This document shows positions 1 to 64,000 of a DNA stretch of 64,000 bases, piece by piece (the stretch's first letter is position 1; each line of letters starts with the position of its first letter). The notes beneath the pieces were generated by a model. It worked only from the letters and a program-made list of their open reading frames with translations. It was not told where the DNA came from and made no database searches. The stretch is from Selaginella moellendorffii. Taxonomy: Eukaryota > Plantae > Lycopodiophyta. The DNA lies in contig NW_003314378.1 of the NCBI RefSeq assembly GCF_000143415.4, positions 74,110 to 138,109 on the forward strand. Direction: 5' to 3'. The position numbers and the translations under genes are program-made.

Positions 1-1260
1 TAGAGATCAAACAAGGATAGATTTCACTTGTTAACAATGAATGTGGGAGCATTAGCTAAGAAGTATGAGCTTGGGCAAAACCTAAAGAAGTAGGATTGCA
101 TCCTAGGTGGTGGCATGTGGCATAGCTATGCCATCCAAACCCTGGAAACAATGGAAATCATGTTTTGATCGACATTACATTTAGGATGTGATGTGGAGAT
201 GCATGGATATTCCTTGAAGTCTACACTCAATAGAGAACTAGAAGAAATCATTGGGAGAGCCAACTATAAAAAGGAGGGCAATAATAAAGAAGGGTTGGGT
301 TGGGCTTCACCCCTTTTCTGAAGCATTTAAAAGTCTTCAAAAGTGTTTTAAAAATGATATTAGTGATTAATGAGAAGATTATGAGTGCCAGTAAAATTGC
401 ATTCAGTTTTAATAAGCTTTAGAGTGTTTTGGAAGGCTTTGTTTTACTTCATGGTTGGCTACTAGCAATAGGACATCCCCAAGGAATTTTGTGAAGTAAT
501 CATTGTTTGTTTCTCTCACAGCTAGCGAGATTCTCACTTGGTTGTAGTGCAATGCAATGGAATTGGCATAGCACATCACCTCCTGGCCTCAGTGTTGGTA
601 GAGACGTTGTTAGATTGAAGCAGGTGGAAGACAGCTACAAACCCAAATGTATTTTGCGGGTTAAGAACAAGGTGCCACCTTTTCTTGGTTGGAAAAAGTT
701 TCCAATGAACAGGATTTCTTAAAATTCTAGTGTGAAGAGACTTGTGGGTGAGATTTGCATTTGCATCAGATTAAAGAGCTCATTGGGTCTTTAGATCTTT
801 GTCTAAAACTCTAATACTCTCACTGACTTCGTGCTTCTACATTATTGGAGGAGCTCACCTCGTATGTGGTGGAATCAAGGTGAGTTTGACTATTCCCCCT
901 CCCTAGGTAGCACAAATGATCCAATATTGAAATTGGAGTAGACTGATTTCTCTCTGCTATAAGTTATACATGTTGTTCTAAGAGCTATTAAAAATACATT
1001 AAACCAAGGCCCTGCTACCACTAAGCATTGGCAATGGTTACAAAAATTCTGATGTGTGTAGCTAACAGAAAATTCTCTTTCATAAAGTGGCAAAATGCTT
1101 TGATTATACTGTTGATGTGGGCATGAGGGAGCTGGGATTTACACTCACTATCATACCCCATGTATTGTCTAATTTCAGACCCATCTCTCATCACAATGCA
1201 TGTGAATATAGTATCAACTACAATATTCCAAAAGAGCATGGGCTCGAATGCTCATGCACC
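1..1260 (+). mobile_element. Degenerate LINE (non-LTR retrotransposon) ORF2 relic
   Basis: FHLLTMNVGAL near nt 22-55 resembles the APE endonuclease start (xxWNVRGL). ORF 1087 has TLTIIPH..SNFRPIS..N, resembling the LINE RT LIPK..NxRPISL.N motif. Many stops. nt 1-161 recur at about 11709-11870. Confidence 0.5.
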
Positions 1261-1473
1261 ACAAAAACTTTTTTGTGGTGTGTGAGCACTCACCACACAT
1301 TCAGCACAACACTTAAAAATGATATAGTGAGTATTGGTAAAAGATATTCACGCCCATTAAGGTTAAGATACATATCTCTTTCTATACAGGACAATTGCAC
1401 ACATTAATACTTTGTGCAAACCATTGATGGTGCTTGTCAAACCTCCTGGTTACCTTTTTCGCTTCGTGGCACC

Positions 1474-1621
1474 TTTAGAGCGTGTTCTTCCAACCTGTCC
1501 TTGGGTTTTAGAGCGTGTTCTTCCAACCTGTCCTCGGGTTTTAGAGCGTGTTCTTCCAACCTGTCCTGGGGTTTTAGAGCGTGTTCTTCCAACCTGTCCT
1601 CGGGTTTTAGAGCGTGTTCTT
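1474..1621. repeat. 33-bp tandem repeat, about 4.5 copies
   Basis: Unit TTTAGAGCGTGTTCTTCCAACCTGTCCYBGGGT. The minus strand reads (EEHALKPEDRL)n. Confidence 0.95.
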
Positions 1622-1731
1622 GGTGGTGTTCTTCGCTCAGCACCCCGTGGATTACCACTAGGTTCGTAGGTTGGATCAAAAGGTTCTCTCGTTTGTTTTC
1701 CTCTCCAACTCCAACTTGCAGCTGCTAGCAT

Positions 1732-1831
1732 NNNNNNNNNNNNNNNNNNNNNNNNNNNNNNNNNNNNNNNNNNNNNNNNNNNNNNNNNNNNNNNNNNNNN
1801 NNNNNNNNNNNNNNNNNNNNNNNNNNNNNNN
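1732..1831. other. Assembly gap (100 N); others at 4830-4929 and 20557-20656
   Basis: Runs of N. Confidence 1.
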
Positions 1832-1892
1832 ACATACAACATAAAAACATAAAAACCAATTCTAACAAAAAGAAAAGCATAAAAAAACGTAC

Positions 1893-4829
1893 CAAATGGA
1901 CTCTGCTGCGGATACCCGTAATAGCATGTATCCACCTTCGGAACAACCATCTTATCCTGCTTTTTTACTTTCCGAATCACGTTATGCAATGCTTGGTCTG
2001 TCATAAAAATGACAGCGTACTCCCCATCTGAAAAGACACACATTTAACCACCCACAAATAAAATTAAATACCTTCTATCCATTGCTCTATCCTCCATGTT
2101 TTCTTCAGAAAATCTTGTTCCCATCTTGCTTGTTGGCCTTCATAACATTCCCTGTGCTTACTCTCAAGAAATATAAAAAAATCATCCAACGTATCCTCCA
2201 CAACCACTAGCTTTAGATGGATGAAGCTATCAGGTCCATGGTTGCCAATACCAACCCAATAGAATTGCTTCTTGTTGTCATTTAAAAAGGCTTGAAATGC
2301 CTCTGCTTCATGAATCTGATGAGGCTGACGTTTCGGAGGTCCAAACCTTGCACCAGCTGGCAACCGGAACTTCAAAGCTTGCATACGTGCAGGAACGCGG
2401 AAATTTGAGGGGAGAATGTCTTTGAGTGTGAACTCGAACACCGTGTCCTTCTCGCGATCATGAAAAAGCTTACCCATGTATATCATGAAGACAATGCACA
2501 TGAGGTCTGATACCTCCTTAACCTTGGGATTAGAATCCAGTATAGGAGGCCATAAATGTCGCAGCTCCGCCACATGTAGGTTCTCGACAAGATGGTATAT
2601 AAGGAGTGGAGAGAACATGATGGAAAAAGCGCGCATTCCATTCTTTGTGTCTTCCTGTTTCGATAATTTTACCTGCTTATGGGGAGGCGGCTCCTCCTGT
2701 AAATTAACCCCACATAAGCACTCACATAAACTTCTGAAATACCAGAAAAGTACCTCGTTGCGTAAGAGTCCAACTAAACCGCAAGACTCTAAAAATCCCC
2801 ACTTATCACTGTAAATGCCTGGCCATACTAGGTCGTCCCGATTGATAAGGGTCCCCAGCAGCGCAACATAAAGAGCTCGTAGCACTAACAAATAGTTGCT
2901 GTCATGAAGGTAGTGAAGATAATAACTGCCCTTAATACGTTTCCACGCATTCGTTATTGTTTTGCACAGATCGGCTTGGGTGAGATCTTGATCCACCTGT
3001 AACAAACATAAAAAAACTTCTCATCACATCAAGAAAAAAGACAAAAAAGAGCCGAACAAACCTTCTCGTAGAACTTCAAAGCTTCGAGATGAGGGTGCTC
3101 GGGCATCAACCCTCTCAACAGGTGATCAAGCATCCTAGGATTACCTCCTGCTAACTTTATCAGCTTCCTTAGTCCGTCCTTCAACTCAAATGGTTTCTCC
3201 ATGTCGAGAGTATCTCCTAGTCTTGAAAAGAAGATTTTCGTTATATGTTCCACTTCCTCCTCTTTCAAAGGCCTGATAGGGATAAAAATACTCGTAGCAT
3301 TCTCCGTAGACGTGTAACGCATTGTGGCCCCAGAAAATCGGGTCGTTGCTGCTGTAAGTACAGGAAACGTCAAGCCACCTCGGTTACCTTTGATATGTTG
3401 AACGTAGGCCGAGAAAGCTTCATGAATCCAGGACGATGCAGCTGGGCGACCTCGCTGAGGTCGAGCCTTATTGACTTCATCAAAAAACCAAGATAGGAAA
3501 ATTCGCTTGTCGGCAGGAACCTTAAGACCAGTTCGAATGAAGTCGACCACATCTCCGAAAGTCAGCACATTCCTCAGGCCCGGAAATATGCCATCCAACT
3601 CCTTGAGAAAATCACCATATGCAGTCGTATTCATTGGACAAAGTGCTGCATGCAAGGACCGAAGGGCCAAAACCTGTGCGCCTTCCAGGCCGTTCTCAAG
3701 CAGAAGTGCACCCCCAGTCCTTGTCGTCTCAAGGGAATGATACATTCGAAGGTGTTTCCCGGTCTCCAACACATTATTCACCATTTCCTTGAACTGAGTG
3801 ACAAGCCTACCAGAACCAAGCTGGTCCTCGAGAATGGCATCTATAGCCCCTGTTTCTGTGCCCCTCAACCACGCTTCTCTGAGGAGAGCTGAAAGGCATG
3901 ACCCGACAGTTGTTTTACCTGCGCCAGGAAATCCGATGACCATCAACATGAACTCTTTTCGTTCAATATCCGAGGCACTGGCCGTCGTGTTCATAAAAGT
4001 TGCAAAGACCCGTGCAGCGGCTGCCATAAGATGCTGAATCGTCTCGTCCCTTCCGACCAAAGTAAAATAATCTCCCAAGTCCGCATGTAAATACGGCTGC
4101 GCACCGTTGTCCACAAGAGGCAATTTGCAGCCTGGCACCCTCCTCGCCGGCATCCCGCGAAGAAACCTTGCATCCTCCAGTTGTTTTGTGTATACATCCA
4201 GCAACCTCGACACTACAACAACACAAATGTGTCAGTAGTAGAAATAGCCACAGTACACCAACACATTAAACACCAAAGCATAACCCCGTACGTACGAAGA
4301 GCCGCAGATGCAGAAAAATCCAGGCAACACGTTCTACAAGCTACACAGCAAAAAAAACACACCGCACCAACAAAGGCAACAGCCGAAGGGCTTCACAAAC
4401 ACACAGAGACCAGGCACTAGCACCACGACAAGTAAACGCCAAGTTCCAGCCAAGAAGTGGTTTTGCTCAGCAATTGCTTACCTGGCGCAGCTTGAAGGGT
4501 TATCGGCAGGGTCGCTGAAACAGAAATATAAACTTGTCAGTACTCGGCATAGCCAGGGGGCAAGAGGCGCGACGAGGCAAAAAAAGGGCGAAACGAGAAG
4601 CACTCCTAAATAACGCACAGCCCAGAAAGAACACAGATCCAAAGACCACAAAGTTGCGAAAACCACACCAGGCCGGCAGATCCAGGCAACGCTACTTACG
4701 TGTAGGAGCCTTCGTTGCCCGAATAGTATGAGAAGATCCAGGCACATATGTAGACCTGCTCAGGCCGTCTTCCCCTGCCTGTAGACGTCTCCACCTGACC
4801 CTGCCTTGCTCATAGCGCTTCACACTGAT
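1893..4829 (-). CDS. Crinkler (CRN)-like P-loop NTPase + PD-(D/E)xK nuclease protein, multi-exon, both ends run into gaps
   Basis: Walker A GFPGAGKTT, Walker B FFDEV, GGNPR motif, C-terminal GNHGPDSF...FIFLESK and VIFMTDQ. In-frame introns at 2997-3061 and 2028-2071, plus further small exons up to 4829. Confidence 0.7.
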
Positions 4830-5579
4830 NNNNNNNNNNNNNNNNNNNNNNNNNNNNNNNNNNNNNNNNNNNNNNNNNNNNNNNNNNNNNNNNNNNNNNN
4901 NNNNNNNNNNNNNNNNNNNNNNNNNNNNNATTCTTTAGGGCAGTAGTTCTTATAAATCAAAGTGTTAAAATGTGTTGATTTTGCTATTCTTGCCAAGTGA
5001 GTTGATAATCAGCAACCTCAGTTGGAGATGATAGTGATAAAAACATTAGCATGTCTAAGCTTTAGACATAACTTCCTCGATTTCATTTTAGTCCTTGAAT
5101 CCTCCACAATACTGGATGGGATCACCATAATAGCATTCTAAAAGTTGATGATAAACACAAAATTAAACCCAAAACAAGAGCTGACCATTTATTAGACTTT
5201 GTAAATATTCCAAAAGTGTACTCAAAATAGCTTTGCACCATTTGCACCTTAAACTTATCTAAATCATAAAACACACTAAGTTCCAACCATGTTTATATCC
5301 ATGTTATAGATTTTATAGAGTGTGGACTATATTTGAACTCACAAGTTGAAGAGTTGAGCTCATAAGTTGAGCTCAAATTTCAATTGTAGTTTAATACAAA
5401 CATTAAAAACTTTAAATAAGGTTATGAATTTAATAATTTCATACCTCCATACATATTATATAGATAAAAATGTTCTAAAGAGCACTTCTTGTTCTAACAA
5501 TTTAAATATTTATTACATGCCATAATAGGGATATTTGTTAAAACAAAAAATAAGATGTTTGCAGAAAAAGTATTTTTAT

Positions 5580-6190
5580 TACCAACATCTTCACCAGCAA
5601 AAGGAAAACAACACTTTAAGCGAACAATCTTCATATAACCAATAGAAGCTCAGGGAGTACTCCACTAATGGAAAAGGCAATATTAAAAGGCAATAAAATG
5701 AGAAGAAAAAATAGAAACCAACTTAAAAAGAGTGATGTCCCTACTGGAACATCTTAACTTCCCACCACCCTAACCATGACTCAAGTTGTAATAAACAATT
5801 TATATCCGTATGGCCATATTTACACCATCACATTCAAATCTTATTTGCTTTTACCTTATGCTCTTCTTTAGAATGTGCAATCTATCACTGTTTACACAAC
5901 TCCTTAAACATTAATTGAAACTTTGGCCAGATAAAGTGGCAGTGTTAGTTTAGGATTTGAGCCCAATGGAACTCTCATAACCTTCCAATAATTGACCATT
6001 CCCAAAAATTGCTCGAACACCATTCCAATTTGCACTAGCCCCATCTATCATGAAACTGCGAAAGTTTGTAAGCTTATCAATCTGCTTTAGGACAATATCC
6101 GAAAGGGACTTCCAAAATATTTCTTGGGCTGTTTGGTCTTGTACTTTAAACTCTACTGTCACAATTGTCACCCTCTCGATATTCACATAT
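5580..6190 (-). mobile_element. Degenerate MULE/Mutator-type transposase relic, copy 1
   Basis: FMIDGASANWNGVRAIFG...FHWAQ fits the MULE D...A..VF....CxFH..Q pattern. Frameshifted. An inverted homologous copy lies at 10040-10935. Confidence 0.6.
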
Positions 6191-9100
6191 CCAAAATTTT
6201 ATTTTAAACAATATAATATAAGAAAAAGATATTATAGAAAAGAGCTCCCTGCTCAAGTTTTCTTTATCCTAGCTTTTGCATTTGCTTCTTCAGAAAATCA
6301 ACGTTTTGTTTCACTTGGTTGCTTGTAACCAAGGAAAACTCTTTCATCATTGGCAGCTGTAGAAGTTTCACATTGATTGATATGGCCTTTTCCAGTAGTT
6401 GTCATCTGCTGCCGATACTGAGATTTCATGTTTAGCATCATCATTTTCATTTCAACTATCTGCAATCAGCAAGCATAGAAGAATTTAGAAGACCAAATAG
6501 AAGAAATGCTGGCTTACAAACAGAACTTGCCTTGACTTCGTACTCCATAGAGCACTCCAGTCAATTTTAACCTTGTTTATAGTCGTCTAAAAGTTCCTCC
6601 GGTAATGCGAGTGAGAAAGAAAGCAAGCATGTTAAAGCGGCAAACCTTCGTGACTTCTTTCTTCTTTAGGAAACAGGCTCCCGAATGTTCTGGTCACCTG
6701 GATTAAATGTTTCAAGAGTTAACTTCCTTCTCACCGACGATTGTAGTTGTTTTGGTCCAATCGTCCACTTGACTATTCAGCACTTGAGGAGTACTCCTGT
6801 CATCGCCACTGTACGATTCCTTACAAGCAGACTTGGTTCTAACTTCTACAGCATCTTTTCCGACGTCATTTTCCAGCTCATAGTGCAGCATCTGGTCAGC
6901 GTATTGTTGAGCTGGTTCTTTTGAAGCCCCTGTCATCACTGTCTCCTCAATTGAAACCAAAGTAGCCTTTTTCTTCGGAAGTTCTTGAGAATATGAAGTA
7001 CAAGGCCCTTGGATGTATGGCCCTCTTTTCATGATCCCGGTGCTCAAACGCATCGAGATCACATCCAGTGAGGCCGATCGCAAGCTCGCAGCATCGCTCC
7101 CCAAGAAATTCGCGGCCGCTAGATTGCTCGAGGATGGAAGAGAGCTCCATGGCCAGATTGCCAGGGCGGGGCGCGATGGAGAGCTGAAAAGAAGAAACGA
7201 GTAAACAAACAAACTTCAAAGGAAAAGAGAGAACAAAAGCTTACCCGGAACATCCTTGGGGCGCCCTTGGCCTTGGCACCAGGAGGACGAGGCTGTCTCT
7301 CAAGTTTCGGAAGATACCAGCATTGGAGATCTCAATCTCTCAATCTCTCACACTCTAGCATGCTCAATCTTTTGCACTCTTACGTGCCCGATCTCTCGCA
7401 ATCTCACATGCTCCATCTCTCACACTCTCTCGCTATCTCTCGATCTCTCTCACACTCTGGGAGGGAGCCTTAAAAAAACCTGGGCCTCAAGGCTGATGGC
7501 TGCCCTAACCCTAACCAATTTCTCATCCTGGCTGTTCATTCCAAATAACCTAAATCTCAGCTATCATAATATCTTTTGATCTTATTTTATCTTATAATTA
7601 TTATTATATGTGAATTATGGTTCTTTATTTTGTATATTTTAATGATGATATAACTAGCACCTATCAACATTTCTGTTATTAGAGATATGATATTATTTTT
7701 TCCAAATTATCTAGAAAGGATGCATTTTCATCAATATTTTGTACATATTTTGAAATCATTACAAGAACTTTAAAGATTATAAATAAGGCATATTGAAATA
7801 TATTGTACTATACTAATACATGAATGAATGAATTTTCATCCAGAAATTTAATTTTTTTTGTATTAGATCCTAAATGCATTAAATATCATTGAGTAGTATT
7901 CACAATTATGGATAAAACTCAAGTCATACTAAGAATTGAATCTATCATTGAAGAATTATCATTACTTAGCACTTAAGATTTGATAAAATTTATCATCACC
8001 TAACACTTAAGATTTAACAAACTTGACACATCACATGTGCTATTAGTTAGTTCAGACCTCTTGGATTGCCACATTATAGTCAAATGTCATTACTGATATC
8101 ATTATTAATTATCAAACTTCATGTGTTGAAAATCCTTCTTTGGATTTATGTGCAAACATGCATCAAACATTATAATAGATTATAGTAACATTAAAACTAT
8201 CACACTTGCATATGTTAAATTTGTTATAGAATTTAAATTCATTTTGTACGCTATTGACATTCTTTATATTGCTCTCCTTGAATTTCAATTTATATTTCAC
8301 TATAGATTTTTACAAATAGTATAAAGAGAGAGAAAACTTCAAAAACTATTATGAAGAATGGAGAGGTTTTTTCCACATTTTCGAGATCACCCACCTCTTT
8401 TATTTTCTCAAAGTATTGTTTTCAAAAGTTTTTTACGTTGGCGTTTTGATTTTCGTCTTGGCTCTATTTTGTTAGAGGTTGTGATTCACAATGACACCGG
8501 TATAGTTGCATGCTCAAGGTTTCTTCTTTCCGGTGTGGGTGAGGGTAAACAGTAATAAGATTTGTAAAATTCTAAGTCGAAAGAGATTCGAGTTTTTGGA
8601 TCTCAAATCAAAGTGCCAAGATGCACTCTAGAAAAAGTGAATGTAAAGCAAGAGTCAGTTGTCATCCTCTCCTCTTCTTTTAGTTTAAATGGAGAAGCCA
8701 TGCTAGTATCAATGTCAAATTCACTAGCTCCATCTTCAACAATATTCAAAGCCTTTAACAATGCTTTCTAGTTTTCGCATGTCTCAGTTGACAAGTGCTT
8801 GTTTTTGTATAGATTCATAAGCAAACTTCCATCCTCCTACAATGGCAATATTTTTTTTGAGCTACCACTTCTTGTTAACAATATAGGTTTTAAACAGAAG
8901 GGGATGGAAACCAAGCAAAATGTCCACAATTGATGCAAGATTAAGACCACACACTTCCAACATTTTGAAGGTATGGTGTCTATAATTTATTGTGGTGAGC
9001 ATTTAGATTGCATGGATGAAGTATGCAATCAAGATCGTGGAAAAAGTTCTATATTTTTCAAGGGTTTACAATCAATCATCCTACCTGTGATACCATTACT

Positions 9101-9196
9101 GTTAGATTCAAATGTCAATTCTACAAATATGCTCCTCTATGTTGTGCTATCAGCAAGGCTAGGATGTACTACTTTTTTTGTTAGGTACAAGGTAAG

Positions 9197-9562
9197 GATA
9201 ATAGGATAAAGAAAGGGCCTTGCAATCAAATGATCCCCCCTTTAGCAAATTGGCTTAGGATGTAAGGGATAGGATCTTAACATTGGTATGGGATCCCAGT
9301 TCTATTCTTGTGGCTGACGAGTGGGGCAAGAATATTCAAAAGGAATATTTAACATAGTGGATCTAGAGGGAGAACCAAGGTTTGGTAAACCCTAAGAGAA
9401 GGACCATGGTGACTAAAAGATGGCTTAAATATGATTGTAAATGATCATTCTCTGACGAGGGGAGGATAGATCAAGATAATAGGATAAAGAAAGGGCCCTA
9501 CAATCAAATGATCACCCTTTTAGCCAGTTGGCTTAAGATGTAAGGGATAGGGTCTTAACATT
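9197..9562. repeat. Direct repeat of about 88 bp (9197-9284 and 9475-9562)
   Basis: GATAATAGGATAAAGAAAGGGCC...GATGTAAGGGATAGGRTCTTAACATT occurs twice with a few substitutions. Confidence 0.85.
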
Positions 9563-10039
9563 CTTCCATGGGATGGAATGGCTAAAAGAGTTGCAGTATA
9601 TGTTGATATATATATGCATCTAATACAAGAAAGGATACAAAAAAGTTCTTTCAACTGTTTCAAAGATGTTGTGCAGAAAGAAACTATGAGAAACTTATCT
9701 GCAACTCTAAAGCATGTTTAAAAGATCGTCTTTAAGGGTTTTATTACAAACACCCTACTTAATCTAGGCTACCAAAGACTCAACTAAATAAGGTTAGCCT
9801 ACAGAATTTACTATGAGGAGTACAACTTGCTACTAGTCTGAGGAGGTATATTTGTACATTACAAAAATATATTTTTCTTACATTATATTGTTTAGGATAA
9901 AAAATTAGATGTGTGAATCTCTACAATGTAGGGGTACATTTTGACCATATAGAGCGTGTATTAGGTTGGACAACTATGGGAGCTCACATGTATCCAAGGT
10001 AATTTTTATTCTCATTATATTGAAATGGTTGTAATATTT

Positions 10040-10935
10040 GTTTTTTCATAGGCTATATTGTAACTTGACAATTGCAACAATAAAGTTTAAAGTAAAAAAC
10101 CAAACAACCCAAGAAATATTTTGGAAGTCCCTTTTTGATATTGTGCTAAAGCGGACTGGAAGCCTATAAAATTTTGTTATTTCATGGTAGATAGGGCTAG
10201 TGCAAACTAGAATGGTGTCCAAGCAATTTTTAGAACTAATTAACCATTGGAAGGTCATGAGAGGACTTGTGAGTTCTATTAGGTTCAGAGCCTAAACTAG
10301 CACTACCATCTTATCAAGCCAAAGTTTTAATCACTGTTTAAGGAGTTGTGCAAATAATGGCAACCTGCATCCTTTAAAGAAGAGCACAAGGCAAAGGTAA
10401 ATAAAATTTAAATATGATGGCGTGAAGGTGGCTATGCAGACACAAGTTGCTTACTTCAACTTGAGTCATAGTTAAGGTGGTAAAAGTTAGGATGTTCCAA
10501 TGGGGACATCACTCTTTTTAAGTTGGTTGCTATTTTTCTTATCATTTTATTGCTTTTTAATATCTCCTCAAATTGGAACACTTTTGAAGATTGCTTTATA
10601 GTGCATATTAAATCTAATAGACTTCATATAGACTCATCTTCCCTTTCCCTGCTTCAGAGAAATGCCAACTCTAGTGCTTACTTTCGGAGAGATTTACAGT
10701 TAGGGTGTATGTGAGGTCCTCAAGTGGTTACATGGGAACAAGGCTTTCTATTGAGATGTTACATGATAGGATGAAGAGAAAATTGACTCCACCCGCCTAA
10801 ATAATGGTAACTGCAATTGAGGAAGTGCTCCACGGCATATCTATGGAGTACACTTCTCGAGCTTCTATTAGTGATATGAAGATGGTCCACTCAAAGCATC
10901 ATTTTTCCTTTGTTAGTGAAGATGTTGGCATAGAC
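10040..10935 (+). mobile_element. Degenerate MULE-type transposase relic, copy 2
   Basis: Reverse-complement similarity to 5580-6190 (e.g. CAAGAAATATTTTGGAAGTCCCTTT; GGACATCACTCTTTTTAAGTTGGTT). Many stops. Confidence 0.6.
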
Positions 10936-11869
10936 ATTAGAGTAAAAAGCTTTCATATGCCTGATGTTGAGTATGATTCTACTCTAAGACACTGCCCTCA
11001 GATAAAGCCACCTAAAATGGCTGATAAAAAGAGTGCATCACAACAGGTTGAAATTGCTTACTATATCATACAACATTTAGTAAAGGCACAAGGACAACAA
11101 AAGTTAGAATTTGAATAACAAATTATAGAGTTCAACACCCAATATGAAAACACACTAATAAAGATTCAAAAAAACAATTAAATTGTGGAGGAGAGCTCTA
11201 TATTATAGGAGCTTATGATGTGGCAGCTTTGGACAATAGGGAAGCTGATTGAGGCAATCGTGTCAACTAGATCCTCAAGGAAAAAGTTGCAAGAAAAGAC
11301 TTTGCCCTAGGAAATTAAGATTTTATGGAAGGAAGCGATAGGAGAAGAGGAGTCTAAGTAGAAATTTGAGGAGTTCACTAGGGAGGAGCTGGACCTAGGT
11401 GATGACTCAGAGGACACCATTAGCAAGCTAAAAGACAAGGATGAGGACATCTTAGAGGATGCAGATGCATTGCTTGAGCTTGAGAAGACAACCAAGGAGC
11501 AAGTGTAGGATGGAATCACCTATTGAGCAAGTGGCAAAGGGATGTTGAAACAAAAGGAATCTAGGATAGGTTTAGAGATTTCCACAAAGCAGTAGGTATA
11601 GGAATTTTCTATTTTAGCTAAGGGAGAGATGGTGGAGAAGCTTTAAGAAGGTGCTATTGGGTCTATCTCAAAAGTTTAGATGTTGTTAAGGACAGTTGGG
11701 ATTGGCCCTAGAGATCAAACAAGGATAAGATTCACTTGTTAACAATGAATGTGGGAGCATTAGCTGAGAAGTATGAGCTTGGGCAAAACCTAAAGAAGTA
11801 GGATTGCATCCTAGGTGGTGGCATGTGGCATAGCTATGTCGACCAAACCCTGGAAACAATGGAAATCAT

Positions 11870-13907
11870 GTGTGTGAATGATGTGCAGTGCTTCTTGGGC
11901 AAGGTGCAGTATCTCGGTTGTTTTGTGGATCATCTTTTTGATCGCACTGCACCATTGCGAGTGTTGTAAAGTCATCAACATCATCTTTCATCTAGTTTCC
12001 GGATTGTGAGTGGGCATTCAAGGATCTCAAAAAGCTATTGACGACTCCTCTAGTTTTGGCATATCCTAACTACACTTGACCTTTTATTTTGCGCATGGAT
12101 GCTTTTGACATTGGTCTTGGAGGTGTGTTGAAATGAACTACTCCACGACAGAGAAGGAGTGTTTAGCAGCAGTTTGGGGTTTCTAGAAACTTCATACATA
12201 TCTACATGGTTCTCAGACGTTACTTGAAGGTGATCATGCTGCTGTTACTTCATTATTGAAGTGGAAGAACCTGGTTGGTCGTACTGCTCGATGGGCTTTG
12301 AAGCTTCAAATATATGATTTTGATGTTGTTCATCGCCCAGGGAGTTCTATGGTTGATGTTGATGCCCTTTCTCGAGCTCCTCTTCCTTCTCCATTCTTTT
12401 CTCATGTTTCTGATGAGCTTGTTGTTCCAGCCTCTATGGATTTTCTAGATGAGGATTTTGTGCCGTCGATGGTTGTTGTACTTGACATTTAGTGTTCACA
12501 AAGCGTAGAGGAAGATCCACCTTCTTGAGGTTCACGAGGCTCAAAAGATTGAGCCGTGGATTTGAAGGCTTCAAGATGGGTTTGAGAATCCTGCATCACT
12601 TGCTAATCACTTGCCTTTCCGGCATTTACATTCTCAATATCGCCTTGAAGATGGCCTTCTTTATTTTGTGGGGATGGATCCTGATAATCATTTACGGCTG
12701 GTGGTGCCTTCTATCTTTATTCCGTGGTTTCTCCATGCCTACCATGATTCTCCTGTTCTAGGTGGGCATATGGGACATCGTCATGTAACCGAGAAGTTGT
12801 GCAGGTCTTTCTATTGGCCGGAAATGCAACATGATATTATCCGATATGTGCGTAATTGCGTTGGTGCCAAGCTCATAATACTCCCCCTCGGCTGCGGGAA
12901 GGACAGTTGGAGTCAATTGCAATTTCCCGTCCGTTTGAGTTGGTGGCATTTGATCTTATGGGACCTTTTCCAAGGTCAACTGCTGGCAATGAGTATGTTA
13001 TTATTGCTTTTGACTACTTGATTCGTTAGGTGGAAGTTGGTGCTCTTGCTAGCGCCTTTGCAATTGCTGTTGGATACTTCCTCCTCAATCGAGTGGTGTT
13101 CCAACATTCTTGTCTAAAGCGGATTCTTTTGGATAATGGTCCCACATTTATGGCTGAGGCATTTCATGTTTTGATGTCTCGGTTGGGGATACGCCACACT
13201 TTCATGAGTGTTTATCATCCACAATCAAACGATCTGGTGGAACGACTCGTTCGGACATTCAAGGGGATGATTGCGAAGTATGTGAACTTTCAGCATTCGG
13301 ATTTGAATGGTTATTTGCCGTCTCTTCGGTATGCATATGTCACAGGGGTGCAGAGTTCTGTTGGTGCTTCACCATATAAACTCCTATATAGTCATAATAC
13401 AATATTACCAATGGAGCTAGGTTTACCTTCGCGATTGCCACGAGCTACAGATGATAGGTCATGGGATTAGTATTTGACGAGCATTCTTCCACTTGTCCGA
13501 GCGGAGTTTGCCGAACACTTAGGCTGTGTAAAAGTGGGACAACAATGGCGGTACAACTCCCATCATCATGCACCTGCGGAGTACAAAGTGGATGATTTGG
13601 TGTTAGTCCGTTTTCCCCATCTTACGGTACGTGGTTTATCTAAAGGGCTCCTTGCACAGTGGAAAGGACCGTATCGGGTGTTGCGGGAAGTTGGACCACA
13701 AGTTTATGAGGTTCGGCATGATGTCCAGCAGGCCGATCCTCCAGAGATTGTGCATGTGCAGCAATTGAAACGCTTCATATAAAGGGATCAAGAGCAGTTA
13801 ATACCACCTACAGATCCGCCAATGCCTCCTTCTGACGTTCTTCCAGATCCTAGCTCGTCTACAAGAGAACCCTAATGGTCTTCTATTATTTTGAGAGGAG
13901 GGGATGA
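11870..13907 (+). mobile_element. Ty3/gypsy pol relic (RNase H, integrase) ending in a polypurine tract
   Basis: GRTARWALKLQ.YDFDVVHRPG, HDSP..GGH, DNGPTF, YHPQSN..VER, WKGPY motifs with frameshifts. PPT GAGAGGAGGGGATGA at 13893-13907. Confidence 0.9.
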
Positions 13908-14064
13908 TGTGAGGGCCAAGTGTACGGCTATGACGCTATATACTAATATTAGTGTAGTGGGATTTTGGTAGCCATTGGATTGGTTTCAATCCGGATTGTA
14001 TATAAACTAGGGTTTTTGGGCTAATTGATATGTAAATTTCTGTATTCCCTTTCCATATTCCAAG

Positions 14065-14065
<1 letters not shown>
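13908..14065 (+). repeat. 3' LTR fragment of the gypsy relic
   Basis: Starts with TG immediately after the PPT. An inverted homologous copy is at about 47130-47296. Confidence 0.7.
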
Positions 14066-14604
<539 letters not shown>

Positions 14605-17293
14605 AGAACAGATAAAATCCTTTGTGATGATTATTATATGACAAATAGCTAATGGTGCTAACAAAGGTGCACATGTGATTAATGCACCCATTTAAGTAGA
14701 TTGTAGATCCAAGCAATACAAATTATATTTTGGGATTTCATTCATAATTTTTTATGTACAACTATTCTAATAAATAATTAATCACTTACAATCTCCCAAT
14801 GCAACTGTCTTATTTTCATCACAAATTATAAGTTTTTCTTCCATTTCTGAGTCACACCACAAAATATTTAGTTTTAACATATTAAAGCTAAAGGAAAATT
14901 TAAAGGCTTAATAACTTAAAATTCAGTTAATGTAACTTTCTGTAGAAAATGATAATGAAAACTTTCAATTCTGCTTACAATTTTTGCCCCAAGTATTATG
15001 TGCGGAAGAACACGTGTGCGTGGGGGTGGTGCCGTTCTGTACAGTCAAAATCGTCAAAATCTTTCCGCAAGGTACCGAGAAAGATGCAAATATTCGTTGC
15101 TCCGGCTCTCTATACACACCCTCTTATATCTTTCAAAATATTTGCAGTGACCCAAGTTGGCGCACAATAACTTGATCATATGAATGAGTGAGAGGTACTT
15201 GTACAATGTTGGCTTTTTGCAGTAAAGGTGGTGCAAGCTCCTAAGCCTTGTCAATCTTGCGCTTTTTCGGATCGATAGGGATTATAACTACTGGATGAGT
15301 ATATATATTTCTTGGGTCCGTCCCTCTCAGCAAGAAAGCGAAAGAAAGCTCGGCCCGGTCTACTGCCCTGCTACTGCTACTCTACTCTACGATATACGAA
15401 CAGAATACGCCACTCATTGAAGTTGCTAGATGGATCATATCTGAGCAAATTGGCACCGTCCCGTTGCATTCAAACCTTCATGGGTTTGTAAGCAGCCCTC
15501 CAGCCACCTTTCATAAATGCAGTAACGGGATTGCGTTCTCTCTTGAGATTTATACTGTATCTTGCAAAGGTTTGCACTTCCACCACTTGGAGATCAGTTC
15601 TTCATTAGCCGTTTACAGGGTCTTGCAGCACCCACCAAGACGCATGATCTCTTCTTTCTTTCCTCTTTCTCGTCCCAGAAAGACATATCATGTTCTTCAA
15701 ACTTGCGCCGGCCATACTCCATGTGACACATTAAAGTACGGTCGGAACTCCCGGGTTCCGTACCCCAGTGCATCGACCCCACGCAATTGATGGATCAGCG
15801 CCAACTTTACTTGGGAATGGGACAACACACAGAGGAGAGAGGAAGAGGAAAAAGCGCAGCAAACATGGGGTTTTTAATTTTTTTTAAAGATTTCTTTGGG
15901 CTGGGAAGATAGGCGGATAGATTTGCATTTGAAACGTGAGGTCTCGAGATTGACAAAATAACATTGACTTGATATCCTTCCCCCATCCGGGATAGTTTTT
16001 CTTCGCTTCTGGACGATCGATCATTGTCAATGTTATACAGCGTACATGTATAGCTGTGGTTTGCATGATTCACAAGTGTGTTGTCAAATGGTTGTGACAT
16101 CGATTTCCCGGACAAAACATTTCGAGAACACAAAAAGGAAGACTTGAAATGGGGTTAACTTAGTGTGTAAGTTATGGATCCGAAGATTTGACTCGATATT
16201 TTATGTGCACGAAGCACCAGTGTACACAACGCATACAATACAGTCTAACATTTTCTCTAACAATTGTTACAAAAAAGTGGCAGAGCAGCAGCGCACAACT
16301 CCATTTATTTGGCCATCCCCCAAGTTGGTTATGATTCCATTCTATTCTTTACACCAACCGCGAATTGAATTGCCCCAGCTTTCGGTTTTTTCCGGAGGAG
16401 AATCTGCAAGCTTGCCATTTGCTCCGAGAGCCCTAAATGCGTCGAATCTTTTAGGGTTGTTTAGATAGACTTTTCTTCACGCAAGGGAAAGGAAAAGGAA
16501 AAGTGTACATTCGGAACAAAAGCTATGGTTTGGTTGCATTTACGAAGAGCCGGGGTAGTAGCGAGCACTCAGGACCACTCGCGGCAAACAAAAACCTAGA
16601 AGTAAGATTGTCACGCAAGAAGCGCTCAGGTAGCGTCGCCAGTCGCATTCTTTGTAGTTTGGTGACTCTCTCGCGTCTGAGCAAGCGCGGTGAGTTCTCG
16701 AGGATTTGGGTCGTTTTCCATGGCCGCATTAGCGTAGTGGGCGCTCGCAGATCGCCAGTCGGAAGCTCCGATCGCTCCACTGCCACTGTCGAAGTGGGTT
16801 TTCTAGCGAAAAAAAGTCCTTTCCTGTTTATCTTACACATCGATCGTTGTGGAGAGCAAGTAGCAACAAGCCTTTTGCTTTTTTCCAGGTCCCCCTTCTT
16901 CTTTCGCTTTGTTCTTTATTCGTTTTGTCTTGTTTCTCTTCCTCGAGCGCCCTCTCGTTTTGTTTTGCTTCCACCCATAGCAAAGGAAGAAGAGTTTCCA
17001 TCCTCTCCATTTCTTCTTTGATCTCTCGTGTCTTTCATTCATTGCGCTGTGCTCGAGGACCACCCGACAGCCCTCAGTGCTGGGAATCGGGCATATCTGT
17101 GGATGGACGACGACGACAACGCACAAGCACGACGACCACCTCGCTCGAAAAATCTGTCGGCGCATATCAGCAGCAGCGCAGCCATAGCCAGCTCTCATTC
17201 TTCTTCCACTTTCCATTCTTCTTCTCCCGGTCAATCCCTTCTCTTTCCTCGTGTGCTTCCACACTATCATCGCCCGTCACCCTCGAAGCATTC

Positions 17294-18868
17294 ATGGAGC
17301 ACAGTAGCAGGAGGAAGAAGCTACAAGCGCTCGCGCCGCTGGAGCTCTCGGCGGATAACACATCCAAGTTGATGGGTAGCCGGGCGGCGGCGCTCAAGCG
17401 TCTCTCGGAGCGAGCAAACAATACGTCGTGCTCCTCCACGAGCCTCTCAGCTCCGCCAACCTTCTCTGGCTCTCTGGTGGATCCATCCTCCCCTCGAAAG
17501 ATCTCCCTCTCGTTCTCGGAGCTCGGCCAGGCCATCATCGCGCGGCTCCAGAGCTACGGCGTCCGGATCGACCCGGGGCTGTCGGACGAGGAGATCGAGC
17601 TGGCGCAGGCCGCCTTCCAGATCACATTCCCGCCGGATCTGCGAGGAATTCTCCAGCAGGGCTTGCCGATCGGGCCCGGATTCCCCGATTGGCGATCCCA
17701 GCTCGGCTCCCACAAGCTCAAGCTGTGGATCGCGGCGCCCAAGACAGGGCTGTGCTCCGCTGCGGAGCTCGGACTCTTTTGGTGGCGGGGTTGGGGAGCT
17801 CGGCCCCCCGAGCCGGAGGGAGCTGCCCGAGCTTCCCGGGCTGCCCTGCGACGGGCGCCCGTCATGGTGCCCGTCTTCTCTCAGTGCTACGTCCCGTCGC
17901 AGCCCGTCAGGGCCGGCAACCCGGTCATGTACGTGGACCGGTCCGAGGCGTTCTACTGCGCTCACGAGCTGTCCGAGTTCTTCGGTAAGGAGTGTTTTAA
18001 ACGCTTTGTAAGCGGTGGTGGTGGCGGCGGTGGCGGCTGTGGATCGAGCATTGCGGCGTACTGCCCGGAGCCGATGGCCGTCCAGCAGCAAGAGCCCAGG
18101 GTTTTGGGGGTGGAGAGCGCGCGGAAGATGATCGCGCGGTGCGTGAGCAACATTGGCGAGGATCTGGAGGGGCTGGAGGCGGCGCTGGCGGAGCGGCGGT
18201 CGAGCGTGTCGGCGAGGAGCGTCCTCGCGGGCCCCCGCGCGAGCTCCACCTCAAGGAGCTCGGATGGGTCCTCCGATGATCATGAGCCCGGGCCGAGCCA
18301 CCACCATCCATCATCGCTCCATCTTCCCAGGGAGCGTTTGGGCCACAGTAGCAGCAACAGGGGAGGGGGGATGCGGAGGATCGAGTTTTGGAGCGATCTC
18401 GTGGAGAAGGGGCCGAGCATGAATGCCGCGGCGGGGCGATCGGCCAGTCACGATGATGGATTTGTGCAAGTGGGCGGTGAGACGGATCTGGATTGGGAGA
18501 ACGCCAAATCCAATCCATGGCAACTGGTCAAAGAATCCGTGGGCGAGATGGCGATCAAGCTCCGGAGGGCAGGGTGGAATGAACGGGACGTGGCAGAGAT
18601 CATGGATTCCTGCGAGCAACTGGATCACAGGTGCGATGATCCCAGGCCTAACCCAGCGGATCGGGAGAGCGTGATCGAAGGCCTGGCCGCTCATCTAGAT
18701 TTTCTCTCCTCGTGCCTCCACGATGCCGGGTGGAGCATCCACGATATCTCCGAAACGCTCTACTCGGATCTGACTGGCTTCTCAGAGCATCCGGGCCGAA
18801 GGGCGAGAATCTCTCCCGAAGTAGCTTCCAGGATCGGCCTTCTCGCGGCATTCGTTGCACAGGGTTAG
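17294..18868 (+). CDS. Plant SMI1/KNR4-like domain protein, intronless, about 524 aa
   Basis: GLSDEEIE.AQAAFQITFPPDLR.ILQ.GLPIGPGFPDWR, APVMVPVFS.CYVP..P..AGNPV, RRIEFWSDL and LxxAGWxxxD repeats typical of this plant family. GC-rich. First plausible ATG at 17294. Confidence 0.8.
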   Translation: MEHSSRRKKLQALAPLELSADNTSKLMGSRAAALKRLSERANNTSCSSTSLSAPPTFSGSLVDPSSPRKISLSFSELGQAIIARLQSYGVRIDPGLSDEEIELAQAAFQITFPPDLRGILQQGLPIGPGFPDWRSQLGSHKLKLWIAAPKTGLCSAAELGLFWWRGWGARPPEPEGAARASRAALRRAPVMVPVFSQCYVPSQPVRAGNPVMYVDRSEAFYCAHELSEFFGKECFKRFVSGGGGGGGGCGSSIAAYCPEPMAVQQQEPRVLGVESARKMIARCVSNIGEDLEGLEAALAERRSSVSARSVLAGPRASSTSRSSDGSSDDHEPGPSHHHPSSLHLPRERLGHSSSNRGGGMRRIEFWSDLVEKGPSMNAAAGRSASHDDGFVQVGGETDLDWENAKSNPWQLVKESVGEMAIKLRRAGWNERDVAEIMDSCEQLDHRCDDPRPNPADRESVIEGLAAHLDFLSSCLHDAGWSIHDISETLYSDLTGFSEHPGRRARISPEVASRIGLLAAFVAQG

Positions 18869-19145
18869 CTTTGCTAGATTTAATAAATTCGAATGATTTA
18901 ATTAGCCCAAAGTACTCTTTATTTATAAAACCCTTATTAAAGAAGCCTCTTTCCTAAACCAAAATAATTTTAGTTATACCTTCCTTCTGGATATATAAGA
19001 ACCTTTTTTGGTGCACTTATAATAGAAAGACTTATGTACTTAAACATTATATTTCGGTGCACCTAAAAAGACTCGTGTCCTTATAAATTAGATAATCCAT
19101 AAAACCCCAATATTGAATTCTACACTTCTTTTACATTTCTAAGCC

Positions 19146-19655
19146 ATGGTAAAGTTACAAGCCATTTTTACAGTTATAATCTTAGCAATATGTTCAAATA
19201 TTGCATTGGCAATAATATTACCTGTAAGATTAGAAATTCCATCAATTATATTGTTATTAATATATGTTTTGTGATTTTTTCAGACACCAACTATAAACAA
19301 AACTTGTGTTTATAATTTTGAAGTTAAAACTGGTAACAATGGCACTGATGGCACAGTGGGAGTAACCTTTAAGGATAAATTTGGATCACAAGTTACATTT
19401 GATGATCTTGATACAAGTATTGATAATTTTGAACCTTGGTCATCAGATAATTTTAGATATATAGGAAAATGTTTGAAAGAACCTATATGTAGTGTTAATA
19501 TTAGCTTGACCACAACAAGTTCAAGAACTTGGAGCTTAAATGTTGTGGAAGGTACTTCAACTCAAGGTTGTTATAATAATTTCTTCTTTGCTGATTTTGG
19601 AGTTGAAATTAATAATGGTGCCAGTAAAGAAGTAAATTGTTGCCATATATTTTAA
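19146..19655 (+). CDS. Small secreted PLAT/LH2-domain protein (149 aa), 2 exons (19146-19223, 19284-19655)
   Basis: Signal peptide MVKLQAIFTVIILAICSNIALA, 60-bp phase-0 GT-AG intron, then CVYNFEVKTG..GTD...FE....DNF...GKCL..PIC. Confidence 0.75.
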
Positions 19656-20999
19656 TTGTGTCTTATGAAGTTCAATAATAAATAAAAGTAAGAAAATAAT
19701 AATTATTACAATTATGAGGTCCAAATCAATGCCATAAACTATTATTAGCATAATGGGATTTTGATAGTCATCAGATTGGTGTTAATATAGACTATTTTTT
19801 CAACTAAGGTTTTTAAGTTAATTGAGTATAGACATTTTTATATTCCATGCACTCATATTGGTGGAAGTGAGGGGTAACTCTAATTATCCTTTAAAAGTGC
19901 TTGGATTTGTATCTTTTATTTAGATTTATTTTTTGCATTGTTCAAATCTCTTTTGTTCTTATAGCTTTTTCTTTTTTTCTCTTTTATTTCTCCTTTTCTT
20001 TTCATTCATTTTTATGGTAGAGCAACATACTTGGAACAACTCTTCCTCTTTTGCACTAGATTAGCAATTGGTGCAATTGCTTAATGTTATGCAATTGCAA
20101 TTTAATAATTAGACTTAGTTGAGGGTGGTGTTCAGTGCATATAGTGCAACTCTTCTTGCTCTTACTACCAATCTTCATATCTAATTGGATTTTGTCCATG
20201 AGAATCTAAAAAATTATATGTACTATTAGTTCGATTACCCTATAGTGATTGCCACCTATCATTGTTGGGATGATGCCTAGTGTTTGCATAAGTTTCCCAC
20301 ATTTCCAACGGACAATATTGCGATGGTATAATGGTTTGAGTGTAGCCACTTGTGTATATTGAAGCCTTCTCCTTATGTTTTCAAACACACATTTATACAT
20401 GTTAACAATTATAACAATGTCTTCCAACAATTGTATATCTTTCCCATTAGCAATTTCAGTTAGTTATACAATTTGGTGCTTACTTTTAAAGTCTGTTATT
20501 TCATGAGGAGCCAAATATGTTAGAGGGATTTTAAGCCCAATACACTGATCCTGGATNNNNNNNNNNNNNNNNNNNNNNNNNNNNNNNNNNNNNNNNNNNN
20601 NNNNNNNNNNNNNNNNNNNNNNNNNNNNNNNNNNNNNNNNNNNNNNNNNNNNNNNNGATGTTGGGCATATATGATAAGATTAACTAAATATATTAGCATT
20701 GTTGGCATTTCCTGAATTAATTTCCTCCATTTCTAGGGTGAAGTCTTTGTTTCCTGGAAGAATCTTTATATCAAGACCTTTCACTATAGTAGCATCTGGA
20801 AGGACCGAATAAATCACCAACCCCTCCATCCTTATTTTATAAATACTATCAAGGGATTCACTTGGCATTAGTTCATTTAATATTTACTTTTTAAATTCAT
20901 TTTTATAACAAAAGATCTTTTATTATCCTCTCCTTAAGTTTATCTTCTATTGTTTATTCTATTGCCATACATTGTCATTTACATTTGTGTTATATAGTA

Positions 21000-23900
21000 G
21001 AGCCACTCTTCATTCTCTATGGCAATGACCACACCTCTAGAATCCTAGAGAGCATTTGTGCTCATCCCCCAGCAAAGCATCCTTTGCTAAAACGTGATAA
21101 TCACTACTATCAGCTAAAATAATTGTGCTCTCGCTGCTAGGGAACTCTTCGATGCAATGCTAGATCAAGAAACCATGTCCTAGAACTTGATGTCACATGC
21201 ATGTGTATGGGATGAAATAATGTATGTAGGTGATTTCAATCTTGAGCTTCAATTATTGAGGACGGTGCCAAATTAAATATTTGAGCTCATCTTTGGTATG
21301 GATTGTTAAAGCACAATTATGTTAAATATGACTTTGAGGCTTCTCCTTTGTTTAATACTCTCTTATATCTCTTTCATTCCTTTTACTTTTATTATATTTC
21401 ATTCTTTTACTTCTACTTATGCTTTAATCACATTTATTTTTCTATTACTTCCTATCATGTTCCCTTTCTAAGTAATCTTTGTATTACAATGGTTGACTAA
21501 CTCAAGTAGGAGTATACTATTCTCTTTGACTTTGACCTATCATCTCAGGCTAAGATTGCAATGCTTCATTTTATTCTGTCTAGGGATGTTTGCTTGATCA
21601 AGGTTCTTATTTAACCTCAATCACCAAGGTTTGAGAAAAAATGTTATTTGAAAGTCTCAAAATCCTTAGCTATATATACCTCATCTTATTTTTAAATAAT
21701 ATAACAATCATATATATATACCTTCTTCCTCATACTACCCATCCTTTATATTATTTAAGGAGAAGCCATTCTTCACCAAGTTTGATCTTACTTTTAGTTA
21801 CTAGCAAGTGCTAATGGCTGAAGAAGATGTTTTTCAAACTATTTTTCATGCTTCATTTAGTTTATATATGTTGTTAATAATGTTGTTTGGTTTGAATAAT
21901 GCTTTAGTGGCTTTTCAGTAGATGGTGGATAAAGTTCTTTTCAATATGCCATTGCCAACTTCATCAATAATATCTTGATTCAATTGAAAGGGACATGGGA
22001 AGAGCATGTTCATTGTAAGATCGGCTACAAAAAGTTGATTTGAAGTTGAAATAGTTGAAGTGTGTGTTTATATCAAAGGATAAGATTTATTTTGGGTATT
22101 ATATTTTTTGCAAGAGTTTGCAAGTTGATCTTAATAAATTCATAGCTATTTTGAAGTTCCCCACTCTAAAGTGTGTGAATGATGTGCAACATATCTTTAG
22201 CAAGTGCAATATCTTGGTCATTTTATTGCTCATATTTCTGATTGTACTACACTGTTGCAAGTTAATATTCTTGGCCTATTTGAATATATACATTTATATA
22301 TTCCATATACTTATATAATAAATTTTAAAAAATGTATGTAGTATATACTAATTAAATTTTGCTTTAATATTTTTGAATTATTTTTCCTTGCTAATTCTTC
22401 TTAGCTGCAAAGGATTATCTATAAAATTTGGTAAAAAGAAGAGGAATGCTAAGTATAATTCAAAGTATTTTGGGATAGAGTAAAAAATATAAGAATATTC
22501 TAAGAATACTATATGGTATATGGCTAGAACACCTTAAGGGTCGCCCTGCTTGTTTAATTGGTATCAAAGTATAAAGTTCTTTTGGGGATAATGGAGGAGT
22601 GGGATATAGATTATAATGAGAAGTATGACATTAATGATTGTAGCATATATAATTTTCACCCTTTACCCTATAATGTTTTATTATAGCATAATACAAAGCG
22701 AAACCTTAACCCTTGAACACATGTGCTAAAGGCAATAAAGTGGGACCCAAGTTTTAGGGCCTTGGGCTAGGGAATAAAGCCAAACTCTAAAGTATATAGC
22801 TAAGGTTTATAATATTCTTTCACTAGTTTGAGTGGAGTTTGTTAAACACTTAAGCCATATATAAGTGGGATTACAACTTTCATCATTGTCTACCTATGAA
22901 GTACAAAATGGATAATCTAGTGTTGGTTCATTTTCCCAATCTTACAATACATGATTTATCTAAGGGGCTTCTTACTTAATGGAAGGGACCATATTAAAGT
23001 GTTGTGGCATGTTAGACTATGTGGTATGTTGTGGCATGATTTGTTGAAAAGGACCATAAAATAAAGAAGGTCATCTTTAAAGTGATATTGAAAATGTAAA
23101 TGCCAAAATAGCAAGTCATTAGTAAGTGATGTAGGATTTTTAAACCCATCACAAAGCCTTCAGAGCCACAGTTTAATCTTTTGAACTTCACGAACTTCAT
23201 CAAAAGAAGGTAAATTTTGTTCCGAACATTGAACATCAAATACTATAACCACTGTTGGCATGGAATCCTCATCCAAAAAATCCATAAATGCTAAAATAAC
23301 AAACTCCTCAAAAGGAATGTTTAGCAATAGTTTGGGGTTTTGAAAAACTTAATGCATATTTACATCTTTCTTAAATATTATTAAAAGGTGATCATGCTAC
23401 AATTACTTTATTATTAAAGCATAAAAACTTGGTTGGTCACACTACTTAATGGGCTTTAAAGTTTCAAATATATAATTTTGATGTTATTCATTGCCTGGGG
23501 AGTTCTATAGTTGATAATGACATTCTTTCTCGAGCTCCTCTTCCTTCTTTGCTCTATTCTCATGTTTAATCATGTAGTAATTTATCTCCACTAGTTGTAA
23601 TATATGGCTGATGTATATAATGGGATGATGCTAGCAAAGCACGCTTAAGCTCTTTTACATCAACACACTTCTAAAATCGATATCAAAAACATTCATGTGC
23701 AAAATGAAAGGTTGAGTGTAGTCAAGATATACCAAAATTGGAGGAGTTATTAACAACTTTTTTAAATCTATAAAGCTCGCATATAGTCCATGGACTATAT
23801 AAAAGATGACATTGACAACTTTAACAATGCTCACAAAGGTGTAGTATGATTAAAAAGGTGATCAATGAAACAGCTGAGATATTGCACCTTGCCTAAAAAG

Positions 23901-24930
23901 CATTACACATCATTCATACACTTTAAAGTAAGGAATTTGAGAATAACCATAAATTTGGACCTAAACATGCACTTTGATTGCTTAATCTTTAAACTAACTT
24001 CTTATAGCCAATCTAACACCTTACAAATATCATGGATATGTTCCTCCTATGTCCTCTTTGAGTGGATGAAGACATCATCAATGAAATCAATAGTCACTTT
24101 TAGCATATCACAAAGAATTTTGTCCATCATTTGTTAGAAAGTCGTTAAAGCATTGTTTAAACTAAATGGCATCACCAAAAACTCATACAAATTAAATGGT
24201 GTATAAAAAATAATTTTGGGAATATCTTCTTTGGCCATCAGCACTTGTCAGTATCTAGAAACAAGACTTAACTTAGTGAACCAATGATTTCTCCCTTGAT
24301 GATCCAAGAGATCAATAATGTGAGGAAGAGAGTATATATTTAGGATTGTCACTTCGTTTAATAGACGATAGTTGATGTAGAAATGAATACGCCCATCAGA
24401 CTTCATCATAAAATGAGGATTTTGTAACTTTTTTCCAACATCACGTTTGCACATAAAATTTTGATTTCTTTTGGTGACTAATGACAAATATAAACTTTGA
24501 TTGGATGAGCATCCCGAGTTAGAATAGGATGACATGTTGCAATCTTAGCCCTAAATGCTAGGTCAGATGTAAAGAGATCAACATACTCCTTCATAAGACA
24601 GTTAATCGTTACAATACAAATACCTTCGAAAGAATTTGAAGAGGGAATAGAGGAACAAGACAAAAACATAGAAGGAAGTAATGAGGAGAAAAAATAATGG
24701 AAGCAAAGGTAGAAGTAAAGGGACAAAAAGGAACAAAAATGAGAGGAATGGAAGAAATATAAAAAATATCAAATAAAGGGGAAAAGCTTCAAAGTCATAT
24801 TTGGCATGATTGTGCCGTAACCAATTTATACCAAGGATGAGGTAAAAATATTTATTCAACACCACCTATAATAATTGTAACTCAAGTTTGAAATTGTCCA
24901 CATGCATAACTAGGTTTGCCTCATCCAAGT
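21000..24930. mobile_element. Highly decayed, rearranged gypsy pol relics (same family as 11870-13907) on both strands
   Basis: Segments homologous to 11870-12680 and 13570-13690 in alternating orientation. RT fragment FYINYRLLNEVT...YSLPHI.DLLD on the minus strand. Confidence 0.75.
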
Positions 24931-24939
24931 GCTCCACAT

Positions 24940-25504
24940 TGTAAACTCTTGAAATTAGACTTCTCGAGAAGTCACCAGCCCAGTACTATTCAAACCCAAA
25001 AACGCTTAACCCTAAGTATCCCAAAACCCTTAACCGATTTGGAAAAGGGGATGCACTCTTATTCATAGGCCCTTTCCCTCTATATTTGAACCCTATGGAT
25101 CGTCTCTCAAGTCGTTCTCTTTGGTTGCTTACAATTCACCATGCTTCCCTGCAAATTCACAAGACACTCCCTGCCCCGCTCTCTTGACACTCTACCCCTC
25201 GGGTCGAGCCCAGCAAGAGCAAACTGGACCAACCATATGTCAATCAATATGTGGTGTGATTCCCCTAGCCAACCAACAGAGTCAGACCCGAAACCCCCTC
25301 TAATACCAAATGTAAGCTCTTGAATTTGGATTTCCCAGGAGGTCACCCAGCCCAGTACTATTCAAACCGAAGGACGCTTAACACCAAGTATCCCAAGATT
25401 CTTAACCAATTGGAAAAGGGGGTGCACTTTTATTCATAGGCCCTTTCCCTCTATATTTGAACTTTATAGATCATCTCTCAAGTCGTTCTTTTTGGTTGCT
25501 TACA
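24940..25504 (-). mobile_element. Complete Cassandra-type TRIM (565 bp) with 5S rRNA-derived sequence in the LTRs
   Basis: Two 194-bp LTRs (24940-25133, 25311-25504) TGTAA...TTACA, TSD CACAT, PBS TGGTATTAGAG (tRNA-iMet type). The LTRs contain TTAAGCGT...TAGTACTGGGCTGGGTGACCTCCTGGGAA, similar to the 5S internal control region. Confidence 0.9.
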
Positions 25505-26034
25505 CACATGTCCGATCCCGTGATCGACACCCAAAGGTACCACTAATATATCAGCCTGTTATACTAAGACCATGCCTATTCACCCTTGTCACATTAGTAG
25601 TCCAAGACCACCTATATCACAGTCTTATCTTTCAAAGATTGGATTATCTCTCCATAAGTGATCATCCTTTGACCACACCTTAGCACCCTTATAATGCCTG
25701 GAGACATCCCTTCTTCCATTCTCATCAAGTCCCCCTTCATCCATGGTTGTGCTTGCCAACACTACCACTGGGTCAAGGCCCAAAGGCTTAACCACTAAAT
25801 CCCACTAACCTCTAGGACTTATTCACCACATGACCGTATCCTTGGTCACTATACCAGAGGATTACTCCTATTCCTTTCTATAGTCTAGAATTTTATGATG
25901 ACATTTTGAAACACTGTAGCCCTACACGAGCCTCGTGGGTACTTTCCCCACCTTCCATCTTTAGGTACCCTAGCCATGTGGCTAAAGCGAGGTTTCAATG
26001 AGTCACACAAGGTATCCAAGTAAGTAGTGCCACC
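25505..26034. repeat. Old LTR-like repeat that hosts the chromovirus insertion (continues at 45186-46060)
   Basis: The joined flanks match the reverse complement of about 49220-49920 and 53560-53900. Confidence 0.6.
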
Positions 26035-26383
26035 TGTCAAGAACCCCAACAAGATCAAGACTAGAAAATGCAAAAGACAAAGAGAAAAACTAGTGGAAAG
26101 AAAGAAGAAGCTTTAGACTGGTGTTGATTCAGATTGTGGAGAAATGGAACAAAGCTAACCTATATATACTATAGGTTGATGAAGCTCCACCACTCTTGGA
26201 TCGAGGACGGCCTAAATATAGCTGAGGTCGAGGAGGCACCACATCATCATCAGGAATGTGGCTCGAGACTCAGGAATCAGAGAGTCAGGAATAGGGAAGT
26301 GTCTCGAGAGTCAGGAATGTGGTCTACAGGTCAGGAATCCGGTGAGAGTCAGGAATGTAGCAAGAATTGGGGGATTCTTGATA
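26035..26383 (-). repeat. 3' LTR of the chromovirus
   Basis: Near-identical to 44837-45185 and adjacent to the PPT. Confidence 0.95.
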
Positions 26384-26479
26384 GCACTCCCTCCTCAAGA
26401 ACGAGTGGAACGAGGATGTGAACGAGAACGACAAGGAGGATGAGATGAGCGGCGAGGGATGGGAGATGGAGAAAAAGAA

Positions 26480-29400
26480 TGAGGACTGGGACGAGAAGGA
26501 TAGTGGTGGTGGAAGTCCTGAACAAGGTCAGGAGAATGAATTAGGTTGTCCACAGGTTCCCAAGTGCGTTCCTCAAGTCCGTAACCCTTCCAGTCGACCA
26601 GATAGTAGAGTTTAGACCGTGAAATCTTGGAATCAAGGATGTCCTAAACCTCGTACTCAGACCCATCCTCGAGTTGCACTGGTGGAGGCGGAGGAATGAC
26701 CCAATTTGGAATAGGACTGGGAATATGAGGCTCAAGGAGAGAGGAGTGAAAAACGGGGTGAATTTGATATGAGGAGGGAAGTGCAAGGCGATAAGTGACA
26801 GGATTAATGATGGCAGTGATAGGGAAAGGATCGAGGCGTTTGAAATCAAGTTTTGGACAAGGCCTGGTGGTGAAGATATTTCGCCTGAGGAGCCAAACTT
26901 TATCCCCGATATTGTAAGGGGGACAATCCTGACGATGGACATTGGCAAATGTTTTGTGAGATTCTTGAGCACGATGGAGGTGGAAGGAGATGGAGTTGTG
27001 GATTTTATCATCCTCAAACTGATGGACAGTCCGAGCGAACGATTCAGACGTTGGAACAATTCTTAAGGTGCTTCATCAACTATCATTAGGATAACTAGTT
27101 CGATATCCTTCCCCTTGCTGAGTTCTCCTATAACAACTCTATTCACTCCTCTCTTCGAATTTCCCCTTTCTTTACGAACTCTGGCCGAAATCCCTGATTC
27201 AATCTCTCACTTCCTTCTCCATCCAAATCCTCTCGTTCAAATCCCCGCTCTGAGGCATTTGTCTCCAACCTCCAGGCGCCGAAGAGAGGTTGGCCTTCAC
27301 TCCAAGCAGCTGCAAAAACTGTTGCCAGAAATGAGAGATGAACTGAGGCCCCCGATCCGAAACCACATCTGTAGGAATCCCATGAAGTCAGAAAATTTCC
27401 CTAAATACCAGTTTTGCCATGTCCTCGCCCAAAAACTCCTTGGTACATGGCAAGAAGTGCGCCATCTTTGTGAAGCTATCCACCACGACTAAAATGCTGT
27501 TAAAGCCTCCAAAACTCGGAAGATCACTCAAGAAATCCATGGAGATGGATTCCCAAGGACCTGAAGGGACCGGGAGGGAACGAAGCAAACCTGAAGGAAG
27601 GTGGCAAGGTACTTTATTCCAGGCACAAGTGTCACAGGAGGTAACAAAAGCTTTGATGTAGTCGTCCATGTGAGGCCACCAAAAGTCCCGTGCAACTACC
27701 TCATAGGTTTTTGCAATGCCAAAGTGACCAGCAGTTGGGCTATCATGGCACGCCATTATGACCAATCTTCGAGCATCACCTTCAGGAACGTAAAGCTGCT
27801 CCCCACGGTACAATAAGCCATCTAAGAACTCGAACTCGTCAAATCGCCGGCAATCGGGAGTCACTGGGTGTCTAGCCTGAAGATGGGGGAAAATATCGCT
27901 GGCGAGATCATCGGATTGAAGATCGTTTCTAATCGCATCCATCAAGGAGGAGTCCTGAGGGGCCAGGGAAATTGCCATAACTTGAAGCCGATCAGGACTA
28001 AGAATAACTTGATCCTGTTGATCGAAGGCAGGATTACCAGGCTTGAGATTGAGATAGGAGCGCCTTGAAAGAGCATCAGGAAGGCCTTGAAGCTTTCCAG
28101 GTCTATACTTGATAACAAAGTTAAACCGACTTAGGAATTGTGCCCACCTTGCTTGACGATGGCTTAAAACTCGGGAAGTGGCAAAGTACTCGAGATTTTT
28201 GTGATCCGTCTAGACTGTTGTTTGATGGCCCGCCCCTTCCAAGAAACGGCGCCACTCTCCAAAGGAATCCACAATGGCAAGGAGCTCCTTGTCGTGGATT
28301 TCGTAATTGATCTCCACAGGCTGGAATTTCCGAGAATGGAAAGCGACCAAATGAAATTCTTGATCCGCTCCGAGTTGAGACAACACAGCACCGATGGCAA
28401 AGTTGGAGGCGTCAACCTCGATGAAGAAAGGTTGTAAGGAATCAGCATGGATCAAGACGGGAGCAGAACTGAAGGCCACCTTGAGTGTGTCGAAGGCCTG
28501 TTGGGCAACAGCAGACCAAGAGAAGGGAACATCCTTGCGAGTGAGATGCGTGAAAGGAAGGACAATGTCAGAGTAGTGATCAATGAATTTGCGGTAAAAG
28601 TTGGCGAAGCCAAGGAAAACCTGAACGTCCGACATTGATTGTGGAGACTCCCATTCAAGAATAGTCTGTAAGCAACCAAAGGGAACGATTCGAGAGACGA
28701 TCTATGGGGTTCAAATATAGAGGGAAAGGGCCCATGAACAAGAGTGCACCCCTTTTTCCAATTGGTTAAGGGTCTTGGGATATTTGGGGTTAAGTGTCCT
28801 TGGGCTTGAATAGTACTGGGTTGGGTGACCTCCTGGGAAGTCCAAACTCAGGAGCTTACATAGTCTTGACTTTGGTAGGATCCATCGTGATACCCTCAGG
28901 AGAACATAGTCTTTGGAACTCCACAGACTGCTGATCGAAGGAACATTTCTCAAGCTTCGTGTATAGGCCGTGTTCTCGCAACTTCGCCAGCACCTTGCGT
29001 ACATGTTCATCGTGCTCCTCCTAAGTTTTTGAGTAGATGAGGATGTCATCGAGGTAGACAACGACCACCATTTGATCAAGAAACTCCCGAAAGACGTCGT
29101 TCGCCATGTGTTGGAAAACTGCTGGAGCATTTGTCAAGCCAAATGGCATGACAGTGTACTCAAAGTGGCCATAGCGGGTTCGGAACGCAGTCTTCCATTC
29201 ATCACCAAGTCAGATCCGGATCAGGTTGTATGCTCCACGGAGGTTAATCTTGGTGAAGAAGTGGGCACCGCCGAGGCGTTCCAATAGGTCCGAGATTAGG
29301 GGCAGCAGATAACGGTTCCGAACAGTCACTTTGTTCAAACCTTGGTAGTCGATGACTAGCCGCAAACTCCCATCCTTCTTCTTGACAAAGAAGACAGGCG

Positions 29401-30330
29401 CTCCAGCCGGGGACTGCGAATGCTAAATGTACCCTGAGGCAAGGTTCTCATCCACATACTCTTTGAGGGCCTTAAGCTCGGACGGGGATAGCCCGTAAAT
29501 AGGCCCCCACAGAGGTGACGCTCCTTCCTGTAAATCAATGGGACAGTCATAAGGTCAATGAACAGGCAGTACATTAGCTTTTTTCTTGTCAAACACATCC
29601 CCAAAATCATGATACTTCTCAAGAAGACTGACAGGAGAAACATGCAAAGCAAAAAGGAAAATAGGTTCTTCATGAAGGAGTTCTTTCATAGTGATTGTGG
29701 AGATTCAAGGAGGTGTACGACTAAATGGAATGATGAGACGAGGATATTGTCCAGTGTAAGATGGAAGAGAGGAAAAAGAAGAGGGTGAAAACTTCGTAGA
29801 GTCAGGAACAGAACCCCGATTTGAGTTTAGGGAACTTTTCCTGATTCGGACTCGATGAACAGCAGGGGAAGCCGTGGGAGATGGTGATGTGGGAGAGATG
29901 AGCTATAATTCCTTCCAACAGATCTAAGGCTGATGTAGTTGGAACCAAGGAAGATCGAGCACCACAGAGGAGGACTTGCTGTTGATGATGTTGAAGGCGA
30001 TATCAGTGACGGTGGACCCGATGTGTACTCGAACAGGCAACGTTTCCCTAAGTCCAGAAGATGGAGACACAAAATGCCCGCCGATGCCTTCAACCCTTAG
30101 ATCCCGTATGGTAGGAGAAAGAGGAACGTGATGTCGGGCAGCAAAGTCCGTGTCCATGAAGCAGGAAGTTGCACCCGAGTCCAGTAGCGCCAAAGCCTTG
30201 AGTCCTGATTGTCCGGTGAAAGAAAGGAGACATGGGACATGGAAGTTGCGGGAATTGGTGGTGGCTTTGATGAAAGGTGGTGAGGAGCTTGATAAAGAAG
30301 AAAAGTGATTTTTATTCGGGGAGTCCAAAC
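26480..30330 (-). pseudogene. Chromovirus pol (protease, RT, RNase H, integrase, chromodomain), disrupted
   Basis: ALLDSGATSCF; IEVDASNFAIGAVLSQ; NYEIHDKELLAIV; CHDSPTAGHFG..CDTC; chromodomain EYEV*DILDSK..YYLVDWKGYGLEERTWEP at about 26490-26660. Stops, frameshifts and an internal inversion. Confidence 0.92.
28667..28860 (+). mobile_element. Cassandra solo LTR inserted in chromovirus pol
   Basis: 194 bp TGTAAGC...GCTTACA, TSD TAGTC on both sides, 5S-like TAGTACTGGGTTGGGTGACCTCCTGGGAAGTCC. Confidence 0.92.
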
Positions 30331-31127
30331 AAACAGCTCCTACTCTGTTTGGACAGGGTCGTTTCCCAACTGCAACAGAGGTGGATTTTGAGGCAGAGTG
30401 AATTCGAGCAGTCGGGGAGGCTTCTTGGGACACACAGCTACTTTGTGATTAGGATCAGCACAGTAGAAAGCTTTATTTCGTTAAAGTGGGATTTATTCAG
30501 TAAAATGGGACTAGGTACAAATTTTCAAGTATTTGAAAATGACGTGAAATTATATGTTTTTTGTCCAGGGGCTAGACATATCTGGGGCATGGTGACTAGC
30601 GCGGTGACTTTGTGTCCAGACTGAGTCCATCTGGTTGTATAATAAATCTCATTGTTAAGGTGAACAAGCCAAATCTGAAGCTAAAGAAGAGCGATGGCAT
30701 GCGCGCACACACTATTTGTTTGTTCATTGAGTGTGTGGTGAGCTTTCCAAGATGAACGTCATTCCTATTAGCCAGACATATAACTTAATGGTGAGAACAT
30801 TTAGATATTATTCAATGTTATCTTTTTCTAACGAATCTAATTGTGAAGGTGTAGCAAGAGGCATTGCTAGTCTAGAGAAGTCATTTAACTCATTTGACCC
30901 TTAGTGTATTTTCATGAAACTAAATAACATTCATATTATTAAGGAATTTCTCTAGTACCTTTTTTTTACGACATAGAGGCTTGCATTTCTTTCAAAGGTG
31001 ATTTAGTAAAAGGCCTGAGGGCACATGCCATTCTATTTCTCAGACCGGTATTAAGATATACTAGTGCAAAGGGAAAAAGGTATTTGGTGATCAAGTAAAT
31101 GGCATGAGGGCACACGCCATTATAAGC

Positions 31128-31385
31128 CTAAGCGCTAGTGGACACCTCCTTTTTGGTACTCTCAGCGGTACTATCATCCTTCTCCGGGTCAGTTGTTTTG
31201 CTTTGGATTGTTGTCTCTGACGTTACTGGGGCGTTCTCGATAGTTGTTAATGTTGCCGTTTGTTCAGAAAAATGATCACTTGGAGTATAGTACGGGGAGT
31301 TTGGAAGACTTATATATTCTACATCTTCACCTATCTCCTTCTCCGTCTCCTTTTCTGCCTCACTTACAGATTTTGTGCTTGCCAT
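31128..31385 (-). CDS. Possible small acidic, Ser/Thr-rich ORF (85 aa) inside the transposon
   Basis: MASTKSVSEAEKETEKEIGEDVEY... is open in an otherwise AT-rich region and flanked by palindromes. No recognisable domain. Confidence 0.3.
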   Translation of the reverse strand: MASTKSVSEAEKETEKEIGEDVEYISLPNSPYYTPSDHFSEQTATLTTIENAPVTSETTIQSKTTDPEKDDSTAESTKKEVSTSA

Positions 31386-32098
31386 GAGAACGCTCTTCAC
31401 CCTAAAATATGGAGTTCGTTGTGTTATAAAAGGAAACCAACACACACGCTGCAAGGGAATGATGGTACATAAAGCACGTAAGCCCACAATATGGGTTTAT
31501 GTGCCATTAATATGGGCCACACGCCATATTATTAGATTTATGCACGTGTGATTGGTAAATGCATATGTCACATCATCTTTGTTTTACCTCACACACTATA
31601 TCAGGCCTAATGAACCATATCACATGTGCGCACATGCTATATATATGGAGAAGTATTATGCAAGGATAGAAAAATTCAATGCATGATTGTGGAGAACAAT
31701 GGCATGAAGCCACATGCTAAATAACATTTTAGAGAAAGAATTAAAATAGAAACATGCAAACAGTACTGAGTGGACCAAGACTTAGAAGTGCACAATTGAA
31801 TGAGGTATTTCTAATAAATATTTCACTCACCTCATATAGGAATGGCTACCACTCTCAAATGGCATATCGCCTCATGCCATCACCTCGCAATTTGTTATAA
31901 CAATCCGATGAATTCATATTCGGCTTGTTCACCTTGAACTTTAAGTAAGATTTGCTAGAACAACTAAGAATTTATACTTGTTATTTGTATCATCTCACCT
32001 AGGAATGGCGTAAGGCCACATGCCATCACGCCTCCTCTGATTCAGATTCGGATTGTTCACCTTGAAATAAAATACATTAGAAACTTAGTAAAGGAATA

Positions 32099-34924
32099 TT
32101 AATGAATCTCACCTTGAACCCGGGTTATGAATGCTCTTGCTGCATCTCTTGCATGGTCTGGCAAGGTGATGGTGGCACTCTGCTTCCGCATCCAACCATG
32201 CACAACATTATCCACCGATATGCTCATGCTGGGATCCCTTGGATTCAGCACCCATCTCTTTTCTAGGCAATCCTTCATATATCCGGAACTTGGCTTGAAC
32301 CACTCCACAATTACATTGAAGGAGTTAGTTTCCGCGTCCTCCTCTGCATCAGTGATGCAGCGCCCCACCCATATCATTTGTTTTTTATTACTGGGTCTGA
32401 CAAGCACGACCATTCCTTTGCAGACCTGTACTGGATTGAATGCTGAATCCGGCTTCTTGTTCCTCTGCCCACAATAGTGATCCTCAACATCGTTATCTGT
32501 CACTGCATTTCCAGAGGACATTGTTCCGCTACTATCTGGTGCTCTGGGTTCTGGCCAAAAGGACTCTTCCAATTCTTCATATACAACCGGCCCATTTTGG
32601 ATAGCAGATATAATCTTCTCCCAGTATTCGAGCAAAGGCTTGCACCTCTGAAAATAGGATTCTCCACCAAACACCAACCCCCTCTTCCAGAAGGCAATAT
32701 GCTGTCTAATCCCGGCCACTATACTTTCCTGGTCTTTGAGTCCATCCGGGTGCATCGGCCATGGGGAACCCTGAGGAATCATAGGTTCCCCAGTTATGGG
32801 ATCTCTCTTGAAGAGTTCAATGCCGTCCACTGGCAGCCACACTGTGTCCCATTCTCTCATCTTGTACCTCATCACTGGAGCACCGTCACGCATGCTGAAA
32901 TGAAACTGAAGAGGCTTGGAGTGGCCAATCAGCGTTTCGGATCCGTCCCTGATGTAGCCTCCTACAAACCCCTTAAAGTCTGGAACCCCTGTCACAAGTG
33001 CAGCTTCAACAGTGCCTTTGATGCAATTTTGGAATTCATCGTAGAGTTGTGGGAGGGTGAGGACATTGGATCGCCGGAGGGACTCTGCCAGGTGACTGAA
33101 CATGGCATCGACGTCTTCATGAGTGTGCCCAACCATGAGAAAGCCAAGTGTAACCGTTTCAAATATGCCTTTGGCAACAAGCATCGCCAAGTACGCGAAG
33201 ACATACATGTTTTTGTTCTCACTGCCAGCATTGTCTGTTTGGAGCAGAAGATGGGGTGGAAGGCCACATCGGCCGCAAGAACTTCCTTGAGATTCTACTT
33301 CGTTTGGATGAGGCTGTGCATTCACCGGGCGACCAGCCTCGTCGGAATGGCATGAGGCCTCACGTGATAACCCTACAATCTGACGGCCAACATATTCACT
33401 AGGATGGCATGGGGCCCCACGCAATACTGCAAGCCTTTGCTCCTCCTCCAGCTGAACCCTGTATGGGGTTCGATCGACAAGGGCCTTATGCAAGGGTTGG
33501 CCGTTCAACTCAGTCTGTGCACTTTGCAGAGACCTTAAGTGTTTTGCTAGGGACGCAATCATCATGTTTGCACCCCTGCCACCCCATAGAGGTACAAAGA
33601 AGTTCCCATAGTTCTGGGCACCATGCCCATGAGCGATTATGCCAAACAGAGACACAGGCAGCTGTATGGATGAAGAGATTGCCTTGGGGGCAGGATTGAG
33701 TCGAGGTAAGCACGTCTTTTTCTGGTCCATTTTGTCGTGGATGATGCAAAGGTAAGAGTCAGGTCTCTCCATGGAGAGAATCCTGTTATGATAATATGCA
33801 ATCCTGCAGCTTCTCTGTTCGATGTTGTGGTCGAGCCACCTTCTAACCAACGTCTCTCGCTCTTGAGCGATGCAAGAATTCTTCGACAAAGCCATTTTGA
33901 TAGCAGTGCACTCATCACACTTTGAAAAGCTGGAGTACTTTCCTATACTCACATCCCTGAACCTGTTGCTCCATAATCTACTAAATCTAGATTGGCTCAG
34001 CTTCCTGTAGCCATTACTCTAGAGTTCCCGATTCACATCTTCCAATATGGCCCCCTTGGTATACATGGAAGGGAGAACTCGTTGGGTGTCTCGAGTTCCA
34101 TCTTCCAAGAGGCAGGTTTTATGTGGTTGCTGCTCGCTACATGTCTCGACAAACCTCTTGAAGATTGCCTCTCCATATACAACATGACCCCTGGTTTTGT
34201 GAGTACCGTCGTTCCCATGGACTGCCTGTTGAACCCTTTGTTCCTCGAACTCAGTTTTGATTCTGTAGAATGTGGTTCGAGGGACTCCATAAATGATTCT
34301 CCATGCCTTCATGCAGACCAAACCCCTCTGGAAGACCATGCCCCCCACCTGATGTTCTGAAGCATCAACAGATGACCGTAATGCCTCATACACAAAATTG
34401 CGAGCTGCCTTCCAGGACAATGTCTTGTATCTTGCTCTCTCCTCTTCAATAGCATCCCAATCAGTATGTTGACAGCACCTCCTCTTGCAACAAGCAACTG
34501 TCGAGACCATTCGAACGTCCATCGCCATTTTTTGCCTTTTTGGTTCGTTGCTCAGATCCCTTTGGCTGCGCTTTAGGAAGGTGTACTTTCTTTTCCCATG
34601 AAGAGATGTTCTGTCATCAGTTGTAGTGGTGTTTGATTGTGAATCCTTCACATTCTCAAACACTAAGTGCCTCAATTTCCACCACACAATGCTTCCAATA
34701 GTCAGACTGTTTTCTTCTGTGTCAATAACCTCTAAAATCGCAACTCCAATATCATCCCAGCCCAATTCTTGATTAGCAACCACATCTCTTGGATCGACAA
34801 CTGTGGCTAAGCCCTCAGCTACCACCTCCCCCTCGGGGTTGTTTAGAAACACCTTTGCCTGAATCCATGTAGCACGGTTCTTAAGATCCACGGAGGGAAC
34901 ATGCGTCGCACTTGCGGAGGCCAT
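32099..34924 (-). pseudogene. Sola-like DDD transposase (about 941 aa) with one premature stop at 34019-34021
   Basis: ORFs 34019-34924 and 32099-33952 are in frame across a single TAG. Motifs FSKCDEC, IIHDKMDQ, LQTDNAGSENKN, FLMVGHTHEDVDAMFS. Confidence 0.75.
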
Positions 34925-37140
34925 TCTGAAAATGCAGAAAACAAAAAATGATTGGAGAATGGCCTAAATCATAACATACCAAACAACCTCAATAGCATGA
35001 GGCCACATGCCATTATTCAAACATGCTATTGACACCCATGTGAAATTTCGCATTCACAAAATTGGCATGAGGCCTCATGCCATCTTGATAAACACACAGC
35101 TACAGGCAGGTAAAGAAACTATTGGCAATATGCTAGTGATGAACTTGCAAGCCCCAAGATGGCATGAGCCCTCATACCATTAGTGGTACCGTAGCGCCGC
35201 TCGCACCACTGCAACTGCTCGTAGCGCCGCTTGCACAAACTGCCACTCGCATAAACTGCCGCTCGCAATGGCGCTCGCAATGCCGCAACCGCTCGTAGAC
35301 GCATAAACCACAGCTCACAACGCCGCTTACACAAGCAGCGCTCACTGCGCTCAGCGGAACCAAGAACACGGCGCACAAAAATGATAGACCTAGGAATGAG
35401 TTCGAGAATTCAAAAATAACACACGCTTGAACGTCACATCAAATCCTCTGATAAACCAGATCTTATGATTCCTCTGACAAATTTCAAACTGAGTAGCTTC
35501 TAGACTTTGCTGTCGGACGTTGAGCTTTGTCACATCATGTCCTTGCCTCAATCCAGCTATGCCATGTCAGTGATTCGAACTTTGCCATGCCATGTCAGCG
35601 ATCCGCGCCAAGATTATTCGCCGTGTAAAGGAATAATTATACTGTGTGTGTACGTACATTTATGGCAATATAAGGCCACACGCCATTCAAAGAATAATGC
35701 TAGTCGAGCATTTTTTGGTGCATTTTTGGGTTCAAAATTGCATAATCCCACACGCTATAAAGTTTACCTGTACCAAAAATAGAAACAGCTTTATTTACTT
35801 GGGAATTTAAGTGGTTGAGGCATTTTTAAACTTACAAACACATGCCCTACTTACATTCCTTTGGTTGCTTAAAATTCAAAAATATTATAAACCTTTCTTT
35901 TTGCATTTTCAATGTTTTCAATTATGGTTTTTGATTTTCGCAGGACCAGCCTAGTAATCTATTTGCATCCCGTCATGTTTATAGCTAGCTTTCGTTTGTC
36001 CCCTTCGCTAGCCTGAATCTGCTCGGCATCTGCCTCTTATAGCATTTGCCCAGAAAGGGCATCTTTCTTCACGCAACATTTGCCACATGTTTAGGGTTTA
36101 GGGTTTAGCAATTCAATAGCTTGATAAACATGTAAATACAGAACTTGATGCAAAATCCTTTGATATGTCACAATGCCCCTAGGACCATAAACACATTTCA
36201 ATAGAGAGGGTCCTTTCATTTCATAACTCCTTACGTAGATCTTGGTGAAACCAGAGTTAGTGAAGTTGGTTTCTTGTGATCCCACATCTGATTGTGATGT
36301 CCCTTTGCAGTGTCAATGGAAAGGTCAATGCACACCAAACTGTAGAATCTTGGAGCAAAATAACAGTCGGATCTATAGCAAATGCCCCTGAAACATTGTA
36401 AGGCTCGTGTGGTCTCATGTGGTGTCCGATCGAGATGCTTCTTTGCAGGGTCATCAAGAAGGACATTGTATACCATTCTTTATTTAGCTGAACATCTGGC
36501 ATTTTTGGAAATACAAGATGCTTTGGAATATCCAATCATGCATGGTATAAATATAGCGAGGGTATTAAATGATATCCCAATCATGATCTTTCTTTTGGAT
36601 TTCGCGTGCATGCAGTCCGAGGAATGATGACGTTGTGGATTTCTTTTGGATTTCATGTGCATGCATGTGCGCGGCGATCCAGAAAATAATGGTGGCGCCC
36701 AAGTCCGAGGAATGATGACGTTGCGGGATTACCAACCGTCGTGGCATTTCGTGCGTGTGAGGTTAGGTTTTGCATTTTTCTTCGTACTCGCGCTCGCATC
36801 ACGCTCCCACTCGCGATCACGCTCACATTCGCGCTCATCTACCTTCTCTACAGGTTTCTCGTGTGCATCGGCGTCCACTCGCGCTTGCATCACACTCGCG
36901 CTCGCATCGCGCTCGTGTGCATCGGCGTCCACTTCAAGACACACCCAGTTTGTAACTTCGCCGCCAACTCCGCCGCCCACTCTGCCACCCACACGCAGCC
37001 CACTTGGCGTCCCGGGAGATTTCAGCGCCACTCTCCAACTGTAAGTGGCAGAGTAGCCTTGCTGCTACGATCCGCTGCACACACAGTGCACATTCGCCAG
37101 CGAGTCCGGCCTCGATTGTCACGCCTCCATTCGGCTTCAA

Positions 37141-40100
37141 ATGGTAAGTCTTTTAGGCTAAGTAGAAAATGGCATGAGGCCACATGCCATTCAGTAGCAA
37201 CATTGGCATGCACCGATTGGGCTTTCGAGTGCAGTCTGGTTACAGATGGCGTGTAGCCTCACGCCATCTTAGGATGCAGCCTCAAGACATCTGATGCAGT
37301 GGTGAATGGCATGTGGCCTCACGTTATTTCCAGCTACTAACTTTTCATCTGTTAGCTCTAATTGTTGTGCATTTCTGAACAGGCGAGGAATTGCGTTCTT
37401 CTTCCAGCCACTGTCAATGTGGATGCAGAGAAGGGGGAGGAGCTCACCAGTTGGACTTTCGGGATGGAAGGCGAGGATCTGAGGCTGTACAACACAGATG
37501 GTGGGAGAAAAGAATGCATGGGGATCCTCATCCAAGTGACAGACACTCCATGCAGTTCCATGCAAGAATATGGACTGGCACTTGTGGTAGAGACAGCGTC
37601 CGCCTTCAAGATCCACCTTGCACATCCTAGCGGCTTCCCGGAGGGGGGCAGCGGCTATGAGGAATTCCTAGAGGGAGCTAGGGAGAGGTTGTCCAGGAGG
37701 CCCACAATTTCAAAGACGCTGCGGGTCTATAAAGATCACATGGAATCCACGGACCTCACTTACGGCGATGTTCAAAAACTATATTCCAACATTGAGCTGT
37801 TGAGAGTGACTCCAGTTCGCGAAGCGAAGGGGAAGGGGGTCGATCTGGAAACTACCCCGAAGCAGAAAAGGGTGGTCAAGCTCAAGCCGACATCAGACTC
37901 TCCTGCTCCAAAAAAGAAGCTACTCGGTGATGCCATTGCCTCGGGTTCGAACAATACACCCACCAAAAAGAAGAGCCACAAAGAGCAGAAAGAGCAAGAA
38001 GAGGCAGCAAAAATCGTCGCAGATAATAGTACTTGTTACTATTCCAACAAAGTATATACAATCGACGTGAGCCACATCGACATCCAAAGCAAATACAACC
38101 ACAGGCTAGTATCTGATGAGTGGGTGGAGAAACTGAAGCAGAAGATGCTGGCAAGTCCAGTAACACCCGACATCACAGACGTGATCCCCTACTACCGAAC
38201 AATGAAGGGCGAGACGAGGTTTCCAGACTTGATCAATAGGAAGGTGTTGGACGATCAGAACATCCGGTTCTATGCCGTCTCCGGGCAGCATTCTAGCTTG
38301 GCGATGCAAGAGATAGTTGTGGATATTATGGTGGGCGAGGAGGTGAAGAAAGTCTTCAAGACAAGAGTTGTCCGCCTGATAAAAGGCAACTCGCCCCTCC
38401 GATCTATCATATACATCTCCCACGCACAGAATGTCAAGCAAGAAACGTGCTACAAATCGGGTCTGCACGAGACATTGGCACGAACACGGAAGCTCTGGGT
38501 TCAACTAAAGAAGCCACAAAAACCAGGACAAGGACGTGCACTAGCAACTAGCGCCTGGCAGGTAAGCCTCGTTGCATGTGGCATAGCATGTGGCCTCACG
38601 CCATTTCCATTGCAAGAATTCTCGAGTCTTCTCTCGAAAACACTGGGGGTCAATGACACACTTAGCATCCATAACATTCTACTCGCGACAAAAGTTGTTT
38701 TTGACAAATGGGTAGATGTGCTGAGGAGGTACCATGACAGGGAGTTGCTAAACTCAATGGGTGTGGAGGACGGCCGGAAGCCCAATGATTTGAAGCTCAA
38801 CGCCTTGCGTTTCTCGCGGTCTCTAGACGACGACGACCTTCTGACAGTGGCTAATGCTCTTCTACGTGGTGAGGTAGTCTTCAACAAGACTAAAATGACT
38901 CCCGGCCATATTGTGACATATGAGGACTTGTGCACAACTCTGAGAGCTCGTGCGCTATTGAAGGATTGGATCTTCGAGCAAGTGGCTGTGGAGAGGGTGA
39001 GCATCGACACCACACAAGAGATGATGGAAGAGCTGGAGTTGTCAAATGAAGACATTGACGAGTACATGAAGGGGGCCCCCAAGTTCATCGATCTGCTGCG
39101 GGATGCCACGAAAAGTAAAGCTGAGAAGTTGGATCAGTATCTAAATTTCATTAAGAGGGATGTCGACCGCCGGCTTCAGAAACAGCTCGACCCCACAGCA
39201 GAGGCCTATCGAGAACCTTACCGGGTATACGTGAATTCGGATGAGGATCAAAGGTGGAGGAGCATCGTTTCCCGCAGAGATGAGCAGGTCAAGAACATCT
39301 TTTGTGTGATGGACTTCACAAACGAGGAGATCACTCATGCAGACGAAGTCAGCTCCATCATTGACTTAATGGTGGGACTTGCAGAGGTGGAATCTTCAGT
39401 CCACTATATGATCTACGACTCCGAATCCTATCACAAGTTCTGGAAGACCTTGAACAAGGTGAAGGCTCGGTTGAAAGGCAAGGAGATGCGGGAGATCCAT
39501 GGGATAATGGCTAAGAAGAAGATATCGACGAATGTCCGCATCTTCACACTTGCCCTTGTTATTGGTCCTACAGCAGAGTGGGACTAGAGTGACTTCCCAG
39601 CTTCGTTCGACAAGGCCGATCGAATTGATCTGAGGGAGGTCAATTTACCCGTGCCTGAGGAACTAAAGACGGCTATGGAGCTTTCGAATCCAGAGAAAGC
39701 TCCAAGTGCAGCATGGGAAATGCTCAGGTGGGTCTTCAACGCAATAGCGGGTGGGTCACTTGCTTCCGACTCCAAGGGCAAATGCATTGTCGAGTACAAC
39801 TGCGGCGGACTATTCTTTTGAGCCGCACTACTCAAGGGTGTCCCGTGTGTTGCGGTGACAAACTCCATTGAAGAGGTGACTTCAATGGAGCATATAATTA
39901 CAGTTGCCAAAGAAAAACAGTATCTTCTCTGCGAATCTGGTGAGTACGCACTTTAAGTTTAAATGTTATCTCACAAGCTCTGTATGCAAGAGCGTTGCCA
40001 CCCCCAGATGCTGAAACGGCGTTAACAGCTACTGTTGAAGATACCCATGTTGGGCCGAGCTCACAACCTGCACAAGGTAAGGTCACATGAGGCCTCACGC

Positions 40101-43100
40101 CATTTTGATTATAGATCGTTGTGAATATTCAGACACGAGGACTGAAAAGCGCACTGGTGGCGCGTCGAAGAAGGACAAACAGACAAGCAATAGGAAAAAA
40201 GGAGGTACAAATTATATTTGCAATGGCGTGTGGTCTCATGCCATTCTTTGCAGGAGACACTTCTTCAAAGGCAAAACAGGCAAGCACCAGCCAAGTACAA
40301 TGGATGAGAGGTACCAATCATTTTTGTTATACGTGAATTCTCATGCCATTGCTTCTTGCAGCTCAAATTCCAAAGAGACTAGGGCAAGCAGCGCAGACCT
40401 CACGACAAGAACCTGAAGGTTTGATGGCGTGTGGCCCCACGCAATTAACTAATGTTCTTACAGATCGCGTCGAGGAAATCGAACGGAACAACGTGCCTCC
40501 AGTGGAGGAGGGGGAGGCCTCGGAGAGTGATAAGGAGAGTTCCGAAACAGGTACGATCATGACATATGGCCCCATGCACTTATCTAAGTTTGTATTTCAG
40601 GGGAACGAGTTGAACCAATGGAAAACTGTATGAAAGGTAACTTAAAAATATTATGGGATGTTGCATGTGTTGATGGACAGTTCAAGTGCCAAGGAGACGT
40701 CGTGAACCTCGAATTAAGCTACCTGCAAAACAGCTTTCAGACGCTGTAGACAAAGAGATGGACAACCGACCAGGGCAGAGGAGGAAGGGTAAAAGCATTT
40801 GTGTGCTTATCGCGTATGTCCTCATGCTATTTCTGTAGAACGGGCGTATAAGAAAAAAAAGCGAAAGGGAATTGAGGAGCAGGCACCTGAGGATGCGGAA
40901 GGCACGACAGAGCCTCCAAGGACGGGAAGTAAAGCGTCATGGTTATTGCGTGGGTCCTCATGCCATTTCTTGCAGATCAAGCTCAAACTGACAGTGGTCA
41001 TAAAAAGCGAAAGCACGTTGGACAGTCGTTGGGATCAGAGGCGTTTGATTCGAAAAGGAAGAAGGGAAACGAAAAGATGATAGGTAATGCCTCGCGGTTA
41101 TGGCATGTGTGCTCATGCCATTCATTGCAAATCAAGTGCTGAGTGAAAGCAGCCAGTCACCACCTCCTGACTCAGATTCCTATGGCGGACTCCCCTTCCC
41201 CAATCTCAATGGAGAGGTACAATGGATGAGGGATGCTTTTCAAGTCAGGGCCACGTTTTTCTCATCTCGTTGTCTTCGAAGGGTGCAAGAACGTGCAGAA
41301 ACCATGTTAAGACAGTCGGGTGAGGATACGGTCCTAGGTCACGCACTAAAACAGGCTATGGATGTCTTGTATTTTGAGATGGAGACTCGGCCAGATGATT
41401 TTCCCAAGATGGTCCTGGAAGAACAAGCCATCCAGCCTGAGCAGCCTATGGAAGAAATGCAGGAGGGGGATGACGAGCCAGAGAAAGATAATGAGCAGGA
41501 AGAGCAGAAGGACAAAGAGGAGGACAAAGAAGAGGAGGACGAAGAAGAGGAGGACGAAGAGGACTTGGATGGTCCTCACAATGGTGACGATCACAATAAC
41601 GACAACGACGATGATGACGACGATGGCCAGCCTGAGGTGGCCAAAGAGCAGCGGAGGAAGGTCATACAAGACAAACCATCAGGTAAATAATAGTACATCC
41701 ATTCCTAACCTTTTACCATTTCTAACATTGTCCATGTAGGTTGCAGAGCAAATGGTAAGTAGAGATTATTCAGTTGAATTAAGATACAAACTCTAGCCTT
41801 TAGTGTCGAGGAAGGAAAGTGCCAAGCAAGAGTCGAAATGTATGTCCAATCCTTCAGAATCAGCAGTGCGCCCAAGTGATATCAGTCCTAGTTCCTCAAT
41901 AGCAGTTGATGGTAAATACAGTATAGTTGATTCAATGTGCTAATGAGTTTGTTTTTAGTAGCACGGGAGGATACCATCTCAATCGAAGGGAGATATTTGG
42001 ACATGCATATGGATCCGCCAGTGGACTCTACTTGCTTGCAAGAGTCATCAGAGATGGTGGAGGCTACTATCCATATCAACGCCAAGCAAGCTGACCACGC
42101 TCCACTTGATGCTGCCCATACCACTGAGTCAATCTTGTCCACGTATCCAACTGACGGTGACCAGGCGCCATTGGACCCGCATGAGGCCACCCCAGCCGCC
42201 GAGCCGGTCGTATCCTCATTTCCAACGGACTCAACGTGTGCCCAATCGTCTGACTACGCGCCGTTGGAACCTCCCTACACCGCCCCTGCTGCCTGTTCGG
42301 TCATGTCCACTTTGCCAACGGAGGCACCAGCTGAAATGGCGTGTGATCACACGCCATCGGAACCACCCCATGCCACTGTTGAGCCAGTTGTACCAGAGTC
42401 TACAACTGAAATGGCATGTGCCCACACGCCATCGGATGCGATTGACCCCACATTGCAGAGGAGAGTATTTCCGCCCTTCACGTTTCCTCGACCAAAACCC
42501 TCTCAACGACCATCGGGAGCACCATTCGCTAATATTGTAGATGGTAAAATTGACTTGTACCATTTTTTATGCTGACGCATTTCATTTCAGAGTCACGGAG
42601 AAGGTACTGTATCGTTTTTGATCTGAACGGTGTCCTTTTCTCCCATGAGCGTGGCTCGTCCTCGAATGTCACAGCACCCTCCAAAGCCTACGGTCGCAAG
42701 TTGGTCAAAAGAGACAGATTCACATTAATCACACGGGAGAAACTGCGGGATCTAATAATGACCATGCGACACTTAAAACAGAGGGCCGGGTTCAATTTGC
42801 AATTGGGAGTTTGGACATCCATGATGCGCCACAATGCATTAACGTTGCTACAGATGATGCACGATCAGACGCGAGTAATATTACCATTTGACTTTCTCCT
42901 AACGCAAGAGGATTGCTTGACTATGGTCCATGTGAGGGGTAGCAAGCCCATCTTCGTCAAGCCAGAGGCTGTAGTGATGAACCGGACTGCTAGGTCAAGT
43001 GAAATCCTCATCATCGATGACTCGCCGATTAAAACTGCAGCGAACACACACACATATGCAGTGCACCCCATCTCTTGCAATATGGAAACTAGGGAGAAGA

Positions 43101-43453
43101 AACCGTATGTTCTGGGGGACCTTGCAAAACGGCTTGGAGCGATGGTGATAGAGAACCGGCCAGTCTAGGAGGTGGCTGCAGAAATCAACCAAATGGCAGA
43201 TGGAACGGTATATCAGAAGCCATTTGATCGGACAGACACCAGTCATCATTTATGGCATGTATATTGTCTAGCCAAGCACTATCCGCATCTCCATAATCTG
43301 CTCAACCGAATGGGTTCTTCGACCACTGAACATGAGCGTGGACATATTAGAGAAGAGATGGCATTACTATTGGGTTTAAATCCTGATAGTGTGGAGAGTG
43401 ATGAAATTCCAAGATTATTGTATAGGCGTTGGAGGCAAAAAATAACAGTCTGA
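37141..43453 (+). pseudogene. 17-exon transposon cargo gene (about 1,776 aa): ParB-like, MTase-like fold, acidic/repeat linker, FCP1-type HAD phosphatase
   Basis: ATG|GT at 37141. Exons join in frame: 37383-38561, 38616-39939, 39990-40076, 40133-40204, 40254-40310, 40362-40418, 40464-40550, 40601-40636, 40681-40788, 40839-40928, 40976-41083, 41131-41682, 41740-41754, 41804-41911, 41959-42543, 42591-43453. Motifs AVSGQHS, VFDLNGVL, VWTS, IIDDSPIK. Three premature stops and three CAG>CAA acceptors. Confidence 0.7.
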
Positions 43454-43895
43454 GATGGCATGTATTTATTTAAAAATGTAACTTATTATGGCATGGGGTT
43501 CCATGCCATTGTATTAATATTAAAAGACAATTCTTTGAGAGGATTTGCATTATACTAGAAGTGTTACAGCATGTTATTGGAAGTCTACGAAGTTGTTTTA
43601 TTAATAAGGGGAAAGTAAAGATTGAATGGGGACTTGGGCTCCACCTAGACTCGGAGCAACTGAGCCAATATTAAAAGGATGGAAAGAAATTGGACGACGA
43701 TGACAAGGAGAAGAGAGAGGTGAAGCAGTGGCAGGGGGAGGAAAAGTGATTGAGTAGACATTTCCTTGTTTAAAATAAAATGGCATGTGCCTCAATGCAG
43801 TTGAATTTTGTTATATTTATATACTATATAAAGGTTTGGAAACCTTATTTTACAAGTGGGATAATGACAATTCCCACTTTAACGAAATAGAGCTT

Positions 43896-44742
43896 TAGAG
43901 GCAAAGATTATGAGATATTCGACATTGCTTCTCAGCAGGACTCAACTTCCCTCTAATGAGTCGGGGAGTACCAGAAATATCCATCGGGACCGAAGCAGTA
44001 GGTTCAGGAGTATGCCCCGAAGACTCGAGCTGGGATTCCTGAGTCTGGGACTGAAAAACAGCAGCGTGGCAACTTTCCTAACGACGTTCAAAGAGACGAT
44101 TGTCACATTGAACAGCTTTGTTGATGGCGTCCGATAGGTCCTTGGGATCCTCCATGGTGAGCAACAAATCCTTGACACCGTTGTTGAGACCGAAACGAAA
44201 TTGGTCAATCAGGGCCCGCTCATCCCACTGAGTGTCCAAGGCAAGGAGTTGGAACTCTGCAGCGTAGATCGAGGCAGGACGAGACCCCTGAGAGAGATGT
44301 CTCATCTTTGTGGTAGCAGCCCGAACTTGATCCGTCTTGCCAAAACATGCTTCGAGCTTCTCTTTGAACAATTGAAGATCCATTAGCTCTGGAACCACAA
44401 CCCTTTCATGCTCTTCTCCAGAAGAGGAGAAAACCATGACAAAGCTGCACCTTTGAGAAACGTCCCAATCGCGCTGATTTGAGACTCGGGAGTGGGGTAC
44501 CGCCGATGTTGAAGTGCAAAGATCAGCTCCATCTGGTTCAGAAATCCGCGAAGCTCCGAACACTTGCCTGAAAATTTTGCCGGGAAACTCACCTTCGGTT
44601 CAAGAACTTTGCTGGATCCTTGAGCCAAAAGTGAAGCAAGCTCCTGCTGCATGCGAAGAAGGGTCGCCTTCAGCTTGGTATTCTCAGACTGGATTTTTGC
44701 AAGGACTTCGGCAAAGAAATCAGGATGGCTTGGAGACTCCAT
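43896..44742 (-). pseudogene. Chromovirus gag (frameshifted); zinc knuckle completed at about 30420-30467
   Basis: PAKFSGK.SELRGFLNQ, GAALSWF, LSQGSRPASIYAAEF, QFRFGLN..VKD. Confidence 0.88.
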
Positions 44743-44819
44743 CGGCAAGAAGAAAGAAAAAGGGGGAAAAAGACAACGGCAATCAAACAATCGAAACAAG
44801 CTAAAGCAAAAGCAAAAAA

Positions 44820-44836
44820 CACAATCTGAATCAAAC
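44820..44836 (-). promoter_or_regulatory. Self-complementary primer-binding site
   Basis: Minus-strand GTTTGATTCAGATTGTG directly follows the 5' LTR and complements LTR-internal CACAATCTGAATCAA, located about 25 nt downstream of a TATA-like box. Confidence 0.75.
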
Positions 44837-45185
44837 TATCAAGACCCCCAACAAGATCAAAACTAGAAAATGCAAAAGACAAAGAGAAAAGCTAGTGGAA
44901 AGAAAGAAGAGGCCTTAGACTGGTGTTGATTCAAATTGTGAAGAAATGGAACAAAGCTAACCTATATATACTATAAGTTGATGAAGCTCCACCACTCTTG
45001 GATCGAGGACGGCCTAAATATAGCTGAGGTCGAGGAGGCACCACATCATCATCAGAAATGTGGCTCAAGACTCAGGAATCAGAGAGTCAGGAATAGGGAA
45101 GTGTCTCGAGAGTCAGGAATGTGGTCTGCAGGTCAGGAATCCGGTGAGAGTCAGGAATGTAGCAAGAATTGGGGGATTCTTGACA
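44837..45185 (-). repeat. 5' LTR of the chromovirus
   Basis: Matches 26035-26383 and is followed by TSD CCACC. Confidence 0.95.
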
Positions 45186-47129
45186 CCACCCACACTTGGA
45201 TTGGGAATATCGACCATTTGATGTCCCAAGGGAGGTATAGCCAGCTCCTAAACACTTCACTAAGCTACCCTGTTTGTCTATCCATATTCACTCTAGTCTT
45301 AGACTCTTTAATGGATATATTATCACGCAACACATGGGTATAGCCTTCCTTGGTCACACTAACATTTTCTAGCCAATTTGGCTCTACTGAAGTCCTCCTC
45401 TTACTATACTTTTGGAGCTCACCAAACCCCCTAGGGTCTTAAAGACGAACACTTTGGGCTTTCACCCTCGGATTTAGACTTGGGCTTGGACTTGGGCTCG
45501 GACTTGGACTGGGATTTGGACTCGGACTCAAACTCGGTCTCAGTCTTCGTCTTGGTCTCGGTCTCAATCTCTTTCTTGGCCTCAACCTCAGACTCTATCT
45601 CAGGTCCATCTCGAACTTGATCTTAGACTCCATCTCAAACTCCATCATAGGTCTATCTCAGACTCCACCTCAGGTCCATCTCAGATCCATCTTAGACTCT
45701 ATCTTACACTTCATCTCAGGTCCATCTCGGGTCCATATTGAACTCCATCTCATATCCATCTCAAACTTCTTCTTGGAGACCATTTCAGATGCCATCTCAA
45801 GTATATATTAGACTCCATCTTAGGTCCATCTCAAACTCCTTAGACTCCATCTTGGAAACCCATCTTGGATCTATCTCAGACTCCATCTCGAATTCTATTT
45901 TAACACTTCTATGTGTCATGTATTGGTCCTTTTATGTCCCTTTTCTAGAGACTCACTTACTACTTACTTCGTACTTATTCCTTAAGCACTTCATTGGGAG
46001 TTCCACTCCCACTCTCGACTGTTCAAGTTAGAGTTTTTAGTCCAAACATGTTATGTTTGTTTGGCTTCTGCTTCAGCCACTACCACGTGGTACCCTTTGG
46101 GCTCCCGTTTGGGGCTTAGGGATTTATGTCTCACACAATTGCAGCAACACTAATAAGAAGTTGTTGACACCAAGGTCTCCACCTAAGAAATGGAGGTCAT
46201 CTATCCAGAAAACACCGACATTATTGATAAGTGTGACCAACTTCATCACACACTTAGCAATGGACATCACAACTATGACCATATCTTCGCTTTTGTCCTT
46301 GAACTTAGGCGGTAGCAGCATCAACCTCCATTGAAACAAGACCATCTCCCATAAGAAGTGAAACTGAAGGATGTGCAACAAGAAGTGGAAGAAGTGATGT
46401 TTTATAATATTATGCTAAATGAAGAGCATTGTTAAAGGTAACTAAAGTAAGTGCATGCACAAGTCTTACAAGATCTTGACGAAGTGCTAGCTACAACATT
46501 CCCAACTTAATCTACTTTAATATTTGGCTTCACACAAAATCGAATGCCACATTGCATTATTAATTCATATGGCTCTTGATGAAGATAATGCAATTGTTGA
46601 AAGGCATCATCTCAATCATCAATATGTCTATATGCACGGTTGAAGACATCCAAGGGAACACTTTAATCCACACAAGTGGCTATGCTTAAACCATTGTACC
46701 ATTGTAGTGCATCCCTTAGAAACAAGTGGGAAATCATGCAAATGCTAAGCATCATCAATATGTGGCAATCATCGTAAAGTGATCAAACCAATGATACACA
46801 TCATCCTCAATATTCTCATAGAAGAACTCTGGCCAAATGCAAGGATTGGCAACAAGAGCAAGAGTTGTACCATACACCATAAATACCACTATCAATTGAG
46901 TCTAATTGTTCAATTACAACCATATAATATCGAACAACTGCACCAACTATTGCTCTAGAGTCAAAGGAGGAGGAAGTTATTACTCTACTATAAAGATGAA
47001 CAAATAGGGAAAAGCAAAATAGAAGAGTGAAGAAGAAGAAGGAAAGTTAATATAAAAGCTAGATCAAAACTAAAATTTCAAATCCAAGCACTCTTTAGAG
47101 ACAATCCCTTTCACCTCCACTAATGTGAA

Positions 47130-47296
47130 TGCATGGAATATGGAAAGGGAATACTGAAATGTGTATATCCATTAGCCAAAAAACCATAGTTTATATATAA
47201 GAGTGAGTGGTTTGGATTAAAACCAATCCCATGGCTATCAAAATCCCACTATACTAATATTAATATATAATATCGTAACTGTATATTTGCCCATCC
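47130..47296 (-). repeat. LTR fragment homologous to 13908-14065
   Basis: Reverse-complement similarity (GGAATATGGAAAGGGAATAC...AAAATCCCACTA). Confidence 0.75.
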
Positions 47297-50200
47297 TTAA
47301 TTCTTTAAAATTTCTAAAATAACACCTAGTTTGCCTCTAAAGTTCTAAAGCAATAAAAATATTGCATTGGTATAGGAAGTAACGAATTTATAGCTAAAGT
47401 GTTAATCATGTCCAACTAGTTAGTATAAATATCTAAAATTTGTTAAGGTAGATGCCATCAAAATGTGGTTACAAGCTCCATTAGAACTACAATACATCAA
47501 ATTATCTATTATTATGATAGTACATAGCAAAAAACAAATGTTAAATGATGACACCAAATTTAAAACAACCTCTATCTATATAGTGGCAATGGATACCCAT
47601 GTTTACCCTCAGGCTTGTATGATGAATGTGGCATTTGTGGTTTTAGAAAATGAAAACATCTAATTTAATTAGGGGTTTGATTGGATGATTCCCATCTTTG
47701 CTCCATTTTTTCTTCATGGATTTCAAAGCCTTTTGACACATCTATACTCACTTTTAAGTCCATTAAATTAAGCTTCTTTTTGTGAGTTTTAAATAAGAGT
47801 GATGCTAATGCAAACTTCATCAACCATGAGCTTACACTGTCTCATAGCATTTTCTTTTACTAGCAAAACATCTATTTTATATTGAGGTGGTGGACTGTTA
47901 ACAAATCTTCTTTGAGCTCATCACACACAACATTGAGGTAATAATGTAGGTGATAACATTAAAGACTTGTTATAGCATCTCCTTTAATATTATCTCCATC
48001 TTGAAAACCTTCATTATTTTTTATCTCTTGTAGTTTGAGTTGGTGAACCTAACAATAGATTGAAAGCAACATAATATTGATTGAACCATTTTCCCTTTTT
48101 TTAAGTATATTATTATCCTTTTCTAATTTCAATTTCTCACATTTCTTTGTATGAGTTCTGAGATGCTAGCTGTCAAGATCCTCATTCTGTTTTGCATTTA
48201 TTGTTCATCTAACATTAGCTTTATCTATCATGATTAAATCCAGTCTTCCCTTCAAATATGCCAATTTCAAAGATGCTTGTTGACAAAAGGAAAGCTAACA
48301 TTTTGCCATCATATCAATCTTGTGGAGGGGAAATCACCACTATTTTATTTTATCTACAATCTTTCATCAATAGAGTTATAGGTGTTATATAGGCATATCT
48401 ATTACAAATGTGTCAGTGTAGTATCAAAAGTTATATATTGGCTTATCTTTCTGGATATTCTCCTTTTATTACCATGATAGTAGAAGATTGGTATTGTTAT
48501 ACTCTTTATCAGTTTCTACCTAAGCTAGTTGAGAAATGAGTTAGTAAATATGTGCTTAGACTGGAAGAACACTAAGGACAGAAATCTTAAACTATTATTT
48601 AATCAAGTATATTTGATACGGTGATGAGAAACTCATATTATTATATTACACTTGGTAATGTTATGAACCCTCATAGTCCCTCAATATTCCCTTCATCGAG
48701 GAGGCAAATGGGGCTTATGCAAAATTCTAAATATATAGTAAAGAGAATGGGTAAGTAGGGCTTAGTTAAGCAACTTGATATATTGTCTAGCTCTTTACTA
48801 AGTATATTTATCTTTGTTTTATATCTAGTTTAGATGTCCATACTATGCTAGCTAATGGGGTACTTATATCCTTGTGTATAGGCTATTTATATGTTGAAAT
48901 AATATCAAATTTTGTTTAGCTTTTTTTTGCATGCTAATTTTGATCTTAAAAGCTATAGGACTATTCTAATATTGTTCCATGTTCATATTCCTTAGTGATC
49001 ATATTTCAGAGTTGATTTTTTATCTTGGTCATATTTTTAAGAGTTGTAGATTTCTATTGGCAATGTACACTTAAGCTTGGTCTTACACCACTTTATGGCT
49101 ATATCAGTGGGTGATGATATAACCCTGAGGAGTTTAAGGCTAGATTAAACACAAATAGACAAGTGGGGTAATTTAGTGAAGTGTTCAAAAACTAACTTTA
49201 GCTCCCCCAATATATTAAATGGTCAATGCTCCCAATCTAAGTGTGGTTAATACTACTTACTTGGATACATTATATGGCTCATTAGAACCTCACTCTAACC
49301 ACATGGCTAGGGCATCCTAGTGGTAGAAGATGGGGAGGGTATTCACAAGGCTTGCATTGGGCTGTGATGTTTCGAAATGTGTCCTCTATGTATTGGGGCA
49401 TTATAAAAATATTAAGGTGCAATTATGGGATAATCACTCATGGATGGATGTCTTAGTCTTGGAAAGACAAGATTGTGTTGTAAGTGGTCTTAGATTACTA
49501 ATGTTGAAATGTTCTAATGAGCCAATCATGAAAAATGGTTCTCTTGATTAATGACCAAAGGTATAGTCATGTAGTGAGGAAGGCCCACGAGTCAATGGGA
49601 TTTAGTGGTTGGGCCTTTGGGCCTTGACCCAGTGGCAGTGTTGGCAAACACTACAATTGATGAAAAGGGATTTAGTGGGGACCAAAAGAGGGATATTGAG
49701 GGATGGTGTCCTCTATGTATTGGGGCATTATAAAAATATTAAGGTGCAATTATGGGATAATCACTCATGGATGGATGTCTTAGTCTTGGAAAGACAAGAT
49801 TGTGTTGTAAGTGGTCTTAGACTACTAATGGGACAAAATCAACTGGATATAATAGATTGAAATATTAGTGGTACCTTTGGATGTTGGAAGTGAGATTGAA
49901 TATGTGAAATATTTGGATTAAGTGCCAAGCCAATGTGGTCTTGAGATTACATATGGGGGTAAACAAGTACCCTAAGGTAGATGAGGATCTATAGAGATTG
50001 TTGTAAGCCACAAATTTTTCATTTCCAATTCGTCAGCTTACCTTGTCTATCTGACTAACACCGCCTTGGCCTTTGCTAAATTCCCTCGCCAAAATTCCTA
50101 CCTATTGTACCAGCTCCTACTTGGTCCTATTTGGTTTCAGCTACTCACTACACGAGCAACGGAGTATTAGCCATCCATCCATGGATTCCCAAATTTTTCC

Positions 50201-50419
50201 CAATCCCCCTCCCCGGGTTAGACTAGATTTAAGGCTACACTCCCCGCAGGCACAAGCACTCAAGCACACCAAACTTTTAGGTTCCTAACATCCTTTGGTA
50301 TAACAATGCTTTATCATGGGACCTTCTAAATCCCAAACCTTAGGTGCAACACTTGCGTCAGGATGCCGAGGGAAAACACCGTGGCCTAATGGCTTGGTAT
50401 AGGTACCTCTACCCCCCCA

Positions 50420-51127
50420 ACCCAGTATTATTCAAACCCAAGGACGTTTAACCCTAAGTATCCCAAGACCTTTAACCGATTGGAAAAAGGGGTGCACTTT
50501 TATTCATGGGCCCTTTCTCTCTATATTTGAACCTCATGGATCATCTCTCAAGTTTTTCTCTTTAGTTGCTTACAATCCACCACGCTTCCCTACAAATTCA
50601 CGCCTTCATGAACGGAAGCTAAGAGCCGCAACTCTCCCGAGAGCCCCGCTCTCTTGACACCCTATCCCTCGGGTCGAGCCCAGCGGGAGCAAACTGGACT
50701 TGCCAAATGTCAATCAATATATGGTATGATTCCCCTAGCCAACCTATCCCTTGGGTCGAGCCCAGCGGGAATAAACTGGACCTGCCAAATGTCAATCAAC
50801 ATATGGTATGATTCCCCTAGCCAACCTATCCCTCGGGTCGAGCCCAGCGGGAGCAAATTGGACCTGCCAAATGTCAATTAACATATAGTATGATTCCCCT
50901 AGCTAACCAACAGAGTTGGACCTAAGACCCCTCTGATACCAAATGTAAGCTCCTGAATTTAGACTTCCTGGGAGGTCACCCAACTCAATACTATTCAAAC
51001 CTAAGGACACTTAACCCCAAATATCCCAAGACCCTTAACTGATTGAAAAAGGGTATTCATGGGCTCTTTCTCTTTATATTTGAACCCTATGAATCGTCTT
51101 TCAAGTCATTCTCTTTAATTGCTTACA
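50420..51127 (-). mobile_element. Cassandra TRIM with one truncated LTR and three 82-bp internal tandem repeats
   Basis: LTR 50944-51127, perfect PBS TGGTATCAGAG, partial LTR about 50420-50574, repeats at 50661, 50743 and 50825. Confidence 0.85.
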
Positions 51128-51379
51128 GGAAGGCCCAAGCCCCTAGGAAGGGCAAGGACCAATGAGCCGCAAGGTACTCAAGTGGGGCACCACTTTACAT
51201 GAATTGGGAACACCATAGTTGGTTTCCCTTCCGAGAGTGGGAGCTGCTCTTAAGCACTTCCTTGGGTGGCCCCTCTGGCACCACCTGAGTCTATGCTCAC
51301 TCCCACCCAAAGCCCCTTGGCCCCAGTCTCAACCTCAAGTCAGTTTGGAAGTACCATTGGAGAGTTCCTTCAAGACTAG

Positions 51380-52555
51380 TGTAAGCCACAAACTTTTCCA
51401 TTCCAATTTGCCAGCTTACCTCGTTTACATGTCCAACACTGCCTTAGCGTTTGCTAAGTTCCCTCGCCAAGGTTCCCACCTATGGTACCAGCTCCTACTT
51501 GGTCCTACTTGGTTTCAGCTACTCATTGCACGAGCAACGGAGCGTTAGCCATCCATCCACGGATTCCCAAATCACTCCCAATCCCCCTCCCTGGGTTAGA
51601 CTGGACTTAAGGTTCGGCTACACTCCCCGCAATCACAAGCAGCCAAGCACACCAAGCTTCCAGGTTCCTAACATCCCTTGGTACCACAAGACTTGATCAT
51701 GGGACCTTCTAAATCCCAAGTCTTGAGTGTAACACTTGCTAAACACCGTGGCCTAGCGGCCCGGTATGGGTACCTCTACCCCCCCACTTCCATCCCGAAG
51801 GGAAGGTCCAAGCCCCTAGGAAGGGCGAGGACCAATGTGCCACATGGTACTCAAGTGGGGCACCACTCCATATGAGCCAGAAGCACCGCAGTCGGTTTCC
51901 CTTTCGGGAGTGGGAGCTGCTCTTGAGCACTTCCTTGGATGGCCCCTCCGGCACCAACCGAGTCCATGCTCACTCCCACCCATGGCCCCTCGGTCCCAAT
52001 CTCAACCTCAAGTCAGTTTGGAAGCCCCACTAGAGAATTCCTTCAAAACTGGTTCCTAGACCTCACTATCCTTACTATACTTTTGGAACCCCCTGCAGCC
52101 CCCCCCCCCCCCCCCCCCTGGGAGACACACGCTTTGGGCTTTCACCCCTTGACCTATATTAGTACTTGGACTCAGTCTCTGGCTCGATCTCGGACTCGAT
52201 CTCAGATCCGACTTCGGATTCAGTCTCGGACTCGATCTCGGACCCGATCTCAGACTCGATCTCGGACCCGATCTCGGACTCGACCTTGGACTTGACCTCG
52301 GACTTGGTCTCGGACCCGATTTCGGATCTCGGACTCTGTCTCGAACTCGGTCTTGAACTCGGTCTCCGAGTCGGCCTTGGACTCGATTCCGGACTCTATC
52401 TCGAACTTGGTTCCGGACTCTATCTCGAACTCGGTCTCAGAGTCGGTCTTAGACTCGATCTCAGACTCGGTCCCATTCGATGAACTCTTTATCATTTTGG
52501 TCATGCTTTTGGGGATCCTTTAGCCTACGACACCTCGGCGAGTTGGTTCCTTACA
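51380..52555. mobile_element. Second copy of the same solo LTR (1176 bp) inserted into the first
   Basis: TGTAAGCCAC...CCTTACA termini, TSD ACTAG/ACTGG (1 mismatch). Confidence 0.8.
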
Positions 52556-54652
52556 ACTGGTTCCTTGACCTCACTATCCCTACTATACTTTTGGAACCCC
52601 CTGTAGCAGCCCCCCCCGGAGACACCCCCCGACCGACCTGTATTAATACTCGGACTCGGTCTCGGACTTAATCTCGGACTCGATCTTGGACTCGACCTCA
52701 GACTTGGTCTTGAACTCGATATCGGACTCGACCTTGGACCCGATCTTGGACTCGACTTCGGACTTGACCTCGGACTTAGTCTCGGACCCGATCTTGGATC
52801 TCGGACTTTATCTCGAACTCGGTCTTGGAGTCAGCCTTGGGCCTAATCCTAGACTCTATCTCGAACTCGGTCTTAGAGTCGGTCTTGGACTCGATCTCAG
52901 ACTTGGTCCCATCCGATGAACTCTTTATCATTTCAATCATGCTTTCGGGGATCCTTTAGCCTACGACACCTCGGGGAGTTGGTTCTTTACAATTGTGAGA
53001 GAGACTCCTTAAAGAAGTCATATGTATGGTTATGTGATTAAAGTAGAATAGAAAAGTTTATCCTTTATAACATGTTTGGATTAAAAGTTTTGACTCAAAC
53101 AGTTGAGAATAGAAGTGGAACTTCCAAAGAAGCATTTAAGGGACGAGCATGAAAATATCAAAGAATGAGTATAAAGTGATTGATAAACAAATCTTTAGAA
53201 AGAGACAAAAGAATGATTAATACGTGGCAAGTGTTATGACATATGGAAGTGTTGAGACTGAAGTCCTAAAACCTAAAAGCTCAAAGTGGAATGATGTTGG
53301 AATCAATTTACCCCATCAAGAAACTAAATGTTTGAAGTGTCAAATATAGAGATATCTAGGGCTTGATATATCCAAGGTTGGATATATCAAGTTTCTATGG
53401 GATATTAAAGGGAGGATTTTAGAGGAATTAATATGACTAAGGAAGGCTGTATTTATAATATAAATACAAGGGAATTTAAGGTTAAAGTGAATATGAATGG
53501 ACAAATAAAATAACTTAATTAAGTGTTTAAGAGTTGACTCTTGCTCCTTTAGAAAATTGAATAATCAATGCTCCCAATCTAAATATATGTGACACTACTT
53601 ATTTAGATACTTTGACTCAAGAAAACCTCACTTTAGCCATGTGGCTAATATTATTAAGACTTAGTAGATGGGCATTTATGACTTGACCTAGTAGCAATAT
53701 TCACAAGCATTTAATGGGGATTAAAAAAGGGATATTGAAAGGATAATATTCCTCTATATCTTAAATCATTTTAAGATGCTATAGAATAACCACTTGCAGA
53801 GGTATAGGTAGTCTTGGATTACCAATGAAACAAGTGAAATTGACATGACTTAGCATAAGATGTTAATATGTTAGTGGTACTTTTTGGGTGTTTGATATGA
53901 AACTTGGATATATAGAGCACTTGGAAATAGTCAATTAGTGACTAAAGTAAAATGGAAAATTTAGTTTTTTATAAAAAGTTATGTTCTTTATTAACTCACT
54001 TGGAATACATAAGTTAAACATTTTTGAGTTTGAATAATATATTGGGATCTCAATAAAATTAAAGAGTTTATATTTGATTAAGAGAGCAAAGTTCTTAGAA
54101 GAGCTACAACTTTTAATGGAGAGTTGCAAATTTTATTGTTCATTTATACCCTTTATTCATGAGGTTTCATCACCCAAATCTTAATTTTTATTCACACCCT
54201 CTGTTCACCAGGTTTCATTCATGCCCTCCATTCATGGAGGCATGAACTTATAGCCCCTTAAACAAAATATATAAGAGACTAAGAAGCCACTGAATTGAAT
54301 TAATCAACATTTAATAATGGTCACCTTTAGGTTTACTAGTACCGCACTAAAGGGCTTAAAGTCAAGCATGTGTTCGGTGATCAAAGACTTTTGTTGCACT
54401 TGGTTCCGAAGTGGTTATTGTAAATGATAATAGTGATTTCTTTTGCAAGGAAATGGCTTTTCCTTGTAATGAATTGAATGTATATAAAATTTTATCAGAA
54501 TTCTAGTGATCTCACAGCTAAGATAACTTTATTATACCATTTTTCTCCAAGCTAAATGAATGGAGCCATCACAATAGTCTTTACTTTTGTTTTCAATTGA
54601 CCTTTTTCTAAATGTTTTTGGAGTTGAAAAAAGAATCGTCTGGTTTCTTCCT

Positions 54653-55458
54653 TCATAGCCAGTCGGGATGATTTGGAGGAATGGTCACTGAGTTAGCGTC
54701 GAACATCTCAATGAACTGCATCAAGAGATTTGTTGCACCTAGACAATGGAAAGCTTGAAGACACAATTTAGAGGCTTGGTACCTGTTCATTAAGGATCCG
54801 TACTTTGCTGGTTGTGTACCTGCGGTGCTCTTCAAATATCGACGTCAAGTTCCATCTCTGGAGCTTTCTAAGACAGCCTATTACAGTTCCTACCAGGCGA
54901 AAGACTGTTAATCTCATCGGTTACTCGAGAAAGAGATCGCGTAGTCATACCGGTGGTGTTGCGTCCCTGCTTGCACATAACATGCAAAGGATAATTCTCC
55001 GGACGCAGTATCACCTAGAAAAAACAGAGAGAGCAGGATGACGAAAGTGTAACGAAGGAAAAAGGAACAAACGAAATTTTAAAGTACTGAAACTGACCTC
55101 CAATGCAGACAGTACCTGAGCTTCGGACAGCGATCCCGTCGTTTCAGCCGCTGTCGTGCTGCTGCTTTGATGAGTCCTTCGAAAATGTATGCCTTGTTCG
55201 TCGAGAAAGCTCAAGCTACAGAGGAAGAAAGAATGAAACGAACGAGTGTTAATGCAGCAAAAACAAAAAATCGCTTTTGTCCTATCGCACACAAACCACT
55301 CACAATTGCTGCGATGGTTCGTCCTGTGAGAGATAGAGCACAGTGCGCAAGTTGAGGCGCTCTAGAAAAGGAAAATTGAGCTGATGAACAACACCTGATC
55401 TTGTGAGATCGTACTCCACCATGCCATAGTTGAGAGGAGGAACAAAGTAGCTGCTCAT
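54653..55458 (-). CDS. SIW14/OCA-family (PFA-DSP-like) atypical phosphatase, 168 aa, 5 exons
   Basis: Exons 55458-55304, 55215-55098, 55014-54951, 54889-54783, 54715-54653. [67 protein letters not shown]. Confidence 0.85.
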
Positions 55459-55698
55459 GTCACTCGCGGAGGAGACACTGAAGAGAGGCTCTCAGCACTC
55501 GAGAACACGGCTACGGATCATCGCCTGCAAATCTGAGCGGCAAGACGAACGAGAAATGAACAGGAGAAGATGAAGAGGGAAAAAAATAAGAGAAAAGAAG
55601 TGCAGTAGTGGATATTCCAGAAAGGATATGCGAAGATACTCTCAATCACACACGCTCATCGCTTGGCGATTCTGTTCGCCATCGCACATCTGGTCTGT

Positions 55699-57812
55699 TC
55701 AGTTCATCCACAGCTTGAGCACTCGATCCCTTCCACCCGATGCGACTTTTTGGCCGTCGGGGCTCCAATCCACGGCGAAAACCTGCACAGGAATGTTTTG
55801 CTAGTAAGCATCCCTTGCGGCTTTGAAGAGATACCTCGTCGGCATGACCCGGAAGATCCTCCAGAAGTTTATGGTTTCTCATGTTCCACACCTGTTTCCG
55901 AAATGGTGAGGATATGAGAGTGAAAAAAGAATGCCAACCTTCAACGTAGAATCCTTGCTTCCACTTAGTAAAAGCCGGCTATCAGCCGACCAACTGATTC
56001 ACCTCGTTCAAAACGAAACCACCACATAAGAAGATCGACAAGGAAGACGAAAAACAAAGAGAGACCTTATCTGATAAACCGGACCGACATGTCCGCGGAA
56101 AGTTGTGACGTACTCTCCGGTGTATCCATTCCAAAGCTTGACGGACTTATCAAAGGATGCACTGGCAATCCACCGGCCATCAGGCGAGAAGTAGACGTGA
56201 TTGACAAGCTGAAAACATGGAGCAGCATTACAAGCAGGACGCCAATGATCAGAACGTTACCTGTTGATGGCCAGACATACGCGTCTTTGGATGCTTGCCA
56301 GTTGCAGGTTCCCATAGGTACATTGTAAAATCGTCCGAGCCTGAAACGAGCCTTTCTTGGGAATCACCTTTGGCGACTTTGTATCTTTTAAACGCGGCCT
56401 ATGAAACCACCGTGAGAAACAGATAGAAGAGTGCCGCAGTAAGTGTTACCTCTTTGATCTCTTCGTCTGTTGCAAATGCTCTTCCTGTGTGATCGAATGG
56501 TCCAGTCCTTAGAACATACTCCGTGCTTAATGCTAATGTGTTAACCCAGTGAGCATGACCCTGTCAATGTCACAGTAAGAGATCACAAGCAGGGCATTCC
56601 TCCAACTTAAGCACCTCGCAAGAGTTTAACCTTTAATTCTCTGACGAGTTTTCCTTGAGTTGTCTCCCAGACCTTGATTGTACAGTCCTGTGAGCTGAAG
56701 GCCATTCGATAAGAACATAAGAAAAAGTAATATACATCAAAGTGACATACGCACCTTGAGTAAATCAATCCATCGCCTCCCCATTTTACGCAAGTCACAG
56801 CCCGTGTATGTCCCGAGAGGCAAAGAACAGATTTCCTTAAGGAAGAATCCCAAACACGAACATCTCCATCTTTGCTTGCACTAGCGAAGCGACGGCAAGG
56901 GGATTGTATGTGAGCTGGTTCCCAAGTCAGCGCTGTAATCCAGCTCTTGTGCCCCTGAATGAGAAAAAAAGAAGAGAAATATTTCATTTAAACTAGCATC
57001 ACAATACGATTCTTACACTGAGCGAATTTCCCAATGCTTTTCCAGTAAACGGATCCCAGACATGGATGCCACCATCTTTGCTCGCACTAACAAGTTTTCT
57101 GCCATCGGGAGACCACGCAATGCAAAGAACCCAGTTCTTATGACCTGAAAGGAAGAGACTGTGAAGGAGAACCAAGCAAGTAAGAAGCATCTTGCCTTTG
57201 CATGTATGAAGAGGTGTTTGAGTAGAAATGTCCCAGAAACGAACAGATGCATCTCCGGAACCACTGGCAAGATGCTTGCTATCAGGGCTGAATGACACGG
57301 ACAAAACTGCCTCGCTGTGGCCTGGAAAAACTCAATGGTTCTACTAAGTTTGATTCGAAAGAAATAACACCTCGCACCTGAGATGGTCGCTGAGCAACGC
57401 GTAACCGGACGGATCCGGAAGATGGCTTGCGGGTGGTAAACTATCTGCAGATCCTTCTCCACAGATACTGAATCCCAAAAGAAAATGGAGCGTTGCTTCT
57501 TGAAACTATTTCGATTTTAGATAGAGAGCACCTTTGTTTCGAAGTACGTGTTCTCCGAGCTGTCCAACGAGCTCGAGATCGTTAATATAAAAGGCGTATG
57601 GGAGCGGCTCTTCCTAGACAAACGAAAACGAATAAGAATTACACGAAGGAAGCGAAAGAAAGAAAGAATGCGTCGCTCACATTGTGGAGAACAGTGTTGA
57701 TGAGCGTCTGGAGCTCCTTCGGCGTGAGATTCTGTGGCACATCCAAGCGCTCGAGCGCCTTGCCATCGGCATTCACGAACACGCAGATGATGTTATTCAC
57801 TGGAGCCTCCAT
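55699..57812 (-). CDS. NLE1: Notchless homolog (NLE domain + WD40; 60S ribosome assembly), multi-exon
   Basis: LQIVYHPQAIFRIRPVTRCSATISG, GHKNWVLCIAWSPDG, ITALTWEP.H, DLPGHADEV, C-terminus LKLWMN. Confidence 0.95.
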
Positions 57813-57835
57813 CGAAGAACCCTAAATCTCTGCTT

Positions 57836-57844
57836 AAACCCTAA
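57836..57844. promoter_or_regulatory. Telo-box AAACCCTAA upstream of Notchless
   Basis: Exact motif, plus a near copy at about 57817-57825. Typical of plant ribosome-biogenesis genes. Confidence 0.55.
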
Positions 57845-58051
57845 AACATTTAGCTTGTTGGACGATCGCAATGCGGCGCTCGGCGGAAGCGATCCTTCTT
57901 CTTGGAGGATCGTCCATCGATTCTGTGGCAGCGCTGCTTCCATCAGATGGATTGGTCGATCGGCGATTCCTTACTTATCAGGTAAAGAAATTCCAAAATC
58001 TCCTCGTTTTATTTTTCCCTTCCATCTTGGCTAAGGTGCGTTTGAGCGGCG

Positions 58052-59559
58052 ATGGCGCTCTCTCTCCAATTCGCGGTCTCCACGCCCCGGCAAGCGTCGC
58101 TGGAGATTTCAAAGCTAACTCCCGGCTACATTGCGTCGTCCTTGTCCTTGCGATCTCCTTCCGCTTCTTCGCTCCATTCTCTCGGCACAAGCAGCGGCAT
58201 TGCCGGGGCCGTGAAGAAGAGCTCCAGAAGATGGAGAGCAGCGAAGACGGTGGCGATGGCGGCAGCCGCTAACGAGGTGTCGAATCGCAAGGTACTGATT
58301 GTCAACACCAATTCCGGTGGACACGCCGTGATTGGCTTCTGGCTCGCCAAAGATCTCGTCGCTGCTGGCCACGAAGTTACTGTCATGACTGTCGGTGAGG
58401 AGAGCTCGGATAAGATGAAGAAGCCACCATTCTCGCGGTTCTCGGTATGTTCTTGACTATCTCTCTTTTATATTCGTTCTTCCTCTTTCTTTTCTTCTTT
58501 GCAGGAACTGCGAGATCTTGGAGTATCAACAGTGTGGGGCGATCCGAAAGACGTTGGAGCAGCCGTGGGTGGCAAATCGTTCCATGCCGTTCTAGACAAC
58601 AATGGAAAAGATTTGGATGCTGTGAAGTATGTGATCATCTTTCTCGTCTTAGAGGATGAAGTTGGCTGGTTTTTTTGCAGGCCTGTTGTGGACTGGGCGA
58701 AATCCCAAGGTGTGGAGCAATTCTTGTTCATCAGTAGCGCAGGAATCTACAAAACTAGTGACGAGCCTCCGCACGTCGAAGGGGTAAGCAACCTCCACTT
58801 TCTCTCTTTTTTTTCTCGCTTCTCAGCTCAAGCGAATTGCTGCAAACAGGATCCTGTGAAAGTGGACGCAGGCCACGTCGGTGTGGAGGACTACATTTCA
58901 AAGTCGGCTTTCAAGTTTTGGTCCTCGTTTAGACCACAGTACATGACTGGCTCCGGGAACAACAAGGACTGCGAGGAATGGTTTTTCGACAGTAAGTTTT
59001 TCCTCCTTCCTTTCGTGTTTCAAGGGATCATGAAAACGTTTTGGACAGGAATCGTTAGAGACAAGCCCGTCCCAATACCTTCTCCGGGGATCCAAGTGAC
59101 AAACATTGCTCATGTATCCGACTTATCGAGCATGATAACACTGGCGATTGGGAAACCGAGCGCGTCCAACGCTACCATCTTCAATGCTGTGAGCGACCGC
59201 GCTGTTACTTTCGATGGTCTCGTCCGGTTGTGCGCCAGAGCTGCGGCGAAAGAAGCGAAGATTGTCCACTACGACGCCAAAGCTCTGGGAATCGATGCTA
59301 AGAAGGCATTTCCTTTCCGAAACATGGTATGCCCAACCTTTGATTATTTTGGTTTTCATATTTTCCTTTCGTTGTTTCCGCTGCTGTATAGCATTTCTAC
59401 GCGGAACCAAGAGCAGCAAAGGAGAAGCTCGGGTGGACGAGCTCGACAAATCTCTCAGAAGCATTGAAGGAGAGGTACGAGGAGTACATCAAAATTGGGA
59501 GAGACAAGAAGGATATCAAGTTTGAGATCGATGATACCATTCTGAGCAAAGTTGGATAA
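58052..59559 (+). CDS. CSP41A: Chloroplast stem-loop binding protein 41 kDa a, multi-exon
   Basis: Transit peptide, then [57 protein letters not shown]. Stop at 59557-59559. Confidence 0.95.
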
Positions 59560-59791
59560 ACATTGCTTTGCCAAATGAGGTTCTTCCACACGACGTGGTC
59601 AGTAGTATCTCGTCTCAGAGAACCAGTAATGTCACTTTCAGATCGAAGGATGTTTGAGCTTCTCGGAGTTTTTTTCCTGCTTGCTTCATCGCTTACTTAA
59701 AGGTCTAAACTACAAAATGAAGGTACGCTATAATCGGGAAAAAGGTTAACATTGGCTATATAAATACGAGGACAATTAGGGTTCGTGAAGC

Positions 59792-60145
59792 TTGATGGAT
59801 CTCGAGACCAGATGTAGGATTTTAGTACACGATCTTCTCAACTTCGAGAGCGAGGAGGCGCAGGCGAGGCTTTGTTTCGATCCAGCTGCGCGATTTTTCC
59901 TCTCTCGGGCTTATTTTGCCCCAGAGGAGGTGGACAAGCTCAGCAAGACGCAGACTAGCGAGGGCAAAACATTGGGCGAGGCGCTGGCAAGGGCAAGGGG
60001 GACTACGAGCTGTGCACGTCACACGACATCGCGCCCATCTTGCAACAGGCGCTCGGCATCCACAGGGATTTCCAAAAGAATCCAGCGTTTAAGAGGGCCT
60101 TGAAGGCATTCAACAAGGACTGGAAGAAGAGAAAACCTTTGTAAA
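59792..60145 (+). pseudogene. Truncated, frameshifted paralog of the 60741-61643 gene
   Basis: DLLNFESEEAQARL...FFLSRAYFAPEEV aligns with DLSSFGSDEEAQERL...YFFTTAYFSEEEI. The CTSHD..P.LQ segment follows after a frameshift. Confidence 0.7.
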
Positions 60146-60194
60146 AACTCCTTTGTGAAAACTGGAAAAGGCTTTGGGTAATGTTTTTCTTCTC

Positions 60195-60375
60195 TTCTGG
60201 ACGATATGGTTTCTGTTTGACAAGATGCCGGGCAGAGATCTCTTATCTTGGAACTCGACGGTTATACCAAAAGGACGTCGAGAAGACGCTTTTGCCCTGG
60301 CAGAAAAATCCCCGGAAAGAATCGCGTTCCAGGAAGCCAGGCTCTGCTCCGGCATGTGATCGAAGAGGATCGGCT
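60195..60375. pseudogene. PPR motif relics on both strands
   Basis: LFDKMPGRDLLSWNS on the plus strand and LFDHMPEQSLASWNAILS on the minus strand. Confidence 0.5.
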
Positions 60376-60740
60376 CTCTGCGAATACGCATCGATCATCG
60401 ATCAACGCGATCCAAGAAACAAGGTTCGTCTCCCGCATGCGACCAAACAGCTAATCTCTCGCGAATTCCAGGTCGCCGCCACAGATTCCAGGGCTTGCGA
60501 GGAACCAAAATTTTCAGACAATCCGACAGCCAGGTGAAAGAAATGCGTTTTGACGATCATTTATGTTGTCTCGTTTGTAGGAGTCATGTCCGCCGTGACA
60601 TTCTTCGTGAACACCTCTGATGGCGAATGAAGGGAGTGTCCAGAAACACCCCGAGACACCTCCCTGGGCGCTCTTGGGTGTAGTCATTGTGATGGAAGCC
60701 GGCTCGAGATGTTAGCTGGGTGGAAGTGTCAAGTGATGAG

Positions 60741-61643
60741 ATGCTGCATCTGGTTTGTGGGACGTGGGCTCGTGACGCCACAGCGTTTTACCTGGTGACC
60801 AGACCCAAAGACGACACATCTCCCAATCGAAAACCAGCCTCATGCTCGAGGAGCACTGTCGAGAAAGTTGCGGCACAATCACCAAAGAAGAAAAGGAGAG
60901 TAGCCGATCCCGGACTGGTTCCCGAGAGAGTCAAGAGGCTGGACGATCTTGTGCCAGCAAACAAGACGGACATATTCACACAAATGGAACTTACGCCAGG
61001 AGATCAGGATGTAGTACTAGTGACGGATGCACAAAGGGATCTCACGCTGGGTCTAGATGGAGAAATGCTACAGGGTTACATCCGATCTCAGCTGGCCAGC
61101 GGCGCAGCATTGGATGAAGTGGAAGTGGACGCAGTGAAGCTGAGCCTTGAAGTCTGGTTCACATACCTAACGAGGAGAAACAAGTTTGCGGACAGGTTCT
61201 CATCAATTTTAGAGGAGATGGCCGGGAACATGAAGCAGTACGAAGAAACCCTGCAGAAACTCCAGGCGGACGAAGATCTCTACATGAGGATGAAGTTCTT
61301 CATCAAAGACTTGTCAAGCTTCGGAAGTGACGAAGAAGCTCAGGAAAGGCTCGAGCACTCTGGCAAGTCACAGTATTTCTTCACGACGGCATATTTCAGC
61401 GAGGAAGAAATTGCGAGGCTGCTGGAGCTTCGGGTGTCAAGCGGGAAAAGCGTGAATGAGCTGCTTGGGGAGCTTGTCAGCGACAAAGGAGAGCTATGTA
61501 CATCTCACGACGTGGCTCCCCTCCTGCAGAAGGTATTTGGAATCAAGAGGGGGTTCCAGGAGGACGCAGGCTTCAAGCACAGATTCAAAGCTTTCAGGAA
61601 GCAGTGGACCAAGAAGAACAGACGTTTCTCGATTTGTAAGTGA
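60741..61643 (+). CDS. Uncharacterised protein (about 300 aa; start and last exon uncertain)
   Basis: Long open frame with coding-like composition, supported by a conserved local paralog. Possible intron at about 61636-61688. Confidence 0.6.
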   Translation: MLHLVCGTWARDATAFYLVTRPKDDTSPNRKPASCSRSTVEKVAAQSPKKKRRVADPGLVPERVKRLDDLVPANKTDIFTQMELTPGDQDVVLVTDAQRDLTLGLDGEMLQGYIRSQLASGAALDEVEVDAVKLSLEVWFTYLTRRNKFADRFSSILEEMAGNMKQYEETLQKLQADEDLYMRMKFFIKDLSSFGSDEEAQERLEHSGKSQYFFTTAYFSEEEIARLLELRVSSGKSVNELLGELVSDKGELCTSHDVAPLLQKVFGIKRGFQEDAGFKHRFKAFRKQWTKKNRRFSICK

Positions 61644-61811
61644 TGTTTCTTTTGGAATCACTGCTTCTCTAACACTTGTTTTCCCAGGACCACATCGGCA
61701 GGACGAACTGCACTAGACTCCAACTGTAAATAGTTTCCACCACAAGGACACGGCAAAGATACGTCGATCATGCATTGGCGAATGGACAAGCTCTCCAAGT
61801 TTTCTAGAATC

Positions 61812-62170
61812 AACCAATGTTGCTCAAAATGGTGTCATCGATCTCAATAATCTTGGACACGCCATATTTCGGGAAAGGAAATGCCTTCCTCCCATCGATG
61901 TCCAGCGCTTTCGCGTCGTACTGGAAGATTCTTCGCTTCTTTTGCCGCAGCTCTGACGCGGAGACTAACAGCATGGTCGCTCACAGCATTGAAGATGGTG
62001 GATACGCTCGGTTTCCCAATCGCGAGCGTCATCATGCTCGGAGATTGGGACGGGCCTGTCTGTGATCCCCTGAAACACGAAAGAAATTAGGGAAAACTTA
62101 CTCTCTAAGAACCATTCCTTCTTGTTCCCTGAGCCGTCCAGCATCAATTCGCTTGAGCTGAGAAGAAAAG
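61812..62170 (-). pseudogene. Inverted, internally deleted fragment of CSP41a
   Basis: [25 protein letters not shown] and the gene's 3' end match about 58945-59557, including intron sequence. Confidence 0.85.
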
Positions 62171-64000
62171 TAAAAGGGGTTTCACACCCACCATTAATTT
62201 ATAATTTTTACATTAGAAGATTTTAACTTAATTTAAAATCATTAGTCATTTTAACACAATGGCGTTTTGTTTGCGCCAATTAAATTATACCTAAGAGCAT
62301 TAGTCTTGATTTAGAGGTGGTGACTAGCACCATAAGAATAAAGATCTCTCAAGAATGTTGAGGATGGGATGGAAAAGAGGATTTCACATGCAAGGAATTA
62401 GAATTTCTTTTGTGTGAGAGGGAGAAATAATAAAATGCTATGGATCACAAAAGAACTTTCATTATGAAAATTTCCAAGAATTGAGTTGTGTGAGAAGGGA
62501 AAATTCAGGGTAATAGGCCCATTTCTTGCCAGACTTAGCAAAAAAGTGTATAAATTCATTTATTTAAATATAATTTTTGTATATAAAGGTACAATATAAA
62601 AGTTTATATGATTTATTGCCTATAAACTAACTTTTAGAAAAAAACACTCACAAAAACTTCATTACCAACAAGTTTACTAAATCTATCCATTTATCACCTT
62701 TTATTTATACTTATAGTTACCTAGAGAATGTTGTTATCCCACGCCACCTTTACTCCTCCTTATGGCAACAAATGGATACATTGATAAACAAAAAAATTGG
62801 CTAGGCCTAAAGACATTAGAGTAGAAATAACTAAATTTATCACCTTTGATTAAAGATTCCAAAACCTCATTCATTTATTTATTTATTTTTCCATTACTTC
62901 CTTTCTTTTTCCCTTGGTTTTTTCAAGGCTTTCAATTTTTTTTTCTCTACTGCTTTAGGTCTTGGTTGTTACTTCTTCCCTCTCCCTTTTTTTAATGGCT
63001 ACTATTTCTTTATTTTTTATTACAACTTCTTCTCTTTCCCTTTTCTTTGCAACCCTTCTTATTGCTTCCAATTTTTTTTGTTTCTCATGTGCTTCTTTTG
63101 CAATATCAATTGTTTCAACAACACTTGTGAATTTTAGACTTGTTAAAATAGTTCTAGCACTAACTTTCAACACTGGTCTAAGTCAAAAACAACTTTGTAC
63201 CTTTGAAAATAATTTTACATGCAAGTATGCCATCTTGTTGTTTTTTTATTGCTATCCAGGCACATACACATGTTGCTCGTGTTGCTTGTGTTGCTCAACT
63301 TGATGCTCTAGCAAAACTCCTATGAAACAAAGCCATAGCTGAATGAGAATTAAAAAGTGTTTTTTACCTAATTACCCAAGCTATCTAAGAAGTTTAGAAT
63401 GCTTGAGCTAATTAAAATGTTACTTAGGCTACCATCAATGCTGTAGATGAACCTCAAGCTACAAACACTTTCACTACTTCTTTTAGCTAATTGAAAGTGA
63501 GTGGATAATTGATTTTAACTCAAGCTTTCACCAAAGATGCTTGATAATGTAAAAATGGTGGAGGATTTCTAAAAGAAAAACTATTTAAGAATTTAATATA
63601 CCTCGGATGACTTTGCAAGATCTATTAAGGGGATGTAGCACAGGATGACCATATTTTTTTATTGATTCTTCATTCTAAATTCTAATCACATGCTTCTGGC
63701 TACGTGCTTTGGTTAGAAGTTGACTTCCAAAACATAGAAAAATAATAGAGAAGTTAGACATTTCTTTCTCTTTCAGCTTAATAGTCTTTTACTTTTGTAA
63801 TGCCAGAACTTTGGCTTTTGTGCACACTTTCAGGGACAAAAACTACTAGACTTCTTTGCACTATGGGCTAAAAACAAGTGTAGTTAAAAAATTTAAAAAG
63901 TTATTTCTAGCTGCAAAGACAGCTTAGAATAGGATAGCTTCTGGGAGCTGTGAGTGTTTGTGCACAAACTCTTGAAAGTTGTGTTTTTTGCCCTGTAATA

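Follow-up and report, generated by a model that had tools for sequence, protein, structure and literature searches.

The window, a stretch of 64,000 nucleotides from Selaginella moellendorffii, contains a complete DNA transposon of 13,428 bp (30468–43895), which is present in high copy in the host. The element is a Sola1-like DDE cut-and-paste transposon. Its left terminal inverted repeat (TIR; 30468–30491, + strand) begins with AAGCT, matches the right end in 23 of 24 letters and lies at the 3′ end relative to the transposase. The right TIR (43872–43895, − strand) lies at the 5′ end. Both ends are flanked by the target-site duplication (TSD) TAGA (30464–30467 and 43896–43899, + strand), and an empty site joining 30463 to 43896 with four common letters was found in the other sequencing runs X1, X3 and X7. 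The insertion splits a gypsy-type LTR retrotransposon within gag (26034–45187, − strand; LTRs 96% identical over 354 bp). The summed read depth over the element is very high. Divergence of the window copy from other copies is about 1–2%, and the differences are mostly A for G and T for C. Therefore, the family is too young for a conservation comparison among copies to be informative. The 4-bp TSD, the TIRs starting with AA and the DDD/E transposase of RNase H fold are Sola1 traits. The TSDs of relatives are ATAT and TAAA, and their TIRs begin with AA as well.

The transposase is a DDE protein with a DUF7869 domain and about 940 residues (32099–34924, − strand; Pfam PF25273, E = 1.4e-42), and an in-frame stop is found at 34019–34021 in this copy. 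Its alignment displayed invariant D, D and D/E motifs, which we take to be of the Sola1 type. The structure model (pLDDT 82) contains an SH3/Tudor-like N-terminus, a winged helix at residues 245–330, an RNase H-like core and a chromo/BAH-like C-terminus. The modelled core was superposed on an integrase core with a Z score of 8.5 and an rmsd of 3.1 (132 aligned). The modelled winged helix resembles the RFX5 and CENP-B folds with Z scores of 6.4–6.5, where values under 8 may mean only a common arrangement. A Foldseek search with the whole transposase gave no match at E ≤ 0.001, and no paper on DUF7869 was found in the literature.

An accessory gene is placed divergently on the opposite strand. 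Its large exon was delineated by translation (37383–39939, + strand) and carries two in-frame stops. By eye only, its motif order suggests a ParB-like and a degenerate amino-methyltransferase-like part; the canonical catalytic motif was not seen. The accessory region closes with a NIF/HAD-like phosphatase-type domain (42554–43168, + strand; PF03031, E = 2.1e-6). The same domain was found in the complete relative L009, where it is also divergent from the transposase.

The 22-bp palindrome and its places in the element

About thirty dispersed 22-bp palindromes with a fixed spacing had been predicted in this region, and the analysis bears this out. All sites in the window, 28 strong ones and 3 weak, fall within 30468–43895. 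Their consensus is ATGGCRTGWGGCCWCAYGCCAT, in which the central six positions are mostly conserved. In a leave-one-out weight matrix, 27 of the 30 predicted coordinates score at least 13.6 bits. The sites at 40328 (8.6 bits) and 31506 (1.7 bits) keep one good half each, and at 35662 a 3-bp insertion interrupts the site. Two sites were absent from the prediction, one at 35737 (16.8 bits) and a degenerate one at 30539. The pattern ATGGCRTG-N6-CAYGCCAT has 8 exact matches, and 17, 22 and 27 with up to one, two and three mismatches, all between 30694 and 43801. Exact half-sites pair eight times at a spacing of 6 and once over all other spacings from −10 to 40. The predicted enrichment inside the element also holds within the window. 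A symmetric matrix with a threshold of at least 12 bits finds 28 sites in the element, and the remaining 50.6 kb yield none (best score 5.4 bits). The mean count over 20 first-order Markov samples of the element was 0.

The spacer is constant in length and the flanks vary, as proposed. However, the spacer does not vary freely. Among the 62 half-sites, 55 have G at position 10, 42 have G at position 11 and 52 have A or T at position 9. Since positions 9–11 are conserved, the unit is one 22-bp palindrome. Position 5 is C in 58 of the 62 halves and position 6 accepts A or G. The mirrored positions 6 and 17 are independent (Fisher p = 0.70), with A·C on the + strand in 10 of 31 sites, and positions 9 and 14 are complementary in 10 of 31 (W/W pairs). 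This independent variation argues against a hairpin. In five relatives, mirrored positions likewise showed no co-variation, within noise. The flanks of the sites in the window element are unrelated to each other. Together with the different words of relatives, these features support the original prediction's reading of a dimeric-protein site, as far as letters can tell. A CRISPR-like or satellite array was rejected in view of the irregular distances between sites and the lack of spacer regularity. MITE insertions as the origin of the sites were also rejected, as neither duplications nor common flanks surround them. De novo detection of palindromes is also triggered by tandem repeats, with 38 hits in the right flank of the window and apparently those in L018, L057 and L063, and with L049 as a doubtful case. 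It missed L021, and the site counts in relatives were therefore taken from the leave-one-out matrix.

The left 24-bp TIR contains no palindrome half-site. The outermost site on this side (30539–30560) is degenerate with one half kept, lies 71 bp from the end and scores 1.0 bit, which is the best among the first ~190 start positions (background frequency 1.4e-4 per position). Eight palindromes (30694, 31010, 31099, 31506, 31619, 31699, 31859 and 32005) occupy the non-coding 3′ arm at 30694–32026. For the degenerate sites of this arm, no differences are listed in other copies except at 31864. Two palindromes (33347 and 33404; 33347–33425) are within the transposase frame around residues 501–527, on the border of a low-confidence insert and inside it (pLDDT under 50 at 512–551). 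The predicted first intron of the transposase (34926–35189, − strand; GT..AG from sequence) holds three (34992, 35062 and 35159). Two weaker sites, 35662 and 35737, are between the divergent genes (35662–35758). Three more (37169, 37246 and 37306) are in the predicted first intron of the accessory gene (37144–37382, + strand), which follows an ATG at 37141 and has GT..AG borders in frame with the next exon. The palindrome at 38583 probably lies in a short in-frame intron of the same gene.

Downstream, an open-frame splice search, which made no use of palindrome positions, predicted 10 GT-AG introns of 44–68 nt between short K/E-rich exons (39940–41152, + strand). Eight of these ten micro-introns carry one palindrome each (40082–41100). 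The introns are predictions from sequence; no splice joints were seen in one run that was guessed to be RNA and is possibly DNA. A host gene at 58457–59467 also has introns of about 55 nt, and the word does not occur in them. A 75-bp duplication in an open frame rich in P, A and E contains two palindromes (42336–42432), and the right arm holds another two (43488–43801). The outermost of the latter, 43780, stops 94 bp short of the element end and is among the weakest; internal sites match the word better than those at the ends. The sites had been described as not confined to subterminal regions and not a tandem repeat. Indeed, over 2 kb separates 18 of the 30 predicted sites from the nearer end, but the outermost ones keep a fixed distance from the ends. 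The second description is right for the window element apart from the pair in the 75-bp duplication, but relatives often carry the word in tandem arrays of ~24, 46–50, 113 or 140 bp.

Words and end gaps in relatives

Relatives were taken as the best 80 of 448 matches listed. Among them, the largest clade is 25–37% identical to the window transposase, and 39 of its 47 non-redundant loci have at least three sites in the leave-one-out matrix (null mean 0.08). Three loci outside it (L001, L021 and L024) carry three further, different words. They are the only clear cases among 19 outside loci; L078 is a candidate, and the others are contigs of 1–5.7 kb that are mostly coding. The word appears to track the transposase tree, which was built with FastTree and a midpoint root from 61 of 75 rows after near-duplicates were dropped. 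The outer arms of the word follow the transposase subclades, and the TIR is common to them. In the complete relative L009, all of the 47 sites are inside the TIRs, within 1206–12478.

The distance between the element end and the outermost site is conserved and differs between the two ends. At the 3′ end it is 70–74 bp at 21 of 30 ends, 54 bp at four and 84 bp at one, and four ends have no proximal site. At the 5′ end it is 87–94 bp at 5 of 10 ends, 73 bp at one and 212 bp at one, and three lack a proximal site. The gaps of the window element are 71 bp (3′, to the weak site) and 94 bp (5′), although its TIR and word differ from those of the large clade. The departures (−19, +11 and about −20) are close to whole helical turns, in few cases. 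Within the large clade, the end-gap spacers have a median identity of 61%. Three short relatives (L039, L055 and L067) of 4.3–5.4 kb have no room for an accessory gene and keep both end sites. No accessory coding is common across the large clade; only the N-terminal modules of the transposase are.

Candidate readers of the palindromes

The palindromes are best explained as family-specific marks, and we give roughly an even chance (about 0.5) that they are binding sites for the element's own transposase acting as a two-fold symmetric dimer. This reading is favoured by the confinement of the sites to the TIR-bounded element, the clade-specific words, the conserved end gaps and the persistence of words in short relatives without room for the accessory gene. 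A transposase dimer at the outermost sites, held by its HTH/winged-helix part, would be helically phased with transposase bound to the terminal repeat. It would thereby help an asymmetric pairing of the two ends, like the subterminal palindromes of piggyBac. Less firmly, the internal copies may have spread by local duplication where coding allowed, in introns, arms and loose loops, and may have been kept since extra sites recruit or titrate transposase. Possible benefits are avidity, self-regulation of the two promoters and the bringing of the predicted chromatin-reader domains along the element. On the other hand, the majority of sites lie deep inside the element, where none is required for transposition; the end sites in the window are weak, and a large divergent accessory gene is present. 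The fixed gap within the large clade may partly reflect shared descent. The short elements might descend from longer ones by deletion and be supplied with an accessory protein in trans, and in degraded relatives an accessory gene could escape notice.

It is conceivable, at clearly lower odds, that the accessory protein, as a ParB-like clamp with a degenerate N4/N6 methyltransferase-like domain, reads the sites and coats the whole element against silencing or marks it. The end-proximal site could then play a TnpA-like helper role. The distribution of sites throughout introns, arms and promoters, with three in each predicted first intron, fits such coating. The VANC motifs (PMC5735166) lie in non-coding DNA, are specific to each family and have multiplied by tandem repeats, which resembles the arrays in relatives, but they are 9-bp, non-palindromic and co-oriented. 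The layout also matches Sola1-1_Ec32, with a divergent accessory gene, AA termini and a 4-bp TSD ending in A, and in the available part of PMC12477816 the accessory gene there is ParB plus methylase. Published algal elements, in the accessible text of bioRxiv 10.1101/2025.02.11.637652, pair ParB-like accessory proteins with inverted-repeat arrays. A fold search gave weak methyltransferase rows (E ~0.09, not significant), but its query was a poor single-sequence model (pLDDT 35). However, ParB or methylase homology was unsupported by Pfam, PHROGs, PDB sequences and phage tblastn. A 51-sequence methyltransferase profile ranked the protein 242 of 615, below shuffles, and an earlier 13-sequence profile was negative as well. 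No homologue was found in those collections, in viral contigs, among proteins of 292–931 aa and of 917–2615 aa, or by tblastn against the 80 relative loci. In addition, words persist in elements without accessory genes. A more specific form is rather doubtful: the clamp would load at ~30 parS-like palindromes and coat or condense the 13-kb element, and the helically phased outermost sites would hand the ends to the transposase. If true, a bacterial partition-type system would have been repurposed by a land-plant transposon, and one word per family would provide a large natural set of protein–site pairs.

It is somewhat less probable still that function is limited to the outermost sites and that the internal copies arose neutrally, as subterminal DNA was duplicated in tandem. 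The plain arrays in relatives and the 75-bp duplication in the window would agree with this, and the family is too young (~1–2%) to give a conservation signal. However, the internal sites match better than the end sites and have unrelated flanks, so that the word outlasted its surroundings. Sites also persist inside reading frames, and a nearly constant C at position 5 (58/62) beside A or G at position 6 is unlike symmetric CpG decay. A role as hairpins of RNA or single-stranded DNA, such as in micro-intron splicing, is suggested by the palindromes in 8 of 10 predicted micro-introns, but we consider it very improbable. Compensatory pairing is missing (10 of 31 sites for A·C at 6/17, and only 10 of 31 for W/W pairs). 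The word also occurs between the genes, in the 3′ arm and on either transcribed strand. The Rfam search was without a match, and the short introns of the host gene do without the word. The recruitment of a host transcription factor is equally improbable. Sites are indeed concentrated in the first introns and in the stretch separating the promoters, but the 22-bp words are wholly different between families and absent from flanking host DNA, which is a better fit to co-evolution with an element-encoded protein.

Comparison with known systems

The literature search gave no paper on this palindrome-bearing element and no mechanistic work on Sola transposons. The Physcomitrella Sola1, with a 4-bp TSD, belongs, like the Sola1-like window element, to a seed-free land plant. 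It is listed in a table in the available part of PMC9033089. Sola1-1_Ec32 of Ectocarpus, as described in the accessible part of PMC12477816, is also a giant Sola1 with AA-starting termini, a 4-bp TSD ending in A and an accessory gene opposite the transposase. Unlike the window element, it is a brown-algal element of 21.5 kb with a 282-bp TIR. Its ParB and methylase domains are recognisable, compared with a by-eye resemblance in the window element; the string "palindrom" is absent from that main text.

Analogous designs are already known from piggyBac, VANDAL and the algal giant transposons. According to the portion of PMC11707139 at hand, the end palindromes of piggyBac and piggyBat are bound by a transposase dimer, are asymmetric from the two tips and differ in sequence between family members. 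In contrast to the window element, where the first site is 71–94 bp in and ~30 copies extend over 13 kb, they lie no more than ~120 bp from the tips, and their reader is a cysteine-rich domain. VANDAL elements (PMC5735166, in part) likewise have a motif peculiar to each family, which has spread by tandem duplication and occurs in introns and non-coding DNA along the entire element. However, they are Mutator-like, with no fixed end geometry described in that part, whereas the window element has a DUF7869 transposase, a 4-bp TSD, a palindromic word and no detected VANC-like gene. The Bostrychia Plavaka elements with the ParB-like PAG3, in the accessible text of the preprint cited above, are also giant, with accessory genes and inverted-repeat arrays as proposed self-binding sites. 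They differ in that they belong to the EnSpm superfamily of a red alga and their arrays adjoin PAG3, not being dispersed or end-phased.

The family-specific 22-bp palindrome and the conserved asymmetric end gaps, across transposases that are 25–37% identical, offer a testable cis code. Dozens of natural word variants on the transposase tree open end recognition and protein–site co-evolution to swap experiments. Whole-element marking, known in VANDAL and proposed for algal giant transposons, would here extend to a Sola element of a land plant, down to single sites in eight of the ten predicted micro-introns.

The palindrome and the transposon that carries it

A scan of the window gave eight exact matches to the 22-bp palindrome and 27 at three or fewer mismatches, all of them in 30694–43801. 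With a weight matrix, 28 sites of at least 12 bits were found within the element and none in the other 50.6 kb of the window or in the Markov controls. The motif of the original prediction is thus real, and the proposed comparison of inside with outside, made within the window, bears it out. Its two arms had been described as flanking a variable six-base spacer, but the repeat unit is the complete palindrome ATGGCRTGWGGCCWCAYGCCAT.

The sites fill a transposon of 13,428 bp (30468–43895) bounded by 24-bp terminal inverted repeats (TIRs) and a TAGA duplication. Its insertion splits gag in a gypsy LTR element with LTRs of 96% identity. An empty site with four shared letters was present in contigs of three sequencing runs (two samples), in which the element is very abundant. 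Other copies frequently lack about 686 bp (40291–40978), with several predicted micro-introns and their palindromes, and the joint of this deletion was seen in runs X1, X3 and X7. On its minus strand the element codes for a DUF7869 transposase, interrupted by a single stop in the window copy; the predicted structure of this protein combines a winged helix and a core of RNase H-like fold with ends that resemble SH3/Tudor or chromo domains. A seed-free land plant is the probable host, judging by the nearest named homologues, which come from Riccia, and by introns of about 55 nt in a host gene. The element is placed as Sola1-like by its termini, duplication length and gene layout, which agree with Sola1-1_Ec32 in the accessible part of PMC12477816. 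Each of the two divergent genes has CG-rich short degenerate repeats at its 5' end (35190–35330 and 36780–36930), whose length varies between copies, and a telomere-like TTTAGGG run was noticed near 36090.

The 3' arm holds eight palindromes. Two fall within a loose stretch of the transposase reading frame, three in the predicted first intron of the transposase gene, three in that of the divergent accessory gene and two between these genes. One more sits in a probable in-frame intron, two in a 75-bp duplication in coding sequence and two in the right arm, and eight of the ten predicted introns of 44–68 nt hold one each. This intron chain was obtained from an open-frame search blind to the palindrome sites. 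Introns of this size are usual in the host, since a host NAD-binding epimerase-like gene (58457–59467, plus strand), presumably CSP41-like, has introns of about 55 nt that read through in frame.

Elsewhere in the window, two long frames (2064–4231, minus strand) with a weak P-loop ATPase match resemble Crinkler-like plant ATPase/nuclease genes. Two plus-strand frames had no Pfam match: a GC-rich one of 711 aa (16733–18868), probably a host gene, and one of 316 aa (60693–61643). An AT-rich short-unit repeat tract (14002–14720), a 12-bp tandem array (52140–52995) and dispersed LTR-like repeats of another family, 77–93% alike (24975–25504 and 50416–51127), were also observed.

Words of the relatives and distances to the ends

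Relatives were collected by a scan with the transposase alignment, and the best 80 of 448 loci were taken; after removal of 14 near-duplicates and 19 loci outside it, the largest clade comprised 47. At least three palindromes with the core TRGTGGCCACYA were found by a leave-one-out matrix in 39 of these 47 loci (null mean 0.08), and the outer arms vary by subclade. Outside the clade, three unrelated words were found, one each in L001, L021 and L024, and the other 16 among the best 80, which are short, gave no clear word. The relatives' words are frequently arranged as tandem arrays. Complete relatives with TIRs and a 4-bp duplication are L009–L011 (11.3 kb) and L067/L070 (5.4 kb). All 47 sites of L009 lie within its element ends, and a divergent NIF-type frame is also present. 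Palindromes of this kind are real and occur across the family in land-plant Sola1-like transposons. As cargo, L009 has two tandem NIF-like frames (3455–5367, minus strand), with a related frame in L040. Several loci, including L012, L026, L031, L045 and L060, have additional exons upstream of the transposase core; these code for further SH3/TNP1-like modules and apparently extend the transposase in tandem at its N-terminus.

End gaps, with 3' and 5' taken relative to the transposase gene, were counted among the best 80 of 448 loci after 13 near-duplicates were dropped. The nearest site stood 70–74 bp from the 3' end at 21 of 30 ends; the gap was 54 bp at four and 84 bp at one, and four had no proximal site. 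At the 5' end it was 87–94 bp at five of ten ends, 73 bp and 212 bp at one each, and three had no site. In the window element the 5' gap is 94 bp, and on the 3' side a degenerate site lies at 71 bp, with a score reached at 1.4e-4 of background positions. Inside the largest clade the fixed gap may partly reflect shared descent. The window element is an independent case, though its 3' site is weak, because it has its own TIR, its own word and a transposase 25–37% identical to those of the clade (among the best 80 of 448). The end geometry is a directly testable feature.

Candidate readers of the palindrome

The preferred reading, to which we give a probability of about one half, is that the palindromes are putative binding sites of the element's own transposase, which would bind family-specific palindromes. 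It is favoured because the word changes along with the transposase, because short elements without accessory genes keep the word, because the asymmetric distance from the tips is fixed, as in piggyBac, and because the transposase model contains candidate DNA-binding folds. The main rival, reading by the element's accessory protein, is a tentative possibility clearly behind this. The layout resembles algal elements with ParB-type accessory genes, and the site dispersal resembles VANC targets, as far as the accessible parts of PMC12477816, bioRxiv 2025.02.11.637652 and PMC5735166 describe them, but all sequence tests of the accessory protein for ParB or methyltransferase homology were negative or non-significant.

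Other explanations fit less well than either protein. Neutral spread of internal copies is improbable, and binding by host factors would be quite surprising. Equally doubtful is action as hairpins, since bases at mirrored positions show no coupled variation: positions 6/17 gave Fisher p = 0.70, positions 9/14 were complementary in ten of 31 sites, and five relatives likewise showed independence, within noise. This variation favours, at the sequence level, a double-stranded site of which each half would be read separately.

In the literature covered, with few subscription papers, no plant Sola element was described as having palindromes that are dispersed or phased to the ends. In the accessible part of PMC11707139, the palindromes of piggyBac keep a fixed spacing from the tips that differs between the two ends, and the same is found in the Sola1-like elements here. 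The palindrome system is one more form of the known self-binding motif systems.
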